In this document: piece by piece, positions 1-64,000 of the stretch | Position numbering within the stretch: position 1 is the first letter of the stretch | Layout of the letters: each line of letters begins with the position of its first letter | Origin: Minisyncoccota bacterium | Lineage (GTDB): Bacteria > Patescibacteriota > Minisyncoccia > Phycocordibacterales > CAJBRS01 | NCBI GenBank assembly: GCA_017881075.1 | Contig: JADGRH010000003.1 | Location: 64,682 to 128,681 of the forward strand | Length of the DNA stretch: 64,000 nt | Direction: 5' to 3' | Program-made: the position numbers and the translations under genes | Notes under the pieces: generated by a model | What the model saw: the letters and a program-made list of their open reading frames with translations, nothing else | Told to the model about the DNA's origin: nothing | The model's database searches: none

Positions 1-218
1 TCCGGTCGATGGGGTCGAGAAACGACATGGTCACAGGCTCTGTTTCGTCAGTGAGGATACGGATACCTTCCGTCAGGATTTCAGATGTGTTCATTGCTCT
101 GCCCCCATGTTTAACACAGGACAAAACAAATGTCGAATACTTTGGCGGAGAGAGTGGTGTGAAGTTGGAACCAATTTGTTGGGAAATAAGGGTATTTGAG
201 GATTTTGTTCTACTTACT

Positions 219-554
219 CTAAAAATGTATTAGTGGTTTAAATCCTAATTTATTTTGTAATATAAAACCAATTGTTATAAGCAGAATTGGTACAATAACT
301 CTGATGACGAATTTTGTCGTTTTAGAATTTAAATTAGGATAGATTTTTCTTAAATAATACCAAATAAAAGTTTCGTTTCTATCTTTACCCATTTCTATGT
401 GGGTTAAAATACATCCATCAATTATCCAATACTGAATTTGCAAAAGAATAACTCCCAAAATGATTATTTTCCAGCTAATAAGTAAAGGTGAAAGATATGC
501 TGGTATTAACAGTAGTACATGTATCCAAAACCATAATCCAAATTCTTTTTTCAT
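219..554 (-). CDS. small hydrophobic membrane protein (start trimmed to internal Met so it does not overlap tRNA-Ser)
   Basis: ORF 219..653 minus; internal Met gives a 111-aa product with 3 predicted TM stretches; the untrimmed ORF would overlap the tRNA at 570..660. Confidence 0.3.
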   Translation of the reverse strand: MKKEFGLWFWIHVLLLIPAYLSPLLISWKIIILGVILLQIQYWIIDGCILTHIEMGKDRNETFIWYYLRKIYPNLNSKTTKFVIRVIVPILLITIGFILQNKLGFKPLIHF

Positions 555-569
555 AAATTTAAAATATAT

Positions 570-660
570 TGGCGGAGAGAGCGAGATTCGAACTCGCGGT
601 ACCCTTTCGAGCACACAGACTTTCCAGGTCTGCCCATTAAACCGCTCTGGCATCTCTCCA
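570..660 (-). tRNA. tRNA-Ser (anticodon GGA), type II with long variable arm, CCA encoded
   Basis: revcomp reads GGAGAGA.GCCAGAGCGG..; anticodon stem CAGAC/GTCTG with loop CTGGAAA; long variable arm; T-arm GCGAG-TTCGAAT-CTCGC; acceptor 3' CTCTCCG-CCA. Confidence 0.8.
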
Positions 661-858
661 AGATAATTAAAACTAACCTATTTTTGACACAAATTCAATT
701 CAGAGATGTCCGAAACGGGGTGTCGGACACCTCGTTTCGGACATTCAATTTGACTTGACAATAACTTCCATCAGGAGTAATTTCAAAAATAGATGATTGG
801 TCGAGTGATCAGCCAGTACTAAGACAAACCAAACAAGAACAAAAAAGAAAGGTTCATT

Positions 859-1455
859 GTGAACTTGAAGAAAAAAATAATGGTGTCCGTGGTAGCTGCC
901 GCGATAGTGGTGGCCACTATGGGGATTAGTGAGCATTTCCTTAACCAAGCAGAGATTCGCTTCAATCAACGACAGGAAGCAGAACTTGGCGCCAAACAGT
1001 TTCGTCAGGATGTCCAGCCGATGCTCGACAGCTTCTATTTTGAACACAACTTGCAGGCTGGAGACATGGCTCTTCATGCGGTGGCGTTGGAGAGGGCTCG
1101 TCTCGCAACCTACTACCATGGCGGCTTCGCCCATTACTTATGGGAATCGAATGACCCGATTGACCAAAAGAATGTTCCTCTCGTCGTTATGGCCCGGGAC
1201 AATCTACAACAGTATGTGATCGTCTCTGGAAAGATAACCTATCTGAAAGATGGTGATTGTCAGGAAGAACTCCGATTGGTTATCTATACCTTCCCGCACA
1301 AGAAAGGTGATCCACGACGTCGCGTTGACGAAAATGGGCAAGTGAGTGCCTTTATTAACGAAAAATGGCTCGTCGATCTGGATCAAACTCTTGCAGACAA
1401 AATCCGGGCCCAAGCTTATCTGGCACTTATTGATCGACCGCTTCATATACTCTGA
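859..1455 (+). CDS. secreted/periplasmic hypothetical protein with N-terminal signal peptide
   Basis: 198-aa ORF; N-terminus MNLKKKIMVSVVAAAIVVATMG is signal-peptide-like; GC richer than flanks. Confidence 0.5.
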   Translation: MNLKKKIMVSVVAAAIVVATMGISEHFLNQAEIRFNQRQEAELGAKQFRQDVQPMLDSFYFEHNLQAGDMALHAVALERARLATYYHGGFAHYLWESNDPIDQKNVPLVVMARDNLQQYVIVSGKITYLKDGDCQEELRLVIYTFPHKKGDPRRRVDENGQVSAFINEKWLVDLDQTLADKIRAQAYLALIDRPLHIL

Positions 1456-1583
1456 TGGATGTAGTCGGCGCCCATACTTCAAGTCCTTCACAACGCGACG
1501 TTGTGGAGGCTTTTTATTTTCCTCATGAAATTTTTTTAAAGTTTTGGTTTGAATAATCCTCGGCGATAGGCGATACTCTATCC

Positions 1584-3242
1584 ATGACTCAAGCAGAAGC
1601 ACTGGATATCTTAAAGATGGGACACAATGTATTTATCACCGGCGCAGCTGGAAGTGGCAAAACTCACACTCTGCGTGCCTATATTGATTATTTGAACAAG
1701 AGCAATGCGAGCGTTGCCATTACCGCATCCACGGGAATTGCGGCTACGCACATTGGTGGTAGCACCATTCACTCATGGAGCGGCCTGGGAGTCCGCGATT
1801 CTCTTTCCGAGCAGGACTTAAGTGAAATGGAAGAGCGACAATATCTCTGGCGACGATATGATCAAGTAAGGATTTTAATAATTGATGAAGTTTCAATGCT
1901 CCATCATTTTCGATTTGATCTTTTGGATAAAATTTGCCGATTTTTCAAAAGAAACGATGCCCCCTTCGGGGGCATGCAAATAGTGCTTTGCGGTGACTTC
2001 TTCCAACTGCCGCCAGTCACCATAATGGGGGAGCCGGAGGCAAGCTTCATTCATAAATCAGATGTTTGGGAAGAGATGAATTTGAAGATCTGCTATCTCT
2101 CCGAACAGCATCGCCAAAATATTGAAGACGAATATTTTAAAATCCTAAATGAGATCCGCGGGAATGATGTCGGCACGGATACATACGAACTCCTACAATC
2201 CCGTCTTAACCAAGAATCCGAATCAAAAATTCCGCCGACTCGTCTCTACACTCACAACATTGATGTTGATGCCGTGAATAACCGCGAGCTCGGAAAGATT
2301 GCGGGGGAGGCAAAAATTTACGCCATGTCTTCCAAAGGAAGGGCCGCTATAGTGGAGACTTTGAAAAAGAGTTGTCTTTCACCGGAGAAACTTTCTCTTA
2401 AAATTGGAGCCAAAGTAATGTTCGTTAAAAATAATTTTGAGAAACATTATGTTAATGGAACATTGGGGATAGTTGTGGCTTATGATTCAGCCGGTTATCC
2501 TATTGTGGAAACTCTTTCTGGAAAGAGGATACTGGCCACACCGGAGAGCTGGATGATAGAAGAAGAGGGCAAGATTAAAGCCGAGATCAATCAAGTGCCG
2601 CTCCGGCTCGCCTGGGCTATTACTGTGCATAAAAGCCAAGGAATGAGCCTTGATGCGGCAGAAATGGACCTATCAAAATCTTTCATTAAAGGGATGGGAT
2701 ATGTGGCTCTTTCGCGAGTGCGTAGTTTAAAAGGCTTGAAGCTACTCGGTATCAATCAAATGGCTCTGCGAGTAGATGAAGGTGTTTTTGAATACGATCA
2801 AACTCTCCGATCACTTTCAAAACAAAGCCAAAGTGAGTTAAAGAAGATGACCGCAAGCGAAATGAAAAAAGAGCAGGGAGAATTTCTGGCGAAAGTTGCT
2901 GGCTCCAAAAAAATTAAGGAAGAAAAAATAGCCACTCATCACAAAACCAAAAATCTTTTGCTCCAGAAGCTCTCTTTGGAAGAAATGGCAGAGGCGCGTG
3001 GGATGACCACCGAGACTATTGTCAGTCATATTGAGAAATTACTAGAGGAAGATCCGTCGTTTGATGTTCAGTATCTTTTCAATGCTAATTTTACTGATGA
3101 GCGTTTTCAGAAAATTGAAAAAGCTTTTGAAAAATCTTTAGCCAAGAATGGCGACTATCGTTTGGCGCCGGTGCGAGGTCTGCTTGGGCCCGATTTTGAT
3201 TATTTGGAACTGCGCATAGCGAGGTTGTTTTTGGGAAAGTAG
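1584..3242 (+). CDS. PIF1/RecD-family ATP-dependent DNA helicase
   Basis: Walker A GAAGSGKT, LIIDEVSM (motif II), FFQLPPV, AITVHKSQG, C-terminal HhH-like tail; typical PIF1-like SF1B motif order. Confidence 0.8.
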   Translation: MTQAEALDILKMGHNVFITGAAGSGKTHTLRAYIDYLNKSNASVAITASTGIAATHIGGSTIHSWSGLGVRDSLSEQDLSEMEERQYLWRRYDQVRILIIDEVSMLHHFRFDLLDKICRFFKRNDAPFGGMQIVLCGDFFQLPPVTIMGEPEASFIHKSDVWEEMNLKICYLSEQHRQNIEDEYFKILNEIRGNDVGTDTYELLQSRLNQESESKIPPTRLYTHNIDVDAVNNRELGKIAGEAKIYAMSSKGRAAIVETLKKSCLSPEKLSLKIGAKVMFVKNNFEKHYVNGTLGIVVAYDSAGYPIVETLSGKRILATPESWMIEEEGKIKAEINQVPLRLAWAITVHKSQGMSLDAAEMDLSKSFIKGMGYVALSRVRSLKGLKLLGINQMALRVDEGVFEYDQTLRSLSKQSQSELKKMTASEMKKEQGEFLAKVAGSKKIKEEKIATHHKTKNLLLQKLSLEEMAEARGMTTETIVSHIEKLLEEDPSFDVQYLFNANFTDERFQKIEKAFEKSLAKNGDYRLAPVRGLLGPDFDYLELRIARLFLGK

Positions 3243-3310
3243 TCTTGAAAGGAATTGAACAAAAACCAAAACTAAGTAATAATGGAATGGTTATATAATA
3301 AATCAAAACA

Positions 3311-3730
3311 ATGAGCGAAAAATTTGAACCAAATCCATTGACTCCTGAAACACCTCCTGAGAAATCGATTCAGAGACTTGCTGAAGAGATTTACAAGAAG
3401 AGACCAAAGGATGGCCCTATGATTATTATGGATGTGGACGAGACAAAAAGAGAAGCTCTTTTGACTGCAGTGTCAGTGCTCTGTAAGACTGGTGAAGTTG
3501 AGGAACCAATGCCTCCAATATTTTTTGTTAACGATAAAGAAGATCTTGCTTCATTAGCCCCGAAATTAGTGGATGACGAAAGCACAATAAGACAAGCAAT
3601 GGAAAAACTTCAGCTCGCCGATTTTCCCGAACCAATCTTAGTCGATGAGAAACCTCCAGAACCATGGCACCCAAAAGCTAAACATCCTCCCTGGGAAAAA
3701 CGTCCCAAGAAAAAAGGAAGGAGAAAATAA
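3311..3730 (+). CDS. hypothetical protein, Pro/Lys-rich C-terminus
   Basis: 139-aa ORF immediately upstream of the TrmB-like gene (8-nt gap), probably co-transcribed. Confidence 0.45.
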   Translation: MSEKFEPNPLTPETPPEKSIQRLAEEIYKKRPKDGPMIIMDVDETKREALLTAVSVLCKTGEVEEPMPPIFFVNDKEDLASLAPKLVDDESTIRQAMEKLQLADFPEPILVDEKPPEPWHPKAKHPPWEKRPKKKGRRK

Positions 3731-3737
3731 ATAAAAA

Positions 3738-4505
3738 ATGGCTCAAAATTTATATCAGTTTTTAAAAAACATAGGCATTTCTCAAAAAGAGGTAAATGTT
3801 TACATCTATCTTTTGTCGGTGGAATCAGCTCTGCCAATGGAAATTGCTAAGGAGACCAATCTTAAGAGGTCCACTGTATATGTAATCCTCGAACTCCTAA
3901 AAGAGAAAGGGTTAGTGCGCGAGGTAGAGCGAGGCAAACGCTCCGCCTATATCTCGGAAGACCCGGAAAGAATCAGATTTCTTTTGGAACAACTTCGACT
4001 TCAGACGGAAAATAGTATTAAGGGATTGAATATCATAATTCCTCAACTGAAAGCCACTCTTCGAAAAGAAGGGGAGCCGCCACTGATCAGATTCTTTGAA
4101 GGAGAAAAAGCGGTTCAGGTCTCAATGGAGGAATTGGCGGACAATCCTAAATTTAGAAAAGAGTTAAATTATGATGTTTTTCCACTTGAGCTAATCTATA
4201 AATTATTCCAGAGAAAGAATTTGCGAAAATATATTAATCTTCGCATTCATAACAATGAAAACTTCAAAATCCTCTATACATCAGATGAAGGAGGGTTAAC
4301 CAACGCGGAGACACACGGACAAGAAGCGATCAAGATTGACCAAAAAGAATTTCCTCTATCATGTGACATCGCCATCTTTGAAGATGAGGTTAGAATTCAT
4401 ATGTTGGGTAAACCTATTTACGGCATATTGATTAAAAACTTGGAATTGGCCCAGACTCTCACTAGTATTATCAAATTGGCAATAAAAGGAGCCAAGGTAA
4501 ATTAG
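3738..4505 (+). CDS. TrmB-family winged-helix transcriptional regulator
   Basis: N-terminal HTH pattern Y.FLK..G.S..E..VY.YLL......EIA.ET.L.RSTVY.IL..L.EKGLV typical of TrmB; ~255 aa. Confidence 0.6.
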   Translation: MAQNLYQFLKNIGISQKEVNVYIYLLSVESALPMEIAKETNLKRSTVYVILELLKEKGLVREVERGKRSAYISEDPERIRFLLEQLRLQTENSIKGLNIIIPQLKATLRKEGEPPLIRFFEGEKAVQVSMEELADNPKFRKELNYDVFPLELIYKLFQRKNLRKYINLRIHNNENFKILYTSDEGGLTNAETHGQEAIKIDQKEFPLSCDIAIFEDEVRIHMLGKPIYGILIKNLELAQTLTSIIKLAIKGAKVN

Positions 4506-4858
4506 GCAAATATTTCTCATACAGATTGTTTCAATTATCTAGTAAGAATTAGACAATTATTGTATTTAGTTTGTTAAAACAGGCCTGATTACCCAATTCT
4601 TTTGTTATATATAAACATTTTCTACTTAAAATGAGAGCAACAATTCTTACTCGTCTAATCATCATTGACACTTATTGTCACTTGCTCTAATTTTACATCA
4701 GAAACAGTTTTTTGACAGCCGGCACGGGCTTCCACTTACAGTTTCGCCGGCCTTCTTCACAGCTCGGAGGGGAATTCATTAATGCCCTCCAAGCTGTGAT
4801 CTGCGTTCAAATGGACGTGGAAGGCTAGCAAAACCAAGTAAATAAGGAGAAATAAGTT

Positions 4859-6139
4859 ATGAGTATACGTTTCGTTATCTCAGTTATGTTGGTTGGCCTT
4901 TACATGGCCATATCAATCCTGTATCCAGTAGCCCAAGGCCCGATCGAAGGAAAGATCGCGGCCAGTATGGTCCAAGATAGTGATGCGTCTTATGCAGCGG
5001 CTCACGCCCTGCTCACGACGCATTCGCCGATAACCATTATCGGTTGGGCAGTGTTCATAGCATTGCTCGTCATCTGGGTGCCAGTTTTACGGCGCGCCCT
5101 CAAGCGCCCCACTAAAACGGCAGCGACATTTCTCGGGTGTATCGCCTTTTTGGCGACCATTCTCACCACGGGATGTGTGGGACCTTATAAGGTAGAGAAG
5201 TTCGAGACCATCGAATCAAACGAGACGGCCTTCGTCGTTCCCTTGGAGGGTGCGACGCTCGCCAATCAAGCGAAGTTCATGTCTATCGACTATCTCAATT
5301 CGCCTGAAGTGAAAGTGGCGACCAAGCGGATCACTATTCCGCAACGGCAACGCGACACAGGACGGGTGGCCGGTAATTACGAATGGATTGACACCGTTCG
5401 CGTCATCAAGGTAAACCGGGCGCCTATCACCAGACAGTGGGTGAAGGCCTCAACACAAGGCACTTCTAAATCCGACGAGGCCATCGAGGTGGAGTCTAAA
5501 GAGTCAATCGACTTCTACACCGGAGCGGTCTGCAGCGGGTTTATCGCTGAAGAGGATGCGGCAAGGTTCCTCTATTATTTCGCCGGGAAACCTTTAAGCG
5601 AAGTGATGGACGAGAACGTACGCGGGTATGTTCAAAACCTGATGTGGGTGGAGTTTGGTACGCGGGACTTGACCGCTGCCAAAGAGGCCAAGAAAGAGAT
5701 CATGGATGCGGTTTCCAAATCGACGAAGGAGTTCTACTCCAAGCAAGGGATAACGATCTCTTACGTCGGTGGAGCTGAAGGTCTGACCTACAAGGATCCA
5801 AAGATCCAAGAATCCATCAACTCGGCCTTCATCGCCGAGAATGACCGCAAAGTGGCGGATCAGGAGAATCAGGCCCAAACGATTAGGAATACCAAATTGG
5901 TTTCCATCGCTACAGCACAGCGTCAGGCGGCTGAAGAGTTCGCCAAAGCGCAGAATGCCATGATTGCCAAGACCCAGCTCGAGATCCAAATGAAGCAGGC
6001 AGACGCCATGCTGGAGATCGCGCATAACTCGCACGGCATCAGCATCCAACCGGGTGCGATCTTGTCTGAAGGGTCGCCCTTCCTGTTTGGCCTGGATAAG
6101 GTCACGGGAGCTCGGCCGCCGGTCACTGCAAATAAGTAA
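4859..6139 (+). CDS. membrane-anchored SPFH/band-7-like protein (inferred), GC-rich
   Basis: N-terminal TM segments; C-terminal Ala/Gln/Glu-rich coiled coil resembling HflC/K tails; visibly higher GC than the backbone; SD AGGAGA upstream. Confidence 0.45.
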   Translation: MSIRFVISVMLVGLYMAISILYPVAQGPIEGKIAASMVQDSDASYAAAHALLTTHSPITIIGWAVFIALLVIWVPVLRRALKRPTKTAATFLGCIAFLATILTTGCVGPYKVEKFETIESNETAFVVPLEGATLANQAKFMSIDYLNSPEVKVATKRITIPQRQRDTGRVAGNYEWIDTVRVIKVNRAPITRQWVKASTQGTSKSDEAIEVESKESIDFYTGAVCSGFIAEEDAARFLYYFAGKPLSEVMDENVRGYVQNLMWVEFGTRDLTAAKEAKKEIMDAVSKSTKEFYSKQGITISYVGGAEGLTYKDPKIQESINSAFIAENDRKVADQENQAQTIRNTKLVSIATAQRQAAEEFAKAQNAMIAKTQLEIQMKQADAMLEIAHNSHGISIQPGAILSEGSPFLFGLDKVTGARPPVTANK

Positions 6140-6167
6140 CGACCTTTAAAACGTAGAGAGAAATCTC

Positions 6168-6206
6168 GGCGCGTGGTCCGGTTGAGCAATCAACCCCCAC
6201 GCGCTT
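6168..6206 (+). terminator. rho-independent terminator after the SPFH-like gene
   Basis: GCGCGTGG..loop..CCACGCGC followed by TTTTTT. Confidence 0.6.
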
Positions 6207-6316
6207 TTTTAATTTAACTTTTCTTTATGGGAGATTCATCACCCATTTATATATTTAAGTAATAGCAGAAAGATTTGCAAGGATTTGGGTATTCCTGAAG
6301 AAGATTAAAATTAAAA

Positions 6317-6347
6317 AATCCGGCCGAAGCATTTGTCGGCCGGATTA
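6317..6347. terminator. conserved hairpin AATCCGGCCGA-N8-TCGGCCGGATT (family copy 1), bidirectional terminator
   Basis: perfect stem; A-run upstream and T/A-run downstream; sits between convergent genes; same arms as copies at 7708 and 9474. Confidence 0.65.
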
Positions 6348-6361
6348 TCAAAACCATTCGC

Positions 6362-6733
6362 TTAGCTCACGGATGATTGTGTGAGCTGGAGATCAAGAAG
6401 TCGGATTACTGTGTCGGGCACGTCGTCCTTGCGCGATGCATGACTACATCCGGCCGACATCATCAGTTGTTGGACCTTAAAGCATCCCGCCGCTGTTACT
6501 ATCGGCATGGCAGACTTCTGGCGCAATTCGCGAATGAAAGGTTCAGTATTATAGGTATAGCCCGGAACACAGCCATCAACGACTACCAGATCAAAAGGAT
6601 CCGAGCGGTCCAGGATTTTCTGGGCACCCTCCAAGTCAAACGCTTGGTTGATAACAACCTCGTATCTGCAAAGTTTCTTCTCCCAGTCGAGCTGGTACTG
6701 CGGGTTATCCTCTACAAGTAAGATTTTTTTCAT
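6362..6733 (-). CDS. stand-alone CheY-like receiver domain protein (canonical acidic pocket: LLVEDN .. DLVVVD .. T .. K)
   Basis: MKKILLVEDN, FDLVVVDGCVPG, PIVTAAG motifs; 123 aa; paralog of 7736..8089 and 9503..9856. Confidence 0.6.
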   Translation of the reverse strand: MKKILLVEDNPQYQLDWEKKLCRYEVVINQAFDLEGAQKILDRSDPFDLVVVDGCVPGYTYNTEPFIRELRQKSAMPIVTAAGCFKVQQLMMSAGCSHASRKDDVPDTVIRLLDLQLTQSSVS

Positions 6734-6793
6734 AATTCTAAATCGGATACTACATTAAATGCCAAAAAAATCAAAATCAGGTAGTATTAACCC

Positions 6794-7705
6794 ATGGATC
6801 AATCTCAAAACTCCACTAGAGAATATTCTGCCATTAGCCCAACATCTCGCAGCTCATTTTGGATGAAAACTTTCACCGACATTCCTTACGTGCGGGAAAT
6901 ATACGACGAGCTGGAAAAAGGGAAGCAGAGTGGAGCGGAAAGCAAAATCAGGGATTACGGAATCAATCATGTTGGTCTCTCAAGTATTGCTCCATATTTT
7001 GAGGCGAGATACTTAATCATTAATAGATTATTGAAAGAAGTTGGAGCGACACAGATTATTGAATTAGCTTCCGGCCTCACTCCTCGGGGTCTTGAGCTTA
7101 CCAAAGATCCAAATATCACTTTCATCGAATTAGACCTCCCTGATGTAATCGAAGAGAAAAAGAAAATAGTGGAAAATATTATAAGAGAGCATAAAATCGG
7201 CGATCGTAACAATTTGTATCTGGAAGCAGGAAGCGCCCTGGAAGAAGCGGATATCATGAAAGCCGCCTCTCATTTTGATGAAAAGAAAGAGATCGCTATT
7301 ATTAATGAAGGATTACTTCGCTATCTGAAAAGAGACGAACAGGCAAAAATGGCTCAGGCGATCTTACCCGTGCTTCAAAAATTCGGGGGAGTATGGATCA
7401 CCCCTGATATTGGCATCAGAGATAAAATGCTGGCAGGACAAGCGAAATTGTCGCCGATATTCATAGACAGAACTAAAAAGTTGGAAAAAATGACGGGCGC
7501 TGGAAATTTTTCCGACAACCTTTTCGCCGATGCTGCAGAAGCCAAGGCAATCTATGAAAAACTAGGATTTGAGATAGAGATGCATACTTACTCTGAAGTA
7601 TCCGATCAACTCGTTTCACCCACTAAACTCGGTCAACCAAAAGAGATTACAGACTCACTTATGGAATGGAGCAAGGTCTTTGTGATGCACCCAAAGACCA
7701 AATAA
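6794..7705 (+). CDS. class I SAM-dependent methyltransferase, leucine carboxyl methyltransferase (LCM)/TcmP-like
   Basis: IIELASGLTPRGLEL resembles the LCM motif VV.LGAGLDTR; acidic residue after beta2 (IELDLPD); 303 aa; leaderless-style start 6 nt after TAGTATTA. Confidence 0.5.
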   Translation: MDQSQNSTREYSAISPTSRSSFWMKTFTDIPYVREIYDELEKGKQSGAESKIRDYGINHVGLSSIAPYFEARYLIINRLLKEVGATQIIELASGLTPRGLELTKDPNITFIELDLPDVIEEKKKIVENIIREHKIGDRNNLYLEAGSALEEADIMKAASHFDEKKEIAIINEGLLRYLKRDEQAKMAQAILPVLQKFGGVWITPDIGIRDKMLAGQAKLSPIFIDRTKKLEKMTGAGNFSDNLFADAAEAKAIYEKLGFEIEMHTYSEVSDQLVSPTKLGQPKEITDSLMEWSKVFVMHPKTK

Positions 7706-7707
7706 AA

Positions 7708-7738
7708 AATCCGGCCAGAGAATTCACGGGCCGGATTA
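7708..7738. terminator. conserved hairpin AATCCGGCC-N12-GGCCGGATTA (family copy 2)
   Basis: same arms as 6317 and 9474; between convergent genes. Confidence 0.65.
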
Positions 7739-8089
7739 CGAAAAACTTCTGAGTCCTAACAGCATGATGATGGTATTTACCAAATCGTCAGGATGAGCCT
7801 CATGGGTGCATCGAAAATAATTCAACATAATCTGTCGGATACCGGGACTTTTGTCCACAACCACAATGGGTCCATTGCAATGAGGAGGAAGACTCTTCAG
7901 AAGTGCTCCGGTGTTGAACGTTTTTGACCCAACACAAGTTTCGACGGCTACAAGGTCATAACGATCAGATTCCTCAATCGCGAATCTAACGTCGTAGGCG
8001 TAGCTTGCGCTGACGTCATATTCCTCCAACCTCCTTTGCCACTCGGTCGCCAGGTCATTGTCATTAGTCACAATTAAGATATTCTTCAT
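7736..8089 (-). CDS. receiver-fold paralog with degenerate phospho-acceptor site (ILIVTNDND .. DLVAVETCVG)
   Basis: 117 aa; ~65% identical to 9503..9856; the Asp of the DLVxxD pocket is replaced by Glu and the beta4 Thr is absent. Confidence 0.55.
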   Translation of the reverse strand: MKNILIVTNDNDLATEWQRRLEEYDVSASYAYDVRFAIEESDRYDLVAVETCVGSKTFNTGALLKSLPPHCNGPIVVVDKSPGIRQIMLNYFRCTHEAHPDDLVNTIIMLLGLRSFS

Positions 8090-8219
8090 TAGTCTTTCCT
8101 CATATTACACAGCCTTCCTTGGAAATCAAGGTAGAAATGGAAGTTATACCGAAAATAAAAAAGCGGCCACCCCTTTCGAAGTGCCGCTTGTTTGAACGCG
8201 ATGCGCGCTAAGATACCGC

Positions 8220-9350
8220 TTACTCTCTTAGCATCAGCGAGACCGTGTCGGGGAACGTTGTTGTGTAATCCCCGAAGATCTGCATGCCGAAACTTTTCGG
8301 CGTCACTTTGTCCCAAGTGATCTTCTCGTTGGCACCGGCGCCGGAATATGATCCGACACTCATTGGGGATGTGTGGTACTCGACGAAACCTCCCCATGGT
8401 CTGATGAGCTTGTCCTGTAGACGATGTGATTCGTCTGCGAGGAAGTCATGCTTGAGGTGGGGGACAACGCAAATGGCGAAGTCTCCAGCAATGCCGCCAC
8501 CAAGCTGGACGAAAGCCAGCGGAGTTTTGCGGGTCACGTCCATGTAGAATTCCGCGAGCGCATGCATGTACGAAATCCCCGGAAGGACCACGTTCATGTC
8601 GATCGGCGCCTCGATCTTGTAATTTTTCAAGAACCAATGGTCGCCCTTGTAGCACGCCTGAGCAAAAATATTGCCCATCGTAGAATCTTCGAATCCAGGA
8701 ACGAAGAGCGGAATGTCGAGTTTTGCAGCTTTGCGAAGCCAACATTCTTCCGCATTGGCCGTCGGATCTTTTCTGATCAGATCGTGCTTGAACAGGTGAT
8801 AGAAATACTGATGCCAGAGTTTCCGCTCCTTATTTACTCCGGCGATCCTCCATTGCTTCATGAGCTTGGGCAGGATGACTCTGACCGATTCGTCTTCCGG
8901 CAGGATCGTGTCTGTGATTCGGCGGAAACGAAGGCGGCGAAGCTCCTCTTCCTGTTTGGGCGTCAAGGATTGATAGTTGGGAATGTAGACATAATACTGA
9001 TTTGCTGAGAATCGGTAGGCGCTTTCTTCCATGTTCGCGCCGGTAACTGACATTCCGGCGATGTATCCGGCGTCCATCAGTCTGGTGATGGGTACACCGA
9101 GCTGGAATGATGATCCGGCTCCGGCCATTGATAAGAATATCTTGCCGCCCTCTTCGCAGAAATCTCGAAGCCAAAGGCCGGCATCGACAGTTCTTCCTCC
9201 GTTGCAATGGCGCTTGTTCTGGACCAGTGAATTTGAGACGGGGCTGTCTGCGCTGGGGGTATAACGTCGTTCTCCCACAGTGATCATCTTGCGAAGCCCA
9301 GGACTGAGCTGAGCCATTTTTTGTTTAAGGGACATGATTTGATTTGACAT
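8220..9350 (-). CDS. deoxyhypusine synthase-like protein (DHS/homospermidine synthase family)
   Basis: Blocks matching eukaryotic/archaeal DHS: IPLFVPGFEDSTMGNIF ~ IPVFSPALTDGSLGDMIF, LGGGIAGDF ~ LGGGVVKHH, YSGAGANEKITWDKV ~ DSGARPDEAVSWGKI, C-terminal F.D..TTFP ~ YADASLVFP. Confidence 0.7.
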   Translation of the reverse strand: MSNQIMSLKQKMAQLSPGLRKMITVGERRYTPSADSPVSNSLVQNKRHCNGGRTVDAGLWLRDFCEEGGKIFLSMAGAGSSFQLGVPITRLMDAGYIAGMSVTGANMEESAYRFSANQYYVYIPNYQSLTPKQEEELRRLRFRRITDTILPEDESVRVILPKLMKQWRIAGVNKERKLWHQYFYHLFKHDLIRKDPTANAEECWLRKAAKLDIPLFVPGFEDSTMGNIFAQACYKGDHWFLKNYKIEAPIDMNVVLPGISYMHALAEFYMDVTRKTPLAFVQLGGGIAGDFAICVVPHLKHDFLADESHRLQDKLIRPWGGFVEYHTSPMSVGSYSGAGANEKITWDKVTPKSFGMQIFGDYTTTFPDTVSLMLRE

Positions 9351-9473
9351 AGTGCTTTCCTCGGTTTGTGTTGTTCTTCTCTTCTGAAATCATATTACTT
9401 AAATAGGGGATTAGTTCAAGTTATGGGTTTTCCAAATTTTGAGCGGGTTTTTCACGAAATTGAAGAAAATAAA

Positions 9474-9505
9474 AAATCCGGCCTGTGAATCGGTCGGCCG
9501 GATTA
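9474..9505. terminator. conserved hairpin AATCCGGCC-N12-GGCCGGATTA (family copy 3)
   Basis: same arms; lies directly 3' of receiver paralog 9503..9856. Confidence 0.65.
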
Positions 9506-9856
9506 AGAATAGCGCTTCAATTCAAGAAGAGTGACGATGAGAGACACCAACAAGTCCGGATGCGCGCCATGTGTGCATCCAAAATCTCTAATCATTGCCT
9601 GACGGATCTCCGAACTCTCGTCCACGATCACTATTGGTCCATTAGAATGGGCAGGGAGACTCTTGAGGAGTGGGCCCGTATTGAATGTCTTGGAGCCAAC
9701 GCAGGTCTCTACCGCCACGAGGTCATAACGGTCTTGATTGGAAACCGCATAACTTACGTCATAGGCGTAGCTTGCGTTGACTGCGTATTCATCCAGTCTA
9801 TTCCGCCAATCGGACAGATGGTCATTGTTAGTAGACACAATTAGGATAAACTTCAT
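9503..9856 (-). CDS. receiver-fold paralog with degenerate phospho-acceptor site
   Basis: MKFILIVSTNND .. YDLVAVETCVGSKTFNTG; 117 aa; paralog of 7736..8089. Confidence 0.55.
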   Translation of the reverse strand: MKFILIVSTNNDHLSDWRNRLDEYAVNASYAYDVSYAVSNQDRYDLVAVETCVGSKTFNTGPLLKSLPAHSNGPIVIVDESSEIRQAMIRDFGCTHGAHPDLLVSLIVTLLELKRYS

Positions 9857-9954
9857 ATTTCTATTTCCGATACTACATCAAATATCCCAAAAATCAATTT
9901 TTCCTGGACACCCCTTGAAATTGAAGAAAAAACAAAATCGGGTAGTATTACCTC

Positions 9955-10353
9955 ATGAACATACCAGCTTGGTATTCACAATTAATTAAACCTTCTTGGG
10001 CGCCACCATCGTGGCTCTTCGGGCCGGTATGGACATTTCTGTATGTCTTGATCGCCATTTCATTTGGCAAAGTATTTTTGATGGCATGGAAGAAAGAGAT
10101 TGCCCTCATGGTGGCCTTGCCGTTTTTACTCAATCTAATATTCAACTTCGCTTTCACACCCCTCCAATTTGTCCTCAAAAGCAACCTCCTCGCCGCCCTC
10201 GACATCCTTCTAGTTCTCGGCACTCTCATCTGGGCCATGCTGGCTATCTATCCCTATGCCAGATGGATCGCCTATATCCAAGTCCCATACCTCCTCTGGG
10301 TCCTCTTCGCCACCATTCTCCAATTAACGATTACGTATCTCAATCTAAATTAA
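9955..10353 (+). CDS. tspO: TspO/MBR family tryptophan-rich sensory protein
   Basis: KPSWAPPSWLFGPVWTFLY signature plus further TM helices; 132 aa (slightly short, so the N-terminus may be truncated or extended). Confidence 0.75.
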   Translation: MNIPAWYSQLIKPSWAPPSWLFGPVWTFLYVLIAISFGKVFLMAWKKEIALMVALPFLLNLIFNFAFTPLQFVLKSNLLAALDILLVLGTLIWAMLAIYPYARWIAYIQVPYLLWVLFATILQLTITYLNLN

Positions 10354-10390
10354 ACCTGAACAAAAATTGAAGATTTAATGAATTTGTGGG

Positions 10391-10750
10391 ATGATTTTTA
10401 ATATGACTAAGATTGAGGATCTGATTACAAGAGTGACTGCATTTAGAGATGATAGAGACTGGAAACAGTTCCATAATCCCAAAGATAATGCTATCGGATT
10501 AGTTCTGGAAGCCTCGGAGGTTTTAGAGCTATTCCAGTGGAAAAATAAAGAAGAAATTGACAAGTATATAAAATCACATAGCGAAAATATTTCTGACGAA
10601 CTAGCGGATGTTATGTATTGGGTTTTATTAATGTCACATGACTTGAATATTGATATCGGAAAGGCTATAGAAAAGAAACTTAAGAAAACAGAAGAAAAAT
10701 ACCCTATAGAAAAATCCAAAGGTAATCATAAGAAGTACACAGAACTTTAA
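10391..10750 (+). CDS. MazG-like nucleotide pyrophosphohydrolase
   Basis: DWKQFHNPKDNAIGLVLEASEVLELFQW followed by ELADVMYW .. L: MazG/NTP-PPase EExxE-type helix pair; 119 aa. Confidence 0.7.
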   Translation: MIFNMTKIEDLITRVTAFRDDRDWKQFHNPKDNAIGLVLEASEVLELFQWKNKEEIDKYIKSHSENISDELADVMYWVLLMSHDLNIDIGKAIEKKLKKTEEKYPIEKSKGNHKKYTEL

Positions 10751-10754
10751 TCTT

Positions 10755-12608
10755 ATGATTCTATATAAAAATAATCTAAAGGATTTTAAAATTCACGTTG
10801 ATACTAATCAGATCGGGGATTTAATCGAGAAATCTTTTAGAGAAAAATTAGGGCACAAAGTTGCTCCAAATGAAAAAAGGTCATGGACTAATTCTATGTC
10901 GTTTATGGAGAAAATAGTCAGAAGGGCTGATCTTTCGGATACTTGCGGAGTTATGTTGGAATATATTATTCCAAACACTTCTAACAGAATCGACTTTTTA
11001 ATTTCCGGGGAAGACGAGAAAGGGAACAAGAATTTTATAATTATTGAATTGAAACAATGGGAAACATCAGAATCTACTGATAGAGATGGTGTAGTAAGGA
11101 CTTTTGTGGGAGGAGGAGTACGCGAAACTACGCACCCATCTTACCAGGCCCATTCCTATAAATTGTTTTTAAGTGACTACAATGAAAATATTGATTCTGG
11201 CATTCTTTCACCATACGCTTGCGCGTATCTGCATAATTATAAAGAGCGGAGTCCGGAGCCTCTAAAGGCTCAAATATATGAATCTGTTATTAAGGTAGCG
11301 CCAGTTTATTTTAAGGACGATTATGAAAAATTGGAGCAGTTTTTGCATAATTATGTTAGGTTCGGAAAAGGAGAAGAAATCTTGTATCAAATTGAAGCCG
11401 GCAGAATAAAACCTAGCAAAAAACTTATTGAGCATATTCAAAAAATGTATGAAGGAAACCAGGAATTTATATTACTGGATGAGCAAAAGGTGGCATATGA
11501 GACAGCTCGATCTGTAGCAAAGAAAGTTAAAGAAAAATCTGTCGTAATTATAAAAGGTGGTCCAGGGACGGGTAAATCTGTAATCTCAATGAATTTATTG
11601 GGAAGCCTATTAAAGGATGAACTTAATGTAAACTTTATTGCCCCTAACTCTGCCTTTAGAGAAGTAATGATTCATAGATTAGCAAGGAAGGAGACTAAAT
11701 TAAGGTTAAAAAACTTGTTTAAAGGCTCTGCTGGTTTTGTAAATGCCAAGAAAGACACATTTGATACTTTAATAGTGGATGAAGCACATAGATTAAAGAA
11801 AAAAGGTGCTTATCAATACAAGGGGATAAATCAGATAGAAGATATCGTTAATTCTGCTAGAACGTCTATCTTTTTTGTCGATGATAATCAGATGATTCGT
11901 CCAGACGATATAGGTTCAGTTCAGGAGATTAAAAGAGTGGCTGATAAAAATAAGGCAAGAATTTATGAAATAGAATTAGTCGCCCAATTTAGGTGTGCTG
12001 GGGCAGAAGGTTATCTTAATTGGCTCGACAATACATTACAGATTAAAGAGACAGCGAATTTTGATGGATGGGAGCAAAAAGATTTTGAGTTTAAGATTTT
12101 TAATGATCCTAACGACTTAAGGAAAATGATAAAAGAAAAGCATGATAAAGGATTTAATGCTCGAATTCTTGCTGGCTATGCTTGGAAGTGGACAAGTGTA
12201 GGGGAGGGCAATAAAAGTGGAGAAGTTGAAGATGTCTTAATCCCCGAATTCGATTTCAAAATGCCGTGGAATGCTCGACAAATTGGAACAACTTGGGCGG
12301 TTGATCCAAAAGGTATTGATCAGGCAGGATGCATTCATACTTCACAAGGTCTGGAATTTGACTACGTTGGAGTTTTGGTAGGCAATGATTTACGTTTTGA
12401 TTCCAAAAAACTTGACTACCATGCTCACTGGGTATCCTACAAAGATACGACGGGGAAAAAAGGGCTGAAAAATAACCCGGAAGAATTAACTAAATTAGTA
12501 AAAAATATCTACAAGGTTCTTATGAGCAGGGGTATGAAGGGATGCTATGTTTATTTTACTGACAAAGAAATGGAGAGATATTTTAAATCACGCTTAGGTA
12601 TCAAATAA
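10755..12608 (+). CDS. nuclease-helicase: N-terminal PD-(D/E)xK-like fold + P-loop SF1-like NTPase + DUF2075-type C-terminal region (Schlafen-helicase / Nhi-like architecture)
   Basis: N-term RIDFLI .. IIELKQWE (D .. ExK); Walker A VVIIKGGPGTGKSVIS; Walker B/DEAH LIVDEAHRL; 4-nt gap after the MazG-like gene (operon). Confidence 0.65.
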   Translation: MILYKNNLKDFKIHVDTNQIGDLIEKSFREKLGHKVAPNEKRSWTNSMSFMEKIVRRADLSDTCGVMLEYIIPNTSNRIDFLISGEDEKGNKNFIIIELKQWETSESTDRDGVVRTFVGGGVRETTHPSYQAHSYKLFLSDYNENIDSGILSPYACAYLHNYKERSPEPLKAQIYESVIKVAPVYFKDDYEKLEQFLHNYVRFGKGEEILYQIEAGRIKPSKKLIEHIQKMYEGNQEFILLDEQKVAYETARSVAKKVKEKSVVIIKGGPGTGKSVISMNLLGSLLKDELNVNFIAPNSAFREVMIHRLARKETKLRLKNLFKGSAGFVNAKKDTFDTLIVDEAHRLKKKGAYQYKGINQIEDIVNSARTSIFFVDDNQMIRPDDIGSVQEIKRVADKNKARIYEIELVAQFRCAGAEGYLNWLDNTLQIKETANFDGWEQKDFEFKIFNDPNDLRKMIKEKHDKGFNARILAGYAWKWTSVGEGNKSGEVEDVLIPEFDFKMPWNARQIGTTWAVDPKGIDQAGCIHTSQGLEFDYVGVLVGNDLRFDSKKLDYHAHWVSYKDTTGKKGLKNNPEELTKLVKNIYKVLMSRGMKGCYVYFTDKEMERYFKSRLGIK

Positions 12609-12658
12609 TTTATCTTTATTTTAGCGTTGCTTCATGATACACATGGTAGGTTGTCGTC

Positions 12659-12820
12659 ATGAAGAAACAAAAGATCAAAGATAGTGACAACGCCTATTTA
12701 ATAAGCAGTAACAACTATGAAGACGATAATTGCCCCATCTGCAATCTAATGAGGCGATGTGAAATAGAGGAAAGAGAACCCACCTCACAAGAGATTAAAG
12801 AGGTGATGAAATTTAAATGA
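12659..12820 (+). CDS. small CxxC zinc-ribbon-like protein (53 aa), speculative
   Basis: MKKQKIK .. CPICNLMRRC ..; not in the ORF track (under 60 aa); AT-rich. Confidence 0.25.
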   Translation: MKKQKIKDSDNAYLISSNNYEDDNCPICNLMRRCEIEEREPTSQEIKEVMKFK

Positions 12821-12910
12821 TCCTATTTATGCACGGCCTTTATCTAAAAAATGGCCAATGGACCAAAGAGAGAGCAGTAAAAATATCTGCGTATCATTTC
12901 ACTTATGGAT

Positions 12911-12932
12911 AATCCGGCCTGCTCTGCCACGC
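12911..12932. repeat. left arm of 22-bp terminal inverted repeat AATCCGGCCTGCTCTGCCACGC
   Basis: revcomp matches 13320..13342 at 21/22; shares the AATCCGGCC core with the three cassette terminators. Confidence 0.6.
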
Positions 12933-13319
12933 TTGTATTGCCCTCTACTTTTTTTATGGCATACTTAAAAAAGAAATCCATGACAGACCTAATCTGATCT
13001 TTAAATATAAACCCTATTTTGCAGGTATGAAGAGACAATAAAGCATCGATTAAAAAATAATATGACCAATAAATATAGCAATAATCTTGTTACATAGAAT
13101 TTCAAATTTACTTAAAATATGGCTCTAATCAAGAACTAATTAAGATATGCACAGCTTATCCACTGGTAAGCTATTTACAAAACTGCTAGATTATGATACA
13201 TTAAGAGAGGAATATTTCTTTTTCCCCTCTTGCTGATTATAATAAGCTTTTCTTTCATAATAGGAAAAATAATATTAGCTAAATACTTGACTCCAAAAAT
13301 TTTGGAGAGTATTATGCAA

Positions 13320-13342
13320 GCGCGGCAGAGCAGGCCGGATTA
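13320..13342. repeat. right arm of the 22-bp inverted repeat GCGCGGCAGAGCAGGCCGGATTA
   Basis: see 12911..12932; arms flank ~390 bp of AT-rich non-coding DNA. Confidence 0.6.
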
Positions 13343-13359
13343 TCAATAAATTAAATTAT

Positions 13360-13761
13360 ATGACCAACGACAAATCTTTTTTGGAGGATCTCTATACTGA
13401 CAGTGGGGGATTCGACCGCGAACGGGTAGTGCGGGTGCTCCAAACCATACTAACCATTCAGCGGGGCGACCATAAAGTCTTCTTTAAAAAAGAGGCAACA
13501 CTAGAAGCTGCGGACAAAATTTTGGCTTATGCGTTAGTAAAAAAGCTTTTAAAGACAGAGGGGGTAACTGAAACGAGTAGTGTCTCGGGAAAGGAACTGA
13601 AGAAGCAAACGGGTGTAAAGTCCGGGACGGTCGATTTTACAATTAAAAAACTTAAAGAGGAAGATGGTCTGCTTGTTGGCAGCGGTAGCAATTATGAAAT
13701 ACCAGCACACAAAGTTGAAGACATCTTAGAGCGTCTTGAAAAATGCGCTTCCAAAAAATAA
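13360..13761 (+). CDS. hypothetical protein with C-terminal winged-HTH-like motif
   Basis: SVSGKELKKQTGVKSGTVDFTIKKLKEEDGLLVG resembles a wHTH recognition helix/wing; first gene of a tight 4-gene operon. Confidence 0.4.
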   Translation: MTNDKSFLEDLYTDSGGFDRERVVRVLQTILTIQRGDHKVFFKKEATLEAADKILAYALVKKLLKTEGVTETSSVSGKELKKQTGVKSGTVDFTIKKLKEEDGLLVGSGSNYEIPAHKVEDILERLEKCASKK

Positions 13762-14206
13762 ATCTATGGAAAATAACATAAAAAAAATACTCGGAGAAAT
13801 ACTCACATCCATAAAGAGCCTTGAAAAACGAGTTACTCTCATAGAAAGCAAGACACCGAGCATGAGTACACCATCACATGATCTTCCCATTGCCTCGAAG
13901 AAGATGTCGATAAAGGAGTTCCTAATTGATCGCTCTCCAGCAAATGGAGTACAAACAACTCTCGCGGTCGCATATTATCTAGAAAAATATGACAAGATCT
14001 CGCCATTTAATGCCAGTGACATAGAGAAAGCATTTCGTTCCGCTAAGGAACCAGTGCCCAACAATATCAATGATAAAGCAAATATGTGTATTAAAAATGG
14101 TCATTTAATGGAAGGAGAGGATAAGAAAGACAATATGAAAGCGTGGGTAGTCACTCGAAGCGGAGAACAATACGTTCAGGAAAAATTTGATCGTTATAGT
14201 CATTAA
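13736..14206 (+). CDS. hypothetical protein; C-terminal domain shared with the next gene
   Basis: 26-nt overlap with the upstream gene; C-terminal pattern (hydrophobic stretch .. SPFNASD .. K.G .. KAWVVTRSGEQY) parallels 14236..14784. Confidence 0.4.
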   Translation: MKNALPKNKSMENNIKKILGEILTSIKSLEKRVTLIESKTPSMSTPSHDLPIASKKMSIKEFLIDRSPANGVQTTLAVAYYLEKYDKISPFNASDIEKAFRSAKEPVPNNINDKANMCIKNGHLMEGEDKKDNMKAWVVTRSGEQYVQEKFDRYSH

Positions 14207-14235
14207 AAATAAAATTATTCACTAATATAAATATT

Positions 14236-14784
14236 ATGTCTGAAGCAGAAATAGTAGAAATCGTAGGGAAAATTGTTACTGCACTCACTCCTCTTTCTCA
14301 TGAGGAACGACAGAGGGCGGTGCAAGCGTCTTTAAATGTATTTGGTGAATCCATGCTCAGGTCTACACAAAGAAAAGACGAACTCAATGAAATTCCCTCT
14401 GCATTTAGTGAACGCGCGCGGATATGGATTAAACAGAACGAGCTTTCTTTGGAAAATTTAGAACAAATTTTTCATATTACTGATACTGGAGCAGAATTGA
14501 TTATTCAAGAAGTGCCGGGAGGAAAGGATAACAAACCCAGGGTGCTAAATGTGTATGTTCTTTCTGGCGTAGCTTCCCTACTCACCTCAGAAAATTCTAA
14601 TTTCGACGACAAAGTTGCAAGAACCATATGTGAATCATTTGGATGTTACGATCCAACAAATCACACTAAATACCTAAAGAAAAGTAAATTCTTTACAGGA
14701 TCCAAAAAAACAGGATGGACCTTGACTGCTCAGGGTTTAAAACATGCAGCCATGTTAGTTAGAGAACTGAGTAAGCCCCAATAG
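14236..14784 (+). CDS. hypothetical protein; C-terminal domain paralogous to the previous gene
   Basis: C-terminal .. VYVLSGVASLL .. NFDDKVARTI .. TGWTLTAQGLKHAA aligns with the preceding protein's tail. Confidence 0.4.
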   Translation: MSEAEIVEIVGKIVTALTPLSHEERQRAVQASLNVFGESMLRSTQRKDELNEIPSAFSERARIWIKQNELSLENLEQIFHITDTGAELIIQEVPGGKDNKPRVLNVYVLSGVASLLTSENSNFDDKVARTICESFGCYDPTNHTKYLKKSKFFTGSKKTGWTLTAQGLKHAAMLVRELSKPQ

Positions 14785-14786
14785 AT

Positions 14787-15527
14787 ATGATTTTCACATT
14801 TAAAAATATTCCGATCAATCTTTCTGAAAAATTGGTTGAGGAATACTTGGAAATAAAGAAACGCCATTCAATGAGTGATTGGGGCCCAAGTCAATTAAAA
14901 GGCGGTAGATTTGCAGAAGCTATGTTACGCATTTTCCAACATTTGCTCGGTATTTCTATTACACCATTTGGGACCAACATTCCAAACAAAGACCGTATTT
15001 TAAATGCTGTAAAAATTCACCCGTCATTGGATGACCACATTCGTCAAAAAGTAGCACCTCTTATAAGACTTCTTCTAGATTTTCGTAATAATCGAGATGT
15101 AGCACACCTCGGAGGATTCAATGCAAATAGCATGGATACTCTTTTTGTGATGACAACAGCGACATGGATTTTGTGTGAACTGATCCGTGTTTATGGAGGG
15201 CAAAGTATGGACACCGCTCAAAAACTAGTAGACTCACTTTCCGTTAAAGAGTATCCAGTGCTAATGGAGTTCGAAGGAGAGCTCTTTATTACTCGACACA
15301 ATCTCAACGCAGAACAAGAAGTGCTAATATTTTTGTATAAAAATCGTAAAGCAGGCTACAATTTTTTGTCTTCAAAGACAAAGGACAGCAATTCTTCACG
15401 TTTTAAGAAAATTTTAGAGAAAATGGTTGCGGTAAAGTTCATTGGCAGCAAGGCAAATCAGTACTTTATCATGCCTCGTGGAATCGAGCGTGTAGAAAAA
15501 GAACGCTTATTGATCTATTCAAACTAG
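14787..15527 (+). CDS. hypothetical protein with HEPN-like R-x6-H motif (RNNRDVAH), candidate RNase
   Basis: 3-nt gap from the previous gene; motif LLLDFRNNRDVAHLGGF fits the HEPN Rx4-6H signature within a predicted helical context; inference only. Confidence 0.35.
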   Translation: MIFTFKNIPINLSEKLVEEYLEIKKRHSMSDWGPSQLKGGRFAEAMLRIFQHLLGISITPFGTNIPNKDRILNAVKIHPSLDDHIRQKVAPLIRLLLDFRNNRDVAHLGGFNANSMDTLFVMTTATWILCELIRVYGGQSMDTAQKLVDSLSVKEYPVLMEFEGELFITRHNLNAEQEVLIFLYKNRKAGYNFLSSKTKDSNSSRFKKILEKMVAVKFIGSKANQYFIMPRGIERVEKERLLIYSN

Positions 15528-15612
15528 GAATCAACAAGGCCAAGGCTGTTTTTTATATCTATTTCATCTTTTCTTCATAAATTTTTCATATTTAAAATGT
15601 TATGATGTGTGA

Positions 15613-16083
15613 ATGCAAAAGGACTTTACCTTTCAATTAATAAAGGGAAAAATCAGCGAAACTATATTTGATCAGATGTTTCGAGAAGCAGGGGAGTTTA
15701 CAGTTATCCCCTTTGGTTATGAAGCTTTAGTCCCGGAAATTGCTCAGCTTGCTCGTTCATTAGAACGCAAGGAAGTTCTGGACTCAATTAGGAATAGTCC
15801 TGATTTTGCACTGGTCTCTCATAGTCAGAAAAAGGTATTTCTAGTTGAAGTGAAATATAGGTCGCATTTACACGAAGATGACGTGTTAAATATTGCTCAG
15901 ATGGTTCACGACAGATGGAAACTAGCGTGGTTGTTCATTGCTACTCCGGAAGGATTCTATTTTGATAGTTGCTCGGATGTCTTAAATACTAAGACCATTA
16001 ATAAACTTAAACCAACATGGATCAATGCCGAACTCCAGGAAAAGTATTTAGCAGTAATGAATAAGTTTCAAGTTAACCATTAA
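15613..16083 (+). CDS. PD-(D/E)xK restriction-endonuclease-fold protein
   Basis: E(A)L .. PDFALVSH .. VFLVEVKYR = canonical E .. PD .. (D/E)xK arrangement; 156 aa. Confidence 0.5.
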   Translation: MQKDFTFQLIKGKISETIFDQMFREAGEFTVIPFGYEALVPEIAQLARSLERKEVLDSIRNSPDFALVSHSQKKVFLVEVKYRSHLHEDDVLNIAQMVHDRWKLAWLFIATPEGFYFDSCSDVLNTKTINKLKPTWINAELQEKYLAVMNKFQVNH

Positions 16084-16102
16084 GTAGAGGTAAGAATTTC
16101 TT

Positions 16103-16861
16103 ATGTTCTCAGATCCAATCATTGAAAATTTAAAGTATTACGTTTATATACTTGTTGATCCGAGCAATAATAAGCCTTTTTATATTGGAAAAGGAATAGG
16201 AAATAGGGTTTTTTCCCATCTAAAAAATGAAATTGAAGACGAGTCTAAGATTTCATTAAAACAAGCGCTTATTAAAAATATTCAGGATCAAGGGAAAGAT
16301 GTTGAGATATACATAGTACGACACGGTTTAAATGAGAAGGAGGCATTTGAGATTGAGGCGACACTTATTGATTTTATCCAACTTAGAAATCTTACTAATG
16401 AAATAGTAGAGCACGACTATAAGGAAGAAATACCAGCTAAAAATCTGGCTAATATTGTTTTAGGACATCATGCGGGAGAAAGGGGGCTTATGACGCTAAA
16501 TGAAATACTCCAGTTGTATGGTGCAGAAGAGGCTAATATTACCGACCCAGTAATAATAATTAATATAAATCGAAAATATAAACGGGGCATGAGTCCGAAT
16601 GAAATATATGAAGCAACTCGAGCATCTTGGGTCATAAGCAAAGATAGGTCACAGAAAGCTAAATTTGTTCTCGCATCATTTCGTGGAATAGTAAAAGAAG
16701 TTTTCTATGTTAATCATTGGCAACAATCTAAGAATTCAAACCGCTTAGAATTTGAAGGAGGTGTTGCTCAGTTAGAGATTGCTGAAAAATATAGAAACAA
16801 AGCTATAACTAATTATTTGAAGACGGGGGCACAAAACCCAATTAGATACGTAAATTGTTAG
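16103..16861 (+). CDS. GIY-YIG nuclease domain protein with ~150-aa C-terminal extension
   Basis: YYVYILVDPSNNKPFYIGKGIGNRVFSH .. E (GIY/YIG with Arg, His and Glu); 20-nt gap after the PD-(D/E)xK gene. Confidence 0.6.
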   Translation: MFSDPIIENLKYYVYILVDPSNNKPFYIGKGIGNRVFSHLKNEIEDESKISLKQALIKNIQDQGKDVEIYIVRHGLNEKEAFEIEATLIDFIQLRNLTNEIVEHDYKEEIPAKNLANIVLGHHAGERGLMTLNEILQLYGAEEANITDPVIIININRKYKRGMSPNEIYEATRASWVISKDRSQKAKFVLASFRGIVKEVFYVNHWQQSKNSNRLEFEGGVAQLEIAEKYRNKAITNYLKTGAQNPIRYVNC

Positions 16862-16963
16862 ATTAAATTGTACTATTCTCATGCCAGATGAATTGGAAAA
16901 TCAGGAATTAAAGGGGTCAGAAGTCATTTTTATATTAAATTTTATCTTTCTGTTGTATTAATC

Positions 16964-17107
16964 ATGGACTCCGATGAAATCTTAGAATTAGTTAAAGATG
17001 GCGTGATAGAGCCGGATCAGGTGGAAGATTTTCAGAATTTGGATGAGGAGATCCAGCAAATGGTGGCGGATGGGGATTTGGATGCAGATGAGGCGTTGAG
17101 TTTATAA
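16964..17107 (+). CDS. 47-aa highly acidic small protein (MDSDEILELVKDGVIEPDQVEDFQNLDEEIQQMVADGDLDADEALSL)
   Basis: not in the ORF track (under 60 aa); strongly acidic; sits between the GIY-YIG and NYN genes. Confidence 0.3.
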   Translation: MDSDEILELVKDGVIEPDQVEDFQNLDEEIQQMVADGDLDADEALSL

Positions 17108-17157
17108 ATTTATCTTTTCTTGACGGGGAATTCATCTGCAAGTTCTATTCTATATGA

Positions 17158-17661
17158 GTGGAAAATGAGTTTAAGAATCTTGCTTTTATAGATGGACAGA
17201 ATCTGTATATGGGTACGTCAAAGCGAGAGATCGATCCGTGGGAAATTAACCTTACCCGATTCTGTGTATATCTGGATGAAAAATACAATGTCGGTAATGC
17301 CTATTATTTTTTAGGATATGTGCAGGAGGCAAATCAAGAACTCTACGAAGAAATACAAAAGGCTGGTTTCTTGCTAGTATTTCGAGAACATAATCCAGCG
17401 ATGATTGGGAAGAAAAAAGGAAATGTGGATTCAGATATTGTCTTTCATGTCATGAAAAATCTATACAAGAAAGAGAATTTTAAAAAGATAATCCTTGTTT
17501 CTGGAGATGGTGACTATAAATTACTGGTTGATTTTTTGATAGCAGAGAACCGATTCGAGAAGATATTGTTTCCGAATAGAGAATTTGCGTCTTCTTTGTA
17601 CAAGAAACTCGGTTCGGAATATTTTGATTACTTAGAAAATATAAAGACATATATCACATAA
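17158..17661 (+). CDS. NYN-domain (PIN-like, LabA/YacP-like) ribonuclease
   Basis: AFIDGQNLY .. D .. VSGDGDY signature of NYN domains; terminator hairpin follows at about 17671..17708. Confidence 0.7.
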   Translation: MENEFKNLAFIDGQNLYMGTSKREIDPWEINLTRFCVYLDEKYNVGNAYYFLGYVQEANQELYEEIQKAGFLLVFREHNPAMIGKKKGNVDSDIVFHVMKNLYKKENFKKIILVSGDGDYKLLVDFLIAENRFEKILFPNREFASSLYKKLGSEYFDYLENIKTYIT

Positions 17662-17823
17662 AAAGAAAAGGGCTCCTAAGGCACTTACACCTTTCGGATC
17701 CCTTTTCGTCTGAATATTTAAATAATATCGAAATCTGCGAATCTGTCAAACCAAAACTTCATAAATTCTTTATATGAAAGCACCTTTTATGTTAATATGG
17801 AATAAATAATCATCTTTAAACCT

Positions 17824-18138
17824 ATGCAAAATAAATACCCAATTTGGCACAGTTTGGGGCATGCGATATTGGTCTTTCTATATGTATCGGGAGTATCGTG
17901 GCTTATGTTCAATAGCCAAAATCTTTTCGGCCAAGTCAAAGATAGTTTTCTCGATCCGCTTGCCGTACTTCTTCTTTTTGTGCTCTCGGCCACTATTGTC
18001 GGCACACTCGTCCTCGGCCGGCCGATTCTCCTTTATTGGGATGGTAAGAAGAAAGAAGGTCTAGAGTTTTTTGGCCTGACCGTTCTATGGATGATCATTA
18101 TCACCACTATTGTCTTTATTTATCTTTTGGCTAGGTAG
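17824..18138 (+). CDS. small membrane protein
   Basis: 104 aa, 3 hydrophobic helices. Confidence 0.4.
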   Translation: MQNKYPIWHSLGHAILVFLYVSGVSWLMFNSQNLFGQVKDSFLDPLAVLLLFVLSATIVGTLVLGRPILLYWDGKKKEGLEFFGLTVLWMIIITTIVFIYLLAR

Positions 18139-18379
18139 AAATAAAAGGGTCAGGAGACATTTTTATGGATTGATTGATCCCAATAATCGAAAGGACCACA
18201 ATAAGGAGGACCAATATTCCTATACAGATGAACAGTTTCTTTTCTTCGAGCAAAATCCGTAAGATCTTCATAAAGATTTTATCACGGAATAAAAAGGGCC
18301 AGTTTTTTGACAATATAAGGATTCTGGATCCTAAGGGGATATAAAAAATAAAAAGCGCCTGATTGGGTAATGAATCCAA
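18131..18379 (-). CDS. small membrane protein
   Basis: 82 aa, hydrophobic. Confidence 0.3.
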   Translation of the reverse strand: MDSLPNQALFIFYIPLGSRILILSKNWPFLFRDKIFMKILRILLEEKKLFICIGILVLLIVVLSIIGINQSIKMSPDPFIST

Positions 18380-18877
18380 TCAAGCAACTTTGAATGTACG
18401 AGTCAGGAGCTCACAAGCAGCTGGCTTGCCGAAGTCAACGATTCGGATTGTTCCGTCGGAGTATCGACAATACTGCCTAGCTTCCTGCAGATCGGCGAGA
18501 GATGTGTCCACCCCTCCAATATTGTCCCATCCGTTCGGAAAACGCTCACGCACTTCCTCCAGAGTAACGGCTGTTCCTCGATCTTGGGTGGCGATCAGGC
18601 CGCCCCACATCAGACGGCGCATTGGCATCAGCCTGTCATCATGGGTTCTGAGGTACTGGCTATATTCCAACCGATTCCCCAGAATTCCATCCATGAAGCT
18701 GTGTTTAATGGAGGAACGGTAGCTGCCGAAACGTTGGATGTGTCGCCGACGTCTGTCTGCCGAAACTGCTAACCCGAGCAGCCTCTCAATGAGCCGAAGA
18801 GGGCGGAAAAAACCGATTCTTATAGCGCGATCTTCCAAAAGAATGACCACGCGGGTAGAGCCTTTCAGGATTTTCAT
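18380..18877 (-). CDS. hypothetical protein, GC-rich relative to surroundings
   Basis: 165-aa Arg-rich ORF; visibly elevated GC; no family recognised. Confidence 0.4.
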   Translation of the reverse strand: MKILKGSTRVVILLEDRAIRIGFFRPLRLIERLLGLAVSADRRRRHIQRFGSYRSSIKHSFMDGILGNRLEYSQYLRTHDDRLMPMRRLMWGGLIATQDRGTAVTLEEVRERFPNGWDNIGGVDTSLADLQEARQYCRYSDGTIRIVDFGKPAACELLTRTFKVA

Positions 18878-18988
18878 CTGTAAAAATACTACAACTCTTA
18901 TTAGAAACAGTCAAATATGGGAAAAGGTGTAATGGTGTATGATGAAGGATCGTCACCTAAGGTAATTATTCTTTAATCATTTATTTAT

Positions 18989-19438
18989 ATGAACAAAGAC
19001 ATTAACGCCAAGGATCTAAAAAAAGAATCACCCCGAAGCGCTTACGAGACCATGGGAGGCTACGCCATTTTACCAAGAGCGATCGATAAAGGCCGTGCCA
19101 CCATTGCAGGAACGCAGTGGGAATATAATTTTGACTGCCCGGTGGATAATAAATTTTTAAGTTTTAGCGGTCTGAAAGGGGAAGATATGAAAGCGGTGCT
19201 CGCGAGCGGAGCGAGCGACGAAGAAGTGCTTGAATGGGTGAAGAAGAGTGCCACATCGCACACAGATGAAGAGATCAAAGAATGGTCCGATCATTTTCAC
19301 AGCGACTACTCCTATACCACCGATCCGGATAAAAGCGGCTGGTTTAGGGGAGAATGCGCTAAGTATGGTCTTGATCCCGACAAAACCACTCTGTTTGATT
19401 TTCTTGATGTAGATGACCGTGAGTCTCATAAGAGCTAA
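18989..19438 (+). CDS. conserved hypothetical protein
   Basis: 149 aa; MGGYAILPRAIDKGRA motif; terminator-like hairpin at 19477..19527. Confidence 0.45.
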   Translation: MNKDINAKDLKKESPRSAYETMGGYAILPRAIDKGRATIAGTQWEYNFDCPVDNKFLSFSGLKGEDMKAVLASGASDEEVLEWVKKSATSHTDEEIKEWSDHFHSDYSYTTDPDKSGWFRGECAKYGLDPDKTTLFDFLDVDDRESHKS

Positions 19439-19527
19439 AGTTATATAATAAACGGCAAGATGAATAAATTAAATGGACAGGTGCATTATTCATACATTAT
19501 TTAAAATACACCTGTCCCTTTTTACCC

Positions 19528-19791
19528 ATGAAAATCATCGTCAAGGCAAAACCAAAGGCGAAGGAGGAGAAAGTAGAGAGGGTGACCCCTCACCAAATTT
19601 CTTTGAATTTGAAATTTGGTGAGGGGGCTGAAATGGATGTCTATAAAGTTTCGGTCAAAGAGCCGCCGGTAGATGGACGGGCAAATGAGGCCATAACGAA
19701 AGCTTTGGCCAAGCATTTCGGCGTTTCTTTGTCTCAAGTCCGTCTGGTGTCTGGGGCGAGAGGAAAGAAGAAGATTTTTGAAATTAAGTAA
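19528..19791 (+). CDS. YggU/DUF167 family protein
   Basis: PVDGRANEAITKALAKHFGVSLSQVRLVSGARGKKK matches the DUF167 core. Confidence 0.7.
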   Translation: MKIIVKAKPKAKEEKVERVTPHQISLNLKFGEGAEMDVYKVSVKEPPVDGRANEAITKALAKHFGVSLSQVRLVSGARGKKKIFEIK

Positions 19792-19811
19792 TAGGGATTA
19801 TCATTTAGAAG

Positions 19812-20462
19812 ATGAAAAACCTATTTTACAAATTGCCAGAGAATGTTGCCGCCTGTTTTAAGGGCCGTAATTTGCTGTGGCAAATTGCGGCAATTGTTTT
19901 GACTTATCTTTTAGTGGTGACGGGGGCGGATTGGGCTTACTTTCAACTTTTTCAGGGGAAGGGGATCTATCAATATCTTTTCTTGGCCGGACTTGTAGGG
20001 TTTCTGGTGCCGGTGATCTTACCGATAATCTTTTTACTGATTGGGGTAATGAAGAAGAACGGGAGATTATTGAATGCCGGATGGGGAATTGCTCAAGCGG
20101 AAATTCTGGCCTGGTGTTTATCCGCTTTTTATAAATTTTTCACCGGTCGGGCACATCCGAGCATGTCGGGAGTCAATACAGACATCACCCATGTTTTTAA
20201 TTTTGGTCTTGATCGCGGCGGCATCTTCTGGGGTTGGCCGTCATCGCACACCATCGTCGCCTTTGCCATGGCCAGCGCCATCGCCGCTCTATTTCCCGAG
20301 AAAATGGCCACGAAAGTCTTGGTTTTTATCTACGCTTTCTATATAGGCCTCAGTGTCGCCGGCAGCTTCCACTGGTTCTCCGATTTCATTGCTGGTGCCA
20401 TCATCGGTGCCATCGTGGGTACGGTGGTGGGCAGGAGTTTTCGAATAAAGCCGTTTTCATAA
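19812..20462 (+). CDS. PAP2-family membrane phosphatase
   Basis: K-x6-RP-like KFFTGRAHP, PSSHT, and SFHWFSD (SR .. H .. D) motifs with TM helices. Confidence 0.65.
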   Translation: MKNLFYKLPENVAACFKGRNLLWQIAAIVLTYLLVVTGADWAYFQLFQGKGIYQYLFLAGLVGFLVPVILPIIFLLIGVMKKNGRLLNAGWGIAQAEILAWCLSAFYKFFTGRAHPSMSGVNTDITHVFNFGLDRGGIFWGWPSSHTIVAFAMASAIAALFPEKMATKVLVFIYAFYIGLSVAGSFHWFSDFIAGAIIGAIVGTVVGRSFRIKPFS

Positions 20463-20533
20463 TTCTTTTGTACCCTTTACAAAATCTTATTTTGTGTTAA
20501 TATGTAGGAAGACTTGAAAACTACATATTAAGA

Positions 20534-21133
20534 ATGAAAACTAACTCAACGAACCTTTTCCTGATTATTGTCGGTCTCGGTATTATGACCATCGGTCTAT
20601 TTCGAGAAGTTCCTCTAAAATTTGATCAACGTTTTTGGTGGAACACCGTTCCGCTAGCCGTGGTCTTTCTCGCCGTTATTACACTGGCTATTTATGTTGG
20701 AGGGATTAAATATTTCCTTGTCGGCATTGATGGAGCGGTGTCTACCTCGGCGACCTTCCTTCTGACTCTCGTTCTACTCATGCCACTCATTGGCTTTAGC
20801 GCTCCGGTCGCCCATCACTTTGAAGCGACTATTGGTCAGGCATTGAGCGGACCTTTCGGCTATGGATGGGGAATCATCAGCGCCTTTCTTACACCAGGCG
20901 GTAATGCTCTCTCCGGTGTGGTCAGCCGATTGTGGGCGGTTAATCACCACTTACGACCACTTCTTCTTTACTTTCTGACCACTGTGCCTCTTACTAGTTT
21001 GACGATCTACTATATTCGTCAGCTGGGACTTGGTCCGGAGATTGCCAAGGAGATGTACAAAGTCAACTGGATGGTAGCCATCTGGCTCATGCCGTTCTTT
21101 TGGGTCTGGGGCAGATACTTCTACAAGGTTTAA
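20534..21133 (+). CDS. polytopic membrane protein
   Basis: 199 aa, about 6 TM segments. Confidence 0.45.
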   Translation: MKTNSTNLFLIIVGLGIMTIGLFREVPLKFDQRFWWNTVPLAVVFLAVITLAIYVGGIKYFLVGIDGAVSTSATFLLTLVLLMPLIGFSAPVAHHFEATIGQALSGPFGYGWGIISAFLTPGGNALSGVVSRLWAVNHHLRPLLLYFLTTVPLTSLTIYYIRQLGLGPEIAKEMYKVNWMVAIWLMPFFWVWGRYFYKV

Positions 21134-21253
21134 ATCCTTTTGCATCCGACTGTTCATAGGAACTATCGGATGTTTTTATTTAATATCGTTCGGAGTGTTA
21201 TAATTACACCTAAGACGAACTCTTGCCAGATAAAATATGCTAGACTTCTTTTT

Positions 21254-21715
21254 ATGATAATGAATCTGTCGGAAAACATGAAAGATGATAAGGAACGCCA
21301 AAAAGACGTCGGTTCTATAGATATTACTCGGGAGAAAGTTCTCGGTCTAATTAAAGACACTCCCAATTTTCAGAAAAATCTAGAGAGCATATTGGACTTG
21401 TTGGATAATCTAACTACGGGGATTAAAACTTTTGAAGCAGATGGATTTCCAGAAACAGATGATTATGTGGCCTTCCTTGACCAGACGTATGATGCGGCGA
21501 GCGATGTTTTTGAGGCATTAAAAAAACAATTTATGGAATTGCCTTGGGCGCCGGAATCGATGGAGAAATTAAAGACGATTATTGCTACCGCCCGTGAGGC
21601 CTTTCAAGGGGTAAAAGAAGAAATGCCGGAGGAATATGAAGAATTTGATATGACTCTTATCGATCTTGAGGTGATGGTAAGTGATCAGCTGGAGATGGCC
21701 GGGGAGCATGTCTAA
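21254..21715 (+). CDS. hypothetical cytoplasmic protein (start uncertain; ORF opens at 21140)
   Basis: acidic helical protein; internal Met chosen to avoid an unlikely hydrophobic leader. Confidence 0.35.
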   Translation: MIMNLSENMKDDKERQKDVGSIDITREKVLGLIKDTPNFQKNLESILDLLDNLTTGIKTFEADGFPETDDYVAFLDQTYDAASDVFEALKKQFMELPWAPESMEKLKTIIATAREAFQGVKEEMPEEYEEFDMTLIDLEVMVSDQLEMAGEHV

Positions 21716-22811
21716 TTCTTGGAAAAAACTATCTGATTGGTATTGGCGATATGAGCGACATCTCTCCTCGCTCGGTCTTATTGGTGGTTTCCTTTTTGAT
21801 ATTTTTACTTTGACCAGAATAGATCACGCTCTGGAAAATATTTGGGTGGGATTCCATCTATTGGTGGCGGCCTTCGGAATCTTAATGCTTAATCTTTATG
21901 AAGAAGGGAAGTTAAAAGCGAAAGTGCCGGGGCGTGCACATTTTTGGTGGACTTTTGTCATTCAATTTGCTTTCGGAGGATTATTCAGTGTCTTTTTAGT
22001 TTTTTATTCCCGAAGTACTTCCTTTTTCGCCAGCTGGCCATTTCTTTTACTACTGGCTCTGAATTTCCTGGCCAATGAACGCCTGCGCAAGCATTATGTT
22101 CGCACCGGTTTTCAAATGGCAATGCTTTTTCTCGGCATCTTCTTTTACGATATCTACATTGTGCCTATCATCTTCAAATCAATCTCGTCGGGAATCTTTA
22201 TTATCAGCGGCGTGGTCAGCTTGATGATAATGGGAATTTTTATTTTTATTCTTTCTCTGCTTACACCCAATCGGATCTGGAAAGAAAAATGGATATTGGT
22301 CTGGAGTATCGGCGGATCCTTCCTTCTGATCAATCTTTTATATTTCACCCATCTTATTCCACCCATCCCGCTCTCGCTAAAAGAGGCGGGGGTTTATCAT
22401 TTAGTTTCTAAGGATGCTAGCGGAACGGGCTACAATGTTTTAGAAGAATATCAGAACGGCCAGTCTTGGTTCCACTATTTTCTGCCGGCGGACACTATTC
22501 ATTTAGTGGTAGGCCAGCCAGCTTATGTCTATAGCGCCGTCTTTGCTCCTACCAATTTTGCTACTTCCATTGTGCACCGATGGCAATATTACTCCGATAC
22601 GGAAAAGAAATGGCAGACGGTAAGCCTTATTCCGCTCACAATTATCGGAGGCCGTGACGGGGGTTTCCGAACCTTTTCGTTAAAGACTAATCTCGCTCCA
22701 GGCAAATGGAGGGTGAGTGTGGAAACTACGACGGGGCAGGTGATAGGCCGGCTCGACTTTTTGGTCGAGCCGGCCGAATTTACCCCGCTCTTGAGGGAAG
22801 TGGCTAGATAG
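21681..22811 (+). CDS. membrane protein with C-terminal extracytoplasmic domain
   Basis: 376 aa, 6-7 TM segments then a soluble domain. Confidence 0.45.
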   Translation: MISWRWPGSMSNSWKKLSDWYWRYERHLSSLGLIGGFLFDIFTLTRIDHALENIWVGFHLLVAAFGILMLNLYEEGKLKAKVPGRAHFWWTFVIQFAFGGLFSVFLVFYSRSTSFFASWPFLLLLALNFLANERLRKHYVRTGFQMAMLFLGIFFYDIYIVPIIFKSISSGIFIISGVVSLMIMGIFIFILSLLTPNRIWKEKWILVWSIGGSFLLINLLYFTHLIPPIPLSLKEAGVYHLVSKDASGTGYNVLEEYQNGQSWFHYFLPADTIHLVVGQPAYVYSAVFAPTNFATSIVHRWQYYSDTEKKWQTVSLIPLTIIGGRDGGFRTFSLKTNLAPGKWRVSVETTTGQVIGRLDFLVEPAEFTPLLREVAR

Positions 22812-23027
22812 GGTATGTTATAGATAAGATGAAAAAAAGATACGAATTCCTAATCATATTAATTATCCTCGTTCTTATTATCGGCCTCGGTCTGTGGCGA
22901 GCCATCTCCCTCTCTCTTCCTCCCCCGAGTCTTCACCCCCTATCTTCCAAAACTTTTGTGCCACTAAGTCCACCGATTTATTCTACTTCTTCTACTCCAA
23001 ATGCCACCTCCACTATTTAATTTTTTA

Positions 23028-23414
23028 ATGAAAATTGACGAAGAATTAAAAAAAGAAAATCCGGAGCTCTATCATGTGGCCAGAGAGAAGGGAACCGAGA
23101 TGCCTTTCACCGGCAAATATGTTCACGCTACGGAAAAGGGAACATACAACTGTGCCGTCTGTGGCCAGCCGCTTTTCAATTCTGATGTCAAATTTGATTC
23201 CGGAAGTGGTTGGCCGAGTTTTTATGATGCTATTTCGGGAAGTATTAAAAAAGAAGAAGACAATAGTGGTGGGATGAGAAGAATGGAGGTGACTTGCTCT
23301 CGTTGTGGCGCCCACTTAGGGCATCTTTTTGACGACGCGCCGCAGACTCCCACTGGCGCCAGATACTGTATTAACGGAGTCTGTTTGGATTTGGAAAAAA
23401 ATGAAAATAAATAA
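23028..23414 (+). CDS. msrB: peptide-methionine (R)-S-oxide reductase MsrB
   Basis: two CxxC pairs (CAVCGQ, CSRCGA); GSGWPSF; HLGHLFDD; RYCINGV; start set to MKIDEE. Confidence 0.8.
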   Translation: MKIDEELKKENPELYHVAREKGTEMPFTGKYVHATEKGTYNCAVCGQPLFNSDVKFDSGSGWPSFYDAISGSIKKEEDNSGGMRRMEVTCSRCGAHLGHLFDDAPQTPTGARYCINGVCLDLEKNENK

Positions 23415-24039
23415 ACTCGGACATTGCTGTCTAATAATAGAAGAAAACGGACTACGGATTTTAACTGATCCGGGCAATTACACTGAAAAACAAAATGAAG
23501 TGACCGGTATTGATATTGTACTCATTAGTCATGAACATAGTGATCACTATCATGTTGAATCGGTGAGAGCGGTAATGAAGAATAATCCGCAGGCGAAGAT
23601 TATTACCAATAGCGCCGTCGGTAAGATTCTGGATACAGAAGGTTTTATCTACACTATTATCGGTGATGGTCAGAGCATAACCGAAAAAGGAGTTTTGATC
23701 GAAGGTTTTGGAAAAGAACACGCTCCGATCTATAAAGATTTAATGATGGTGGAGAACACCGGATACTTAATCGCCTCACGACTTTATATTCCTGGTGACG
23801 CATTCCATAATCCGGCAAAGCCCGTGGAGCTTCTGGCTTTGCCGGTTGCCGGACCGTGGGTCAAAATTTCCGATTCAATAGATTATGCAATTGCCGTAAA
23901 TCCTAAAATTGTTTTTCCGGTTCACGATTCTAATTTACGAGTACTTGGCGGGGCGCCATACTATATTACTGAAGGAGTACTGGCAAAACACAGCATCAAA
24001 TTCTTACCCCTTGAAATTGAGAAGGAAACAGAGATATAA
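23401..24039 (+). CDS. MBL-fold metal-dependent hydrolase
   Basis: HEHSDHYH (HxHxDH); further His/Asp ligands; start set to MKINKLGH to avoid overlap with msrB. Confidence 0.6.
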   Translation: MKINKLGHCCLIIEENGLRILTDPGNYTEKQNEVTGIDIVLISHEHSDHYHVESVRAVMKNNPQAKIITNSAVGKILDTEGFIYTIIGDGQSITEKGVLIEGFGKEHAPIYKDLMMVENTGYLIASRLYIPGDAFHNPAKPVELLALPVAGPWVKISDSIDYAIAVNPKIVFPVHDSNLRVLGGAPYYITEGVLAKHSIKFLPLEIEKETEI

Positions 24040-24046
24040 TTAATCC

Positions 24047-24349
24047 ATGGAAACCATCTTTGCTTACGGCACTCTGAAGGATCCCAAGGTCCAGCAGGAG
24101 GTGATAGGTAGAAAAGTTGTCGGCATGCCGGATCATTTGGACGGCTGTATTAAATCTCATTTTCAACACGGCACCCGCAAGACCTACCCGGTCATTCTTT
24201 GTTCTATTGAAGGGCATGGAGTGGATGGTCTGCTCTTTTCTGTGACGCCGGAGGAACTTACAAAAATTGACGAATATGAAAACGACATCTATCGACGGGA
24301 AAAAGTGACATTGAAGAGCGGCACTCCCGCCTGGGCATACGTTAAATGA
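24047..24349 (+). CDS. gamma-glutamylcyclotransferase (AIG2/GGCT-like) family protein
   Basis: IFAYGTLKDP start and a conserved Glu near the C-terminus. Confidence 0.6.
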   Translation: METIFAYGTLKDPKVQQEVIGRKVVGMPDHLDGCIKSHFQHGTRKTYPVILCSIEGHGVDGLLFSVTPEELTKIDEYENDIYRREKVTLKSGTPAWAYVK

Positions 24350-24434
24350 GAACATAGAAGGTTTTTTATTATATTTTTAATTTCTTTTCATCAGTCACCA
24401 GTTAAAATGGTGAATTATTATTTAATAATTCGCC

Positions 24435-25556
24435 ATGAATACAATCAAAGCAGGGGTTTTTCTTCTCGGTCTAATTCTTCTCGGGCTACCTCTTCCCTCG
24501 CTTGCTAGTTCCAAGATTACTGATTTCAAAGCTCGGCCGCCGGTGCATGTGCTCGGCGCACCGGCGGCCTTCCCCAAAGGTCTTTCTCCAGATCAGGTTA
24601 AAGGTGTTTACCATCTGCCGAAAACTGGCGGTCATGGAACCATTGCCATCATTGTAGCCTATGACGATCCGACTATTGAAAACGATCTAAATGTTTTTAG
24701 TCGAGCATTTAATTTACCGACCTGTACATATCAGAATAATTGTTTAGAGAAACATCCGATGGGCGAAAATCTTTCTTCCAATAAGAATTGGTCGCTCGAG
24801 ACCTCGCTTGATGTTGAGTGGGCACATGCCATAGCTCCAAGAGCAAAGATTCTTTTAATTGAATCAAAAACATCCGGCGGTAATAATCTTCTTGGAGCTA
24901 TTGATTATGCAAGAAGTCGTAGAGATGTGGTAGCTGTATCAATGAGTTGGGGAGGGGCGGAGTTTCCGAGTGAAGTTAATTTGGATTCTCAATTCCAAAG
25001 TTCATCTGGCGCCACTTTCTTTGCTTCTTCTGGCGACAACGGCGCCGGTGTAAGTTGGCCATCTGTTTCTTCAAATGTAGTATCTGTCGGTGGTACTTCT
25101 CTCGGGTTTTCTTTAAACGGGAATTTTCTTAAAGAAATGGCCTGGAGTGGAAGCGGTGGTGGGGTAAGTAAATATGAGAAAGAACCGACATACCAACTCT
25201 CTTACAATATCCCAAGATCAAATAGTATGAGATCTATTCCGGATGTTTCTTATAATGCCGATCCGGCTTCAGGCTTTTCGGTCTATCGAAGTGTTCCGCA
25301 TTCATTACAGTCAACTAAAAATTGGTACGTCATTGGTGGCACCAGTGCTGGCGCTCCACAATGGGCCGCCATAAAATCTCTTGGCCTCTCAGCGTCCAAT
25401 GAAAAGTTTTACACTGATAAAGCAGCGGATAACAATGCCTCATATTTTCGTGATATAACCAGCGGCACGAATGGCGATTGCACCTATTATTGTCAGGCCA
25501 GAAAACATTATGATTATGTTACCGGTCTCGGCAGTCCACAAACTATCTCTTTCTGA
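24435..25556 (+). CDS. secreted S8/S53 (sedolisin-like) serine peptidase
   Basis: signal peptide; SSGDNGAG and GGTSAGAPQWAAI motifs. Confidence 0.5.
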   Translation: MNTIKAGVFLLGLILLGLPLPSLASSKITDFKARPPVHVLGAPAAFPKGLSPDQVKGVYHLPKTGGHGTIAIIVAYDDPTIENDLNVFSRAFNLPTCTYQNNCLEKHPMGENLSSNKNWSLETSLDVEWAHAIAPRAKILLIESKTSGGNNLLGAIDYARSRRDVVAVSMSWGGAEFPSEVNLDSQFQSSSGATFFASSGDNGAGVSWPSVSSNVVSVGGTSLGFSLNGNFLKEMAWSGSGGGVSKYEKEPTYQLSYNIPRSNSMRSIPDVSYNADPASGFSVYRSVPHSLQSTKNWYVIGGTSAGAPQWAAIKSLGLSASNEKFYTDKAADNNASYFRDITSGTNGDCTYYCQARKHYDYVTGLGSPQTISF

Positions 25557-25568
25557 TATAATCGCCAG

Positions 25569-26024
25569 ATGAAATTCAAGTCCATTTTGATCATTATTGT
25601 CGTTGTTTTGATTGTGGTGACGTTATCTTTTTTATATTTCTCTCATTCTCCCTCGCAACAAAAAAACTACGGATTTGAGCCACTTTCTATCGGACAGAGC
25701 ACTGTTAATGTAGAAATCGCCAACACCGAAGCTAAAAGAACTTTAGGCTTGGGTAATCGTTCCACTCTGTTAGAAAATAATGGCATGCTCTTTGTATTTG
25801 ATAAACCGGGTACCTATGGTTTTTGGATGAAGGATACGAATTTTCCGCTAGATTTTATCTGGATTGATGAAAATAAAAAAATTATTGACATCACCAATGA
25901 TGTTTTACCAGAAACGTACCCGAAAGTTTTCTATTCGTCCAGTCCGGTGCTCTATGTCTTGGAGGTAGGGGGTGGATGGGCCGAATCTCACGGAATCAAA
26001 ATTGGGGCAGAGGTTGGTTTCTAA
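25569..26024 (+). CDS. DUF192 domain protein
   Basis: NGMLFVFD .. FWMKDTNFPLDFIWIDENKKII pattern. Confidence 0.6.
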   Translation: MKFKSILIIIVVVLIVVTLSFLYFSHSPSQQKNYGFEPLSIGQSTVNVEIANTEAKRTLGLGNRSTLLENNGMLFVFDKPGTYGFWMKDTNFPLDFIWIDENKKIIDITNDVLPETYPKVFYSSSPVLYVLEVGGGWAESHGIKIGAEVGF

Positions 26025-26030
26025 AAATTG

Positions 26031-26068
26031 ACGGCAAAAGAGCCCTATTTCCTAGGCTCTTTTGCCGT
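26031..26068 (+). terminator. rho-independent terminator
   Basis: GGCAAAAGAGCC..loop..GGCTCTTTTGCC. Confidence 0.6.
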
Positions 26069-26167
26069 CGCCGTTTACATTTAAAAATTTTCATTTCCGT
26101 CTGAGGAATTTCCTTGCTTCGGTATAGAAATTCAGCTTTCATTGATGTAGAATGGTGGAATAAAGTC

Positions 26168-28828
26168 ATGGCAATCTCAATCACCAAACACGACGGCACC
26201 AAAGAAACTTTCAATGCCGATCAAATCAATCGATCAATTGAAAGAGCCTGTCGTGGATTGATGGATCCTATCGCCATGGTTACTCAAATCGCCACTGAAA
26301 CTCGATTAACTCTTTATGATGGCATCACAACCGAAGAAATGGACAAGGCCACCATCAATGCGGCCCTTCAAAACGTCAAAGATGATCCTGCCTATGACAA
26401 AGTAGCCACCCGCATTCTATTAAAAACTATTTACAGACAGGTTTTAGGTGATTACGACAAAGATAACAACCTCGCTTTAACTAAGAAGCATCGCGAAGGG
26501 TTCACTAAATATATTAAAGAGGGAATTGCCGATAATAAACTTAGTCCGCGCATGGCGGAGAAATTTAATCTGAAAGAATTAACAAACACTCTTGATCTTG
26601 AGCGTGATGATCTATTTCAATATGCCGGTCTCTCCACTTTTCTCAATCGCTACTCCTTAAAAAATATGGATCAGACTCCGCGCGAGACTCCGCAATATTT
26701 TTTCATGCGAGTGGCCATGGGACTTTCTTTCAATGAAAAGAAACCAACGGAGTGGGCTAAAAAGTTTTACAACAAAATGTCTCGGTTTGAATATATTCCC
26801 GGCGGCTCTACTAATCTCGGGGCCGGCACTGTGAAGTCGGCACTCTCAAATTGTTTTTTAATGGAAGTGCATGACGACATGGGACACATTGCTAAGACCG
26901 TCGCTGACGTCATGATGCTTTCAAAAGATTCCGGTGGTCTTGGCGTATCGGTGACCAAGCTTCGCGCCGCAGGATCTCCGCTGAAATCAAATAATGGAAT
27001 TTCCACCGGCCCGACTCCTTTTGCCAAGATTATGGATACTGCCATCAGAGCCATTCAGAGAGGAGGAAAGAAAAAAGGAGCACTTTGCTTCTACATGGAG
27101 AACTGGCACGTTGACTTCATTGAATTTATTGATTGGAAGAACAGTAGTGGAGATGACTATATGAGAATGAGAACGGCCAATACAGCGGCCTTTATCTCCG
27201 ATGAATTCATGAAAAGGGTTAAAAATAAGGATATTTGGTATATGTTTGATCCTGCGGAGACCGCCGATCTCAATGAACTTTACGGAAAGGCCTTTAGTAA
27301 ACGATATGCCGAATACGTAAAGATGGCAGATGAAGGAAAACTGCGCATGTTCAAGAAAATTCCGGCAGCCGAGCTCTATCGCAAGATGCTTGTTTCCCTT
27401 CAGACCACTTCTCATCCATGGCAGATTTGGAAGGACGCTGTTAATATTCGGGCCCTTAATAACAATACCGGCACCATTCATATGTCTAATCTCTGCACCG
27501 AAATTTGTTTGCCACAAGATAAAGAAAATATTGCAGTCTGCAACCTCGCCTCCCTTAACTTGGCGGCCCATGTCATTAATAAGGAAGTCAGCTGGGGAAA
27601 ATTGGAAGAATCTGTACGGCTGGCCATTCATCAACTTGATAATTTGATTGATATTAATATTTTGTCGGTAAAAGAAGCGGAGAAAGCAGACAAAGAGAAT
27701 CGGGCCGTGGGCTTAGGTGTCATGGGCTTCGCCGATGCATTGGAAAAAATGGGCCTTGCTTACGACAGTCAGCCAGCATATGACTTTGCCGACAGAATTT
27801 TTGAATTCATTAGTTACATGGCTATTGATGAAAGCACAAACTTAGCGGCAAGCCGCGGCAGTTACAAAAACTTTAAAGGATCGGAATGGTCAAAAGGAAA
27901 AGTACCGTTCGATACCATCGCGAAATTACAGGAAGAAAGAGATCTGCCGGTAACTGTTACTATGGAAAGCAAGCACAAGGGACTGAACTGGGATATTTTA
28001 CGAGAGAAAGTAAAGAGAGGAATGAGAAATGCTACCTTACTCGCCGTTGCCCCGAATGCCAACATTGGTCTCCTTGCCGCTACCACTCCCGGAGTGGACC
28101 CTCGATTTGCCCAAGTATTCTCGCGCAATAAAATTTCCGGAAAATATTTGGATATCAATCATAATTTAGTAAAAGATTTAAAAAATCACGGCATCTGGGA
28201 AAAAGTAAAAGAGAGAATCATTGAATACCAAGGAGACATTTCAAATATCGAAGAGATTCCGGAATACATTAAAGCTGTTTATAAAACCTCGTTTACCACT
28301 TCACCCTATGGTTTTATTGAGGTGGCGGCCAGAGCCCAAAAATGGGTTGATCAGGCACTTTCACGCAACATATATCTTAGGACTCGGGATATTGACGAAA
28401 CGATGGATATTTATACTAGCGCTTGGGAAAAAGGACTGAAGAGCACTTATTATCTACACATGGAACCACGCCACACGGCCGAGCAGAGCACTGTTGCTGT
28501 CAATAAATCTCAGAAAATGGGACGAGCGGGCTTTGGCTCTTTGCGAAAACATACAGCGGTGGAAAAAGCAGATGAATCGGAGCTTTTGGCTGATAGCGCA
28601 CCAGAGACGATGATAGTGGAGCCGATGGTCAGCCCGATTACGGAAGCGGAAATGCCACAGCCGGTGCCGGTAGTAAAGGTGGCACCGGCCCTAGAGGCAA
28701 TGGAAAAAGAGATGCCGGATAATAACCCAGCACCTAAATCAGAATCTAAACCTAACGTTCGTTTTATCGGCGCCAAGACCTGCCCGACCGACCCCGCCGA
28801 ATTCAATCAGTGTGATAGCTGTCAGTAG
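26168..28828 (+). CDS. nrdA: ribonucleoside-diphosphate reductase alpha subunit (class I) with ATP-cone
   Basis: ATP-cone VTKHDGTKETF; NLCTEI active site; C-terminal Cys pair; long low-complexity tail; start trimmed to MAISITK. Confidence 0.85.
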   Translation: MAISITKHDGTKETFNADQINRSIERACRGLMDPIAMVTQIATETRLTLYDGITTEEMDKATINAALQNVKDDPAYDKVATRILLKTIYRQVLGDYDKDNNLALTKKHREGFTKYIKEGIADNKLSPRMAEKFNLKELTNTLDLERDDLFQYAGLSTFLNRYSLKNMDQTPRETPQYFFMRVAMGLSFNEKKPTEWAKKFYNKMSRFEYIPGGSTNLGAGTVKSALSNCFLMEVHDDMGHIAKTVADVMMLSKDSGGLGVSVTKLRAAGSPLKSNNGISTGPTPFAKIMDTAIRAIQRGGKKKGALCFYMENWHVDFIEFIDWKNSSGDDYMRMRTANTAAFISDEFMKRVKNKDIWYMFDPAETADLNELYGKAFSKRYAEYVKMADEGKLRMFKKIPAAELYRKMLVSLQTTSHPWQIWKDAVNIRALNNNTGTIHMSNLCTEICLPQDKENIAVCNLASLNLAAHVINKEVSWGKLEESVRLAIHQLDNLIDINILSVKEAEKADKENRAVGLGVMGFADALEKMGLAYDSQPAYDFADRIFEFISYMAIDESTNLAASRGSYKNFKGSEWSKGKVPFDTIAKLQEERDLPVTVTMESKHKGLNWDILREKVKRGMRNATLLAVAPNANIGLLAATTPGVDPRFAQVFSRNKISGKYLDINHNLVKDLKNHGIWEKVKERIIEYQGDISNIEEIPEYIKAVYKTSFTTSPYGFIEVAARAQKWVDQALSRNIYLRTRDIDETMDIYTSAWEKGLKSTYYLHMEPRHTAEQSTVAVNKSQKMGRAGFGSLRKHTAVEKADESELLADSAPETMIVEPMVSPITEAEMPQPVPVVKVAPALEAMEKEMPDNNPAPKSESKPNVRFIGAKTCPTDPAEFNQCDSCQ

Positions 28829-28921
28829 GATAGAGTGAAACCATTTTGCCTTTTTTAGCCTAGCGCCAGGTACATTTTTTGTCTACAATATAAAAACTAT
28901 TAATTTAACTTTTAACTACCC

Positions 28922-29932
28922 ATGCCACTAATCGGAAAAGCGTCGCCGGAGGATATGAATTTACACCCAATGAAGTATCAGTGGGCCTATGATCTTTATA
29001 ATCAAGCAGTTCGAAATACATGGTTTCCTCATGAGATTGCTTTGAAGGAAGACTTGGAAGATTGGGAAAAGATGACGGAGGACGAAAGACACGCAGTGAA
29101 ATTCCTGATGGCCTTTTTTAATCCGGCCGAGCTGATCGTAAATCGCTCCATCGCTCTCGGCATTTATCCGTATCTGAAGTCGCCGGAGTGCCATCTCTAT
29201 CTAGCCAAGGTGATGTGGGAGGAGGCTAATCATTGCGTTGCTTTTGAGTATGTTCTAGAGACCTTTCCGCTCGATCGCGAAAAAGTTTTCGGCATTCATC
29301 TGGAAGTGCCCTCAATGAAGGCTAAGGAGGATTATATTTTTCGCTACATGAAACGCATGACCGAAAACACCTTGGATATTGAAACAGTAGAAGGGAAGAA
29401 GGATTTCATCCGCAACCTTGTGGCAACTAACATTGTCATGGAAGGCATCTGGTTTTATTCCGGTTTCATGGTGGCTCTTTCCTTTCGTCAGCGCAATCAG
29501 CTTCGCAATTTTGGCTCCATGATCAACTGGGTTTTGCGAGACGAGTCACTTCACTTAAAATTTGGCATCAATCTCATTCATACCATCCTGGAAGAGAACG
29601 CCGAGTTAATTACCGAAGAATTTGCCGCCGAGATTCGCAATATCGTTATTGAAGGAGTGGACAAAGAAGTGGCCTATAACAAGGATCTCTTTCCAAATGG
29701 TATTCTTGGTTTAAATGCCGACTATGTTAATCAGTATGTGCAGTATGTGGCTGACAGGCGACTGGAAGAGTTGGGAATGGAGAAACATTACAATGCTACT
29801 AATCCGGCCAAGTGGATGAGCACTGCAACTGATGTTTTTGAATTGGTTAATTTCTTTGAGGCGCAAAACACTAGCTACGAAGTGGATGCGAGAGCGCATT
29901 CGGAGAAAAAGAAAGATGAACCAGCCGTTTAA
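28922..29932 (+). CDS. nrdB: ribonucleoside-diphosphate reductase beta subunit (ferritin-like, class I)
   Basis: EEANHC, E..H pairs, and a C-terminal tail typical of R2. Confidence 0.85.
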   Translation: MPLIGKASPEDMNLHPMKYQWAYDLYNQAVRNTWFPHEIALKEDLEDWEKMTEDERHAVKFLMAFFNPAELIVNRSIALGIYPYLKSPECHLYLAKVMWEEANHCVAFEYVLETFPLDREKVFGIHLEVPSMKAKEDYIFRYMKRMTENTLDIETVEGKKDFIRNLVATNIVMEGIWFYSGFMVALSFRQRNQLRNFGSMINWVLRDESLHLKFGINLIHTILEENAELITEEFAAEIRNIVIEGVDKEVAYNKDLFPNGILGLNADYVNQYVQYVADRRLEELGMEKHYNATNPAKWMSTATDVFELVNFFEAQNTSYEVDARAHSEKKKDEPAV

Positions 29933-29941
29933 GGACGAAAC

Positions 29942-30009
29942 CTACAACTTTTTTAGAGACTAAGACTTGGGCAAACGCCCCGGAGTGGTCTCTAAAAAAG
30001 TTCGTAGGT
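29942..30009. repeat. 68-bp structured palindromic element, copy 1 (20-bp stem + loop TAAGACTTGGGCAAACGCCCCGGAGTG)
   Basis: near-perfect inverted repeat CCTACAACTTTTTTAGAGAC / GTCTCTAAAAAAGTTCGTAGG; a second copy in opposite orientation lies at 55729..55794. Confidence 0.7.
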
Positions 30010-30061
30010 GAGTCATTAAACGGACTTGTCTTATTTAAAAAATTTTATATAATAGACTCTT

Positions 30062-30453
30062 CTTGAATCGGGTAATTGCTCCGCCACCTAAAAAGGGCGG
30101 GGAGGAAAGTCCGAACACAGGCCCTTCACCAAAATTGGTGAAGGGAAGAGTAGCGGGTAATACCCGTCTGGAGCAATCCACGAGGTGCGAACAGAGACGA
30201 ACCGGTTAAGTCCGGGTGAAACGGCTAAATCCTTACTTCTGTGCAAGGCCGCGCGCCAATTTTGTCCGCTAGAGGCGGTTACAAAATTGAGCGTCCCGAG
30301 ATTTTCGAGGGATTGATCCTTCGACAAGCTCAGGGCACTCAATCTTGCAGCCACCTGCAGTGGGCAAGATTGGTGAGTGCCGCTTGACTCCGAGAGTAAT
30401 CGAGGAGCTAGATAAATAATTATCGATAACAGAATTCGGCTTATAGATTCAAG
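30062..30453 (+). ncRNA. rnpB: RNase P RNA (bacterial type A)
   Basis: P4 GGAGGAAAGTCCG.ACACAGG and 3' ACAGAATTCGGCTTAT conserved blocks; P1 pairing CTTGAATC/GATTCAAG; the minus-strand ORF 30088..30504 is spurious. Confidence 0.85.
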
Positions 30454-30464
30454 AAGACAAATCA

Positions 30465-30494
30465 AAAGCCTCCGCCTAACGGCGGAGGCTTTTG
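30465..30494 (+). terminator. terminator hairpin after rnpB
   Basis: AAAGCCTCCGCC taac GGCGGAGGCTTT. Confidence 0.6.
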
Positions 30495-30497
30495 CTA

Positions 30498-30590
30498 TTT
30501 GCATCGTCTTTTCAAGATGTTATAATAAATGAAAGCTAATGAAAGAATTTGCATCGTCTTTTCAAAATGTTATAATAAATGAAAGCTAAT
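30498..30590 (+). promoter_or_regulatory. tandemly duplicated (~50 bp x2) promoter segment carrying an extended -10 TGTTATAAT
   Basis: TTTGCATCGTCTTTTCAA[G/A]ATGTTATAATAAATGAAAGCTAATG occurs twice with one mismatch; the second copy ends at the ATG of 30589. Confidence 0.55.
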
Positions 30591-32985
30591 GGAAAAAATT
30601 GAAATCAAAACAGAAGAAGTTGTTCCGGAGAGAAATATTTTAACTACCATCCCTCATGTTCTGGTCGGAGCCTTATTGTTTCTGTTGCCAATATTTTTTA
30701 TCCCATCACCTCTTATTGCTTTTGGTTACGGTAAAATGATAATTGTGGCGGTGGTTGTTCTAATCTCACTTTTTAGCTGGATCGTCATTGTTTTTAAAGT
30801 TGGTAAGCTAACCTTGCCGATCAATTGGCTCTCTCTTTCTATTGTAGCTATTCCAATAATTTTTTTATTGGCCGCCATCTTTTCCCCTAATAGAGCAACT
30901 TCACTTATAGCCTCCGGTCTTGAACCTGGCACCTTCAGTTTCATCTTACTACTCTTTCTCTTAATGTTTCTGGTTTCCGTCTTTGTTCGAAACAAAAAAA
31001 ATATTTTTTCTTGCTACCTTTGGTTTGGAGTCGGGTTTATTGTTCTGGCCATTTATCAGATACTTCATTTGTTTTTAGGACCAAACTTTTTATCCTTTAA
31101 TTATTTTACCGATGTTGCCTCCAGTCCTTTGGGCAAATGGAATGATTTAGCCATCTTTGCGGGTGCTGCTGTTTTACTGACGCTTGTCAGTCTGGAGCTT
31201 TTGGTTTTAAGTCGTTTGGCGAAAAGTTTACTTTACACCCTTTTAATTATCGAATTATTTCTTTTAGCCATAACAAACTTTACCATCATTTGGGCTACTC
31301 CCGTCAGTATCATTACTCTCATCGGTTTTTTTGCCCTGCTCTTTTTTGTATATTTCATTTCATCAAATCACCTTTCCACAAATCAGGCTCCGGAGATGGG
31401 AAATTATTACCAGGCGACGACCCCACAAGGACTGGGGCACCGCCGTCTACCCTGGCCTTCATTAATAGTGTTGGTTTTTGCGGTGATCTTTACCCTGGGG
31501 GCCGGCCCGATTGGATCTTCCATCACTTCATTTTTTAAAATTAATGTTCTGGACGTCTCACCCACCTGGCAGTCCACTTTCACGGTGGCCAAGGCTAGTA
31601 TTTCTCGAAGCCCGATTTTGGGAATTGGACCCAACCGTTTTAGTAGTGAATGGAATCTTTCAAAACCGGACGGAGTCAATGCCACCGACTTCTGGAGCAC
31701 CGATTTTGACTCTGGAGTAGGAACGATTCCGACATTCTTAGTCACTACCGGCTCTTTGGGAATCTTAGCCTGGCTTATCTTTTTAGGCTTTCTTCTTTAC
31801 TTGGGTGGAAAAGCGATCTTTTCTGGGGTTAAAGATCAGCTCTCTCTTTATTTGATTATTTCCTCTTTCTTTGTGGCTATCTATCTATGGATTGTCCATA
31901 TTATGTATGTGTCGGGTGTTGTGATGTTTATCTTTGCCTTTATTTTTACCGGTCTCTTTTTAGCTTCTCTTTTTCGGGAGGGTATGCTTAAGGAGAGGAC
32001 CATTTTTTATGTTCAAGACTCTCGGAAAGGGTTTGTGACAATCTTGCTTTTAGTACTAATTTTAATCGGAGTGATTAGCGGAGGGTATTTATTATCAGAA
32101 AAAGTTTTGGCCTCGGTTTATGCCAACAGAGGAGTTACAACTCTCAATTCGGCAGATGTTCAAGGGGCCGAAAATTACACCCTTCAGGCAATTAACGCTG
32201 ATAAAAATCCGGCATATTATCGTTTACTTTCCCAGATTGAATTAGTCAAAATTAGTAATATTCTTCAGCAAGGCAGTCTCACTGCCGATATTGTCAAAAC
32301 CCAATTTCAGAATGGTCTGACTAACGCTGTTTCTGCCGCTTCTACCGCTACCAGTCTAGACCCAACCGATTATCAGAATTGGCTCTCTCTCGGGGCTGTT
32401 TATGAAAATGTCATTCCCCTCGGTGTAGCGGGGGCTTCAGGACAAGCGGCAAGTGCTTATCTGGAAGCCTTGAAGAGAAGTCCACAGAATCCATCTATAT
32501 ATCTAATGTTGGCTCGAGCAGAGTTAGCAAATAAGAATTATGATAAATCCAAGGAATATATTCTGGATGCTCTTCGGTTAAAAAATAATTATCTTGATGC
32601 CATTTATCTTTTGACACAACTTGATCTTTCTCAAGGTAACGGAGCGGCCGCTCTGGCTGATTTAGGTGTAGCGGTCACAGTAGCTCCAAATGATGCAGGA
32701 CCCTATTTCCAGATCGGCGTTTTAAATTATAATTTAGGTAATTATGAACCGGCCGCCACCGCCCTCACTCAATCTCTACGTTTAGTACCCAATTATGCGG
32801 ATGCAAAATACTATCTCGCTCTTAGCGACTATAAACTGAACCAAAAAGATGAAGCCACCAGACTTTTTCAGGAGCTTGTTGATGCTAACCCTATTAATAC
32901 CACTCTTACCGCCATTTTGGACAACATTAAGGGTGGTCGCGACCCTCTTTCAACTTCCACCGCGGCTACCAGTAGTAAAAAATAA
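30589..32985 (+). CDS. large polytopic membrane protein with C-terminal TPR repeats (O-antigen-ligase-like, inferred)
   Basis: more than 10 TM helices then a TPR-like helical repeat region. Confidence 0.45.
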   Translation: MEKIEIKTEEVVPERNILTTIPHVLVGALLFLLPIFFIPSPLIAFGYGKMIIVAVVVLISLFSWIVIVFKVGKLTLPINWLSLSIVAIPIIFLLAAIFSPNRATSLIASGLEPGTFSFILLLFLLMFLVSVFVRNKKNIFSCYLWFGVGFIVLAIYQILHLFLGPNFLSFNYFTDVASSPLGKWNDLAIFAGAAVLLTLVSLELLVLSRLAKSLLYTLLIIELFLLAITNFTIIWATPVSIITLIGFFALLFFVYFISSNHLSTNQAPEMGNYYQATTPQGLGHRRLPWPSLIVLVFAVIFTLGAGPIGSSITSFFKINVLDVSPTWQSTFTVAKASISRSPILGIGPNRFSSEWNLSKPDGVNATDFWSTDFDSGVGTIPTFLVTTGSLGILAWLIFLGFLLYLGGKAIFSGVKDQLSLYLIISSFFVAIYLWIVHIMYVSGVVMFIFAFIFTGLFLASLFREGMLKERTIFYVQDSRKGFVTILLLVLILIGVISGGYLLSEKVLASVYANRGVTTLNSADVQGAENYTLQAINADKNPAYYRLLSQIELVKISNILQQGSLTADIVKTQFQNGLTNAVSAASTATSLDPTDYQNWLSLGAVYENVIPLGVAGASGQAASAYLEALKRSPQNPSIYLMLARAELANKNYDKSKEYILDALRLKNNYLDAIYLLTQLDLSQGNGAAALADLGVAVTVAPNDAGPYFQIGVLNYNLGNYEPAATALTQSLRLVPNYADAKYYLALSDYKLNQKDEATRLFQELVDANPINTTLTAILDNIKGGRDPLSTSTAATSSKK

Positions 32986-33009
32986 AAAGAAAAAGAAAAT
33001 CCTCCCCCT

Positions 33010-34698
33010 ATGGTTAGAAGGATTCTCAATATTTTCAATAAAGAGATAGGCGGCGTTCATGAGGCCGCCTATCTTCTTGGCTCCTTTGCCATAATCTCCC
33101 AAATTCTAGCCCTTATTCGGGACCGGCTTTTGGCTCATTACTTCGGCGCCGGTCAAACCTTAGATATCTATTACGGCGCTTTCAGAATTCCCGATTTTTT
33201 ATTTGCTTCCATTGCTTCGTTAGTCTCTATTTCAGTACTTATTCCGTTTCTGGTGGAGAGGTTGGATCGCGACAAGGAGGAATCAAAGATATTTCTCAAT
33301 AATATATTTACCGCTTTTTCAATTGTGATGGGACTGGGTTGTCTGATTGCCTTCTTTTTAATCCCTCATCTTTTGAAATTCATTCTGCCGGGCCTCGCGG
33401 TCGGGCCCCAACAGACCGAATTAATAACCTTATCAAGACTTTTGCTTCTTTCTCCGATTTTTCTTGGTATTTCAAATTTTCTTGGATCCATCACTCAGAC
33501 TTTCCGCCGTTTTTTTATTTATGCCTTGAGCCCGATTGTTTATAACGCCTCCATTATCTTCGGCATCATTTTTCTCTACCCTCATTTCGGCATCAAGGGA
33601 GTGGTTTTTGGAGTAATCATTGGAGCCTTTCTTCATTTTTCCATTCAGGTTCCTTTTGTCAAAAGTCAGAAAATGATTCCACGTCTTGTTTCCAATCTTG
33701 ACTGGCAAAAGGTTAAACAAGTTATTTTTCTTTCTTTGCCCCGTACCCTGGCCCTTTCGGCGGACAGCCTTTCTCTTTTAGTAGTCACGGCATTTGCCTC
33801 GCTGATGATTGGTGGCTCTATTTCCATTTTTAATTTCGCTCTTAATCTTCAGTCGGTGCCACTGGCCATTATCGGAGTCAGTTATACCCTGGCTGCTTTT
33901 CCGACCTTAGCCAGGCTCTATTCGCGTGGAGAGAAGAGTCAATTTGTGGAGCAGGTCATTACGGCTGCCAGGCACATTATTTTTCTCTCCATTCCCATCA
34001 CCGTTCTTTTTATCGTTCTGCGAGCCCAAATTGTTCGATCAATTCTGGGGTCCGGTAATTTCAGTTGGGCCAATACTCGGCTAACAGCGGCGGCACTTTC
34101 AATGTTTACCATATCGCTCTTTGCCCAGGGGCTAACACTTCTTTTTGTCCGAGGGTATTACGCCGCCGGCAATACTAAAAAACCCTTAATCATTAACGCT
34201 ATTACTACTGTTGGGGACATTCTTTTTCCGTTTTTACTCTGGAAAGCTTTCTTGCATTATCCGATGTTTCAATATTTCATTGAAAGTCTTTTCAAGGTTA
34301 GTGATGTACCGGGAACGGTGGTGTTGATGTTGCCTCTCGGTTATTCTCTCGGTGTTCTATTGAATGTTTTAATATTTTTCATTTGCTTCGAGCGCGACTT
34401 TCAAAATGTGTCGCGCTCGCTTCTCCGCACCTTTCGGGAAAGCTTCTCGGCCGGTATTTTAATGGGATTTGTTTCATATCTCTGTCTTAATATTTTTGAC
34501 AAAGTTTTTGACTTGACCACACTCCCCGGTATTTTCTTCCAAGGACTCTGTTCCGGCCTTATCGGTATTTTCTTCGGTGTGTTGATCCTGAAGCTCCTGA
34601 AAAATCGGGAGATAGAGGAGGTGTGGCAGACGCTTCATACCAAGATCTGGAAGACCAACGAAGTGGTCATCGCCGAGCAGGAGAAGTTGGAGGTGTGA
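33010..34698 (+). CDS. murJ: lipid II flippase MurJ (MviN)
   Basis: LLGSFAIISQILALIRDRLLAHYFGAG .. DIYYGAFRIPDFLF, 14-TM MOP family. Confidence 0.8.
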   Translation: MVRRILNIFNKEIGGVHEAAYLLGSFAIISQILALIRDRLLAHYFGAGQTLDIYYGAFRIPDFLFASIASLVSISVLIPFLVERLDRDKEESKIFLNNIFTAFSIVMGLGCLIAFFLIPHLLKFILPGLAVGPQQTELITLSRLLLLSPIFLGISNFLGSITQTFRRFFIYALSPIVYNASIIFGIIFLYPHFGIKGVVFGVIIGAFLHFSIQVPFVKSQKMIPRLVSNLDWQKVKQVIFLSLPRTLALSADSLSLLVVTAFASLMIGGSISIFNFALNLQSVPLAIIGVSYTLAAFPTLARLYSRGEKSQFVEQVITAARHIIFLSIPITVLFIVLRAQIVRSILGSGNFSWANTRLTAAALSMFTISLFAQGLTLLFVRGYYAAGNTKKPLIINAITTVGDILFPFLLWKAFLHYPMFQYFIESLFKVSDVPGTVVLMLPLGYSLGVLLNVLIFFICFERDFQNVSRSLLRTFRESFSAGILMGFVSYLCLNIFDKVFDLTTLPGIFFQGLCSGLIGIFFGVLILKLLKNREIEEVWQTLHTKIWKTNEVVIAEQEKLEV

Positions 34699-34757
34699 AG
34701 TTTTTTATTTTCACAAAAGCTGAAATTTAGGCCGTTTCCTGCTAAGATAGACAAACT

Positions 34758-36584
34758 ATGGACTTGGAAAGAATCAGAAATTTCAGTATCATTGCTCATA
34801 TTGACCACGGAAAATCGACGCTGGCGGACCGTATGCTGGAGATCACTCATACTATAGAAAAGCGCAAAATGATGGATCAGGTGCTGGATAATATGGAGCT
34901 TGAGCGGGAGAAGGGAATCACCATCAAGATGCGGCCGGTGAGGATGATTTACACCACCTCCAACCCCCTCCTTGATCAAAGAGGGGGCACATCCTACATC
35001 TTAAATCTTATTGACACCCCCGGCCACATCGATTTCTCCTACGAAGTGTCGCGGGCCCTGAAAGCCGTGGAGGGCTCTATTTTGCTCGTAGATGCCACAC
35101 AGGGCGTCCAGGCGCAGACCCTTACAACCTTAGGCATGGCTCGCGACCTTGGCCTTACCATCATCCCAGTGCTCTCAAAAGTGGATTCACCACTGGCTCG
35201 AATTAAGGAGGTAAAAGAGGAAGTGTCGCGACTATTAGATTGTCTACAGGAAAGCATTTTAGAGACTTCCGGTAAAACAGGTCAAGGGGTTGACAACTTA
35301 CTTCAGGAAATCATTCGAAGAGTGCCGCCACCTCACGAATTATTGAAGTCAGACTTCGATAAATCTAATTTTCGTGCTCTAGTTTTCGATTTCCAGTACT
35401 CAAATCATAAGGGGGTAATTGTTTACGTGCGAGTTTTGGATGGACAGGTGGCTAAGAATGCCGAGCTTTTATTTACTGTGGCGAAAGAAAAGTTTTTTGC
35501 ACTAGAAGTGGGGATTTTTAAGCCGGAAGAGTCGCCGGCGGCGGTCTTAGCCGCCGGCGAGATTGGCTATATTGTCACCGGCATTAAAAAGCCAGGCATT
35601 GCTTCGGTTGGAGACACTGTCACTCTTCTGAAAAAACCACTGCCGGCTCTTTCTGGTTACGAGCGACCAGCTCCGGTGGTTTGGGCATCAATTTATCCAG
35701 AAGATGCTGATGATTTTGATTTGCTTCGACAGGCGCTTGGGCGTCTTCGCCTGTCGGACTCCTCCTTTTCATATGAAGAGGAATCATCAGGCTCGCTGGG
35801 CCGCGGCTTTAGATGCGGTTTTCTTGGACTGTTGCATCTTGAAATTATCACGGAGCGATTGAAGCGAGAATTTCGTTTGCAACTAATTATCGCTACCCCT
35901 TCTATTACCTATGAGGTGACGTATAAGAATGGGAAGAAGGCGATTGTTTATTCACCATCATTATTTCCCGAACAGAACGAAGTGGAAAGCGTCTTGGAAC
36001 CGTGGATGAAGCTACAAATCCTTACCCCATCATTATATTTAGGGAAACTATCCCAGCTTCTCTATGACCACGAAGGAGAAATGGATCATTCAGAAACATT
36101 TGGTGATGGCAGAACTTCGCTCTCTGTTAAGATTCCGCTTCGGGAACTGATGCGGAACTTTTTCGATGAGTTAAAAAGCGTTTCTTCCGGCTTCGCCTCA
36201 CTCTCATACGAATTTGAAAGTATGCGTCCGGCCGAAGTGGTGCGGCTGGATATTTTGGTAGCAGATGAGCCGGTGGAGGCTTTTACCAGAGTGGTATCGG
36301 TGAGGAGAGTACAGGAAGAGGCGGAGAAAGCGGTGGAAAAACTCCACTCCATTTTGCCTCGACAAATGTTTGTAACTAAGATTCAAGGAAAGGCCCTTGG
36401 CAGAATTCTCTCATCTGCAACCCTATCAGCTATGAAGAAAGATGTTACCCAGCACATGTATGGAGGAGATATCACTCGAAAGATGAAGCTGCGGGAAAAA
36501 CAAAAAAAAGGAAAGAAAAAAATGAAGGCGCGCGGCAAGGTCAATATTCCGCACGAGACGTTTTTGAAGATGATGAAAAGCTAG
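34758..36584 (+). CDS. lepA: elongation factor 4 (LepA)
   Basis: NFSIIAHIDHGKSTLADR, DTPGHIDF, LepA-specific C-terminal domain, Lys-rich tail; contains the in-frame palindrome at 34964..34987. Confidence 0.85.
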   Translation: MDLERIRNFSIIAHIDHGKSTLADRMLEITHTIEKRKMMDQVLDNMELEREKGITIKMRPVRMIYTTSNPLLDQRGGTSYILNLIDTPGHIDFSYEVSRALKAVEGSILLVDATQGVQAQTLTTLGMARDLGLTIIPVLSKVDSPLARIKEVKEEVSRLLDCLQESILETSGKTGQGVDNLLQEIIRRVPPPHELLKSDFDKSNFRALVFDFQYSNHKGVIVYVRVLDGQVAKNAELLFTVAKEKFFALEVGIFKPEESPAAVLAAGEIGYIVTGIKKPGIASVGDTVTLLKKPLPALSGYERPAPVVWASIYPEDADDFDLLRQALGRLRLSDSSFSYEEESSGSLGRGFRCGFLGLLHLEIITERLKREFRLQLIIATPSITYEVTYKNGKKAIVYSPSLFPEQNEVESVLEPWMKLQILTPSLYLGKLSQLLYDHEGEMDHSETFGDGRTSLSVKIPLRELMRNFFDELKSVSSGFASLSYEFESMRPAEVVRLDILVADEPVEAFTRVVSVRRVQEEAEKAVEKLHSILPRQMFVTKIQGKALGRILSSATLSAMKKDVTQHMYGGDITRKMKLREKQKKGKKKMKARGKVNIPHETFLKMMKS

Positions 36585-36586
36585 GT

Positions 36587-36707
36587 TTGCCTCGCTTGAA
36601 ATTGTACGTTTGTCCGGCCCTACGCCAAAAACTCTTCGTTGCGTCTGACGCAAGTCGAGTTTTTGGTCTGCGGGCACTCTGCCACCCTTCAGCGTAGCGC
36701 GAGGCAA
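36587..36707. repeat. complex ~120-bp palindromic structure (outer stem TTGCCTCGC/GCGAGGCAA, inner 20-bp stem CCAAAAACTCTTCGTTGCGTC/GACGCAAGTCGAGTTTTTGG)
   Basis: nested inverted repeats immediately 3' of lepA; GC-rich. Confidence 0.55.
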
Positions 36708-36843
36708 TCTTATCGAAATGCCGGGAAGTAGAGCAAGATCATACTAATAATGATCAAGACGCAGACTACGCTCCAGACGATTTTAATGATTTTTTGGTTC
36801 TTTTTGTGGAATAACATAGAGAATTATTATATCATAGACACTG

Positions 36844-37230
36844 ATGAGAGAATTTCAAGAAAGAAAAAGACTAAAAAGGCTCATCTACTCTAAACCAGTC
36901 CTAATTTTCCTATTTATCTTACTGGTCTTAGTGATTGACGGGACATGGAAAATCTACCAGAAAGAAAGGGAGAGCCGAGCCAATCTGGCGCGAGTGGAAA
37001 ATCAGCTAACGACTTTAAAAGAAAGAAGCGGCAATCTTTCGTCTGACGTGACTAGGTTAAAAACGGAGCAGGGAATGGAAGAGGAGATTCGCAGTAAATA
37101 TGAGGTTTCAAAACCTGGGGAACAGCTCCTAGTCATTGTGGATAAAGATGCGGCGGCGACTACGTCGCCGCCGCAGAACCTCTGGGAGCACTGGTGGTCC
37201 AGTTTTACCAATCTTTTTAAGCGGAATTAG
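36844..37230 (+). CDS. FtsB/DivIC-like septum formation initiator (inferred)
   Basis: single N-terminal TM then coiled coil; 128 aa. Confidence 0.35.
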   Translation: MREFQERKRLKRLIYSKPVLIFLFILLVLVIDGTWKIYQKERESRANLARVENQLTTLKERSGNLSSDVTRLKTEQGMEEEIRSKYEVSKPGEQLLVIVDKDAAATTSPPQNLWEHWWSSFTNLFKRN

Positions 37231-37291
37231 TTTAGTGGTAGAACTAGTGCTTCCCAAGCATTGGGCGGGAGTTCGATTCTCCCATTCCGCA
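37221..37291 (+). tRNA. tRNA-Gly (anticodon CCC)
   Basis: GCGGAAT acceptor, D-loop AGTGGTAG, anticodon loop TTCCCAA, T-arm GGGAG-TTCGATT-CTCCC; no CCA encoded. Confidence 0.75.
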
Positions 37292-37344
37292 CATTTTATC
37301 TTTCTTTTAAGGATCCTTCATCAGTCATTGTTTATGATTGATGG

Positions 37345-37815
37345 ATGAAAAACATACAAAAACAAAAGCCTAACGGCTTTACATTAATAGAAATTTTGGT
37401 CGTAATTGGTATCATTGCTATTTTGGCCGCAGTGGTTCTGATCGCTATTAATCCAACAAGACAATTCAAACTCGCTCGTGATTCACAACGACAAAGCAAT
37501 ATCACTGCCATTTTAAATGCAGTGGGGCAGGACATGGCGGAAAATAGAGGAGTCTTTACTTGTGGGGCAGCTTCTACTTCGCTTCCTACTACGGCGACCA
37601 TAATGAAAAGTCCGGGAGGATTTGATATTGGGACGTGTGTAGTGCCCATCTATATTTCTTCTCTTCCGTTTGACCCGAGCGCGACAGGTGCTCACTACAC
37701 CAGCACTACTGATTACGACACTGAATACACTATCATTTCAGACGCTAATGGTCGTGTTACTGTCAGTGCGCCGGCGACAGAGTTGGCCACTCCGGTAATT
37801 TCTGTCACAAGATAA
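37345..37815 (+). CDS. type IV pilin / pseudopilin (prepilin N-methylation motif)
   Basis: KPNGFTLIEILVVIGIIAILAAV class III signal sequence. Confidence 0.8.
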   Translation: MKNIQKQKPNGFTLIEILVVIGIIAILAAVVLIAINPTRQFKLARDSQRQSNITAILNAVGQDMAENRGVFTCGAASTSLPTTATIMKSPGGFDIGTCVVPIYISSLPFDPSATGAHYTSTTDYDTEYTIISDANGRVTVSAPATELATPVISVTR

Positions 37816-37825
37816 AGATAAATAA

Positions 37826-37858
37826 AAACGGCGGCCATTTTTTAAAGGCCGCCGTTTT
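37826..37858. terminator. bidirectional terminator
   Basis: AACGGCGGCC attttttaaa GGCCGCCGTT with flanking A/T runs. Confidence 0.65.
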
Positions 37859-38085
37859 CTATTACTTCTTGTTTTTCTTAGGCTTCTTCTTTTCCTTCTT
37901 TTGTCTATTTGCTCCTTTGGCCATTTTTAGTCAGCTTATAGGTATTTAGCTGATAGCTTATAGTCTTTATTTTTTCTATAAGTTAATTTCCTATAAGCTA
38001 TAAGCTATTTAATAAAGTCGACCTATTTAATTCACATCGAAATTGTCGTCACCCTCATTATACATAAAAAGTATCTGTAATAGGA

Positions 38086-38340
38086 GTGAAATTCAATACG
38101 TCATATACTGTATACAGAAGGTCGCTACTTATTAATCCAATAACTCGTTTCTCTATGAATATAAATTATAAAGGCGGAAATAGCACCGGAATTATCATTG
38201 GCATCGTCGTGATAATTCTTCTGGTCGCTTTCTTTGTCTATGTTCTTCCTGCCATTCGGGGCAATAACAATGGGGGCAGTGCTACTGTCACCCTTCCAAA
38301 CACTACGTCGAATGGCAATAGCGGCGGGCCAGCATACTAA
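38086..38340 (+). CDS. small membrane/secreted protein with Gly/Asn-rich tail
   Basis: 84 aa, one TM; terminator at 38364..38398. Confidence 0.35.
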   Translation: MKFNTSYTVYRRSLLINPITRFSMNINYKGGNSTGIIIGIVVIILLVAFFVYVLPAIRGNNNGGSATVTLPNTTSNGNSGGPAY

Positions 38341-38447
38341 AAAGGTCTCTTAATCTAGGGAAAAACACCCGCCGACCCAAGGGTTCGGCGGGTGTTTGCG
38401 TTGATTATTGGGGGTGATATACTATTGGCACATTAAATAATAACCAT

Positions 38448-38681
38448 ATGAAAAAAGTCTCAATTTACACCACGGATACCTGTACCTATTGCAAGATGGC
38501 TAAGGAGCTATTCAACGAATACAAAGTAAAATACGACGAATATAATGTCGGCAATGACCTGGAAAGGCGCAAGGAGATGATTGAAAAAAGCGGCCAAATG
38601 GGAGTGCCAGTCATTGTGGTGGATAATGAAGTAATGGTTGGATTTGATCGAGACACTCTGAAAGAAAGCCTCGGAGTCTAA
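38448..38681 (+). CDS. glutaredoxin-like protein (NrdH/Grx family)
   Basis: CTYC active site in a thioredoxin-fold 77-aa protein; GVPVIVVD. Confidence 0.75.
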   Translation: MKKVSIYTTDTCTYCKMAKELFNEYKVKYDEYNVGNDLERRKEMIEKSGQMGVPVIVVDNEVMVGFDRDTLKESLGV

Positions 38682-38697
38682 TTTTTCAACCCTCTCC

Positions 38698-38769
38698 GCC
38701 CTCGTAGTTCAACGGATAGAACGGATCCGTCCTAAGGATTTGATGTCAGTTCGATTCTGGCCGGGGGCA
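38698..38769 (+). tRNA. tRNA-Arg (anticodon CCT)
   Basis: acceptor GCCCTCG/CGGGGGC, D-stem GTTC/GAAC, anticodon loop GTCCTAA, T-arm GTCAG-TTCGATT-CTGGC. Confidence 0.75.
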
Positions 38770-38778
38770 CTTTAAGTC

Positions 38779-39678
38779 ATGAATGAAATTCTTATAACTA
38801 AAGCTTCTAAAGATTACGAGCTTATTGATAGTGGAAAAGGGGAGAAACTGGAACGATACGGTCAGTTTGTTTTGCGTCGGCCGGATCCGCAGGCTCTTTG
38901 GCCTAGATTTTTAAATAAGGAAGTTTGGGAAAAGGCCGACGCCATTTTCGCCCCGCCTCGGGCGGGACAGGGTGGCGTCGGCAAACCGAGTTGGACATTA
39001 AAATCCGGCATTCCTAATAGCTGGCAGATTAATTTTGGCGGATTGAAATTTGTAATTAAACTGACAGCTTTCAAGCATACCGGTCTTTTTCCGGAGCAAC
39101 TGTCTAATTGGGAATGGATTGAGGAAAGAGTAAGGGCGGCCGCCGGAGGCACAGGCGGCCGCCAGTTGTCTATTCTCAATCTCTTCGGTTACACAGGCGG
39201 TGCAAGCCTCGCTGTCGCCAAAGCTGGTGCCTCTGTCACCCACGTGGATGGCTCTAAAAGCGCCATAACTTGGGCTAAAGGGAACGCCGAGGCCTCCGGC
39301 CTCGGCTCCGCCCCCATCCGCTGGATTCTCGACGATTGCCGCAAATTTCTAGAACGAGAGATAAAAAGAGGTAATCACTACGACGGCGTTATCATGGATC
39401 CGCCCGCCTTCGGCCATGGGCCAAATAAGGAGCTGTGGAAGATAGAGGACCATTTTTTAAAACTTTTAGAACTATCTTTTCAAGTTCTTTCGCTGAATCC
39501 CGCTTTCTTTTTGATTAACGGTTATGCTTCTGGATACTCGGCAGTAGCTTATGAAAATAATTTGAAAGTACTCGTAGATAAATTCGGCGGCAAAATTGAA
39601 AAAGGGGAACTCACCATCATGGAATCCACTGGTAAGCGCCTCTTACCTTGTGGCATTTTTGCCAGATGGGCTGATTAA
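38779..39678 (+). CDS. class I SAM-dependent RNA methyltransferase (RlmI/RlmK-like)
   Basis: NLFGYTGGASLAVAKAGA (motif I), VIMDPPAFG (motif IV), N-terminal PUA-like region. Confidence 0.55.
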   Translation: MNEILITKASKDYELIDSGKGEKLERYGQFVLRRPDPQALWPRFLNKEVWEKADAIFAPPRAGQGGVGKPSWTLKSGIPNSWQINFGGLKFVIKLTAFKHTGLFPEQLSNWEWIEERVRAAAGGTGGRQLSILNLFGYTGGASLAVAKAGASVTHVDGSKSAITWAKGNAEASGLGSAPIRWILDDCRKFLEREIKRGNHYDGVIMDPPAFGHGPNKELWKIEDHFLKLLELSFQVLSLNPAFFLINGYASGYSAVAYENNLKVLVDKFGGKIEKGELTIMESTGKRLLPCGIFARWAD

Positions 39679-39707
39679 TATTGCAAAATATGATATAAAA
39701 ATAGAAT

Positions 39708-39783
39708 GCCGGGGTAGCTCAGTTGGTAGAGCATGTGCCTGAAGAGCATGGGGTCGGCGGTTCAAGTCCGCCCCCCGGCACCA
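39708..39783 (+). tRNA. tRNA-Phe (anticodon GAA), CCA encoded
   Basis: GCCGGGGTAGCTCAGTTGGTAGAGC .. CTGAAGA .. GGTTCAAGTCC .. CACCA. Confidence 0.8.
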
Positions 39784-39792
39784 ATGTCGTTA

Positions 39793-40068
39793 TTATTTAC
39801 TTATAAAAAAACTGGAAAAGTTGGGCATCTGGTGCCCGGTTATAGTTTGATAGGAAGTGGCCAAAGAATCAATAACGGGCTTTAAATAGTAGAATAGGCC
39901 TATGGTGGCGGCCACGATCACTATCCACTTAACTACAGAAAAGACAGAAGACCATTTAGTGGAGCGATAGATATATCGAATCATCCGATTGTTCTCATTT
40001 TCCAATCGAGCATTCTCTCTCAAGAGATTTTTTAGTTCCGGATCTTCTATCCCGTTAGGAGTAGTCAT
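39793..40068 (-). CDS. small membrane protein
   Basis: 91 aa with one TM. Confidence 0.35.
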   Translation of the reverse strand: MTTPNGIEDPELKNLLRENARLENENNRMIRYIYRSTKWSSVFSVVKWIVIVAATIGLFYYLKPVIDSLATSYQTITGHQMPNFSSFFISK

Positions 40069-40070
40069 TT

Positions 40071-40562
40071 TTACGATGCTCGCACTTTCAATTTTGTCTG
40101 TTTTTCCTTATCAATTTTGGGTAGTTTGATGGAGAGAAGCCCCTGGTTCTCAACCGCCTCCGCTCCTTCAATTTCTATCTCATGCGGTAAAAGAATAGTT
40201 CTGGAAAATCCTCCCCAATAAAGCTCCTTATGGAAATAATCCTGCTCTGAAATACCACCCTCTTCTTCTCGTCGCCCTTTAATGGTAACCATATCGCGGG
40301 TGATGGAAATATCCAGATCTTCTCTTCGGACCCCGGCTACCATTGTTTTAATAACAATTTCTTGAGGTGTCTGATAGACATCCACATTTAACTCTCCTTC
40401 GCCGGTATCTTCCTCAAGCCAGTTGCTAGTGGTAGATTTTTCTTTAGCAATACCCGCAATACCTACAGGACTCTTAGCTACCGCCGTCTCCTCATCCTCC
40501 TCATACTCATTCGCATTGACACTACCCGTCAGTCTCTCAAAAAATGATTTTTTTTCTTTCAT
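40071..40562 (-). CDS. Hsp20/alpha-crystallin family small heat-shock protein
   Basis: alpha-crystallin domain: VDVYQT .. VIKTMVAGV .. ITRDMVTIKG .. LLSIKLPK. Confidence 0.7.
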   Translation of the reverse strand: MKEKKSFFERLTGSVNANEYEEDEETAVAKSPVGIAGIAKEKSTTSNWLEEDTGEGELNVDVYQTPQEIVIKTMVAGVRREDLDISITRDMVTIKGRREEEGGISEQDYFHKELYWGGFSRTILLPHEIEIEGAEAVENQGLLSIKLPKIDKEKQTKLKVRAS

Positions 40563-40573
40563 ATAAATTAAAT

Positions 40574-41296
40574 TTAAGAATTAGTTTTTTTGATACCTTT
40601 AATTTTTTCAAACACCAGAATCAATATAATGATAGAAAGCCAAACTAAGCCAAAAATGATTATCAGACTGTGTCCACTATCGTTTATTATAGAAAAATTA
40701 AAGAGAGCATGCAAGATGATTGCTAGGGCAATACCACATAGAAGGAAAAGCCTTTTCTGCCACTTATTTTTATAAAAAGCAAAGGCAATAAAGACTCCTA
40801 TGATGGCTGAAGAAATAACATGGAGAAGATTGGCTCCGACAAAACGAAGATTACCGGTAATAATTCCTCTTAGATCATCATTGGACAAGAAAGGTTGAAT
40901 AAGGAAGAAAATGTTTTCAAGAGCGGCGAATCCTAGGGCGCTTGTAATAAGGTAAATAACGCAATCAATAGGCTCGTCGTCATGTTTTGTTTTTAAAGCG
41001 CTCCAAGAAGCCGCCCAGTATTTCAAAAGTTCCTCAACAACAGCAAATAAAAGGAAGGCGATAATAGCTGTTTCTTCAAAGTGAACGCTAATGAAGTGCT
41101 CAAAAGGAAGAGCTATTACCACCGCAATCATACCGGCGATGAAGGACCGGATGATTATCCGTTTCGGTTCAGGATGAAGCTTGTCTTCCTGGAGCCAGAA
41201 CCAAAGCCAAATGATGGAGGGAAGAATACCGGCGCCGACAGCGTAAATTAAAGCCCTGAAGATCATATAATTAAGTCGAAACTGGCCATTTTGCAA
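40574..41296 (-). CDS. PrsW-family intramembrane protease (inferred)
   Basis: EELLKY (EExxK), FAALENIFF, HALFNF motifs across TM helices. Confidence 0.5.
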   Translation of the reverse strand: MQNGQFRLNYMIFRALIYAVGAGILPSIIWLWFWLQEDKLHPEPKRIIIRSFIAGMIAVVIALPFEHFISVHFEETAIIAFLLFAVVEELLKYWAASWSALKTKHDDEPIDCVIYLITSALGFAALENIFFLIQPFLSNDDLRGIITGNLRFVGANLLHVISSAIIGVFIAFAFYKNKWQKRLFLLCGIALAIILHALFNFSIINDSGHSLIIIFGLVWLSIIILILVFEKIKGIKKTNS

Positions 41297-43343
41297 CCAT
41301 TAATAAACCCGACTCCTGATTCGGAACGAGTGACCAAATCTCTTCGGTGATGAATGGCATGAAGGGGTGAAGCAGTTTCAGAATGATATTTAAAGTATAA
41401 CCCAAAACTTGAGCAGTCGTTTCGGTGTCTTGTGTCTTAGAATACTCAATATATTTATCAGCGAAATCATGCCAAATAAAATCATACAGGTCGTGAGAGG
41501 CTTTACCGAACTGGTAAGTTTCAATATTCTGACTAACGAAAGCCCCGACCTCGTCCAATCGGGTCAAAAGTTCATGATCTTCGTCACTACTAATATTACC
41601 GGGTAATTTGACACCGATTTTGTCACCAGTCTTTTCTAAAACATAGCGACTGATATTCCAAAGCTTGTTGCTGAACTTCTTTCCCATAGCAATATTATCT
41701 TCGCTGAATCGGATCTCTTGTCCACCGAATTCCTGGTAGATCAGTCCAAAACGAACGGCGTCGGCCCCATACTTATCAATGAAAGTTACTGGATCAAGCC
41801 CAGTGCCGAGAGATTTACTCATTCTTTTACCGTCCTTAGTCAGAATGGTGGCGTGGATAAGCGCATCTTTAAAAGGTTTCTCGTTCATGAATTCCAGACC
41901 GGAGAAAATCATTCGAGACATCCACAAATGCATGATATCTCGAGCTGAAGTAACAAAGGCCGTTGGATAAAAAGTGTCTAAATCCTTTGTTTTCTCTGGC
42001 CAACCTAAAGCGGCAAAAGGCCAGAGAGCGGCGGAAAACCAGGTATCAAAAGTATCCTCACTCCCTTCAATTGGAATTTTATGACCCCACCAAATCTGTC
42101 GGGAAATACACCAGTCTCTAACGTTTCCAAGCCAATCAAGCGCTACTCCTTTCCATCTATCGGGATAATAATTAACCTCGCTGGATTCAATGGCCTTAAT
42201 GGCTTTTTCGGCGAGTGGTTTCATTTTCAAAAACCATTGTTTGGAGAGCAGGGGTTCGATAGTGGATCTGCAGCGGTAACATTTTGCCACGTTGTGAGTG
42301 AAATCTTCCTCTTTCTCTATCAGATTTAATCTTCTTAATTCATCTAGGATTTTTTCTCGAGCGGCGGCGATTTTAAGCCCATCGAAATCGCCGCCGATAT
42401 TTATAATCTTTCCGATCTCGTCAACGACTTTGTGATAGGGAAGTTTATTTTGATCAGCCACCTGACTGTCAAAATAATCGTGAGCCGGAGTGATTTTCAC
42501 CGCGCCGGTGCCGAATTCTTTATCAATCAATCTGTCGGTAATAATTGGAATCTTTCTATTAAGGATCGGCAAAACTGCCGTTTTGCCGATCATTTTTTTA
42601 TATCGTTCGTCATTCGGATTGACTGCGACAGCGCTGTCACCAAGCATTGTTTCCGGCCGAGTAGTGGCGACGGTAATAAATTCAACGGAATCTTCAATCG
42701 GATATTTAATATAGTAAAGTTTTGATTTCTCCTCCTGATATTCCAATTCCAGATCAGATAGGGCCGTTTGGTCTTTAATACACCAATTAATCACACGCTC
42801 TCCTTGATATATTAAACCCTTCTCGTGATAATGATTGAAAGCGGTTTTAACCGCCTGCTGATATTTCTCGTCCATGGTAAATCGGAGCCGTGACCAATCA
42901 AGAGAACAGCCCAATGATTTTAGTTGTTCTAGAATAGTACTGCCGTATTTTTCTCTCCATTCCCAAATTTTCTCAATAAATTTTTCTTTACCGAGATCAT
43001 GACGAGTCAGCCCCTGTTTTTTCAGATCTTTTTCCACAACATTTTGAGTGGCAATGCCAGCGTGGTCGGTGCCAGGGACCCACAATGTTTTGAAACCGCG
43101 CATGCGGTGATATCGTATTAAGACGTCAGAGACGGTATTCTCCAGCGCGTGACCCATGTGGAGCGAGCCGGTAATGTTGGGGGGAGCGATCATGATGGTG
43201 TAGGGCTTCTTTCGCTCGCCCGGCAGGTTATCCGGATTAAAAAAACCGCTCTTTTCCCAGAGCGAATAGATGCGGGACTCAGTGTCCTTTGGATCGTAAG
43301 GTTTAAGCAGTTTTTCGGGAGTCATTGGGATAAATATTAACAT
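41271..43343 (-). CDS. valS: valyl-tRNA synthetase (short form lacking C-terminal coiled coil)
   Basis: PPNITGSLHMGHA, KMSKSLGTG, ValRS editing/CP1 region; 690 aa. Confidence 0.8.
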   Translation of the reverse strand: MLIFIPMTPEKLLKPYDPKDTESRIYSLWEKSGFFNPDNLPGERKKPYTIMIAPPNITGSLHMGHALENTVSDVLIRYHRMRGFKTLWVPGTDHAGIATQNVVEKDLKKQGLTRHDLGKEKFIEKIWEWREKYGSTILEQLKSLGCSLDWSRLRFTMDEKYQQAVKTAFNHYHEKGLIYQGERVINWCIKDQTALSDLELEYQEEKSKLYYIKYPIEDSVEFITVATTRPETMLGDSAVAVNPNDERYKKMIGKTAVLPILNRKIPIITDRLIDKEFGTGAVKITPAHDYFDSQVADQNKLPYHKVVDEIGKIINIGGDFDGLKIAAAREKILDELRRLNLIEKEEDFTHNVAKCYRCRSTIEPLLSKQWFLKMKPLAEKAIKAIESSEVNYYPDRWKGVALDWLGNVRDWCISRQIWWGHKIPIEGSEDTFDTWFSAALWPFAALGWPEKTKDLDTFYPTAFVTSARDIMHLWMSRMIFSGLEFMNEKPFKDALIHATILTKDGKRMSKSLGTGLDPVTFIDKYGADAVRFGLIYQEFGGQEIRFSEDNIAMGKKFSNKLWNISRYVLEKTGDKIGVKLPGNISSDEDHELLTRLDEVGAFVSQNIETYQFGKASHDLYDFIWHDFADKYIEYSKTQDTETTAQVLGYTLNIILKLLHPFMPFITEEIWSLVPNQESGLLMVAKWPVST

Positions 43344-43539
43344 AAAAGCAAACGACCCCCGAACACAATATGCGCTCTAGGGGGTCGAAAAAGGAGAAGG
43401 TTCTAACGTCCGGACCTAAGACCCAAAGGTGCTCAATGGGAAAATGATTCGTCCCTTTGCGGCTGGCCATAACTCTCAATCAACTTTTCTATTTAGAATT
43501 ATAGCATATCGGTGAAAAAAGTCAAGGTTAGAATAGGTC

Positions 43540-44793
43540 TTATTTTAAGGCTAGATTTCCATTAGCTCCGAAATCGGATTTCGGGTTTTTGTCACTTAAA
43601 TAATTGAAATAACCAGCCATGGCGATCATAATGGCGTTGTCGGTGGAGAGGTGGGAGTCGGGAATTAGGAGTTGGGTGTCAGGAGAAGCAGCGATTAAAT
43701 CTTGAAAGGAGCGGCGGAGGTGGGTATTGGCGATTACACCTCCGCCGACTATTAGAGTTTTAATATCAAATTCTTCAATGGCTCGTTTGGTTTTGGTAAT
43801 CAATACTTCAGTGACCGAATCTTCAAATTCTCTGGCCATTTTTGCTTTCCATTCTGGATCTGATTTTTCTTTGTCGGTCATTTTTTTAATTGTGTAAAGG
43901 ACGGCAGTTTTCAATCCGGAAAAAGAGAAATCGTAATCGTTTGATTTGATCATTGGTCTGGGCAAAACAAAGTTGCAGAGGTTTGACCTCTGCAAGTGAT
44001 CTGCAGAGGTCAGACCTCTGCAACGCTCTAAATCGGCCAATTTTGAGATTTCAGGCCCGCCAGGGTAGGGAAGATCCAGCATTCTAGCCACCTTATCAAA
44101 AGCTTCTCCAACCGCGTCATCACGAGTTTGACCAATGATTTTGTATTTTTTCCATGCTTCAATTAAGACTAGCTCAGTATGGCCACCGCTAATGAGAAGT
44201 GCTAAAGCTGGAAAAGAAAAGCTGACAGTTGGTAACTGATAGCTTTCAGCTTTAGATTTTTTTGGTAATAAAGCTGACATAATGTGTCCTTCCATGTGAT
44301 TAGTAGGAATGACAGGCAGATCCCAAACGAATCCCAACGCCTTGGCAAAATTAATACCGACCCAAAGTGCTGGCTCAAGACCGGGGCCGGTGGTGACGGC
44401 AATGGCTTCAATATCCGGCTTAGGAATTGTCGGAATAAATTTAAGAAATTGTTCGAGTAATTCAGGCTCGCGTTCTAGGATCTTTTTCAAACCCCCTCCA
44501 ACTCCCCCTTGTCTAAGGGGGAGAGGAAGCCCCCCCTCCTCAAACGAGGAGGGGGTAGGGGGTGGTGTTGAACCCAATTTATCTAATAACTCTTTTAACA
44601 ACGGAATCAGATTTCTAGAATGCTCTCTCTTCGCCATCATCGGATACACTCCGCCATATTTTTCATGAATTTTAGTCTGGGAATTAAGCGCTTCAGCAAT
44701 CACTTTAAATTGAGGTCGCTCAAAACCGCCATTGGATTCCACGATAGCGAGCGCTGTTTCATCACAGCTAGTTTCAATACCTAGGATTTTCAT
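43540..44793 (-). CDS. tsaD: tRNA N6-adenosine threonylcarbamoyltransferase TsaD with two in-frame repeat-derived insertions
   Basis: MKILGIETSCDETA, HMEGH, GGVAN-type, DFSFSGLKTA motifs; 417 aa vs ~340 typical; see findings for the insertions. Confidence 0.8.
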   Translation of the reverse strand: MKILGIETSCDETALAIVESNGGFERPQFKVIAEALNSQTKIHEKYGGVYPMMAKREHSRNLIPLLKELLDKLGSTPPPTPSSFEEGGLPLPLRQGGVGGGLKKILEREPELLEQFLKFIPTIPKPDIEAIAVTTGPGLEPALWVGINFAKALGFVWDLPVIPTNHMEGHIMSALLPKKSKAESYQLPTVSFSFPALALLISGGHTELVLIEAWKKYKIIGQTRDDAVGEAFDKVARMLDLPYPGGPEISKLADLERCRGLTSADHLQRSNLCNFVLPRPMIKSNDYDFSFSGLKTAVLYTIKKMTDKEKSDPEWKAKMAREFEDSVTEVLITKTKRAIEEFDIKTLIVGGGVIANTHLRRSFQDLIAASPDTQLLIPDSHLSTDNAIMIAMAGYFNYLSDKNPKSDFGANGNLALK

Positions 44794-44816
44794 TTGCTTG
44801 CCATGAGTTTATCGAA

Positions 44817-44893
44817 TGGTGGGCGATAGAGGACTCGAACCTCTGGCATCAACAACGTCAATGTTGCGCTCTACCAGCTGAGCTAATCGCCCG
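44817..44893 (-). tRNA. tRNA-Val (anticodon GAC), CCA encoded
   Basis: revcomp GGGCGATTAGCTCAGCTGGTAGAGC .. CAACA-TTGACGT-TGTTG .. GGTTCGAGTCC .. CCACCA. Confidence 0.8.
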
Positions 44894-44930
44894 TTCGTTT
44901 AATCTATCATTTTAACAATTTGTAAACAAT

Positions 44931-45018
44931 GCGGAGGAGAGAGGATTTGAACCTCTGATGCGGTTTCCCACATGCCGGTTTTCGAAACCGGTGCCTTCAA
45001 CCACTCAGCCACTCCTCC
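44931..45018 (-). tRNA. tRNA-Ser (anticodon CGA), type II
   Basis: revcomp GGAGGAGTGGCTGAGTGGTTGAAGGC .. CCGGT-TTCGAAA-ACCGG; long variable arm; GGTTCAAATCC. Confidence 0.75.
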
Positions 45019-45046
45019 GTGAGAATTTATGGTAGCATATTTTGGA

Positions 45047-45118
45047 GGCCCTATCGTCTAACGGTTAGGACATCGCCTTTTCAAGGCGGTAATCCGGGTT
45101 CGATTCCCGGTAGGGTCA
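45047..45118 (+). tRNA. tRNA-Glu (anticodon TTC)
   Basis: GGCCCTATCGTCTAACGGTTAGGAC .. loop TTTTCAA .. GGTTCGATTCC .. TAGGGTC-A. Confidence 0.75.
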
Positions 45119-45239
45119 CAGATTTTGTAACTATATTTTGCAACGTATTTTGACTTACCCGATAGGATGTTCAGAACTTTTGTTGTGTTCTATTGATCAT
45201 CCTTTCGTGAGCCGAGTAAAATTTGATATAATTGAAACA

Positions 45240-45515
45240 ATGAATAACATTACCAAAAGTTTTTTACTTTTTATTTTCTCCTATATTCCCATATTAATTC
45301 CTTATTACTTATCTCTGAACATTCAGGGTGATTATTTTTCTTATATAACTTATGGATTATGGCTTTTATTGTCTGGAATATCTGCCTATTTCGCTTATAA
45401 AACATTTAAAAAAGATGAGCATCGTGTTGGAGGAGTTCTTCTTTTTATGGTTGACTTACTCCCTTTTATCTTGACCTTATATCTTTGGTATTTAAACGAA
45501 AATCTTTATGGTTGA
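45240..45515 (+). CDS. small membrane protein
   Basis: start trimmed to MNNITKSF; 3 TM helices. Confidence 0.35.
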   Translation: MNNITKSFLLFIFSYIPILIPYYLSLNIQGDYFSYITYGLWLLLSGISAYFAYKTFKKDEHRVGGVLLFMVDLLPFILTLYLWYLNENLYG

Positions 45516-45524
45516 TAAGTTTTA

Positions 45525-45670
45525 ACATCCTCTACTAGACTGATCAAGCGTGAACTTGTGAACGTCGTGAACCTTATCTAACCACCAACTCCAACTCTTG
45601 AATACTACTTTTTATACAATACTTATAACTCACCAGTTCTGAAAGCCACCCTATAGGGTCATATCATTAA
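45525..45670 (+). repeat. ~150-bp direct repeat, copy A (about 70% identical to 47823..47990)
   Basis: shared blocks CATCCTCTACT, ACTTGTGAAC..CGTGAAC, AGTTC.GAAAGCCACCCTAT.GGGTCAT. Confidence 0.55.
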
Positions 45671-45835
45671 TGAGGAGAGGCGTCTGATACAACGCCAACA
45701 TAGTGTTGACGAGCGTGCGGAGACATTACATTCATTCCATATAAAAAAGCATTGATCAATATTAGTAAAACAATAGTGGTTATAGCCCCTTTTAATGCTT
45801 TAGATGAAAATATGGAATGTGCTTCGGGCATAGAA

Positions 45836-46432
45836 TTATACGTATTGTGGGTTCTTTTTGAGCTTGTTAATTTCTTTCACTAATTCTCCGATATGGATCT
45901 CCAAGTTCTGTGTTCGCTCCGCCAGTTTTATTTCCAGTTGATTTGAATGTTTGGCCATTGTTTCGGCGATCTTCATCATTTCAGTTACATCTTCTATGGC
46001 CAAAAGAATAATTGGTGGAAATATTTTTGAGGCACTTTCTTCTTGAAAATGTATTTGCCGAGCATTTAAGATCATTACCTTACGGCCGATGGAAGGAAAT
46101 TCATGGGCCACTTCAAAACCTTTGAGGAAAGTATTTTTAGGTAGAATGTCTTCCAATAGATCACGCAGTGATGGGATATTCCATTGACCATTACCGAGTT
46201 CATAAACATGCGTATGAGTAGTATCTTTTTCTTCCACTTGAAACATCTTGTAGAAGGACTCGTTGGCCGCCATGACACAGAGATCTTTATTAAGGATTAA
46301 GACTGGTTCCCGTACTACATCCACTACCGTTTTAATGTATGTCCATCCTTCTGCCGATAAGCGCTCGAAAAAACTAGCCCCAAATGGCTTAGAAGACTCG
46401 GCTATCTCATTTTTAGGTGCTTTCATATTCAT
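45836..46432 (-). CDS. PAS-domain protein with C-terminal coiled coil (paralog of 47210..47791)
   Basis: about 70% identity to the other PAS gene over the PAS fold: VREPVLILNKDLCVMAANESFYKMFQVEEKDTTHTHVYELGNGQWNIP. Confidence 0.6.
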   Translation of the reverse strand: MNMKAPKNEIAESSKPFGASFFERLSAEGWTYIKTVVDVVREPVLILNKDLCVMAANESFYKMFQVEEKDTTHTHVYELGNGQWNIPSLRDLLEDILPKNTFLKGFEVAHEFPSIGRKVMILNARQIHFQEESASKIFPPIILLAIEDVTEMMKIAETMAKHSNQLEIKLAERTQNLEIHIGELVKEINKLKKNPQYV

Positions 46433-46570
46433 ATAGCCGAGAGCGTGCCTAAAGCATTACAGCTTGCTATAAGTAGCATAATGTGATAGGCTTAAAGTCT
46501 AGTTACAGTCTCCTTGGTGGCAACACTGAAATACTCTTGTAATAGAAGCTCGCCGCGTGCGGCATATCTT

Positions 46571-47104
46571 ATGATTAGTCCAAAACAACTGACAAAGATG
46601 CAGGGGGTATTAACGAGCGCCCACCTCGACTTTGAAAGGGCGCTTAATAAACATGCCTTTTTCAAGGTAAATGACCATAATATCGGTGAAGATTTGGTAC
46701 AAGACACTTTCCTAAAAACATGGGCCTACCTTGTAAAAGGTGGGGAGATTGTTTTGATGAGAGCTTTTTTATATCACATCCTCAACAATCTCATTATTGA
46801 TCAATATCGAAAACCAAAAACAACCTCTCTTGACGTTTTGCTTGAAAAAAACTTTGAGCCGAGCACCGATATTACCGATAGCCTTTTTAATATCATTGAT
46901 GGCAAAGCAGCCGCTTTACTCATTGAACGTCTGCCTGAAAAATACCAAAAGGTCATGAAGATGCGACACATAGAGCTTCTGTCACTTAAAGAAATATCCG
47001 CCATCACCGGACAATCCCAAAATACCATTGCCGTTCAAACCCATCGCGGATTAATGAAACTGAAGGTGTTGTATGATAATCCTCTACCGGGTGGAGCAGA
47101 TTAG
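46571..47104 (+). CDS. ECF-type sigma-70 family RNA polymerase sigma factor (start uncertain; ORF opens at 46514)
   Basis: region 2 DLVQDTFLKTWAY; region 4 HTH LSLKEISAITGQSQNTIAVQTHRGLMKLK. Confidence 0.65.
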   Translation: MISPKQLTKMQGVLTSAHLDFERALNKHAFFKVNDHNIGEDLVQDTFLKTWAYLVKGGEIVLMRAFLYHILNNLIIDQYRKPKTTSLDVLLEKNFEPSTDITDSLFNIIDGKAAALLIERLPEKYQKVMKMRHIELLSLKEISAITGQSQNTIAVQTHRGLMKLKVLYDNPLPGGAD

Positions 47105-47209
47105 ATTTTATTAATTGGAGGCATGGTAAGATACTGGAACCCCTATTAGAAAACCCTGATACTGAAACTTGTCTTGTAATAGGCTAGCCTATCCAATGGC
47201 TTCATTGTT

Positions 47210-47791
47210 ATGAAAAAATACAAAAAGGACCTTGGCCGAGAATTTAATCAAGCGGAGATAGATTTTATCGAGCGTATAGATAAAGAAAGTAGGTTATATA
47301 TTAAGACCTTGGTGGATATTGTCCGGGAGCCAATTTTAATACTTGATGAAGATCTTCGGGTGAAGATGGCCAACGAGTCCTTCTACAAGATGTTTCAAGT
47401 GGAAGAAAAAGATACTACTCATATGCATGTTTATGAACTCGGTAATGGTCAGTGGAATATTCCTGCTCTCCGAAAACTTCTTGAAGAGATTCTGCCTAAA
47501 AATACCTTCTTCAAAGGTTTTAATGTTACTCATGAGTTTCCTATAATCGGCCAGAAATCAATGGTCTTAAATGCCCGCAAGATTTATTTCGCGGATAACA
47601 CTACTCCACAAATATTTCCGTCTATTATCTTTCTTGCTATAGAAGACAACACCGCAATGATGGCTGTTGCTGAAACTCTGGCTATTCACGTAAAAGAACT
47701 TGCATCTAAAAATGCAGAACGAACCTGGAAACTAGAAATGTATATCTCTAAATTAGAAAAAGAAATTAATGAAATCAAGGAGAATATTTAG
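47210..47791 (+). CDS. PAS-domain protein with C-terminal coiled coil (paralog of 45836..46432)
   Basis: see paralog; opposite orientation. Confidence 0.6.
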   Translation: MKKYKKDLGREFNQAEIDFIERIDKESRLYIKTLVDIVREPILILDEDLRVKMANESFYKMFQVEEKDTTHMHVYELGNGQWNIPALRKLLEEILPKNTFFKGFNVTHEFPIIGQKSMVLNARKIYFADNTTPQIFPSIIFLAIEDNTAMMAVAETLAIHVKELASKNAERTWKLEMYISKLEKEINEIKENI

Positions 47792-47822
47792 ATCCCGACA
47801 CTAGACAAACATTCTGTAGAAA

Positions 47823-47990
47823 TCATTGGATGGTCTGGTTCTAGCATCCTCTACTGGGCGGGGCAAAGGTATACTTGTGAACACCGTGAACGTTATTTCA
47901 TTACTAAACTCAATTCTTGTATGCTAGATTTGATATAATCACTCTGACCTTCAAGTTCGGAAAGCCACCCTATGGGGGTCATGCCATATG
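47823..47990 (+). repeat. ~150-bp direct repeat, copy B; also the promoter/5' region of the HAD gene
   Basis: contains GATATAAT -10-like box; ends at the ATG of 47988. Confidence 0.55.
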
Positions 47991-48608
47991 AACGCTCACA
48001 TGCAGTCCAAATCAGTTATAGCAATTGATGTCGATGATGTTATTGCTGCAAACGCAAAGGCTTTTATAGAATATAGCAATCAGAAATTTGACACTAATTT
48101 AACGATTGATGATTACCAAGAACATTGGGGTGAAGTTTGGAAGGTAGAGTATAACGAGGGAGAAGAGCGTGCGGTTGAATATATTGATTCTGGTCACATA
48201 GCAACATATGGGATGATTGAAGGTGCTAGAGAGGCTCTTCTGCAACTAAAAAAACATTTTGAACTCATAGTATTAACTACAAGGCGAAATTCTGTAAAAC
48301 AGCTGACGAAAGACTGGCTTGAAAAATATTATCCCGACGTTTTTGACGACTTCATTTTTACCGGATTTTTCGATTCTCCAACTAAAGATAGTATTAATAT
48401 GACTAAAGCAGAATTGGCCAAAAGTATTAGGGCGGATTATCTTATCGATGATCAACTAAAACACATTATGGCTGCATCAGAGATCGGCATAAAAGGTCTT
48501 CTCTTTGGTAATTATTCATGGAATAAGACTGATAATCTTCCGAAAAATGTTACTCGAGTTACGGATTGGCAACAGATACTTATTTATTTTGAGAATCATA
48601 TAAGCTGA
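47988..48608 (+). CDS. HAD-superfamily 5'(3')-deoxyribonucleotidase-like hydrolase
   Basis: IAIDVDDVIA (DxDx[TV] nucleophile motif); NT5C-like spacing of later motifs. Confidence 0.5.
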   Translation: MNAHMQSKSVIAIDVDDVIAANAKAFIEYSNQKFDTNLTIDDYQEHWGEVWKVEYNEGEERAVEYIDSGHIATYGMIEGAREALLQLKKHFELIVLTTRRNSVKQLTKDWLEKYYPDVFDDFIFTGFFDSPTKDSINMTKAELAKSIRADYLIDDQLKHIMAASEIGIKGLLFGNYSWNKTDNLPKNVTRVTDWQQILIYFENHIS

Positions 48609-48693
48609 TTCCAATTCTCTCCCACTCGGGTCACGTCATTCGTTACTTTTTGTCTATTCACGAAGCGGTTGTTCCCTGTTAAAATAGGAGATT

Positions 48694-49476
48694 ATGAAAT
48701 ATTTTTCAATCCTCGAACAGTCAAGCAAAGAAGCTATTCGAGAATTTGCAGAAAAGAGAAATCTTACTGATTATATTAAAGGAAATTATCAGCACTCCCA
48801 AGAAGACTACTTAATCGCTTCGAATACTCCTCCAATTTTTGTCGTTTCAGACGGCGTTACTTTGAATTTTATGAAATTAGTCGAAAGTAATACTAAATAC
48901 CCGAATCCTTCGCCTGCCGGTGCAGTTGCGAAGATATTTTGTGAAGCGGTGATAAAAAGCGTTAAAGAAAAATATGAGAAATTTAATGAGAAAGATCTTG
49001 CGGCTGTTTTCAAAGAAGCCAATAATGAAGTCGCTGAATATAATAGAAGGGTCGGAAAGAGTGATATTTCAGGAAATAAAACAGGATTTTATTCGGCGAC
49101 AGGCTCATTTGTAATCATTCGTGATAATAAAGCATATTGGGTATCTATCTGTGATTCCTTCGTTGCCCTTTTTGATAATGAAATGAATCTAAAATTTATG
49201 TCTACCGGAGTATGTAGTCCTTATGCCGTCATCAATGGCGAGAAATATATGGTTGATTATTTAGAAAAAGGGATTTTTAATCTAGAAAGAGGAGATCGTA
49301 TTTTTGTCTTTACCGACGGCTTCGAACAATACGTTAGAAATCCTGATTTTCAGAAACTCTTTTTAGAATGGAATGGAAACATAAAGGAACGCATTGCGAT
49401 ATTTTCTGAAAAAATGAACCTCGAAGACCCTACAAAATATGGGCAAGAGCGTTCTATCATAGCAATATCTAGTTAA
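48694..49476 (+). CDS. PP2C/SpoIIE-like phosphatase fold protein (divergent, inferred)
   Basis: FVVSDGVT, IIRDNKAYWVSICDSFVALF, IFVFTDGFEQYV spaced like PPM motifs. Confidence 0.35.
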   Translation: MKYFSILEQSSKEAIREFAEKRNLTDYIKGNYQHSQEDYLIASNTPPIFVVSDGVTLNFMKLVESNTKYPNPSPAGAVAKIFCEAVIKSVKEKYEKFNEKDLAAVFKEANNEVAEYNRRVGKSDISGNKTGFYSATGSFVIIRDNKAYWVSICDSFVALFDNEMNLKFMSTGVCSPYAVINGEKYMVDYLEKGIFNLERGDRIFVFTDGFEQYVRNPDFQKLFLEWNGNIKERIAIFSEKMNLEDPTKYGQERSIIAISS

Positions 49477-49575
49477 ATATTTTGAAGTGAAAAATGGCTC
49501 CTGACCCCATTTTTCTACTCAGTGATGTGGTAGAATCTGAAGACGGAATTTTTATTCGTTAATTAATATAAAATC

Positions 49576-49845
49576 ATGGTTGACCCAACAAAAATAGACA
49601 TGAATCAGTTGCCGAAGAAATTTTGTGACGGTGCCATTGGGGCGTTCGGTAAGGAACTTTTTTCTTTTGCTCTTACTTCTGGCAATAACCTAGATTCTTT
49701 TGCCACCACACCCCAGACAATGAAAAGTATTGCTGTCTGGATGGGAGCTCAAATAGAGAATTACGAAAAACAATTCGGAGTTATTGATATGACCCCGCCA
49801 CAAATCCAGAGCCCAATCCAGGCAGCTGATTTGGATAATAAATAG
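49576..49845 (+). CDS. hypothetical small protein
   Basis: 89-aa ORF. Confidence 0.3.
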   Translation: MVDPTKIDMNQLPKKFCDGAIGAFGKELFSFALTSGNNLDSFATTPQTMKSIAVWMGAQIENYEKQFGVIDMTPPQIQSPIQAADLDNK

Positions 49846-49847
49846 CC

Positions 49848-50771
49848 CTATTTTGTATGTAGATGGACATAAATGTCCTCGAGAGCCTTGACGGCGTCGC
49901 CGGCGGCGATGTTGTTTTGGTGATAGAGACCATCGGTGCAGTCACCGGCGGCCCAGATGCCAGGCGAGCTAGTCTGCTGGGTGCGAGGGTCCACAATGAT
50001 TTGGCCGTAAGTATTTTGAGCTACCAGACCCTTGGTAAAATCAGTTGAGGGAATAAGGCCAATTTCTACGAAAACGCCGGTGACCGAAAGCTCGGTATTT
50101 TCTTTCGTCTCTCTATTTTGATAGACAATTGATTTAACAAATTTTTCACCTTTTACTTCCACCAGATCGGCATTTAAAACGGCATGCATTTTTGGATTGG
50201 AGAGTACTTTTTTAACAGTGACGGGATCAGCTCGAAACTCCTCGCTTCGATTGAGAAGGGTGACGCTTTTGCAATAAGCTAAAAGTTGAGCGGCTGTCTC
50301 AAATGCGGCATTGCCGCCGCCTATCACCACCACGTCCTGATCGGAAAAGAGTGGGCCGTCGCAGGAGGCGCAATAAGTAATGCCTTTATTCTCAAACTCC
50401 ACAGCGCCGGGAACAATCAATTTTCGGCGAGTACTGCCGGCAGTAAGAAGAACGGTCTTGCCTTCAAAATCACCCTCGGAAGTTTTAACCATGAAACCGT
50501 CAGAAGTTTTTTTAATAGAATTAACATATCCACCTTCTTTAATATCCACTGTGTCGCCGGCGTAAGCTTTTAGGTGCTGGCGAAAATTATCAGCCAGCGC
50601 CAATCCTTTAATTGAAATGGTCCCTATCCAATTTTGGATGTCTTCAGAAACATTACTCTGTCCGCCGATCTCTTTAGCCACTAGAACAGTCTTCAGGCGC
50701 TTGCGCGCCGCATATACTCCGGCGGCGACCCCTCCGGGGCCGCCGCCAATAATTATTAAATCGTAAATCAC
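49848..50771 (-). CDS. trxB: thioredoxin-disulfide reductase
   Basis: GGGPGG FAD site, CASCDG redox-active disulfide, GGGNAA NADPH site. Confidence 0.85.
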   Translation of the reverse strand: MIYDLIIIGGGPGGVAAGVYAARKRLKTVLVAKEIGGQSNVSEDIQNWIGTISIKGLALADNFRQHLKAYAGDTVDIKEGGYVNSIKKTSDGFMVKTSEGDFEGKTVLLTAGSTRRKLIVPGAVEFENKGITYCASCDGPLFSDQDVVVIGGGNAAFETAAQLLAYCKSVTLLNRSEEFRADPVTVKKVLSNPKMHAVLNADLVEVKGEKFVKSIVYQNRETKENTELSVTGVFVEIGLIPSTDFTKGLVAQNTYGQIIVDPRTQQTSSPGIWAAGDCTDGLYHQNNIAAGDAVKALEDIYVHLHTK

Positions 50772-50774
50772 AAT

Positions 50775-51914
50775 TTATTTTAACTTTGATCTTCGAAGAA
50801 AGGCCGGAACGGCACCCCAGTCGTTGTCATCATCGCCGACGGTCTCCAGTTTTTTTTCTTCCACTGCCGTTTTGGTTGGTTCTTTAGGAACAGAATTGTA
50901 TATTTTGCCTTTTTCGGCTTTTAGATCAAACTCGCTTTGAGGGCTGTTGCGCCGGGCACTTTCAGGGAAGCCAGAAGCAATAACTGTTACTCGCACTTCG
51001 CCTTTCTTAAGCCGATCGTCTTTAATAGTACCGAAGATAACCTTTGCTCCTGCATCAATTGATTCAGTAATGACCTTGGCGGCATCCTGGATTTCATGAA
51101 GAGTGAGGTCATCACCGCCGGCCACGGAAAAGAGAACCCCTTTGGCGCCATGTATGGAAGTATCAAGAAGGGGAGAGTTAATAGCCATTTTGGCAGCCTC
51201 TACAGCACGACTTTCACCACTCGCCGTGCCGATGCCCATAAGGGCCGATCCGGCATTGGCCATTACAGATCTAATATCGGCGAAGTCTATATTAATAAAC
51301 CCCGGAGTAGTAATTAGATCGGAAATGCCTTCCACAGCCTGTCTTAGAACCTCATCGCACATAGCGAAGGCGTTTTTAGCCGTAGTTTCCTTAGTAACGG
51401 TACTAAGCAGACGATCATTCGGGATAACAATCAGAGCGTCCACTTCCTTTGATAGCTCATCCAATCCTGCTTCAGCGATTTTCATCCTCTGCATACCCTC
51501 AAAGAAAAAAGGTTTAGTGACTACTCCGACAGTTAAAGCCCCTAGCTCTTTGGCTACCCGAGCCAAGATTGGTGAAGCGCCGGTGCCGGTGCCTCCACCT
51601 AATCCGCAAGTGATAAAAACCATATCCGCTCCCTTAATCGCTTCCTGAATTTCTTCCTTGTTTTCTTCAATGGCACGCTTTCCAAGATCAGGACTCATGC
51701 CAGTGCCCAAACCTTTGGTCAGGTTTTTGCCGATGTGAATTTTTTTCTTCGCTAATGCATGATGAAGATCTTGAGCATCAGTATTGACGGCAATAAAATC
51801 AACACCTTTCACTTTACTACTAACCATATGATCTAGAGCGTTATTACCGGAGCCTCCGACGCCGATCACTTTTATTCTGGCAAATGTTTCAACTTCTGGT
51901 TTTATTTGTGGCAT
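50775..51914 (-). CDS. ftsZ: cell division GTPase FtsZ
   Basis: VIGVGGSGNNAL, GLGGGTGTGASPI tubulin signature; start trimmed to MPQIKPEV. Confidence 0.9.
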   Translation of the reverse strand: MPQIKPEVETFARIKVIGVGGSGNNALDHMVSSKVKGVDFIAVNTDAQDLHHALAKKKIHIGKNLTKGLGTGMSPDLGKRAIEENKEEIQEAIKGADMVFITCGLGGGTGTGASPILARVAKELGALTVGVVTKPFFFEGMQRMKIAEAGLDELSKEVDALIVIPNDRLLSTVTKETTAKNAFAMCDEVLRQAVEGISDLITTPGFINIDFADIRSVMANAGSALMGIGTASGESRAVEAAKMAINSPLLDTSIHGAKGVLFSVAGGDDLTLHEIQDAAKVITESIDAGAKVIFGTIKDDRLKKGEVRVTVIASGFPESARRNSPQSEFDLKAEKGKIYNSVPKEPTKTAVEEKKLETVGDDDNDWGAVPAFLRRSKLK

Positions 51915-51964
51915 ATAGAGTAGAATACAAAAGAAATAGAAAAAAGACAAATGGCCAAAAAGGA

Positions 51965-53152
51965 TTATGGTAATAACTTCTTGATCCAGCGCCAAAAGTT
52001 GCTGGGCGCCTTATCTATAGCCCTAATTCCTAGGCGGGTTAAAGAATCATCCTCACTTGCAGAAAGGCCGAAAATACAAAGGCCGTAGGCCACAGCCCAC
52101 TCTGCTCCTTTAATAATGCTTCGGACATTACCCTCCAATCGGAGGTCCGATTTCTTAGAAGGCAGTTTTAAAGCGGCCTTAGCTAAGTCTTCAATGGTGG
52201 CAATGCCGGAGCCGCCGCCACTGATAATAACTCCGGCCGGCAACAAACCGTTTCGGCCTATTTTTTTTAGATGAGCCTCAATTAATTCAAAGATGTCAGA
52301 CATTCGAGCGACCACTATCTCATCTAATTTTTTCTTGGAATAATTTTCCGCTCGGCTGCTGCCAAGTTTAACCAACTCCGCTTCTTCAATCGGAATCTTC
52401 AATCCGAGAGCAATGTCATTAGTAATATCATTTGAACCGATAGGAAAGACTTCCAGCGAAATGGGAATATCATTTTCAAACACCACTATGGATACTGTTT
52501 CCGATCCAATATTAGCCAAGACACAGCCAGCGATTTTTTGAGTTTTAGTAAGAGAGACTAAACTGGCGGCAATGGGTGCGGCCATGACGTCTTCTACTTG
52601 GATACCGGCTTCTTCTACGGCACTAATAATGTCGTTAAGGTGATTGGAGAGGGAATTAATGAACAGGGTCCTTACCTCGAGCCTGGTGCCCTTCATCCCT
52701 TGAGGCCTTCCAAGAACCGCTTTGCCGTCTATCTTGAACTGGAGGGGTATGCTGTGAAGTATGGTGCGGTTTAGCGAAAACGATGGCGGTATTTCGCTTT
52801 CGCTGGCTTCAATAACCTTTTTAATATCAGATTCACCGATCTCCGAATCGGCTCGACTAATGACTAGCGAGCCGATAGAGATAAAGGCCGAGAGCCCGGT
52901 GCCTCCGATGGGTAGATAGGCCTTGGAGATTTTTAGGCCGCTGGCGGCTTGAGCTTGGCGGACAGCCGATCTTATACTTTTAGTGGCTTCAGGAAGGTTA
53001 ATAACATAACCGTGCCGTAAACCCTTGGTCTCGGCGGATCCGGTGCCAATGATCCGCACAGTTTCCTTGCCATTTTCGATCACTGCTTCAGCCACCACCA
53101 CCTTTATTTGGTAGCTGCCGATATCTATTCCAGCTGCGATGTGACGGGCCAT
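51965..53152 (-). CDS. ftsA: cell division protein FtsA
   Basis: actin-like ATPase; IAAGIDIGSYQIKVVVAE; immediately upstream of ftsZ. Confidence 0.85.
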   Translation of the reverse strand: MARHIAAGIDIGSYQIKVVVAEAVIENGKETVRIIGTGSAETKGLRHGYVINLPEATKSIRSAVRQAQAASGLKISKAYLPIGGTGLSAFISIGSLVISRADSEIGESDIKKVIEASESEIPPSFSLNRTILHSIPLQFKIDGKAVLGRPQGMKGTRLEVRTLFINSLSNHLNDIISAVEEAGIQVEDVMAAPIAASLVSLTKTQKIAGCVLANIGSETVSIVVFENDIPISLEVFPIGSNDITNDIALGLKIPIEEAELVKLGSSRAENYSKKKLDEIVVARMSDIFELIEAHLKKIGRNGLLPAGVIISGGGSGIATIEDLAKAALKLPSKKSDLRLEGNVRSIIKGAEWAVAYGLCIFGLSASEDDSLTRLGIRAIDKAPSNFWRWIKKLLP

Positions 53153-53524
53153 TTAAATATTAAAAAATTTGTGATAGGTTTTCTCCTTACTCTCCATTCT
53201 ACTACCATGACTAAAGCCTTTCAAATGACAGAGGCCGTGGATAAAGAGAGAAATTACTTCTTCTTTTAATTTGTTCGAGAGAAAAATCTCGCCCTGGGAA
53301 GGAGTGATCGAGAAGCTTAAAATATTTGCCGGCTGGTTTTTCTTCCGATAAAGTCGATTGAGTTTTTTAGAATGAGAGGTAGTAGTGAAGACCAGACTCA
53401 ATGTATATTTCCTCCCCAAGACCTTATTTTTTATTTTACTTAAAAACACCCCGCTTATTTTCGGAGTGTTCTTGACTAGAAAGGTGATGGTGAAATTGTT
53501 CTGGTATTGGCGAGTTCTCTGCAT
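53153..53524 (-). CDS. ybeY: rRNA maturation endoribonuclease YbeY
   Basis: HGLCHLKGFSHG (H..H .. H zinc motif). Confidence 0.7.
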   Translation of the reverse strand: MQRTRQYQNNFTITFLVKNTPKISGVFLSKIKNKVLGRKYTLSLVFTTTSHSKKLNRLYRKKNQPANILSFSITPSQGEIFLSNKLKEEVISLFIHGLCHLKGFSHGSRMESKEKTYHKFFNI

Positions 53525-53527
53525 GTC

Positions 53528-53779
53528 TTATCCGCGCTTGCCCATATTATTTTCTCTGGGTCGCATTTTGCCCAACTTAATCAGTTTCTCAACCTCTTCT
53601 TTTCGACGCAGAGATTTTAAAGTCTTTTTCTTGCGAACATAGGGTGATGCGGCGCGCTTGGCATATCTTAATGAGCGCACTCGATTTAAAACTCCCGATT
53701 CCTGAACCCGCCGGGTGAATTTCCGAATCATACTGACATTATTTTCGTTGCGGGTTTTATTTATTTCTACGTTAATCAT
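53528..53779 (-). CDS. rpsU: 30S ribosomal protein S21
   Basis: basic 83-aa protein; KFTRRVQESGVLNRVRSLRYAKRAASP pattern typical of bS21. Confidence 0.55.
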   Translation of the reverse strand: MINVEINKTRNENNVSMIRKFTRRVQESGVLNRVRSLRYAKRAASPYVRKKKTLKSLRRKEEVEKLIKLGKMRPRENNMGKRG

Positions 53780-53798
53780 GGGCTAATAGAATAGCATA

Positions 53799-55025
53799 CT
53801 ATTTCAACTTCTTCAAATATTTCACCAAATTTTCTATTTTGATGGTTTCTTGGGAGCGACTGTTCATGTGGCGGACCACCACGCTATTTTCCAGAGCCTC
53901 TTTTTGACCCATGATAATGATGTAAGGGATATTCATTTTTTCAGCGCTGGCAATTTGAGCGGTTAATTTATCTTTAGAAAGTGATTGATGAACGGGAATT
54001 TTAGCCTGTCGAAGCATCTCAATGATCTTCAAACTTTTCAATTTAGCTTCAAAAGCGAATTGAATAAAATAAAATTTCGGTCTGACTTCCGCTTTGTTGG
54101 CCGTTCGTTTTAAGTGATCTGGCTGGATAAGAATGGCTACACCTATGGCCGGCACATCTTTTTTGTTCCAGATTTTTTTAGCCAGGCCATTATATCGTTC
54201 ACCGATAGCCAAAGTCTTTACCTCAGTGCCTTTTTGGTTAGTGCCGCGAATCTCAAAGAGAGTACCGGTGCAGAAGCTGCGACTACCCACCAATGAATGC
54301 TCGATATCATAAGAGATGGAAAGAGACTCTAGATACTCCAAGATCTCCTTGAAATGAATCCGGCTTGGCTCGGAGAGAAAACTCATTGGTTTAGGAGCGC
54401 CTTCCAGCAACTCCAGGCACTTTCCTTCCTTGCAATGGAAAAGACCAAATACATCCTTTTTAAAAGTCTGTCGGCAATGGACCGGCAAAACATTCCAATT
54501 TTTTCTATAATAAAGAGTTAGCTCTCGGACGAATTTAGCCAACGACTCTTTGTCGCCCAGACTATTGATGTGCAGGTAAAGATTCTGGTGCGGGTATTGC
54601 TCTTTTAAAATAACGTAAGCCGTTTCAATAATCATGACATCGGCGATACTTTTTGAATTCCCGATGATTTCCAGATTAAAAGTCTTTTCTCTTTTGATCT
54701 TGCGGATGTGGGGGTTGCCTTCAATAGGACCCTCGTAATAGATCATTATGGGCGAGGAAAGATGGACCATTCTCTTTTCCATATAGGTTCGTAAGATGGA
54801 AATTTTTTCTTCCAGATATCCGGAGAATTTAAATTCGTCCTCTCTAAATGGGTGGACTTCCTTAGTGTGAGATTCTTTGAAGGCTCTGGCTCGAGAGAAG
54901 TCTTCCTTTTCTATTTTAAATTTAGGCGCTTCAAAATAACCATAGAATTTGGCGGTTTGAGTGGCTTTTTCATATTCTCGACTGCTGTTTTTAGAGCGCA
55001 CTCTCTTTTTGATCTTTGTTTTCAT
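53799..55025 (-). CDS. hisS: histidyl-tRNA synthetase-like class II aaRS (divergent N-terminus)
   Basis: INSLGD .. Y .. L .. YY; IGERYNGL (HisRS GGRYD-like); C-terminal class II anticodon-binding domain. Confidence 0.5.
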   Translation of the reverse strand: MKTKIKKRVRSKNSSREYEKATQTAKFYGYFEAPKFKIEKEDFSRARAFKESHTKEVHPFREDEFKFSGYLEEKISILRTYMEKRMVHLSSPIMIYYEGPIEGNPHIRKIKREKTFNLEIIGNSKSIADVMIIETAYVILKEQYPHQNLYLHINSLGDKESLAKFVRELTLYYRKNWNVLPVHCRQTFKKDVFGLFHCKEGKCLELLEGAPKPMSFLSEPSRIHFKEILEYLESLSISYDIEHSLVGSRSFCTGTLFEIRGTNQKGTEVKTLAIGERYNGLAKKIWNKKDVPAIGVAILIQPDHLKRTANKAEVRPKFYFIQFAFEAKLKSLKIIEMLRQAKIPVHQSLSKDKLTAQIASAEKMNIPYIIIMGQKEALENSVVVRHMNSRSQETIKIENLVKYLKKLK

Positions 55026-55027
55026 GA

Positions 55028-55705
55028 TTATTTAACTGCAGTTTCTGAAACACTACCGGGGAGAATAGCAATTCTGTCAGGTGGCAGTAATCTCAAGAAA
55101 GCTCTTCCAACAATCTCATTTCGCGAGACTGGTCCCCATGAACGGGAATCATAACTTACCGGTCGATTATCACCCATAACAAAATATTGGTCGGGACCGA
55201 GGGTAACAGTCATATTTTTTTCACCTTGGTATTTGATGTATGACTCGTCCAACTGAAATCCTTCGAGATTAGAAGCATTTTTTATGATTATTTTGTCATT
55301 GCGAATTTCCAAAGTCTCATTAGGCAGACCAATAACTCTTTTAATATAAAAAACCTTTTGATCAAGTGGCGGACGGAAGATTACCACATCGCCACGGTTC
55401 GGATTATGTAGGTGATACGACAATTCATCCACAATCAAATATTCTCCCCCGGAAAAGTTTGGTTCCATGGAAGTGCCGACAACAATAAATGGTTGAGCAA
55501 CGAAGAAGCGCAGAGGTACAAGCACTACCAAGATGAAAAAAACAAATTTCAGAAGCTCTTTGAAAAAACTGGCACTCTTAAATGTTTTATTAGTTGGAAT
55601 TTCTACTGATCTTGCCATTTTTTCACTCTCAATCTCTTCATTCATGGCCACATAATATAGGCAAAGAGTGCTTGACACAAGGATATAAGCCGTGTTATGG
55701 CTCAT
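55028..55705 (-). CDS. lepB: signal peptidase I
   Basis: VVGTSMEP (catalytic Ser), KRVIGLPNE, FVMGDNRPVSYDSRSWGPV. Confidence 0.8.
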   Translation of the reverse strand: MSHNTAYILVSSTLCLYYVAMNEEIESEKMARSVEIPTNKTFKSASFFKELLKFVFFILVVLVPLRFFVAQPFIVVGTSMEPNFSGGEYLIVDELSYHLHNPNRGDVVIFRPPLDQKVFYIKRVIGLPNETLEIRNDKIIIKNASNLEGFQLDESYIKYQGEKNMTVTLGPDQYFVMGDNRPVSYDSRSWGPVSRNEIVGRAFLRLLPPDRIAILPGSVSETAVK

Positions 55706-55728
55706 TTTGTCCTACTTCGAAATCTCGT

Positions 55729-55794
55729 CTACGAACTTTTAAACAGACCACTCCGGGGCGTTTGCCCAAGTCTTAGTCTGTTTAAAAGTTGTAG
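55729..55794. repeat. 68-bp structured palindromic element, copy 2 (reverse orientation relative to 29942..30009)
   Basis: CTACGAACTTTTAAACAGAC CACTCCGGGGCGTTTGCCCAAGTCTTA GTCTGTTTAAAAGTTGTAG; about 90% identical to the revcomp of copy 1 including the loop. Confidence 0.7.
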
Positions 55795-55824
55795 ACTTCG
55801 CTTCCGAAGTAGTAAGATACAAAG

Positions 55825-56415
55825 ATGTTTTATATTATTGGCCTAGGAAATCCTGGAGAAGAGTACGACAACACTCGACACAATGTCGGCAGAATGAGCG
55901 TGGAAATTTTCAGCAAGAATCATAAGCTTCCTGAATTTTCCATAAATAAAAAATTAAGAGCGCTGGTGTCCGAGGGGAAGGTCGGCCGCGATAAAGTGAC
56001 GCTTGTCTTGCCGGAAACTTTTATGAATAAGTCCGGTGAATCGGTGAAGCCGATAATTACCAGTAAGAAAAAAGCGGCCAGTCTTGTTGTTGTTTCCGAC
56101 GACCTGGACTTGCCGCTCGGCCGTTTCAAGATTGCTTTCAATCGCGGCTCCGGCGGACACAAGGGCGTGGAGTCCATTATTCGAGCGGTGAAGACAGAAG
56201 AATTTATCAGAGTGAAAGTGGGTATCTCACCCTCGACCGCCTCCGGTAAATTAAGAAAGCCCGACAGCAAAGAAATTCTAGATTTCATCATTGGTAAATT
56301 TAAAAAGCCAGAATTGGAAAAAATGAAGAAAGTTTTTAAAAAAGTCTCCGAAGCACTCGAGATGATTGTTGTTGAAGGAAAAGATAGAGCCATGGGAGAA
56401 TTCAATAGCCGATAA
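55825..56415 (+). CDS. pth: peptidyl-tRNA hydrolase
   Basis: IIGLGNPG..Y..TRHNVG; DDLDLPLGRFKI; GGHKGV. Confidence 0.85.
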   Translation: MFYIIGLGNPGEEYDNTRHNVGRMSVEIFSKNHKLPEFSINKKLRALVSEGKVGRDKVTLVLPETFMNKSGESVKPIITSKKKAASLVVVSDDLDLPLGRFKIAFNRGSGGHKGVESIIRAVKTEEFIRVKVGISPSTASGKLRKPDSKEILDFIIGKFKKPELEKMKKVFKKVSEALEMIVVEGKDRAMGEFNSR

Positions 56416-56419
56416 AATT

Positions 56420-56662
56420 ATGGATTCCAATTGGAAAGAAGAAAATAATTTTTTAAAAGCCACCTTTAAATTTAAAGATTTTAAAGAAGCACTTATTTTT
56501 GTAAATAAGGTGGGGGAGTTGGCCGAGCGACAGAATCATCATCCTGATATATGCATCAAGGATTATAACACCGTCACCATCGCCACCACTTCTCACGACG
56601 CCGGAAAGACTGTCACTCAAAAAGACCATGATCTTGCTAAAGCGATTGATGACTTGAGCTGA
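56420..56662 (+). CDS. pterin-4a-carbinolamine dehydratase (PCD/DCoH)
   Basis: F.F.DF.EAL.FVNKV..AE..NHHPD..I..YN.V.I..T.HD; start trimmed to MDSNWKE. Confidence 0.7.
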   Translation: MDSNWKEENNFLKATFKFKDFKEALIFVNKVGELAERQNHHPDICIKDYNTVTIATTSHDAGKTVTQKDHDLAKAIDDLS

Positions 56663-56778
56663 AACAGACCCACCTTTACTTTTGCCCTCCTTTTGAGTAA
56701 TTTGAGACTAGAGTTTCGTTGAAAACTACACAAATTTTCGGTTCAAACACAAACAAAAAAAGGAGAAAGTAGCAGCTT

Positions 56779-59700
56779 ATGATAACAACTCTCTACCAGA
56801 GTAACGGCGATAATCGTCGTGAATTTTGTTTCTGCGTGGAGACTAGTGCTCCGCTCACAGAAACAGAAATGCAGTTATTGCACGGGCTTCTGGCTGAGAC
56901 TTCTCAACCAGAGCTTACCAGAACAAATTCATTTTTGTCTGGCGGTGTAATGCAAGTAGGTCCGCGGCCGGCAGTTGAAACTGCGGCGTCATCAAACGCT
57001 GTGGCCATCTGTCGCTCTTTGGGAATTAACAAGGTGACGCGCATTGAAACTTTGCGCCGATACCTCCTTCCTATGGAAGGTCCATTCGATCGGATGACGG
57101 AGTGTGTCTACAACGTCATTCCTGAATCGTTCACCAATAACACAACTCCCGAGCCAGTCAGCATCATTCCGCTCATCGAGGATGGGCCGAAGGCGCTTCA
57201 AGTCATTAATCGTGACTGGGGTTTGGGCATGGATGACTTCGACATCGAGTTCAATTACGATCTCTTCGCGAACGTCTTCAAACGGAATCCGACAATCGTC
57301 GAGTGTTTCGGTTTGGCTAATGCGAACAGTGAACATTCTCGGCACTGGTTCTTCAAAGGGAAGATGATTATTGATGGCATTCCGATGCCACGCTCGCTGA
57401 TGCAGTTGGTAAAAGAATCACTTCGTCTGCTGGGCCAACATTCAAACAGTGTCATCGCCTTTGCCGATAACTCAAGTGCCATTCAAGGGCGCGAGATCAA
57501 GGTTCTCGTTCCGGCTCAAGTCGGTCCGAGGGCATTCAGTCTGCGACATCGCTTGTACGACATTATCTTCACTGCGGAAACCCACAATCATCCAACGATG
57601 GTTGAAGAGTTTCGCGGGGCTGAGACGGGTACCGGTGGTCGCATTCGCGATATTCAAGCCACCGGTCGCGGTGGTTTAGTGGTTGCGGGAACTGCCGGCT
57701 ACTGTGTCGGCAATCTCTTGATTCCGGGATTCAGTATTTCGGGTGAAAATCTAGATTTCAAATATCCCGAGAAATATCGGCGACCGCTCCAAATTCTCAT
57801 CGGCGCCTCTAACGGTGCTTCCGATTACGGAAATAAATTCGGCGAGCCGCTTATCAACGGCTTTGTTCGAAGTTTCGGTCTCTCTTTACCTAACGGCGAG
57901 CGGCGTGAGTGGATCAAACCAATTATGTTCACCGGAGGCATTGGCCAAATGGAGAGGAGTCATGTAAAGAAACGCAACCCCCAGAAGGGGATGTTCATCA
58001 TTCAGATCGGCGGTCCAGCATATCGGATTGGTCTCGGCGGCGGTGCAGCTTCAAGCATGACTCAAGGACAAAACACCGAGAATCTCGACTTTAATTCCGT
58101 CCAACGCGGCAACGCGGAGATGGGACAAAAAGTGAATCGTGTTGTTCGTGCCTGCGTGGAACTTCGAGAGAAGAATCCCATTCTCTCTATTCACGATCAG
58201 GGTGCGGGCGGACCATGCAATGTGCTTACAGAGCTGGTTCATCCGGCAGGTGGCAAGGTGAATATCCGCGCCATCAATGTTGGTGATACCAGTATGTCGG
58301 TTTTGGAAATCTGGGGGGCGGAGTATCAAGAGAGACTAGCCATTCTTCTTAAGCCGGAGGACCTGGAAATGTTTCAGGAAATCTGTGCGAGGGAAGTGGT
58401 GCCGTGTGAAGTCTTGGGAGAGGTGACGGGCGATGGCAACATCACTGTTTATGACTCTAATGACGGAACAACTCCTGTTAACCTGGTCTTGGATAAAATC
58501 CTTGGCTCGGTTCCGCAGAAAACTTTTCGGTCAGATTATCCGAACATGAAGCTTCAACCACTAGCAATTCCTTCAGAGGAGTCGGTGGGAGAGCTTCTCA
58601 AGAAAGTTCTTCGTCTCCCTTCAGTGGGATCGAAGGGTTACCTCATTCGGAAAGTCGATCGGAGCGTTACGGGTTTGGTTGCGCAGCAGCAGTGCTGTGG
58701 GCCGCTGCATCTTCCTGTTAGTGATTTCGCAGTCTGTGCTCAAAGTCATTCCGATCTCTTCGGTATGGCGACGGCGAACGGCGAACAGCCGATTAAGATG
58801 CTTGTGAATGCGGGGGCGGGCGCTCGGATGGCGATCGGCGAAATGTTGACCAACATCGTCTGGGTCAAGTCGGAAGGATTGGTGACTATTAAGTCGTCAG
58901 GTAATTGGATGTGGCCGGCAAAACTTCCCGGCGAAGGAGCTCTCATTTACGATGCGGCGGCCGCAGCTAGCGACTTGCTCGTCGCACTTGGAGGAGCGGA
59001 AATTGATGGAGGTAAGGACAGTCTTTCCATGGCGGCCAGTTTTGATGGAGAGACGGTCAAAGCACCGGGGCAATTTGTGGTGTCGGGGTACGTCGCCGTG
59101 CCGGATATCACGAAGAAAGTTACGCCCGATCTGAAAAAATGGGGGAAAAGCAAACTTGCTCTCATCGATATATCCGCGGGACAGTCTCGTCTCGGCGGAT
59201 CGGCGCTTGCACAAGCATTTGGACAGATCGGAAACGAAAGTCCTGATGTCGATGGTCCGATACGCCTTCGCCGCGGGTTTGAGGCAGTGCAGGAAATGAT
59301 TGATCAAGGTTTAATTTTGTCAGGGCATGATCGGAGTGACGGTGGCCTCATCGTAGCTTTGGTCGAAATGGCTCTGGCAGGAAATATCGGGATCGATGTG
59401 ATTCTAAAGGGTCAATACGACGAGGTGGCGAGACTGTTTGCCGAAGAGCTTGGTCTCTTGATTGAGTATTTGCCGGAGAAGGAAGAAGAAATTCTCTCTG
59501 TGCTGGATAAACATTTTCAGCATTTACCTCTGGACGAGTGCTTCCATGAGCTCGGCTCTACAACAGTGGACAGCAGAGTGAAGATTGGTTTCGACGGTCT
59601 CGATTCGACAGATGTCGTATTAAATGAAGACCTAGAAACAATTCGCTCCTGGTGGGAAGCGACGAGTGATAAACTCGAGGAGTTCCAGATGAATCCCGAG

Positions 59701-60615
59701 TGTGCGAAAGCAGCTGCGTCTGCTAGACGTCAGCATGTGCCTTGCTCGCATCTCTCATTTACTCCGTCGACAACACCGAAAGAGTGGATGAAGAGGGATG
59801 GTAGGCCAAGAGTGGCAATCGTTCGTGAGGAGGGATCAAACGGCGATCGGGAAATGGCGGCAGCTTTCTACGCTGCTGGCTTTGAGCCCTGTGATGTGCC
59901 AATGGCAGACCTTCTGAAAGGAAAAATTAATCTCAACGATCCTCGCGTGGGGTTCCGAGGAGTCGCCTTTGTTGGAGGATTCTCCTATGCCGACGTCTTT
60001 GGCAGTGCCAAGGGCTGGGCGGCAATCATTCGTTCAAACGAGCGACTGAAAGAGATGTTCGAGACGTTTAAACGACGTTCCGACACTTTCTCTCTGGGAG
60101 TCTGTAACGGCTGTCAGCTGATGGCCATTCTCGGATGGGTTCCGGGAATCGTCGAAGATGAGCGCGACCAATTACGGTTTGTGCACAACACGTCGGGGAG
60201 ATTTGAATCAAACTGGCTGCGTGTGCGAATCGAAAAAAGTCCTGCAATCATGCTTCGGGAAATGGAAGGGTCCGTTCTCGGAGTATGGGTTGCTCATGGC
60301 GAAGGGAGACTCTTTGCTCCAAAGGAAGAGATTCTCCTCGACGTCATTGAAAGGAGGCTAGCGCCGATGGTTTATGTGGATCAAGGGGAAATTTCTACGG
60401 AGTCTTATCCCTTAAATCCGAATGGCTCGCCAAGAGGAATCACTTCACTGTGTTCACCTTGCGGCAGACATTTGGCAATGATGCCTCATCCGGAACGCAG
60501 TTTTCTGAAATGGCAATGGCCGTGGTTGCCCAAAGAAGTGGCCGAAGCCGAAGTCTCGCCATGGCTCCGACTATTCCAAAATGCCCGTGAGTGGTGCGAG
60601 TTAAGAGAAGTGTAG
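56779..60615 (+). CDS. purL: phosphoribosylformylglycinamidine synthase, single-chain large form (lgPurL)
   Basis: 1278 aa; N-terminal PurS-like domain, duplicated PurM-like domains, C-terminal class I glutaminase with GVCNGCQLM; GC visibly above backbone. Confidence 0.85.
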   Translation: MITTLYQSNGDNRREFCFCVETSAPLTETEMQLLHGLLAETSQPELTRTNSFLSGGVMQVGPRPAVETAASSNAVAICRSLGINKVTRIETLRRYLLPMEGPFDRMTECVYNVIPESFTNNTTPEPVSIIPLIEDGPKALQVINRDWGLGMDDFDIEFNYDLFANVFKRNPTIVECFGLANANSEHSRHWFFKGKMIIDGIPMPRSLMQLVKESLRLLGQHSNSVIAFADNSSAIQGREIKVLVPAQVGPRAFSLRHRLYDIIFTAETHNHPTMVEEFRGAETGTGGRIRDIQATGRGGLVVAGTAGYCVGNLLIPGFSISGENLDFKYPEKYRRPLQILIGASNGASDYGNKFGEPLINGFVRSFGLSLPNGERREWIKPIMFTGGIGQMERSHVKKRNPQKGMFIIQIGGPAYRIGLGGGAASSMTQGQNTENLDFNSVQRGNAEMGQKVNRVVRACVELREKNPILSIHDQGAGGPCNVLTELVHPAGGKVNIRAINVGDTSMSVLEIWGAEYQERLAILLKPEDLEMFQEICAREVVPCEVLGEVTGDGNITVYDSNDGTTPVNLVLDKILGSVPQKTFRSDYPNMKLQPLAIPSEESVGELLKKVLRLPSVGSKGYLIRKVDRSVTGLVAQQQCCGPLHLPVSDFAVCAQSHSDLFGMATANGEQPIKMLVNAGAGARMAIGEMLTNIVWVKSEGLVTIKSSGNWMWPAKLPGEGALIYDAAAAASDLLVALGGAEIDGGKDSLSMAASFDGETVKAPGQFVVSGYVAVPDITKKVTPDLKKWGKSKLALIDISAGQSRLGGSALAQAFGQIGNESPDVDGPIRLRRGFEAVQEMIDQGLILSGHDRSDGGLIVALVEMALAGNIGIDVILKGQYDEVARLFAEELGLLIEYLPEKEEEILSVLDKHFQHLPLDECFHELGSTTVDSRVKIGFDGLDSTDVVLNEDLETIRSWWEATSDKLEEFQMNPECAKAAASARRQHVPCSHLSFTPSTTPKEWMKRDGRPRVAIVREEGSNGDREMAAAFYAAGFEPCDVPMADLLKGKINLNDPRVGFRGVAFVGGFSYADVFGSAKGWAAIIRSNERLKEMFETFKRRSDTFSLGVCNGCQLMAILGWVPGIVEDERDQLRFVHNTSGRFESNWLRVRIEKSPAIMLREMEGSVLGVWVAHGEGRLFAPKEEILLDVIERRLAPMVYVDQGEISTESYPLNPNGSPRGITSLCSPCGRHLAMMPHPERSFLKWQWPWLPKEVAEAEVSPWLRLFQNAREWCELREV

Positions 60616-60728
60616 TGTAGGTTGCCCTGTCCGTTCGTACGCGAATGGCCGGGGCACTTTTATTTTTAATTTAGACCAATTTGTTTTTGTTTATATTTCT
60701 GCTAATCTGAATCGAGAAGAATTTCATT

Positions 60729-61400
60729 ATGAGTAGAATAAAAACAGCAAAGTTTGTTGAACCGAACGATCCGGTTCTCACTAGGGTCGCCGAAGAAGTG
60801 TACTTGCCGGAACTTTTTTCTGAGGAGATTTCCGACTATATAGACACCATGTTCTATATGGCGAGGGAGAATCAGTCGAACAGGGGTGAGCGAGTGTTAG
60901 TCGGCCTTGCCGCGCCACAGATTGGCATTTCCAAACGAATCATTCTAGTGGATGTCATTGCCGACGGAGAAGGAGAAGTGGGAGACCTACGTCTCTACAT
61001 CAATCCGAAGATCACTTGGCGCTCGGAAGAGGAGAGCGAGTGGTATGAAGGGTGTTTTTCTACGAGTTGTGTTTGCGGTGTATTTTTACGACCAACCACA
61101 ATAAGGGTTAAGGCTCTGAAAATCGATTGGAAGAAAAAGACCATGGAGACGTCAGAAGAAGAGGAGTATTCCGGTTACGTCGCCCGCATCTTCCAACACA
61201 AAATTGATCACTTAGATCGAAAGGAATTCACCACTCATGTGACGGATCCTGAAAAACTTCACTGGGTAGAGAAGGACGAATTCTTTGAGTATCGTGATAA
61301 GCAGGGCTGGAAAAACTGGCCAAATAAATGCTCTCTCGATGATTGGGAGAAAATCAAACTTTTTGGGCTCCTCGCCCGGAAAGTGATCGCTCGGGAATAG
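60729..61400 (+). CDS. peptide deformylase homolog with catalytic Glu replaced by Lys (QHKIDH) and an internal insertion
   Basis: GLAAPQIG (motif 1), YEGCFS (motif 2), QHKIDHL instead of QHEIDHL (motif 3). Confidence 0.6.
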   Translation: MSRIKTAKFVEPNDPVLTRVAEEVYLPELFSEEISDYIDTMFYMARENQSNRGERVLVGLAAPQIGISKRIILVDVIADGEGEVGDLRLYINPKITWRSEEESEWYEGCFSTSCVCGVFLRPTTIRVKALKIDWKKKTMETSEEEEYSGYVARIFQHKIDHLDRKEFTTHVTDPEKLHWVEKDEFFEYRDKQGWKNWPNKCSLDDWEKIKLFGLLARKVIARE

Positions 61401-61431
61401 GTATTCCGAGCGATTTTTATTTAACAGCTAT

Positions 61432-62556
61432 CTACGCGTGCTCTACAAACGAGAGAGCCATCTTTTGCTCTTTGGCATCAAAGAGAGTGATGCGGAAGGT
61501 GTAGCTTTTGCCGAGCTCCAGTTTTTGTCGGAGTTTTTCTTCACTACCGAATTCGGAGATATGAACGAGGCCGGCGACACCCTCTTCAATGGAAGCAAGA
61601 GCACCATGCTTATTGAACTTAATAATAACAGCTTGAACAACGTCATCTTTTTTATATTTTTTCTCCGCCTCTTTCCATGGATTTTCTTTCAAAGCCTTAA
61701 TGGAGAGAGAAATCTTGCCGTCCTTAATCTCAATAATCTTTACCTTCACTTTATCACCAACGCTGAAAAGGGTTCGCGGATCGTCTATCAACGACCAGTC
61801 AATTTCAGAGATGTGAACCAATCCTTCCAATCCTTCCTCAACTCTGACGAAGACGCCGAAGTCCACCATACCTGTTACTTCGCCTTCCATTTCATCACCG
61901 ACGGTATATTTGCCGATGATTTTTTCTTTATCTTTCAATTCCGGATTCTTTTCGGAGAAAATAAGTTTGCCCTCTTTTGGCAGAGCGGAGATAACGGCAA
62001 CGGAAATTTTCTGGCCAATTAATTTTTTTAGCTCTTCTAAAATCTTGTCCTTGTCGCCATCCATTACCCGAGGGTAATGCTCAGTCTTTAATTGTGAAGC
62101 TGGCAAGAATCCCTGGAGGCCCTGCCAGGTCAAAATAAGCCCACCTTTGTTTGCTTCAATTACAAGAAGATCCAAAATGCGTTTATCGCGAATAGCTGAT
62201 TCCGCCTCGCTCCAAATGAGGGCCTGTTTTGCTTCCTTCAGAGAGAGTTCCAGATATCCTTCAACATTTTCCAAGTCAACAACCTTGGCCGCCACTCGGT
62301 CGCCAATGTTTATTCTCTTAATGATGTCTCGGGCGTTGATGTATTCCTTGCCGTAGATGATACCGGTACCATATGGAGGCAGATCAACAAAAACACCGCT
62401 TTTATCAATAGCGATAACAGGACCTTCCACAAGGTCTCCGACACTTGGAGGAGTGACGGAATCATTGAGGAATTTCCCCATAGCGTTTTCTTTTTTTGGT
62501 TTAGCCTCTTTTTCCTGTTTTTCTACTTCAGCTTGGGCTGTAATTGTTTTTGGCAT
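61432..62556 (-). CDS. rpsA: 30S ribosomal protein S1 (four S1 domains)
   Basis: repeated S1/OB motifs: GD.V.G.V..I...G.FV.L..G..GL.HISE. Confidence 0.75.
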   Translation of the reverse strand: MPKTITAQAEVEKQEKEAKPKKENAMGKFLNDSVTPPSVGDLVEGPVIAIDKSGVFVDLPPYGTGIIYGKEYINARDIIKRINIGDRVAAKVVDLENVEGYLELSLKEAKQALIWSEAESAIRDKRILDLLVIEANKGGLILTWQGLQGFLPASQLKTEHYPRVMDGDKDKILEELKKLIGQKISVAVISALPKEGKLIFSEKNPELKDKEKIIGKYTVGDEMEGEVTGMVDFGVFVRVEEGLEGLVHISEIDWSLIDDPRTLFSVGDKVKVKIIEIKDGKISLSIKALKENPWKEAEKKYKKDDVVQAVIIKFNKHGALASIEEGVAGLVHISEFGSEEKLRQKLELGKSYTFRITLFDAKEQKMALSFVEHA

Positions 62557-62808
62557 ATTAATTTTTGTACAAAAAATATCCCCGCGTTTCGCCTGAAAAT
62601 CTATCGTGACAAGGGCGAGATTACGCTACAGGGGTTTGGTTGGTAATAAGATGAGTATATAGGAGAAAAGGGATTTGTAAACACACATAGGCCGCAACAT
62701 ACTCGATATCAGCCTAACTATGGTTCCAATCCTTGACCCCCAGCTAGACAATTTTCCTTTCTATGATAGTAGAAAATACCCGACATCGGATATCGGGTTC
62801 GAGCGAAG

Positions 62809-62998
62809 CCAAAAGACTCTTGCGAAACCCACGCAGGAGCTTAGAAAATTAAGAGGCAAAAAGCTTCAGAACGGAGGAGACTGTTTGAGCGAAGCGAGTT
62901 TGACGGAGTAGGAGCTTTTTGACTCTATAATTTTCTTGAGCGACGAGTTAAGCAAAAACTCACCAGAGTTTTATGCGGGTTCCGCAAGAGTCTTTTGG
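62809..62998. repeat. imperfect 28-bp (perfect 16-bp core CCAAAAGACTCTTGCG) inverted repeat pair flanking ~160 bp
   Basis: CCAAAAGACTCTTGCG at 62809..62824 and its exact revcomp at 62983..62998; triplicated TGAGCGA[A/C]G words inside. Confidence 0.55.
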
Positions 62999-63021
62999 CA
63001 GAGCTATGTTATAATCCCGCC

Positions 63022-63627
63022 ATGGTAATCACATATCACGGACTGGAATTTTTTAAATTACAGCTAGGGGACTTAACAATTGCCCTAAATCCTCCATCAA
63101 AGGAGTCTAAATTCAAGGCGCCAAGATTCGGTGCTGATATTGTTCTTATTTCAATGAATAATCCCGATATGAACGGAGCCGAGCAGATGTCTCATGGCGA
63201 CCGCCAACCTTTTGTCATCTCCGGCCCGGGCGAATACGAAGTAAAAGAAATATTTATTAAAGGTTTCCCCGATTCTGCAAATACTATTTACACCCTATCT
63301 CTTGATGGAATGAATCTCTGTTTTCTCGGAGCGTTGTCGTCAAAAGAATTACCAAAAGAAACCGTGGAATCTTTAGACGACATCGATATATTATTTGTGC
63401 CGATCGGTGGCCACGGAGTGCTTGCCCCACCTGAGGCCTATAAACTGGCAGTCAGTTTGGAACCGAAAATTGTCATCCCTATGCATTATGTAGATGCCGA
63501 CAAAGCCCCACTGAAAGCCTTTCTCAAAGAGTCAGGGGAAGAAGTCAAAGCAATTGACAAGCTGACCATTAAGAAGAAAGATTTGGAAGGTAAGGAAGGA
63601 GATGTAATTATATTAAGTGCTGTCTAA
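63022..63627 (+). CDS. MBL-fold metal-dependent hydrolase (UPF0173-like)
   Basis: start trimmed to MVITYHG, 6 nt after TGTTATAAT; later His/Asp ligands. Confidence 0.5.
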   Translation: MVITYHGLEFFKLQLGDLTIALNPPSKESKFKAPRFGADIVLISMNNPDMNGAEQMSHGDRQPFVISGPGEYEVKEIFIKGFPDSANTIYTLSLDGMNLCFLGALSSKELPKETVESLDDIDILFVPIGGHGVLAPPEAYKLAVSLEPKIVIPMHYVDADKAPLKAFLKESGEEVKAIDKLTIKKKDLEGKEGDVIILSAV

Positions 63628-63629
63628 TC

Positions 63630-63917
63630 ATGTGGAATTTTATAGGTAAATTACAGAAGAAGCCCAAAGGCGAACGAAAGCGAATTGTATTTATGACTGC
63701 CAGTGGAATTACCTTAATAATTGCCGGCATCTGGTTTGTGTCATTTTATTTTAATGTACTTACCGTTAGGCAAACAAAAAAGACGGCCGAGACAAGTCCA
63801 ATTATGATTTTGAAAGCAAACCTCTCAAACGTCTATCAAAGCTTTTCTCAAACTGCTCCGACTACGACGAATTCAACCACCACCCTCACAAATTCCAGCA
63901 CCACCACTTCCCAATGA
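63630..63917 (+). CDS. small membrane protein with Thr-rich tail
   Basis: one TM helix plus low-complexity TTTNSTTT tail. Confidence 0.3.
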   Translation: MWNFIGKLQKKPKGERKRIVFMTASGITLIIAGIWFVSFYFNVLTVRQTKKTAETSPIMILKANLSNVYQSFSQTAPTTTNSTTTLTNSSTTTSQ

Positions 63918-64000
63918 AGCCTTTAAAACTGGCTGATTTTGTGTTAAAATTGCTAAATAATGGCTTCCAAACCTGATAAAAAAGACGGCTCGGCCGCATC

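Follow-up and report, generated by a model that had tools for sequence, protein, structure and literature searches.

BoxC/PIT/TM repeats are abundant in many bacteria. Three names, BoxC, PIT (potential intrastrand triplex) and TM-ECO, are in use for the same repeats, which occur in E. coli and in further bacteria (Holder et al. 2015, PMC4666352, with references to the BoxC work of the 1990s and to that of Hoyne and Maher from 2000-2002), and their TM-ECO pattern is CCCTCNCCC N3-6 GGGNGAGGG N3 GGGNGAGGG, inverted doublets included (PMC4666352). All 23 of the 23 TM-ECO copies of E. coli K-12 are intergenic, and the triplex has been demonstrated in vitro, not in vivo (PMC4666352). In published tests, the E. 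coli element had neither promoter nor terminator activity, and published work on the E. coli BoxC/PIT/TM elements has found no transposase for them. One copy in E. coli 042, for instance, reads CCCCTCTCCC-ttga-GGGAGAGGG-tta-GGGTGAGGGGG.

Several other groups of palindromic repeats call for comparison. Namely, RPEs are palindromic consensus families of about 100-150 bp that occur in Rickettsia only, and are said to have been treated by Ogata and colleagues in 2000 under the heading of selfish DNA in protein-coding genes of Rickettsia. In yeast mitochondria, conserved protein genes contain G+C-rich palindromic clusters, in frame, whose inverted repeats are perfect or nearly so. REPs are short (20-40 nt) imperfect palindromes, often arranged as inverted doublets that make up a long hairpin, are moved by RAYT (Y1) transposases and are extragenic and largely species-specific, while MITEs are smaller than 200 bp (<200 bp). 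Finally, perfect or near-perfect inverted repeats lie in frame in conserved mitochondrial genes of Nematomorpha, with arms of up to 284 bp and no third segment (PMC6649704).

Here we analyze a palindrome that lies in frame within the lepA gene of an uncultivated member of the Paceibacteria (CPR), in a window of 64 kb, by which we mean the whole stretch of 64,000 nucleotides that was analyzed. It is our view that this palindrome probably belongs, as a unit of 36 nt with slight decay, to a repeat family of the BoxC/PIT/TM (G/C-rich intrastrand-triplex) type that is dispersed and non-autonomous. With BoxC/PIT/TM-ECO it shares a pyrimidine arm, a loop of 3-6 nt, a purine arm, a turn of about 3 nt and a mirror third segment of G/T or G/A, as well as G/C-richness, a length of about 35-37 nt, what appear to be multiple copies, some of them in inverted doublets, and, as far as the ORFs of the window go, the lack of an associated transposase. 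What is more, near-literal TM-ECO sequences are found in relatives of the window, one of them in the very same LepA loop (L023). The arms in the window, on the other hand, are CCCCCTCCT/AGGAGGGGG and not CCCTCNCCC/GGGNGAGGG, the host belongs to the Paceibacteria and, as the main difference, the units of the window lie in frame within essential genes, whereas the E. coli K-12 copies are intergenic. Such an in-frame coding location has not previously been reported for the BoxC/PIT/TM family. The palindromes of Nematomorpha resemble the present ones in their in-frame position in conserved genes and differ in belonging to a mitochondrial system.

Results

On the + strand of the window, the lepA hairpin is made up of CCCCCTC (34964..34970), CTTGATCAAA (34971..34980) and GAGGGGG (34981..34987), and was described correctly in the preliminary description, its perfect stem being 7 bp only. 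The 24-nt palindrome as a whole pairs at 11 of 12 positions, with arms CCCCCTCCTT/AAAGAGGGGG that have one C·A mismatch and enclose the loop GATC, i.e. it has a 10-bp stem. Upstream of it lies ACCACCTCC, which nearly mirrors the pyrimidine arm and is a degenerate version of the canonical ACC[A/T]CCCCC / GGGGG[T/A]GGT, matching it at 8 of 9 positions and differing at one. Because this third segment, together with AA, belongs to the unit, the inserted unit is wider than the hairpin, and the extent of 34964..34987 that had at first been assigned to the element, with the third segment missed, was too narrow (Table 1).

An initial reading of the third segment as a pyrimidine-motif mirror (ACCTCCCCC) was weak, as most copies have A and not T there. 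This problem is solved on the other strand, because a third strand of the purine motif allows both T and A. In particular, the template (-) strand of the lepA unit, 5'-CCCCCTCTTTGATCAAGGAGGGGGTTGGAGGTGGT-3', has the class II purine-motif layout CCCCCTCTTT-gatc-AAGGAGGGGG-tt-GGAGGTGGT, and the mRNA-sense strand has the complementary pyrimidine-type layout. Here, AAGGAGGGGG is what we infer to be the perfect purine arm of the unit, and the perfect form, CCCCCTCCTTGATCAAGGAGGGGG, is found at L187 951..974. The TM finder matches the unit on the - strand at 34954..34987, with one Watson-Crick and one Hoogsteen mismatch and an arm length of 8. When Watson-Crick pairing alone is computed for single-stranded DNA, the folding energy of the lepA hairpin is -7.3 kcal/mol for the + strand and -7.9 kcal/mol for the - strand (z about -3).

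The window holds two more such units, both in tsaD, which together form a 76-nt doublet (44491..44566) coding for ...TPPPTPSSFEEGGLPLPLRQGGVGGG..., with hairpins at 44502..44523 and 44532..44555 and a folding energy of -28 kcal/mol (z about -5). The 9-nt arms CCCCCTCCT/AGGAGGGGG and the three-part layout are common to the lepA and tsaD units, which bears out the initial assignment of the palindromes in both genes to one family. All three units (3/3) are in frame within genes.

Table 1. Positions in the window of the two host genes, the repeat units and the parts of the lepA unit.
Feature	Coordinates	Strand	Basis or remark
Host gene lepA (EF4), 608 aa	34758..36584	+	ORF, homologues, structures
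Whole inserted lepA unit, 36 nt	34953..34988	+	codons 66-77, peptide TTSNPLLDQRGG
Third (Hoogsteen-type) segment, ACCACCTCC	34953..34961	+	- strand reading is GGAGGTGGT
2-nt spacer AA (second loop) of lepA unit	34962..34963	+	sequence; typical family spacer 2-5 nt
Pyrimidine arm of lepA unit, CCCCCTCCTT	34964..34973	+	sequence, folding
Hairpin loop GATC of lepA unit	34974..34977	+	loop not conserved between family members
Purine arm of lepA unit, AAAGAGGGGG	34978..34987	+	one mismatch to pyrimidine arm
Host gene tsaD, 417 aa	43540..44793	-	contains units A and B
tsaD unit B, CTCCCCCTT-agac-AAGGGGGAG-ttg-GAGGGGGT (read on - strand)	44491..44523	-	TM finder, 0 mismatches
tsaD unit A, canonical, CCCCCTCCTC-aaac-GAGGAGGGGG-ta-GGGGGTGGT	44532..44566	+	TM finder, 0 mismatches

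In the frame of lepA, the hairpin codes for NPLLDQRGG just before LNLIDTPGH, in agreement with what had been read from the gene before, and the insert adds 12 codons, keeps the frame and contains no stop. The 12 codons that the window has in excess of its sister L204/P0003, whose loop has 16 residues, are exactly the 36-nt unit, and the empty site in L204/P0003 reads ATG GAG TGG / AAG GGC TAT, with the slash at the junction. The loop measures 28 aa in the LepA of the window, as compared with 16 or 20 aa at 66 of the 83 Paceibacteria loci, and the suggested comparison of loop lengths has in this way revealed that, measured against close orthologues, the window has an in-frame insertion. The best LepA match, P0001, is insert-free and 85% identical apart from the insert (the best genome match being 76%). 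Judged by these alignments, a copy of the unit evidently entered lepA after the lineage of the window had parted from its closest sequenced relatives. No direct repeat flanks the 36-nt block in the comparison with the L204 empty site, a target-site duplication is not evident, and apart from the hairpin the lepA unit shows no terminal inverted repeats. Solved EF4 structures have an alignment gap at the insert, and in the AlphaFold model of LepA the insert is a loop (67-78) between the strands 60-66 and 79-86. Within the G domain, the insert lies where the beta2-beta3 hairpin has its tip, with GITIK (switch I) before it and DTPGH (G3) after it, and codes for a Pro/Gly-rich surface loop in an essential gene.

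Taken alone, the heptamer CCCCCTC occurs 7 times in the 64-kb window as against 6.4 expected. A census of this word tells nothing, since it is the way the pieces are arranged, and not the word, that carries the signal, and the motif census proposed at the outset, if run on the heptamer alone, would have pointed, wrongly, against the finding. Hairpins with a C-run in the pyrimidine arm number 3 in the window, as compared with a mean of 0.053 over 300 dinucleotide shuffles, with fewer than 3 in every shuffle, and this rules out coincidence, just as the preliminary description had maintained. Three-part units likewise number 3 in the 64-kb window, with 0.01 expected, and hairpins with a 7-bp stem number 128, with 76 expected. 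Perfect hairpins with a stem of at least 9 bp are present 42 times (5.3 expected) and those with a stem of at least 12 bp 11 times (0.07 expected), mostly in ORFs. In a 46-kb E. coli control, there are 13 perfect hairpins of at least 9 bp, 6 of which are in CDS, and none of at least 12 bp in CDS. The excess of coding hairpins in the window is real, and amounts to only about three-fold over this control.

In 1.45 Mb of Paceibacteria DNA, the TM finder made 18 calls (about 12 elements) as opposed to 0 in shuffles, and on inspection nearly all of these calls lie within the reading frames of lepA, tsaD or leuS. On other metagenome contigs, in-frame units are found in mnmA, ftsK, valS, rluD and rsgA; the contigs that carry the repeat family span 29-71% G+C, and inverted doublets occur within it. 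The copies in L023, L066, L134, L158 and others are of the GGAGAGGG / GGGTGAGG type, the one in the lepA loop of L023 being CCCTCTCCT-gac-AGGAGAGGG-gctg-GGGGTGAGG. The canonical flank ACC[A/T]CCCCC, which was outside the search pattern, is found at 74 of the 122 hairpins from metagenomes and 44 of the 80 from viral contigs; since the pattern fixed the arms of these matches, only their flanks are independent evidence. A perfect 8/8 mirror third segment accompanies 61% of 72 hairpins with non-canonical pyrimidine arms, as compared with 4.3% in the cross control, i.e. the third segment co-varies with the stem across the family. A 42-nt element with such three-way covariation, its non-palindromic parts conserved, is common to tsaD of L066 and lepA of L073. 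Palindromic inserts of differing sequence and size occupy the same LepA loop in the window, L002, L023, L051 and L073. More generally, the LepA of 83 genomes has 30 lineage-specific internal insertions that are 5 aa or longer; 14 of these are strongly hairpin-forming, and they cluster at three hot spots.

A search of the window at the Rfam gathering thresholds gave no match at lepA or tsaD, and Rfam holds no curated RNA family for the element. An Rfam E-value search of ten doublet-bearing loci returned matches to miRNA precursors only, which are spurious and caused by the long hairpins. The literature on palindromic elements in CPR/Patescibacteria, and on the literal arm sequences, yielded nothing relevant.

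Discussion

What places the lepA palindrome in the BoxC/PIT/TM family is its layout. The unit has a homopyrimidine arm, then a short loop, the homopurine arm that pairs with the first arm and, past a turn of 2 nt, a third segment mirroring the purine arm, with G opposite G and either A or T opposite A. For a hairpin loop of 1-6 nt, as used in ITxF, the lepA unit offers 10 bp with one mismatch around GATC, and for a mirror third segment after a turn of 1-6 nt it offers AAGGAGGGGG-tt-GGAGGTGGT, in which 8 of the 9 positions are mirrored. That said, the copy is imperfect. Under the ITxF rule, a stem of more than 7 nt may contain no more than a single mismatched triad; two of the nine triads of the lepA copy are imperfect, which puts it outside the strict rule, whereas both tsaD units, with 0 mismatches, fall within it. 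Also speaking against the assignment are the arms, which depart from the literal TM-ECO pattern in all units of the window, and the small number of units, three only in 64 kb. We read the lepA copy as a decayed member of the family, and the units of the window as a sister sub-family of TM-ECO because their arms are of the CCCCCTCCT type. By analogy with TM-ECO, the lepA unit may form an intrastrand triplex as an isolated single strand.

How did the unit come to be in lepA? In a neighbor-joining tree of LepA, the window stands beside the insert-free P0001-3, and P0019 (L002) beside the insert-free P0043/P0051. Because both carriers nest among insert-free relatives, their units in the LepA loop point to recurrent insertion, as far as one can tell from the sequences. 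A single ancestral insertion common to the two is unlikely in view of this tree and of the L002 unit, which belongs to a distant clade, has its third segment on the other side of the hairpin and is apparently in the opposite orientation. Less probably, the insert was present ancestrally and was lost precisely and repeatedly. From the distribution of the repeat family we infer that it is mobile; its spread would proceed by copying linked to the hairpin/triplex structure in replication or repair. In lepA, the insert would have been kept for being harmless to the protein, and would since have decayed neutrally, by a single mismatch each in stem and third segment.

Could the palindrome have arisen in situ, by local template switching in replication, be it quasi-palindrome conversion or an inverted duplication of neighboring codons? 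The same genomes do hold perfect coding hairpins that derive from local sequence with no change in length, and the window has a strong excess of perfect hairpins. At lepA 35532..35560 (11-bp stem) and the orthologous site of L001 (12-bp stem), for example, there are compensatory double changes at two pairs, and in L001 the codons for DGRAY, in the loop, and those for the conserved DTPGH form the two sides of a 14-bp stem. Template switching, however, yields inverted or direct repeats and not a mirror third segment such as ACCACCTCC. What is more, the lepA arms are identical to those in tsaD and in unrelated contigs, the extra DNA is a single block equal to a complete canonical unit, and the family is present in other genes and genomes with its non-palindromic parts conserved. 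An in-situ origin is, in light of this, unlikely.

The preliminary description had favored an RPE-like element, and a non-autonomous transposon of the RPE or MITE type, with terminal inverted repeats and moved by a transposase, would indeed account for a dispersed distribution, for inverted doublets that resemble REPINs, for copies on viral contigs and for in-frame copies in conserved genes. Like an RPE, the lepA unit is a palindromic selfish repeat in frame in a conserved housekeeping gene, to which it adds a surface peptide with the function left intact, and this part of the proposal stands. The assignment itself does not fit the BoxC/PIT/TM architecture, and we consider it very unlikely. 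Namely, RPEs are restricted to Rickettsia, are unrelated in sequence and have no mirror third segment, the three-part mirror layout being foreign to RPEs and MITEs alike; at 36 nt, the unit is far shorter than RPEs and MITEs, and neither terminal inverted repeats beyond the hairpin nor a target-site duplication is evident. No transposase, integrase or Y1_Tnp/RAYT gene is found among the about 58 ORFs of the 64-kb window. As for REPs and REPINs, which the units resemble in size, imperfect pairing and doublets, the lepA unit lacks the GTAG/CTAC signature at its foot and, unlike largely species-specific REPs, the family extends over contigs of widely differing G+C content.

It is also highly improbable that the insert is a selected element whose mRNA hairpin or triplex tunes translation or stability, or whose DNA structure causes pausing, to the benefit of the host. 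One could cite in its favor the recurrence of palindromic inserts at the same LepA loop, and some coding hairpins in lepA and murJ for which the window and L001 show both conservation and compensatory changes. A loop that is one of few permissive sites explains this recurrence equally well, however, and the insert is missing from the closest relatives, its counterparts vary in sequence and size, the copies of the window and of L002 each have pair-breaking or wobble changes, as decay predicts, and the E. coli element was inactive as promoter and terminator. Lastly, that a Pro/Gly-rich loop of C and G runs just happens to pair with itself agrees with the unremarkable numbers of the heptamer and of 7-bp-stem hairpins, but is effectively refuted by the counts of C-run hairpins and three-part units, by the match of the third segment to the canonical flank and by a length difference of one complete unit.

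With the lepA palindrome taken as a BoxC/PIT/TM-type unit, the in-frame units in lepA, tsaD and leuS of Paceibacteria mean that this family reaches CPR bacteria and can invade coding DNA. Insert-free orthologues give the exact boundaries, which are those of a single whole unit, and no target duplication is evident; this constrains models of mobility. The units explain part of the odd Pro/Gly-rich insertions and of the length variation in CPR proteins, insertions that affect alignment, phylogeny and structure prediction. They also provide a natural test of whether translation and replication tolerate a strong hairpin or triplex motif in the mRNA or the template strand. One could speculate, and we do so tentatively, that hairpin/triplex repeats are a principal source of lineage-specific insertions in the housekeeping proteins of CPR (Patescibacteria), and that the same structure-driven copying keeps in-situ coding hairpins paired by concerted compensatory changes. 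If this were true, codon-exact filled and empty sites could reveal how BoxC/PIT/TM repeats move.

Results

The insert in lepA

The preliminary description placed a hairpin in frame in lepA, encoding NPLLDQRGG directly before LNLIDTPGH, and the reading frame of the gene bears this out. Uninterrupted pairing covers 7 bp only; taken as a 24-nt palindrome, the hairpin pairs at 11 of 12 positions (CCCCCTCCTT / AAAGAGGGGG) around the centre GATC, the exception being a C·A mismatch. The palindrome is indeed part of an inserted element, but the boundaries first given to it are too narrow. Namely, at the loop, the variable LepA segment between GITIK (switch I) and DTPGH (G3), the window reads ATG ATT TAC / ACC ACC TCC AAC CCC CTC CTT GAT CAA AGA GGG GGC / ACA TCC TAC, and the sister gene in comparison locus L204 (LepA homologue P0003, 84% identical) reads ATG GAG TGG / AAG GGC TAT, so that the inserted block comprises 36 nt (see table), with ACCACCTCC-AA upstream of the hairpin. 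This upstream part is the canonical third-segment flank with one change, and the copy thus carries two defects, one mismatch in the stem and one in the third segment. Of the three frames in which the perfect 24-mer can be read, one holds TGA; the one used in lepA is open.

The window comes from a Paceibacteria/Parcubacteria (CPR) bacterium, with a best species-representative genome match of 76% and a best LepA match of 85% identity. A comparison of loop length with relatives, proposed at the outset, finds the window loop longer: the GITIK-DTPGH segment has 28 aa here, as against 16 aa (12 loci) or 20 aa (54 loci) in 66 of the 83 loci with DNA, and spans 16 to 44 aa among 120 database homologues. 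Since the solved EF4 structures 5imq and 4w2e have an alignment gap at the insert, and strands 60-66 and 79-86 flank an unstructured connection (67-78) in the AlphaFold model of the window LepA (mean pLDDT 70.9), the insert sits at the tip of the beta hairpin that lies between switch I and G3.

Coordinates of units, hairpins and host genes (window positions unless a comparison locus is named)
Feature	Coordinates	Strand	Description
lepA	34758..36584	+	host gene, 608 aa
lepA hairpin	34964..34987	+	reads CCCCCTC CTTGATCAAA GAGGGGG
Inserted lepA block	34953..34988		36 nt, codons 66-77, peptide TTSNPLLDQRGG; from codon-by-codon comparison with L204
tsaD	43540..44793	-	host gene
tsaD unit A	44532..44566	+	part of tsaD doublet
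tsaD unit B	44491..44523	-	part of tsaD doublet
tsaD hairpin	44502..44523		reads CTCCCCCTT-gtct-AAGGGGGAG
tsaD hairpin	44532..44555		reads CCCCCTCCTC-aaac-GAGGAGGGGG
MnmA, with units/doublets	L176 7510..8760		in frame
FtsK, with units/doublets	L097 7364..9706		two sites, in frame
ValRS, with units	L101 2305..5115		two units, in frame
Units/doublets in RluD	L159		in frame
Units/doublets in RsgA	L180		in frame
LeuRS, with units	L073 1..2031		three units, in frame
Perfect hairpins, examples	22746..22775, 24535..24569, 37149..37175, 42362..42396, 42564..42591		
RNase P RNA, class A	30060..30459		Rfam match, 113 bits

A three-part repeat family

The claim that the shared palindrome type is no coincidence holds for the hairpin arrangement, with three pyrimidine-arm C-run hairpins in the window where 300 dinucleotide shuffles average 0.053 and never reach three, but not for the heptamer CCCCCTC, which shows no excess (7 observed, 6.4 expected). 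Scanning metagenome contigs with the pattern CCCCCTCCT N4-8 ARGAGGGGG gave at least 120 loci, which range in G+C between 0.29 and 0.71. The arms of these matches carry no proof, because the pattern fixed them, but the flanks were free: ACC[A/T]CCCCC-NN upstream (equivalently, NN-GGGGG[T/A]GGT downstream) accompanies 74 of the 122 hairpins among the metagenome matches listed, and the same type of flank is present on viral contigs, at 44 of the 80 hairpins there. As a guard against ascertainment bias, we took from all comparison loci every perfect hairpin whose 8-nt arm is pyrimidine-only (n=195) and scored the nearby segment against the purine arm (G to G, A to A or T), with mirrors of other arms scored on identical flanks as cross control. 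A perfect 8/8 mirror, mostly 2-5 nt away, was present in 61% of the 72 non-canonical-arm hairpins, compared with 4.3% in the cross control; examples are GGAGAGGG-tta-GGGTGAGG, GGGGAGGG-tca-GGGAGGGG, GGAAGGGG-tta-GGGGTAGG and, with a long turn, AGGAGGAG-(12 nt)-GAGGTGGT. Over 1.45 Mb of Paceibacteria DNA, a finder for the three-part layout made 18 calls, corresponding to about 12 elements, and it made none in shuffles; in the window, it returned three units against 0.01 expected. What is more, all three segments co-vary in a 42-nt element common to L066 tsaD and L073 lepA, CCTYCCCCT…AGGGGRAGG-tgccaaaggc-GGARGGGG. The doublets of the metagenome contigs fold into hairpins of 85-100 nt, and Rfam has no family for these units or doublets, as searched with the window and the doublet-bearing loci.

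In tsaD, the third-segment flank of unit A is perfect (…GAGGAGGGGG-ta-GGGGGTGGT). The doublet sits in a variable linker, 13 aa longer than that of L205, and L066 tsaD has a unit at the matching site. The window tsaD holds a second palindromic insert of unrelated sequence at 43973..44022 (aa 258-275), where four alternating copies of TGCAGAGGT / ACCTCTGCA make three overlapping hairpins; compared with L205 TsaD, about 8 aa (…RCRGLTSADHLQRSNLCN…) are inserted at this same place.

Kinship to BoxC, PIT and TM-ECO repeats

Judged by sequence, the unit is laid out as a class II purine-motif intrastrand triplex and probably belongs to a family already described as E. coli BoxC repeats, later as PIT elements and then as TM-ECO. 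The TM-ECO pattern is 5'-CCCTCNCCC N3-6 GGGNGAGGG N3 GGGNGAGGG-3'; K-12 has 23 copies, every one intergenic, and five inverted doublets, with no associated transposase or integrase and with raised local variability between strains. The triplex is stable in vitro, an in vivo footprint is absent, as are both promoter and terminator activity, and in RNA no purine-motif triplex forms (PMC4666352). In agreement with this account of a multi-copy, intergenic repeat, 5418 of 5426 E. coli genomes contain a match to a TM-ECO-like 40-mer, at a median of 19 places each, with no annotated feature under any of the matches listed. One copy, in the flgG-flgH interval of E. coli 042, has the sequence CCCCTCTCCC-ttga-GGGAGAGGG-tta-GGGTGAGGGGG, and a copy in the L023 LepA loop, CCCTCTCCT-gac-AGGAGAGGG-gctg-GGGGTGAGG, differs little from it. 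The window units, with CCCCCTCCT-type arms, form a sister sub-family to TM-ECO; the metagenome-contig doublets resemble the published inverted pairs. Within limited literature access, we found no report of such units in CPR bacteria or in frame within conserved protein genes; the element class itself is known, and the CPR host and the in-frame site in conserved genes are the new context.

Recurrence across lineages and genes

The L002 loop (P0019) holds CCTCTCCTT-aatc-AAGGAGGGGG in the same frame as in the window, identical at 21 of 27 nt. In a neighbour-joining LepA tree (595 well-occupied columns), the window clusters with insert-free P0001-P0003 and P0019 with insert-free P0043 and P0051, and on the coding strand the third segment lies upstream in the window and downstream (weakly) in L002. 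Two independent insertions are the simpler reading; a single ancestral insert would call for several precise losses. Other palindromes occupy the loop in L051 (17-bp stem), L073 (24-bp stem), L023 (a TM unit), L044 and L046. Among internal lineage-specific LepA insertions of at least 5 aa in 83 genes, 14 of 30 fold with z <= -3, and the hairpin-forming ones cluster at three sites: the loop, residues ~190-210 and residues ~390-416. Palindromic in-frame insertions at the second site occur in L049, L058 and L063; at the third, L017 and L073 have YPHT…SV[WR]V in common. Inserts at these two hot spots also include L075 5616..5661 (22-bp stem) and L073 10624..10664.

In-frame units of the canonical three-part type, or doublets of them, also occur in MnmA, FtsK, ValRS, RluD and RsgA on other metagenome contigs and in LeuRS of L073, a Nomurabacteria MAG; peptides encoded by units in housekeeping genes include PLLVEEGVGGG, GTPPxQGGE and SLSFGEGLGGV. 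Several canonical units lie on the viral/prophage contigs L210 (IMG/VR; six in 9.6 kb) and L223. As a separate observation, a DUF559 (Vsr-like endonuclease) match at L073 1..200 opens the stop-to-stop LeuRS frame directly before the editing domain, and could be an endonuclease that has entered leuS or become fused to it, or only a neighbour gene in the same frame.

Other hairpins and features

The window has 42 perfect hairpins with stems of at least 9 bp (5.3 expected) and 11 of at least 12 bp (0.07 expected), the majority within protein-coding ORFs and many with GCCGCC/GGCGGC-type arms; 46 kb of E. coli had 13 of at least 9 bp, six in CDS, and none of at least 12 bp in CDS. Some coding hairpins, G+C-rich and of the GCCGCC/GGCGGC type, leave length unchanged. 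One of them is a perfect 11-bp coding hairpin at lepA 35532..35560 (aa 259-268, SPAAVLAAGE), whose orthologous site in the closest relative, L001 10743..10769, has a perfect 12-bp stem with an identical symmetry centre and differs at two pairs by compensatory double changes, not all of them synonymous; more distant relatives lack a hairpin there. This suggests that complementarity is kept by template switching or by selection. In L001 lepA (10203..10246), a 14-bp perfect stem (ATGGCCGGGCGTAT / ATACGCCCGGCCAT) joins the variable loop codons DGRAY to the invariant DTPGH codons of the G3 motif, and it looks as if the loop sequence had been copied as the reverse complement of that motif. Together, these cases point to a process creating and maintaining perfect coding hairpins in the clade of the window.

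At the 5' end of murJ, both genomes have a hairpin in the same position (window 33044..33074, aa 12, 11-bp stem; L001 7844..7884, 19-bp perfect stem). At 19586..19626, a 16-bp perfect hairpin (CCCCTCACCAAATTTC…GAAATTTGGTGAGGGG), with ends resembling the TM-unit third segment GGGTGAGG, lies in frame in a DUF167/YggU gene (19528..19791) whose 87-aa product exceeds the Pfam profile by about 12 aa. Hairpins at 6317..6346, 7708..7737 and 9475..9504, at gene ends or intergenic, have the arm AATCCGGCC / GGCCGGATT in common and suggest a small family of local repeats or terminators. Those at 30122-30494 lie within or adjoin RNase P RNA, of which the mechanical ORF 30088..30504 (-) is a shadow. G+C falls to 0.37-0.39 over ~10755..17700, with genes for a Schlafen-group-3-like helicase, a LEM-3-like GIY-YIG nuclease and an NYN-domain protein, besides several ORFs without a Pfam match; this may be a defence or mobile island.

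Discussion

Our results show that a permissive surface loop of LepA holds, in frame, one whole unit of a dispersed three-part repeat, that the closest relatives lack this insert, and that other essential genes contain the same family. Insertions that survive would be those with a whole number of codons, no stop and a landing site in a loop, and for this reason selection would act as a filter. The unit may spread via hairpin or triplex structure in replication or repair, or via a trans-acting factor, and viral-contig copies such as those on L210 are a possible vehicle between hosts. The lepA copy, with its two mismatches, would now be decaying. An effect at the RNA level is doubtful, since purine-motif triplexes are absent in RNA and the mRNA-sense strand has the pyrimidine-type orientation, which would require cytosine protonation.

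In-situ template switching accounts for other hairpins in these genomes, but it does not explain the lepA unit, leaving the mirror segment, the shared arms and the one-block insertion unaccounted for. The RPE-like element of the preliminary description survives as a matter of behaviour; membership of the RPE, MITE or REPIN classes, however, fails on size, signature sequences and target duplication, none being found at the insert (window against L204), and no transposase was found in the window. A regulatory structure selected by the host is not supported, because close relatives lack the insert and copies decay. Chance is excluded by the counts of units (3 against 0.01) and of C-run hairpins (3 against 0.053).

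Filled and empty sites that are codon-exact and lie in conserved genes could make the spread of BoxC/PIT/TM repeats directly testable.

What the first reader, a model, noticed from the sequence alone, without database searches (positions are those of the whole stretch)
43973..44023. Tandem pair of hairpin palindromes inserted in-frame inside tsaD
Positions 43973..44023 read TTGCAGAGGTTTGACCTCTGCAA-GTGATC-TGCAGAGGTCAGACCTCTGCA, two adjacent self-complementary ~22-bp hairpins. They lie within the coding strand of tsaD and translate in frame to ..LERCRGLTSADHLQRSNLCNFV... That segment sits exactly where canonical TsaD has a short loop (E. coli ..SKMAAQGTAGRFVFPRPM.. versus ..SKLADLERCRGLTSADHLQRSNLCNFVLPRPM.. 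here), about 14-17 extra residues. The behaviour resembles Rickettsia palindromic elements (RPEs), which colonise ORFs without breaking them, and has not been described for this kind of genome as far as I know.
Basis: partly seen in the sequence, partly recalled or inferred. Interest (0 to 1): 0.8.

Follow-up and report, generated by a model that had tools for sequence, protein, structure and literature searches.

The report
Mobile palindrome pair inside tsaD gene
A 51-base pair of small DNA palindromes sits in frame in a surface loop of the essential tRNA-modification gene tsaD. It belongs to a repeat family (REP elements with their own tyrosine transposase) that is widespread in ultra-small "CPR" bacteria, so this is a known kind of selfish DNA found in a lineage where the papers I searched do not describe it.

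Summary
Window 43972-44024 holds two perfect 21-nt palindromes, TGCAGAGGT-NNN-ACCTCTGCA, 7 nt apart. They lie in frame in tsaD (minus strand) and encode CRGLTSADHLQRSNLCN.

The closest orthologue (66% identity) is syntenic and lacks the segment. The AlphaFold model is disordered there.

The same 21-mer is multi-copy in at least eight Patescibacteria/CPR genomes, each with its own loop variant. It is mostly intergenic, but it also lies in frame inside UvrC, IleRS, NifS, a Mur ligase, a P-type ATPase and an oxidoreductase subunit.

In four genomes it directly flanks a gene for an HUH/Tyr "Y1" transposase. The best structural match of that protein is the E. coli REP-associated transposase, 4ER8. 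Starting instead from the transposase, 37 of 76 metagenomic relatives carry their own similar palindrome on both sides.

The element is therefore a REP doublet (REPIN-like) of a CPR REP/RAYT family, tolerated in a permissive TsaD loop. Other CPR TsaDs carry unrelated palindromes in the same loop.

In-frame intragenic REP dimers are already known in other phyla (PMC3733652), so this is a new member of a known kind.

Not shown: other copies or a RAYT gene in this organism's own genome. The 64-kb window has neither.

The parts
43972..44024 (.). Whole element: a REP doublet (REPIN-like). The arms are 23 nt, 96% complementary, with 7 nt between them. The 51 nt at 43973-44023 form 17 in-frame codons of tsaD.
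   Evidence: (I1)
43974..43994 (.). REP unit 1, TGCAGAGGT-TTG-ACCTCTGCA. The mRNA strand reads (T)TGCAGAGGTCAAACCTCTGCA(A) and encodes LQRSNLC.
   Evidence: (I10); the same unit with a TTG loop occurs 5 times in L043
43995..44001 (.). 7-nt spacer AGTGATC between the two units. It encodes part of D-H.
   Evidence: Doublets with spacers of 2-15 nt occur in other CPR genomes. This exact spacer context was not found in JGI metagenomes.
44002..44022 (.). REP unit 2, TGCAGAGGTC-A-GACCTCTGCA, a perfect 10+1+10 palindrome. The mRNA strand encodes CRGLTSA.
   Evidence: I11. It is identical to copies in the Kaiserbacteria and Taylorbacteria MAGs, including copies next to RAYT genes.
43540..44793 (-). 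Host gene tsaD (tRNA t6A37 threonylcarbamoyltransferase subunit), 417 aa, intact. The REP-encoded residues are 258-274.
   Evidence: (Pfam TsaD)
44502..44555 (.). Second, unrelated in-frame hairpin pair in the same gene: CTCCCCCTTgtctAAGGGGGAG and CCCCCTCCTCaaacGAGGAGGGGG. It encodes part of STPPPTPSSFEEGGLPLPLRQGGVGGG in variable region 1, where model pLDDT is below 50.
   Evidence: (I13)

Best explanation
The segment is a doublet of REP (repetitive extragenic palindrome) units in inverted orientation, that is, a REPIN-like element. It belongs to a REP family carried by Patescibacteria/CPR bacteria together with a cognate HUH/Tyr Y1 transposase (RAYT).

Proposed mechanism (inferred). The RAYT recognises the hairpin on single-stranded DNA and cuts and rejoins it, as IS200/IS605-type enzymes do, which leaves no target-site duplication. 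One such event placed the doublet in tsaD.

The insertion survived for three reasons. (a) It landed in a surface loop between the GGPxISKLA helix and the LPRPM motif, a loop that tolerates length changes. (b) It adds 51 nt, a multiple of three. (c) The palindrome has no stop codon in the two frames used: CRGLTSA in frame 1 and LQRSNLC in frame 3. Frame 2 of the CTG-loop unit would read GTC-TGA.

The protein therefore carries a 17-residue, probably disordered, REP-encoded excursion, and the mRNA carries a strong hairpin.

Shown: the anatomy, absence from orthologues, the multi-copy family in other CPR genomes, in-frame copies in other genes, and the REP-RAYT gene architecture. Inferred: that a RAYT moved it, when it moved, and that TsaD remains functional.
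For: 1. Insertion. The syntenic orthologue P0003 (tsaD-valS-PrsW-HSP20...) and P0002 lack the segment. After the invariant R257 they have 10 aa before LPRPM, whereas the window has 19 aa, 17 of them palindrome-encoded. E. coli has a 14-aa gap at this point.

2. Repeat family. The 21-mer with a 3-nt loop occurs 94 times in the fetched pieces of 14 CPR assemblies. Each genome has its own loop signature: JAYELF 57 copies with TAG/CTA, CAVYCR 7 with CAG/CTG, JAUHXF 6 and CAIKAN 7 with CGG/CCG. That pattern indicates amplification within genomes.

3. RAYT link. L042 785-1501 is a Y1_Tnp gene with hairpin arrays on both sides. In L028 the hairpins lie 3 nt upstream of the gene and across its stop codon. 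L056 has hairpins on both sides and L113 has them upstream. All five proteins pass the Pfam Y1_Tnp gathering score. The HUH motif (NHFHLLL) and the Tyr motif (AYIHxNP) are conserved. The best PDB fold match of the modelled protein is 4ER8, the E. coli RAYT bound to a REP hairpin.

4. Reverse test. Of 80 metagenomic relatives of the RAYT, 76 had both flanks available, and 37 of those carry one and the same perfect palindrome on both sides. These palindromes share the architecture N4-6-RAGGY-N-RCCTY-N4-6.

5. Same behaviour elsewhere. In-frame copies lie inside Pfam domain envelopes of a RumA-like methyltransferase, a Mur ligase, UvrC, NifS/IscS, a P-type ATPase and an oxidoreductase alpha subunit (3 copies, including a doublet). 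By eye, one also lies in IleRS.

6. Permissive loop. Model pLDDT is below 50 only at residues 79-89, 180-188 and 262-272, while the rest is a normal TsaD fold (TM 0.92 normalised to 4WQ5). Other CPR TsaDs carry unrelated palindromes in the same loop. P0017 has a doublet of CTTGGGAGTTgAACTCCCAAG (-53.5 kcal/mol), and P0089 and P0012 carry others.

7. No direct repeat flanks the element (GAGCGT|...|CTTTGT), as expected for Y1 transposition.

8. It is not an assembly artefact. A second assembly gives the same sequence.
Against: The 64-kb window has no second copy of the module, no degenerate copy and no RAYT homologue. The rest of the 198-kb contig and genome could not be read.

No closer relative than 66% identity exists in the protein collection, so no empty-site allele was seen and the event cannot be dated. 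The length balance (+9 aa rather than +17 against the nearest orthologues) requires an accompanying loss of about 8 loop residues, or a shorter ancestral loop.

The exact doublet with its spacer was not found in JGI metagenomes, so there is no evidence that the doublet replicates as a unit.

The RAYT-like proteins score far below the NCBIfam equivalog cut-off for REP_Tyr_transpos (16-39 bits against 80).

The canonical REP tag GTAG is unpaired in classical REPs. Here GCAG (GYAG) is part of the stem.

Transposition activity was not tested.
Confidence: 0.8

Rival explanations
1. The segment is a lineage-specific protein loop that evolved in place, and its palindromic DNA is a coincidence or a by-product of local template-switch mutation.
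For: The loop is hypervariable in length and sequence among CPR TsaDs. No second copy exists in the 64-kb window.
Against: Two perfect 10-bp stems are expected 0.01 times by chance. The identical 21-mer is a dispersed, multi-copy repeat in at least 14 other CPR assemblies and flanks RAYT genes. The nearest orthologues show no trace of it.
Confidence: 0.03
2. The segment is an assembly or library artefact, such as a hairpin adaptor or a chimeric junction, placed inside tsaD.
For: The source is a metagenome-assembled genome, and palindromes can arise from chimeric reads.
Against: An independent Logan assembly of SRR10489828 gives the identical gene. The insert is exactly in frame, with conserved flanks. 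The same motif occurs in MAGs from many studies and assemblers (SPAdes, MEGAHIT, long-read contigs), at gene-specific sites, and next to a dedicated transposase gene. It is nearly absent from 2.9 million viral contigs, with 1 hit, so it is not a general contaminant.
Confidence: 0.02
3. The segment is a REP-family sequence, but it was not placed by a resident RAYT. It could have arrived by recombination or gene conversion with imported DNA, or it could be an old relic in a genome that has lost the system. A variant of this reading is that it is mobilised by a different, non-Y1 enzyme, like a MITE.
For: There is no RAYT and no other copy in 64 kb. The same core occurs across distantly related CPR classes whose RAYTs are only 27-49% identical, which could reflect horizontal spread.
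Against: Both stems are perfect, which argues against an old, decaying relic in a coding region. There is no target-site duplication and there are no separate terminal inverted repeats as in DDE-type MITEs. The tight REP-RAYT architecture in four genomes, and at family level (37 of 76), makes the Y1 enzyme the obvious mobiliser.
Confidence: 0.12
4. The hairpin has been co-opted and is kept for a function of its own. Possibilities include a translational pause or mRNA-stability element in tsaD, a DNA-binding or topological site, or a useful extra loop on TsaD.
For: The structure is very stable (-48.8 kcal/mol, z = -7.85). The stems are perfect despite being coding. The same TsaD loop carries strong palindromes in other CPR lineages. 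PMC3733652 hypothesises roles for REPs in DNA supercoiling, transcription termination and mRNA stabilisation.
Against: The nearest orthologues lack it. The palindromes in other lineages are unrelated in sequence, which fits repeated neutral colonisation of a permissive site. The peptide is modelled as disordered.
Confidence: 0.1

Closest known systems
REP / REPIN elements with REP-associated tyrosine transposases (RAYT, TnpA-REP; 'REPtrons'), as in E. coli, Pseudomonas and Stenotrophomonas (PMC3116915, PMC3733652, PMC3479197)
   Same: The unit is a 21-nt palindrome. There are many dispersed copies per genome with genome-specific variants. Doublets in inverted orientation form a long hairpin. 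A Y1 HUH transposase gene is flanked by the cognate palindromes, and its best fold match is 4ER8. Copies are mostly extragenic, with a minority in frame inside genes. There is no target-site duplication.
   Different: The host lineage is Patescibacteria/CPR. I found no paper describing REP/RAYT there, although JGI already auto-labels some of these proteins as RAYT. The palindrome is fully symmetrical, and the GYAG tag (GCAG, or GTAG in L028) is inside the stem rather than an unpaired 5' tail. The proteins are about 220-230 aa and fall far below the NCBIfam RAYT equivalog cut-off. In at least 13 loci the cognate palindrome also sits in frame inside the RAYT gene itself.
Intragenic REPs (GTAG and CGTC families) of Opitutus terrae, Thauera, Xanthomonas and Rickettsia conorii (Di Nocera et al. 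2013, PMC3733652)
   Same: Single units and dimers are inserted in frame in genes of known function. Dimers encode about 20-30 aa. Insertions are seen by alignment to shorter homologues.
   Different: The repeat sequence family and the phylum differ. Here the host gene is tsaD, and the same loop is hit independently by other palindromes in related lineages.
Rickettsia palindromic elements (RPE)
   Same: Palindromic selfish DNA that colonises ORFs in frame at surface-exposed positions without destroying the protein.
   Different: From my own knowledge, RPE-1-type elements are about 100-150 bp. PMC3733652 finds that R. conorii RPE sequences end in the tetranucleotide CGTC and that CGTC repeats have no associated transposase. 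RPEs are restricted to Rickettsia and share no sequence with this element. This element is 21 nt per unit and is linked to a RAYT.
IS200/IS605 transposons (IS608, ISDra2)
   Same: The Y1 HUH transposase fold is shared (Foldseek hits to 2XM3, 2XMA and 2A6M). Ends are recognised as sub-terminal DNA hairpins on single strands, and no target duplication is made.
   Different: In IS200/IS605 the hairpins are the two different ends of one autonomous element. Here a short palindrome is dispersed on its own in many copies.

Membership tests
REP / REPIN | Short (about 20-40 nt) palindromic unit able to form a stem-loop | tested here: met
   There are two 21-nt units with 9-10 bp perfect stems. The folds are far more stable than shuffles.
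REP / REPIN | Many dispersed copies within one genome | tested here: inconclusive
   Met in other CPR genomes: 57 copies in 85 kb of JAYELF, and 5-7 each in CAVYCR, JAUHXF, CAIKAN and CAZBQU.
REP / REPIN | Cognate RAYT gene flanked by the repeats (REPtron) | tested here: inconclusive
   Met in L042, L028, L056 and L113, which come from four MAGs. Met at family level, where 37 of 76 RAYT loci have the same palindrome on both sides. No RAYT is present in the window.
REP / REPIN | Terminal GTAG (GYAG) tetranucleotide at one end, not base-paired (PMC3733652) | tested here: inconclusive
   The unit begins T-GCAG (GYAG, a degeneracy listed in PMC3733652). RAYT-flanking copies in L028 read TGTAGAGG (GTAG). 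However, the tetranucleotide is part of the stem and occurs on both strands.
REP / REPIN | REPIN: two REPs in inverted orientation separated by a short spacer, folding into one long hairpin | tested here: met
   The arms are 23 nt, 96% complementary, with a 7-nt spacer (I1). The minimum-energy fold is a single long hairpin. Replication of the doublet as a unit was not shown, because the exact spacer context is absent from JGI metagenomes.
RAYT (the associated protein in other CPR genomes) | HUH motif plus catalytic Tyr; Y1_Tnp domain | tested here: met
   All five proteins pass Pfam PF01797 at 25-39 bits against a cut-off of 23. NHFH and Y-I-H-x-N-P are conserved. A profile aligns the HUH and Tyr positions with ISDra2 TnpA.
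RAYT (the associated protein in other CPR genomes) | NCBIfam equivalog NF047646 (REP_Tyr_transpos) score at or above cut-off | tested here: not met
   It is the best NCBIfam hit, but at 16-39 bits against a cut-off of 80. These are distant relatives, not equivalogs of the proteobacterial RAYT.
RAYT (the associated protein in other CPR genomes) | Fold of TnpA-REP | tested here: met
   The AF2 model of P0121 has pLDDT 92. The top PDB hit is 4ER8_A (E 1.3e-5, TM 0.62 normalised to target), ahead of the IS200/IS605 TnpAs.
Rickettsia palindromic elements (RPE) | Membership of the Rickettsia-specific RPE sequence families (about 100-150 bp, or short CGTC-tagged units) | tested here: not met
   The unit is 21 nt, tagged GCAG/GTAG rather than CGTC, and found in CPR genomes. 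Only the in-frame colonising behaviour is shared.
DDE-type MITE | Terminal inverted repeats bounded by a target-site duplication | tested here: not met
   No direct repeat flanks 43972-44024, and the element is nothing but the two palindromes.
TsaD / Kae1 / Qri7 (host protein) | Conserved family motifs and fold retained despite the insert | tested here: met
   The precomputed Pfam hit is TsaD. All invariant columns of the 26-sequence alignment are present, including HMEGH and the DNA/GGV motifs. The model matches 4WQ5/4YDU with TM 0.90-0.92 normalised to target. Activity was not tested.

The most novel reading that the evidence does not exclude
CPR/Patescibacteria may carry a large radiation of REP-RAYT systems that has not been formally described. 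Their perfectly symmetrical 21-25-nt palindromes do two unusual things. (a) They sit in frame inside the RAYT's own coding sequence at one conserved position, 17-25 aa before the HUH motif, and co-vary with the flanking copies. That would point to an obligatory cis element or autoregulatory site rather than random insertion. (b) They repeatedly colonise permissive loops of essential housekeeping proteins. The TsaD loop has been hit independently by at least four different palindromes. REP insertion would then be a real contributor to the many lineage-specific protein insertions of CPR genomes. The tsaD doublet would be one visible instance.
Probability: 0.4. Interest if true: 0.65.

Novelty: new member of a known kind. 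Interest (0 to 1): 0.5.

Why it matters
For annotation, these REP-encoded segments (CRGxTSA, LQRS[DN]LC, AEV[RK]PLQ) inflate and diversify CPR proteins. They can be mistaken for lineage-specific functional loops or for assembly errors.

For mobile-element biology, the finding extends REP/RAYT systems, which have been studied almost only in Proteobacteria, to ultra-small episymbiotic bacteria with genomes of about 1 Mb. In such genomes selfish DNA is expected to be scarce.

It also shows that an essential single-copy gene, tsaD, tolerates a 17-residue insert and a -49 kcal/mol mRNA hairpin.

The per-genome loop variants and the very uniform architecture make this family a convenient system for studying how a RAYT and its hairpin co-evolve.

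Tried and rejected
1. Other copies in the window. Pattern searches with up to 3 mismatches, half-site searches and a scan for all perfect hairpins found only this doublet. An 11-nt core, AGGTCTGACCT, at 5779 lies inside a membrane-protein ORF, but its flanks do not match the REP, so I treated it as chance.

2. RAYT in the window. A tblastn search with the L042 protein gave no hit.

3. Walking out of the window into the 198-kb source contig. Two ORF products were not on record, one more look-up also failed, and the Logan contigs that were found (8.4 and 3.7 kb) lie within the window.

4. Exact doublet plus spacer in JGI metagenomes: 0 hits.

5. A phage origin: only 1 hit in IMG/VR, and with a different loop.

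6. Rfam: nothing at the element. The RNase P RNA at 30060-30459 explains the hairpins there.

7. A single-sequence PDB search with a RAYT-like protein gave only noise. The profile search and the fold search were needed.

8. CRISPR was considered for the hairpin arrays of MAG117 and rejected. The units are 2-30 nt apart, often abutting, and they flank a Y1 transposase gene.

9. The 4-nt-loop matches in the Rubrobacteraceae and Actinomycetota MAGs (flanked by gcgatt/aatcgc), the matches in the Myxococcales MAG, and the singletons in unrelated bacteria were set aside as other repeat families, terminators or chance matches.

10. P0041 DNA could not be fetched.
Full report
**1. The observation**

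Window 43972-44024 reads GT TGCAGAGGTTTGACCTCTGCA AGTGATC TGCAGAGGTCAGACCTCTGCA AC. Each 21-mer is a perfect hairpin with a 9-10 bp stem. With the flanks, the two units form a 23-nt-arm inverted repeat that is 96% complementary.

The pattern is expected 0.01 times in a shuffled window. It lies in a 417-aa ORF on the minus strand, 43540-44793. That ORF is TsaD by homology, by Pfam and by fold.

On the mRNA strand the 51 nt at 43973-44023 are 17 in-frame codons, CRGLTSADHLQRSNLCN. Folded as RNA, the region gives one long hairpin of -48.8 kcal/mol (z = -7.85).

A Logan assembly of run SRR10489828 carries the identical gene, so an assembly artefact is unlikely.

**2. Is it an insertion?**

The nearest TsaDs in a collection of 5.8 billion proteins are only 65-66% identical. 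One of them, P0003, lies in a locus syntenic with the window: tsaD-valS-PrsW-HSP20-...-methyltransferase-glutaredoxin-DivIC-LepA.

P0002 and P0003 both have 10 residues between the invariant Arg (R257) and LPRPM, and no palindrome. The window has 19 residues there, 17 of them palindrome-encoded. E. coli TsaD shows a 14-residue gap at this point.

The net gain against the nearest orthologues is therefore +9, not +17. Either about 8 loop residues were lost or the ancestral loop was short. Removing the 51 nt leaves ..DLER-FVLPRPM. No empty-site allele is available.

In the AlphaFold model (mean pLDDT 86), confidence falls below 50 only at residues 79-89, 180-188 and 262-272. The rest superposes on E. 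coli TsaD with TM 0.92 normalised to the target. The insert is an excursion from an otherwise normal fold.

**3. Is the module found elsewhere?**

It is not found elsewhere in the 64-kb window.

Matches with a 3-nt loop are concentrated in Patescibacteria/CPR MAGs. I counted 94 copies in the fetched pieces of 14 assemblies. These include Saccharibacteria, Kaiserbacteria, Taylorbacteria, Paceibacterota, Campbellbacteria and several unnamed bins.

Each genome has its own loop variant, which is the signature of amplification within genomes:

| Assembly | Copies in fetched pieces | Loop variants |
|---|---|---|
| JAYELF | 57 | mainly TAG/CTA (51 of 57) |
| CAZBQU | 5 | TAG/CTA |
| CAVYCR | 7 | CAG/CTG |
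| JARIGY | 2 | CAG/CTG |
| JAUHXF | 6 | CGG/CCG |
| CAIKAN | 7 | CGG/CCG |

The window's units have CAG and TTG loops. Doublets with spacers of 2-15 nt, and longer arrays, are common.

Singletons in unrelated bacteria look like ordinary terminators or chance matches. The 4-nt-loop matches in Rubrobacteraceae, other Actinomycetota and Myxococcales MAGs sit in different flanking contexts. The motif is nearly absent from 2.9 million viral contigs, with 1 hit.

**4. What moves it?**

In MAG117, L042 785-1501 encodes a protein that matches Pfam Y1_Tnp (IS200-like), and hairpin arrays lie on both sides of the gene.

A tblastn search found relatives of this protein next to the hairpin in other loci:
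- L028 (Taylorbacteria): the hairpins lie 3 nt upstream of the gene and across its stop codon, and here they are the GTAG variant TGTAGAGGTCAGACCTCTACA.
- L056 (Kaiserbacteria): hairpins on both sides.
- L113: hairpins upstream.
- L037 and L089: the gene is present but about 4 kb from the hairpin.

All five proteins tested pass the Pfam gathering score. HUH (NHFHLLL) and Y-I-H-x-N-P are conserved. Their best NCBIfam hit is REP_Tyr_transpos, but far below its cut-off.

A profile aligns the HUH and Tyr positions with ISDra2 TnpA. An AF2 model of P0121 (pLDDT 92) has 4ER8, the E. coli RAYT bound to a REP hairpin, as its best PDB match, followed by IS200/IS605 transposases.

Homologues carry names from Candidatus Adlerbacteria, Campbellbacteria and Lloydbacteria. 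JGI labels some of them "REP-associated tyrosine transposase".

I then ran the test in the other direction, starting from the protein. At least 530 relatives exist in JGI metagenomes, and 80 loci were kept. None carries the window's exact sequence. However, in 37 of the 76 loci where both flanks are available, one and the same perfect palindrome lies upstream and downstream of the gene. Each RAYT has its own sequence, and all share the layout N4-6-RAGGY-N1-3-RCCTY-N4-6. Examples are TGATTGAGGTCcGACCTCAATCA and TGTCAAGGTTgAACCTTGACA.

The window's unit is one cognate variant of a large CPR REPtron family.

**5. Does the family enter genes elsewhere?**

About 90% of the copies are in short open stretches. 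The exceptions lie in frame inside Pfam domain envelopes of conserved proteins:

| Locus | Host protein | REP-encoded peptide |
|---|---|---|
| L001 | RumA-like methyltransferase | AEVRPLQ |
| L057 | Mur ligase | AEVKPLQ |
| L070 | UvrC | AEVRPLQ |
| L095 | NifS/IscS | LQRSDLC |
| L096 | P-type ATPase | AEVRPLQ |
| L108 | 2-oxoacid:ferredoxin oxidoreductase alpha | three copies, including a doublet |
| L092 | IleRS (identified by eye) | AEVKPLQ |

All three reading frames are used. The only closed frames are those where the loop creates TGA, TAG or TAA.

The same TsaD loop carries unrelated palindromes in other CPR lineages:
- P0017 has a doublet of CTTGGGAGTTgAACTCCCAAG with a 16-nt spacer (-53.5 kcal/mol).
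- P0089 has a 38-nt palindrome (-44 kcal/mol for the folded loop).
- P0012 has GC-rich hairpins.

The loop is a permissive site that has been hit repeatedly.

**6. Mechanism**

The best explanation is a REP doublet (REPIN-like) that a RAYT inserted by single-strand cut-and-join. No target duplication flanks the element, which is consistent with Y1 enzymes.

It was retained because it is 3n long, has no stop codon in the frames used, and sits in a disordered surface loop.

The steps shown and the steps inferred are separated in the Best explanation section. The main gap is that neither other copies nor a RAYT were seen in this organism's own DNA.

**7. Comparison with known systems, and novelty**

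REPs, REPINs and RAYTs are well known (PMC3116915, PMC3479197).

Di Nocera et al. (PMC3733652) already reported intragenic, in-frame REP singletons and dimers encoding 20-30 aa in several phyla. In the same framework they find that R. conorii RPE sequences end in CGTC, a repeat type with no associated transposase.

RPE membership fails on size, tag and lineage. Only the behaviour is shared.

Full-text searches found no paper linking REP/RAYT/REPIN with Patescibacteria or CPR, and the HUH phylogenomic survey does not mention these phyla.

The tsaD element is therefore a new member of a known kind. It is interesting mainly as an entry point to a CPR-wide REPtron family and to palindrome-driven protein insertions in these reduced genomes.

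Noticed in passing
L042 963-983; L123 1662; L133 1646; L135 1202; L136 511; L152 1668; L157 1680; L158 1650; L164 718; L169 1658; L180 1670; L183 (+180 nt from the RAYT match start); L200 569: In 13 divergent RAYT genes (12 of the 80 metagenomic loci, plus L042) the RAYT's own cognate palindrome also lies in frame inside the RAYT ORF. The position is equivalent in all of them: 137-180 nt from the start. In the 12 loci whose ORFs were translated (L183 was not), it lies 17-25 aa before the HUH motif. Its sequence co-varies with the copies that flank the gene. I did not find this described in the REP/RAYT papers I read. It could be a cis-regulatory or recognition site, or an insertion hotspot.
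   Followed up: partly
window 44502-44555 (tsaD residues ~75-101); also L118 428, 468, 781 and L095 5206, 5289: A second, unrelated pair of in-frame hairpins lies in the same tsaD. They have polypyrimidine/polypurine arms: CCCCCTCCTCaaacGAGGAGGGGG and CTCCCCCTTgtctAAGGGGGAG. They encode a Pro/Gly-rich, low-confidence segment. Similar CCCCCT..AGGGGG hairpins sit in frame in another CPR TsaD and in a NifS, which suggests another family of gene-colonising palindromes.
   Followed up: partly
L119 3747-3804 (P0017 TsaD), L120 3756-3793 (P0089 TsaD), L118 (P0012 TsaD): The same TsaD loop in other CPR lineages carries different strong palindromes. One is a doublet of 21-nt units with the same architecture as the window's (CTTGGGAGTTgAACTCCCAAG twice, 16-nt spacer). 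The loop appears to be a recurrent landing site.
   Followed up: partly
window 42564-42591 (inside valS, minus strand): A perfect 12-bp-stem palindrome, GATCGGCAAAACtgccGTTTTGCCGATC, lies inside valS and encodes MIGKTAVLPIL. About 0.02 such hairpins are expected by chance in 64 kb (my estimate). The motif search I used did not locate the equivalent region in three orthologous valS genes, so conservation was not assessed.
   Followed up: no
window 22746-22775, 35532-35560, 37149-37175, 39286-39306: Several further perfect GC-rich hairpins (9-12 bp stems) lie inside, or at the 3' ends of, long ORFs. Some may be terminators that overlap ORF ends. They were not examined.
   Followed up: no
L028 3397-3417 and L056 1965-1985: The downstream flanking palindrome overlaps the end of the RAYT ORF. 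Its loop supplies the stop codon (..GAGGTC-TGA), so the last residues (..VEV*, ..AEV*) are palindrome-encoded.
   Followed up: no
L040 6047, L061 3220, L070 3777, L078 990 (Saccharibacteria MAG CAZBQU): In this genome the 21-mer is followed by a conserved tail, AAAACTGGGGATAA. The repeated unit there is at least 35 nt, and in UvrC it encodes HAEVRPLQKLGIT.
   Followed up: no
L014, L023, L026, L027, L029 and others (Rubrobacteraceae MAG CAWJAM; Actinomycetota JBKPOM); L018, L019: The same 9-nt arms with a 4-nt loop form a different high-copy repeat in actinobacterial MAGs. It is embedded in a longer palindrome (gcgatt...aatcgc) next to ctgaagtg repeats. In two other actinobacterial records the hairpin is bracketed by TGTGGATAAC/GTTATCCACA. 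No RAYT homologue was detected in those loci by tblastn.
   Followed up: no
window 30060-30459: The RNase P RNA (class A, 113 bits) accounts for the hairpins at 30122 and 30463. It also shows that the 138-aa ORF at 30088-30504 on the minus strand is spurious. tRNA genes lie immediately upstream of tsaD, at 44820-44892 and 44932-45018.
   Followed up: yes
window 5779-5789: The 11-nt REP core AGGTCTGACCT occurs once more, inside a 426-aa membrane-protein ORF (encoding ..GAEGLTY..). Its flanks do not match the REP. It is probably chance, and less likely a decayed copy.
   Followed up: partly

Follow-up and report, generated by a model that had tools for sequence, protein, structure and literature searches.

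The tsaD gene of the patescibacterial genome studied here contains, in frame, an 80-nt GC-rich palindromic insert that is probably a copy of a dispersed non-coding element resembling REP/REPIN sequences, tolerated in a surface loop for which disorder is predicted in the encoded protein. The insert lies at positions 44489–44568 (minus strand) of the 64,000-nt stretch of DNA that was analysed (hereafter the window). It shares sequence and architecture with a family of double hairpins (the C5/G5 family) found between genes and also in frame in other housekeeping genes. We consider it likely that the tsaD copy arrived by insertion, that it is presumably translated and that it is probably neutral or nearly so.

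The tsaD element and its host protein

The host ORF (43540–44793, minus strand) encodes 417 residues and was identified as TsaD by Pfam (PF00814, 4.3e-75) and by matches to PDB TsaD structures down to 1e-66; its sequence contains HMEGH, the metal-binding motif, as well as GPGL. Residues 77–124 had no counterpart in E. coli TsaD structures, giving 48 extra residues. The baseline was set by aligning 29 relatives and comparing 55 TsaD loci: the distance from REH to GPGL was 71–74 aa in this Patescibacteria TsaD subclade compared with ~36 aa in other bacteria. The clade-specific extra part includes I.KILEREPEL..FL..IPTI.KP, with L106 and E109 invariant among the 29 relatives, and the segment of residues 103–124 (KKILEREPELLEQFLKFIPTIP; 44422–44487, minus strand), which lies outside the element, was found in all long-form TsaD loci surveyed. 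The AlphaFold model (mean pLDDT 85.6) contained two confident helices at residues 98–105 and 110–122 (block pLDDT 91–94), and the pLDDT fell below 50 at residues 78–96; residues 76–102 are predicted from this model to be disordered. The original prediction had been of a palindrome-derived, Pro/Gly-rich insertion of ~45 aa, which holds for residues 76–102 (~27 aa) but not for residues 103–124, the clade-conserved helices. The palindromic module occupies only the hypervariable linker, with a net gain of ~10–13 aa over the subclade baseline.

The element was resolved into five parts. On the coding strand the head ACCACCCCC (44558–44566, minus strand) stands 2 nt 5′ of hairpin 1 in the order ACCACCCCC-TA-hairpin 1. 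Hairpin 1 (44532–44555) is CCCCCTCCTC-AAAC-GAGGAGGGGG with a perfect 10-bp stem, and an 8-nt spacer (44524–44531) separates it from the inverted hairpin 2 (44502–44523), CTCCCCCTT-GTCT-AAGGGGGAG, with a perfect 9-bp stem. The tail GGAGGGGGT, G-rich as read on the coding strand (44491–44499, minus strand), pairs with the head as ACCCCCU/AGGGGGU. The whole encodes TsaD residues 76–102 (TPPPTPSSFEEGGLPLPLRQGGVGGGL), and the hairpins are read through in the tsaD frame as ..LGSTPPPTPSSFEEGGLPLPLRQGGVGGGLKK... Both hairpins had been anticipated as perfect local palindromes and proved to be real, but together they constitute a single composite element of a dispersed family. Their expected excess of GC was also confirmed, the GC content being 0.637 across 44489–44568 (0.633 in the 60 nt of 44500–44559) compared with 0.422 for the remainder of tsaD.

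Folding placed an outer stem around the two hairpins, with −55.6 kcal/mol per 101 nt and z=−3.45 as RNA, and z=−4.7 as DNA. Each hairpin locks an AGGAGG Shine–Dalgarno-like run against CCUCCU. The exact head occurred only once when both strands of the 64 kb were searched, and four CCCCCT..AGGGGG hairpins were found in the window compared with 0.08 expected.

The module was absent from the two closest TsaD orthologues (65–66% identity), and no other TsaD surveyed showed conservation of the element at this site. A covariance model of the family (see below) found no copy in 82 TsaD loci, the closest relative included, and the simple pattern CCCCT..AGGGG was rare in 84 TsaD loci. Thus the family is patchy, and a general feature of the CPR (Patescibacteria) was rejected. 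The proposed refuting case, Pro/Gly segments lacking a palindrome in related TsaD proteins, did not arise; the 58%-identical protein of locus L004, with the Pro/Gly-like segment TPLNLRGGEGEL in the same linker, also has a perfect hairpin there.

Relatives of the element in the window and elsewhere

To define the family, metagenomes were scanned for hairpin 1 alone (CCCCCTCCT-N2-10-AGGAGGGGG), the flanks not being part of the pattern. More than 120 contigs with GC contents of 0.29–0.73 were recovered. CC[AT]CCCCC was found directly 5′ of 37 of the 134 hairpins and GGGGG[AT]GG directly 3′ of 36 of them, both being present in one; the flank rate was 53% of hairpins compared with 0.2% at random positions. 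From 115 flanks the head consensus was A-C-C-[A/C]-C-C-C-C-C-(C/T)-A-A; the head ACC[A/C]CCCCC sits 2–3 nt 5′ of the family hairpin, or its complement sits 3′ of the hairpin, and the tsaD copy conforms. Immediately beyond the searched motif, the two flanking bases were complementary in 152 of 178 copies, with 62 expected, and all four pair types were represented. RNAalifold analysis showed that the family folds as a single long hairpin of 35 pairs.

The tsaD copy has the family arms CCCCCTCCT and AGGAGGGGG around a variable loop, a likeness that follows from the construction of the search, and it also has the doublet architecture, i.e. an inverted second hairpin after a short spacer and a G-rich tail. 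An alignment of complete doublets showed the same architecture, with a spacer of 8 to ~190 nt in the relatives. A covariance model (R1) was then built from nine metagenome doublets with the window copy left out. It matched 44489–44568 over model positions 1–96 with 41.4 bits (E=2.3e-7), part of which is by construction because the metagenome copies were picked by the window's own hairpin-1 arms; this was the sole strong match in the window. Since the family evidence is circular to that extent, its independent part consists of the head, the tail, hairpin 2 and the architecture. The tail GGAGGGGGT deviates from the main family consensus GGGGGTGGT, and the variant TT-N-GAGGGGG occurs in Moraxella and viral copies. 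Hairpin 2 together with the tail was 91% identical over 33–35 nt to the narG–narH spacer of a Moraxella osloensis plasmid, and this module was also present in five viral contigs.

Many of the copies lie outside coding sequence. The family was present at eight places in one Novosphingobium plasmid, and a Mu-like phage contig carried six modules, with solo modules where genes meet, directly upstream of ribosome-binding sites. Among copies in low-GC contigs, 23 of 35 were outside long ORFs. In-frame copies were found in FtsK, ValRS, MnmA, a RluD-like protein, RsgA, Mfd and another TsaD, and further ones in an acyl-CoA synthetase and a Mu-like portal protein; for two of them, ValRS and TsaD, the host is nearest to Patescibacteria. 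The in-frame copies fall between or beside Pfam domains, in linkers or loops that are unrelated among the hosts, and the frame in which the same element DNA is read differs between hosts, all three being represented, as PLL.., PSS.. or PPP... Taken with the open reading through tsaD, the family match agrees with the proposal that the hairpins are repeat-derived, in frame and tolerated in an essential gene. A search of the INPHARED cultured phages gave no match, and a literature search by sequence strings and topic returned no description of a C5/G5 double-hairpin family.

Whether the palindromes preferentially preserve the reading frame had also been raised as a question. Complete copies are 75–100 nt long with all residues modulo three, which disposed of a multiple-of-three length, and a stop-free 'design' was likewise rejected, as 28 of 60 reading frames were open in ten complete copies, the same as in composition-matched shuffles. 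Thus the in-frame survivors reflect selection after insertion rather than a built-in property.

The window contains three modules of the element, all of them intragenic; with only three in 64 kb, a repeat within this genome is thinly shown. The third is a solo module in lepA (34953–34987, plus strand), in which the head ACCACCTCC is followed by AA and a near-perfect 24-nt palindrome CCCCCTCCTTGATCAAAGAGGGGG, encoding TTSNPLLDQRGG. Its head has one mismatch and the same spacing as in the tsaD copy. The full-doublet model scored this module weakly at 11 bits, as expected for a single module. In the protein it accounts for seven extra residues (SNPLLDQ), a clean gap relative to three solved EF4/LepA structures, directly before the DTPGH motif. 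At both sites the protein has gained less length (~10–13 aa in tsaD and 7 aa in lepA) than the element would supply, so that the limits of the element do not define the boundaries of an insertion, a point against the insertion reading.

The element is made of two inverted modules of ~35 nt, in each of which a C5/G5 hairpin follows the C-rich head ACCACCCCC after 2 nt, the head on the opposite strand appearing as the G-rich tail. We favour the following sequence of events. The element would have landed in the hypervariable linker after helix α-1 of TsaD, and would have survived since the frame was kept and, by chance, no stop codons fell in that frame, and since its translation would give a Pro/Gly-rich disordered surface loop that leaves the fold undisturbed. 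The analogy with REP/REPIN elements suggests that the mobilizing enzyme could be a Y1 transposase, of the RAYT or IS200/IS605 type, acting on single-stranded hairpins. No direct repeat indicative of a target-site duplication flanked 11 complete copies, and all-against-all BLASTP of 771 ORFs lying ≤3 kb from copies on 120 contigs gave no protein family present in more than three contigs. The GTAG/CGTC tag was absent, the head consensus being ACCACCCCC(C/T)AA with varying bases next to the stem (AA, CAG, CAA, TG, TAG and others). Given the absence of these three marks, mobility is judged from the distribution of the copies only. The description as selfish DNA inside a gene follows from the usual location of the repeat family in sphingomonads, Moraxella plasmids and phages, which is intergenic.

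Alternative origins and other hairpins of the window

The best of the alternatives, which we nevertheless regard as unlikely, is an origin in situ, without a mobile element, through template switching during replication, either by quasipalindrome conversion or by inverted duplication, in a Pro/Gly linker that was already there, the likeness to the C5/G5 family being convergent. It draws on a strong excess of perfect intragenic hairpins in this lineage, and template switching is the published explanation for an excess of perfect inverted repeats (PMC5941160; PMC8794818). Window ORFs contained 18 perfect hairpins (stem ≥9 bp) compared with 2.2±1.5 after synonymous codon shuffling, and the density per 10 kb of CDS was 3.5 in the window and 6.2 in the closest relative compared with a typical 0–2.5. 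Several of these hairpins lie in conserved, length-invariant segments, for example a 12-bp stem of valS encoding MIGKTAVLPI (42564–42591), one in lepA (35532–35560) and one in the TrxB motif VAGIWAAGD of locus L003, indicating that they were made by substitutions and not by insertion. The TsaD of locus L010 has a perfect 15-bp stem where L009 has the same palindrome with mismatches, the two differing by clustered changes. The excess without length change points to a second, non-insertional hairpin-making process in the lineage, which could contribute at the tsaD element, where template switching may keep the stems perfect. However, template switching leaves unexplained why the head ACCACCCCC stands at exactly the spacing of the family, and also the tail and the doublet architecture, the match (E=2e-7) to a model from unrelated contigs, and the near-identical hairpin 2 and tail in the Moraxella plasmid and viral contigs. 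A pure template-switch origin of the tsaD element, taken seriously in view of the hairpin excess, was rejected on account of the shared head, tail and architecture.

A second palindromic insert is present in tsaD at 43972–44024 (residues ~256–274), as had been proposed, with two copies of TGCAGAGGTywGACCTCTGCAA. It adds ~9 aa relative to the closest orthologues, P0002 and P0003, its RNA fold has z=−8.4, and the AlphaFold pLDDT is below 50 at residues 265–272. It is unrelated in sequence to the 44489–44568 element. This second palindrome (TGCAGAGGT..) had one match in the viral contigs, estimated to be at about chance level, and thus gave no evidence of a dispersed family.

Slightly less probable still is a function in place, with the hairpins regulating tsaD as a cluster in mRNA or DNA through translational pausing between subdomains, mRNA stability or a protein-binding site, whether co-opted from a mobile element or independent of one. 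The very stable fold (−55.6 kcal/mol per 101 nt), the AGGAGG run held by CCUCCU in each hairpin, the phage solo modules just upstream of ribosome-binding sites and the co-varying stems would all suit such a role, and REPs have been proposed elsewhere as RNA elements (PMC3733652). Against this, the element is not conserved at the site in other TsaDs and in its other hosts it occupies unrelated linkers and loops. There were also no matching Rfam families; a scan of 43400–45200 gave only three tRNAs above threshold, with E≥2 over the element, far below the gathering scores.

Selection on the protein for a Pro/Gly tether, the palindromy being a by-product of complementary CCN and GGN codons, is very improbable and already largely refuted. 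Pro and Gly are indeed loop formers, and other CPR TsaDs have Pro/Gly-containing linkers of similar length. However, the two stems differ in codon register, and the linker uses CCC for three of six Pro and GGG for four of seven Gly, the rarest Pro and Gly codons of the window (16% and 15%), with synonymous shuffling abolishing such hairpins. The same DNA is moreover found between genes and in all three frames across hosts, the closest orthologues have no such segment and disorder is predicted for it. Finally, a fold-back chimera of assembly or amplification can be dismissed with near certainty: although chimeric reads can yield palindromes and the source is a metagenome-assembled genome (MAG), an independent Logan per-run contig (SRR10489828) matched it without difference over 2580 nt, the whole of tsaD included, the reading frame is intact, and the same architecture occurs in many unrelated assemblies and finished plasmids.

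Comparison with known repeats

As a dispersed repeat, the family is best read as a new one of an already known kind, in-frame REP and RPE insertions having been described before. Like REP, REPIN and BIME sequences, it is built of short palindromic units, rich in GC, with a conserved head outside the palindrome beside the stem; the units are often set in inverted pairs over a short spacer, the whole being able to fold as one long hairpin, to which the tsaD copy conforms. REP copies lie mainly outside genes and downstream of them, with a minority inside housekeeping genes; the C5/G5 copies of other genomes tend the same way, but the three modules of the window are all intragenic. Intragenic REP singles and dimers are known to encode 8–30 aa in housekeeping genes, including those for tRNA synthetases, pseudouridine synthases and DNA repair (Di Nocera et al. 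2013, PMC3733652). Unlike REPs and REPINs, the tsaD family has the head ACCACCCCC and not a GTAG/CGTC tag, and no recurrent protein family such as a RAYT lay within 3 kb of copies on 120 contigs, although a single-copy RAYT gene of this genome would probably be sited beyond the window; the peptides also differ, being VIPAKAG..IPAFAGMT in the sphingomonad CGTC-1 REP family compared with PLL..EGG.GGG in the C5/G5 family. REPIN families are described as lineage-specific and vertically inherited, whereas the C5/G5 family is near-identical in Alphaproteobacteria, a Gammaproteobacteria plasmid, Mu-like phage contigs and Patescibacteria. If this cross-phylum distribution holds, it is a counter-example to lineage-bound REP-type elements, and the family would be tractable for finding its mobilizer, since sphingomonads and Moraxella are culturable.

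The Rickettsia palindromic elements (RPEs) are palindromic repeats in frame in unrelated essential Rickettsia genes (Ogata et al. 2000, 2002, as reviewed in PMC10969869). The likeness lies in a reduced-genome host, an extra translated peptide compatible with the fold, and in-frame occurrence in unrelated housekeeping ORFs, the translation of C5/G5 copies being presumed. RPEs are ~100–150 bp long, not C5/G5-rich and limited to Rickettsia. The C5/G5 element (80 nt, 35-nt modules, across phyla) is set apart from RPE-1 to RPE-10 by its size, modular build and host range. Its hosts are Patescibacteria, Sphingomonadales, Moraxella and phage, not Rickettsia.

We put forward only tentatively, at somewhat below an even chance, the wider reading that one C5/G5 doublet element spans phyla, is horizontally mobile and serves as a recurrent source of Pro/Gly insertions in essential CPR proteins, as a counterpart of the RPEs. 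Horizontal mobility is suggested by the spread over Sphingomonadales, Moraxella plasmids, Mu-like phages and several Patescibacteria lineages. If correct, the essential CPR proteins affected would include TsaD, LepA, ValRS, FtsK and MnmA, in gene-dense genomes. Many CPR proteins exceed their homologues in length, for reasons so far unexplained. The tsaD case would provide one concrete source of such length, palindromic DNA read through as a disordered Pro/Gly peptide, with loops and inter-domain linkers as landing places. Segments of this kind inflate apparent protein divergence, and low-complexity 'motifs' arising from them are really DNA repeats; masking them is advisable when CPR proteins are aligned, used in phylogenies or submitted to structure prediction.

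Bacterial MITEs (Correia/NEMIS, ERIC, RUP, Nezha and others) are likewise small, non-autonomous, bounded by inverted repeats, strongly structured and sometimes intragenic, but the C5/G5 family differs from them in having no target-site duplication, identifiable parent IS or recurrent adjoining transposase. Template-switch inverted repeats (PMC5941160, PMC8794818, PMC8604942) share the perfect stems, the short loops and the position inside genes. They are, however, unique to their locus, whereas the C5/G5 head, arms, tail and architecture are shared by unrelated genomes. Among organelles, the GC clusters and byp elements of yeast mitochondria are comparable GC-rich insertions. The coding palindromes of Nematomorpha mitochondria (PMC6649704) similarly show GC-rich palindromes tolerated in essential genes of compact genomes. 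These organelle cases belong to another domain of life and involve much longer repeats or bypassed elements, whereas the tsaD ORF is read straight through.

The palindromic segment of TsaD

The product of tsaD (ORF 43540..44793, minus strand) is a TsaD protein of 417 aa, as indicated by Pfam PF00814 (E=4e-75) and by matches at 1e-54 to 1e-66 to the TsaD structures of E. coli, Salmonella and others. Read on the plus strand, the gene contains two perfect hairpins, as in the original prediction: hairpin 2 (44502-44523) is CTCCCCCTT-GTCT-AAGGGGGAG with a 9-bp stem, and hairpin 1 (44532-44555) is CCCCCTCCTC-AAAC-GAGGAGGGGG with a 10-bp stem. The GC content of the 80 nt at 44489-44568 (the tsaD element) was 63.7% compared with 42.2% in the remaining tsaD, confirming that the hairpins stand above the local background. 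The reading frame is open through both (..LGSTPPPTPSSFEEGGLPLPLRQGGVGGGLKK..). CCC and GGG, the least used Pro and Gly codons in the window (16% and 15% respectively), account for half of the Pro/Gly codons in the element. CCCCCT..AGGGGG hairpins occurred four times in the window against an expected 0.08. A contig of the Logan per-run assembly SRR10489828 was identical over 2580 nt, whole tsaD included, and chimeric assembly of the MAG is thus not the source of the insert. Three tRNA genes lie directly upstream of tsaD (44817-45119: Val-GAC (-), Ser-CGA (-) and Glu-TTC (+)), and the tsaD-valS spacer holds a hairpin, CGACCCCC-N19-GGGGGTCG (43353-43387).

The accompanying interpretation, an insertion of ~45 Pro/Gly-rich residues built from the palindromes, was supported only in part: residues 77-124 are extra relative to E. 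coli TsaD, but the palindromes supply only residues 76-102. In a survey of 55 TsaD loci, the REH-to-GPGL distance was 71-74 aa in one Patescibacteria subclade compared with about 36 elsewhere, and 84 aa in the window TsaD, a net gain of 10-13 aa over the subclade. An AlphaFold2 model built with a 29-sequence alignment had a mean pLDDT of 85.6; confident helices were predicted at 98-105 and 110-122, and pLDDT fell below 50 at 78-96, 180-188 and 265-272. Taken together, an alignment of 29 relatives, the distance survey and the model indicate that the palindromes form only a hypervariable linker (residues 76-102). The presence of the element is lineage-specific: its module is absent from the two closest TsaD orthologues (65-66% identity). 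In another TsaD (L004, 58% identical), this linker carries a separate, related hairpin whose tail is GGGGGAG. The subclade shares a conserved addition of ~36 aa after helix alpha-1 (relatives' loci L003-L013, L015, L027 and L031; window 44422-44487, residues 103-124), which contains the conserved segment I.KILEREPEL..FL..IPTI.KP, takes the form of two confident helices in the model and is not present in other bacterial TsaD.

A family of double-hairpin elements

Folding of the region gave an outer stem, ACCCCCU/AGGGGGU, that encloses both hairpins, which are therefore one composite unit. Public metagenome contigs were scanned for hairpin 1 alone (CCCCCTCCT-N2-10-AGGAGGGGG), with the flanks outside the pattern, and at least 120 contigs of GC 0.29-0.73 contained it. 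Among the matches listed, CC[AT]CCCCC stood immediately 5' of 37 of the 134 hairpins, GGGGG[AT]GG immediately 3' of 36/134 and both together at 1/134, compared with 0.2% at random positions; the flanks are strongly non-random. The pair just outside the fixed motif was complementary in 152 of 178 copies (62 expected), and all four pair types occurred there, showing that the stem itself is maintained. Complete copies of this C5/G5 family run in the order head (consensus ACC[A/C]CCCCC(C/T)AA), NN, hairpin, spacer of 8 to about 190 nt, inverted hairpin, NN and tail, and the tsaD element can be aligned to them.

A covariance model trained on nine metagenome doublets, with the window excluded, matched 44489-44568 over its full length (41.4 bits, E=2.3e-7; all other window matches E >= 0.01), a score that is partly circular because the training copies were chosen by the window's own hairpin arms. 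Independent evidence for membership is provided by the head, the second hairpin with its tail, and the doublet architecture. The 64 kb contain a single exact match to the head 9-mer, and it lies 2 nt from hairpin 1. Over 33-35 nt, hairpin 2 and its tail share 91% identity with the narG-narH spacer of Moraxella osloensis plasmids, in which the matching module closes a similar doublet; the module was also found in five viral contigs (chance expectation estimated at about 0.001).

Copies between genes were found in this spacer, at eight places on a Novosphingobium capsulatum plasmid (one 7 nt past treA), and between valS and a putative queE-like gene, read from its translation, on a 67%-GC contig. 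On contigs below 50% GC, 23 of the 35 evaluable hairpins lay outside long ORFs and eight inside, among the matches listed. In-frame hosts identified by Pfam were FtsK (two sites), ValRS, MnmA (contig GC 0.29), an S4/PseudoU_synth_2 protein, RsgA, Mfd, an AMP-binding enzyme and another TsaD, with the copies placed between domains or beside them; the ValRS and TsaD hosts were nearest to Patescibacteria. All three frames were used in different hosts (..NPLL..EG.GGG.., ..PSSF.EEGG.. and ..PPPL.KEGG..). The model had no match in the 1.25 Mb around TsaD from 82 other genomes, closest relative included, and the family is therefore patchy. A Mu-like phage contig (IMGVR_UViG_3300042114_000163, 1355-9623; Portal_Mu, Gp27, Mu F, terminase) carried six modules in 9.6 kb. 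Most are located where two genes meet, a short way 5' of ribosome-binding sites, and the portal gene contains one doublet in frame in its C-terminal part; this contig is a possible vehicle for horizontal spread. Unrelated genes on two low-GC contigs, FtsK (L101, 7364-9706) and MnmA (L187, 7510-8760), share a longer composite consisting of hairpin, GGGGGTGGT, A/T-rich loop, ACCACC, mini-hairpin GCC(C)-N3-4-(G)GGC and second hairpin, which encodes ..PLL..EG.GGGN.KK..P.L.GTPP.QGG..; thus a tail-to-head arrangement of the modules, with a mini-hairpin added, exists as well.

Origin of the element and of other coding hairpins

The best-supported reading is that the tsaD element is a REP/REPIN-like non-autonomous palindromic element inserted in a tolerant loop of TsaD, where it would persist, nearly neutral, because the frame was kept and the Pro/Gly peptide presumably translated from it is predicted to be disordered. 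No target-site duplication was seen at complete family copies, no recurrent transposase beside copies, and no Rfam match to the element.

Perfect GC-rich hairpins are also in strong excess in the window ORFs generally: at a minimum stem of 9 bp there were 18, compared with 2.2 +/- 1.5 in synonymous-codon shuffles, and at a minimum of 10 bp 11 compared with 0.8, the excess also being run against dinucleotide shuffles. The closest relative (GCA_035652395.1) was similar, with hairpins in YbeY, TrxB, PrsW and a methyltransferase. Those in valS (42564-42591, encoding MIGKTAVLPI, and 42362-42396), lepA (35532-35560) and the relative's TrxB (motif VAGIWAAGD) fall in conserved segments of invariant length, so they are not insertions and are made by codon choice, which points to a further hairpin-forming process in this lineage; others lie at 35727-35756 (lepA), 39135-39163 and 24535-24569. 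The excess could be due to conversion by template switching or to selection for structure. At the linker/helix boundary of two related Patescibacteria TsaD genes (L009 and L010; ..ETRAKISEILARE..), a conserved palindrome is a perfect 15 bp in L010 and mismatched in L009. The differences are clustered, restore pairing and change amino acids (N to K, L to I), a signature expected of template-switch homogenisation that fits published quasipalindrome conversion (PMC5941160; PMC8794818). Template switching may likewise keep the element stems free of mismatches, but the head, tail and architecture common to the family are not explained by it. A built-in stop-free design was rejected, as open frames in family copies (28/60) were at shuffle level, and the in-frame copies are thus explained by selection after insertion.

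In-frame palindromes have precedents. Rickettsia RPEs are in-frame palindromic repeats in essential genes (Ogata 2000 and 2002, as cited in PMC10969869), and tRNA synthetase, pseudouridine synthase and repair genes contain intragenic REP singles or dimers, which encode 8-30 aa (PMC3733652). The C5/G5 family differs from REPs in that its head consensus has no GTAG or CGTC tag, from the sphingomonad CGTC-1 family in its peptides, and from the RPEs, which are longer; unlike both RPEs and REPs, it is near-identical across phyla and occurs also on phage and plasmid DNA. We found no description of it in the literature outside subscription journals. The phenomenon is already known and the family is new, a testable cross-phylum REP-like element that accounts for some of the 'extra length' seen in CPR proteins.

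Other palindromes in the window

A solo C5/G5 module lies in-frame in lepA (34953-34987; gene 34758..36584, plus strand), with head ACCACCTCC, AA and a near-perfect 24-nt palindrome, CCCCCTCCTTGATCAAAGAGGGGG. In three solved EF4 structures it corresponds to a clean gap of 7 aa (SNPLLDQ), located in the turn that precedes the DTPGH motif. The second palindromic insert of tsaD (43972-44024, residues ~256-274) consists of two copies of TGCAGAGGTywGACCTCTGCAA that can fold together into a single long hairpin (RNA z=-8.4). It is unrelated in sequence to the C5/G5 family, makes TsaD about 9 aa longer here than in the closest orthologues, and is disordered according to the model; no dispersed relatives of it were found in viral contigs. 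At 19585-19627, a 16-bp perfect hairpin (CCCCTCACCAAATTTC-N9-GAAATTTGGTGAGGGG) in a short ORF (19528..19791) matched the element model weakly (E=0.013). Three intergenic hairpins within 3.2 kb (6317-6346, 7708-7737 and 9475-9504) have a common stem, AATCCGGCC...GGCCGGATT, and differing loops of 8-12 nt. They appear to be a further family, REP-like or of terminators, in which the stem is conserved and the loop varies.
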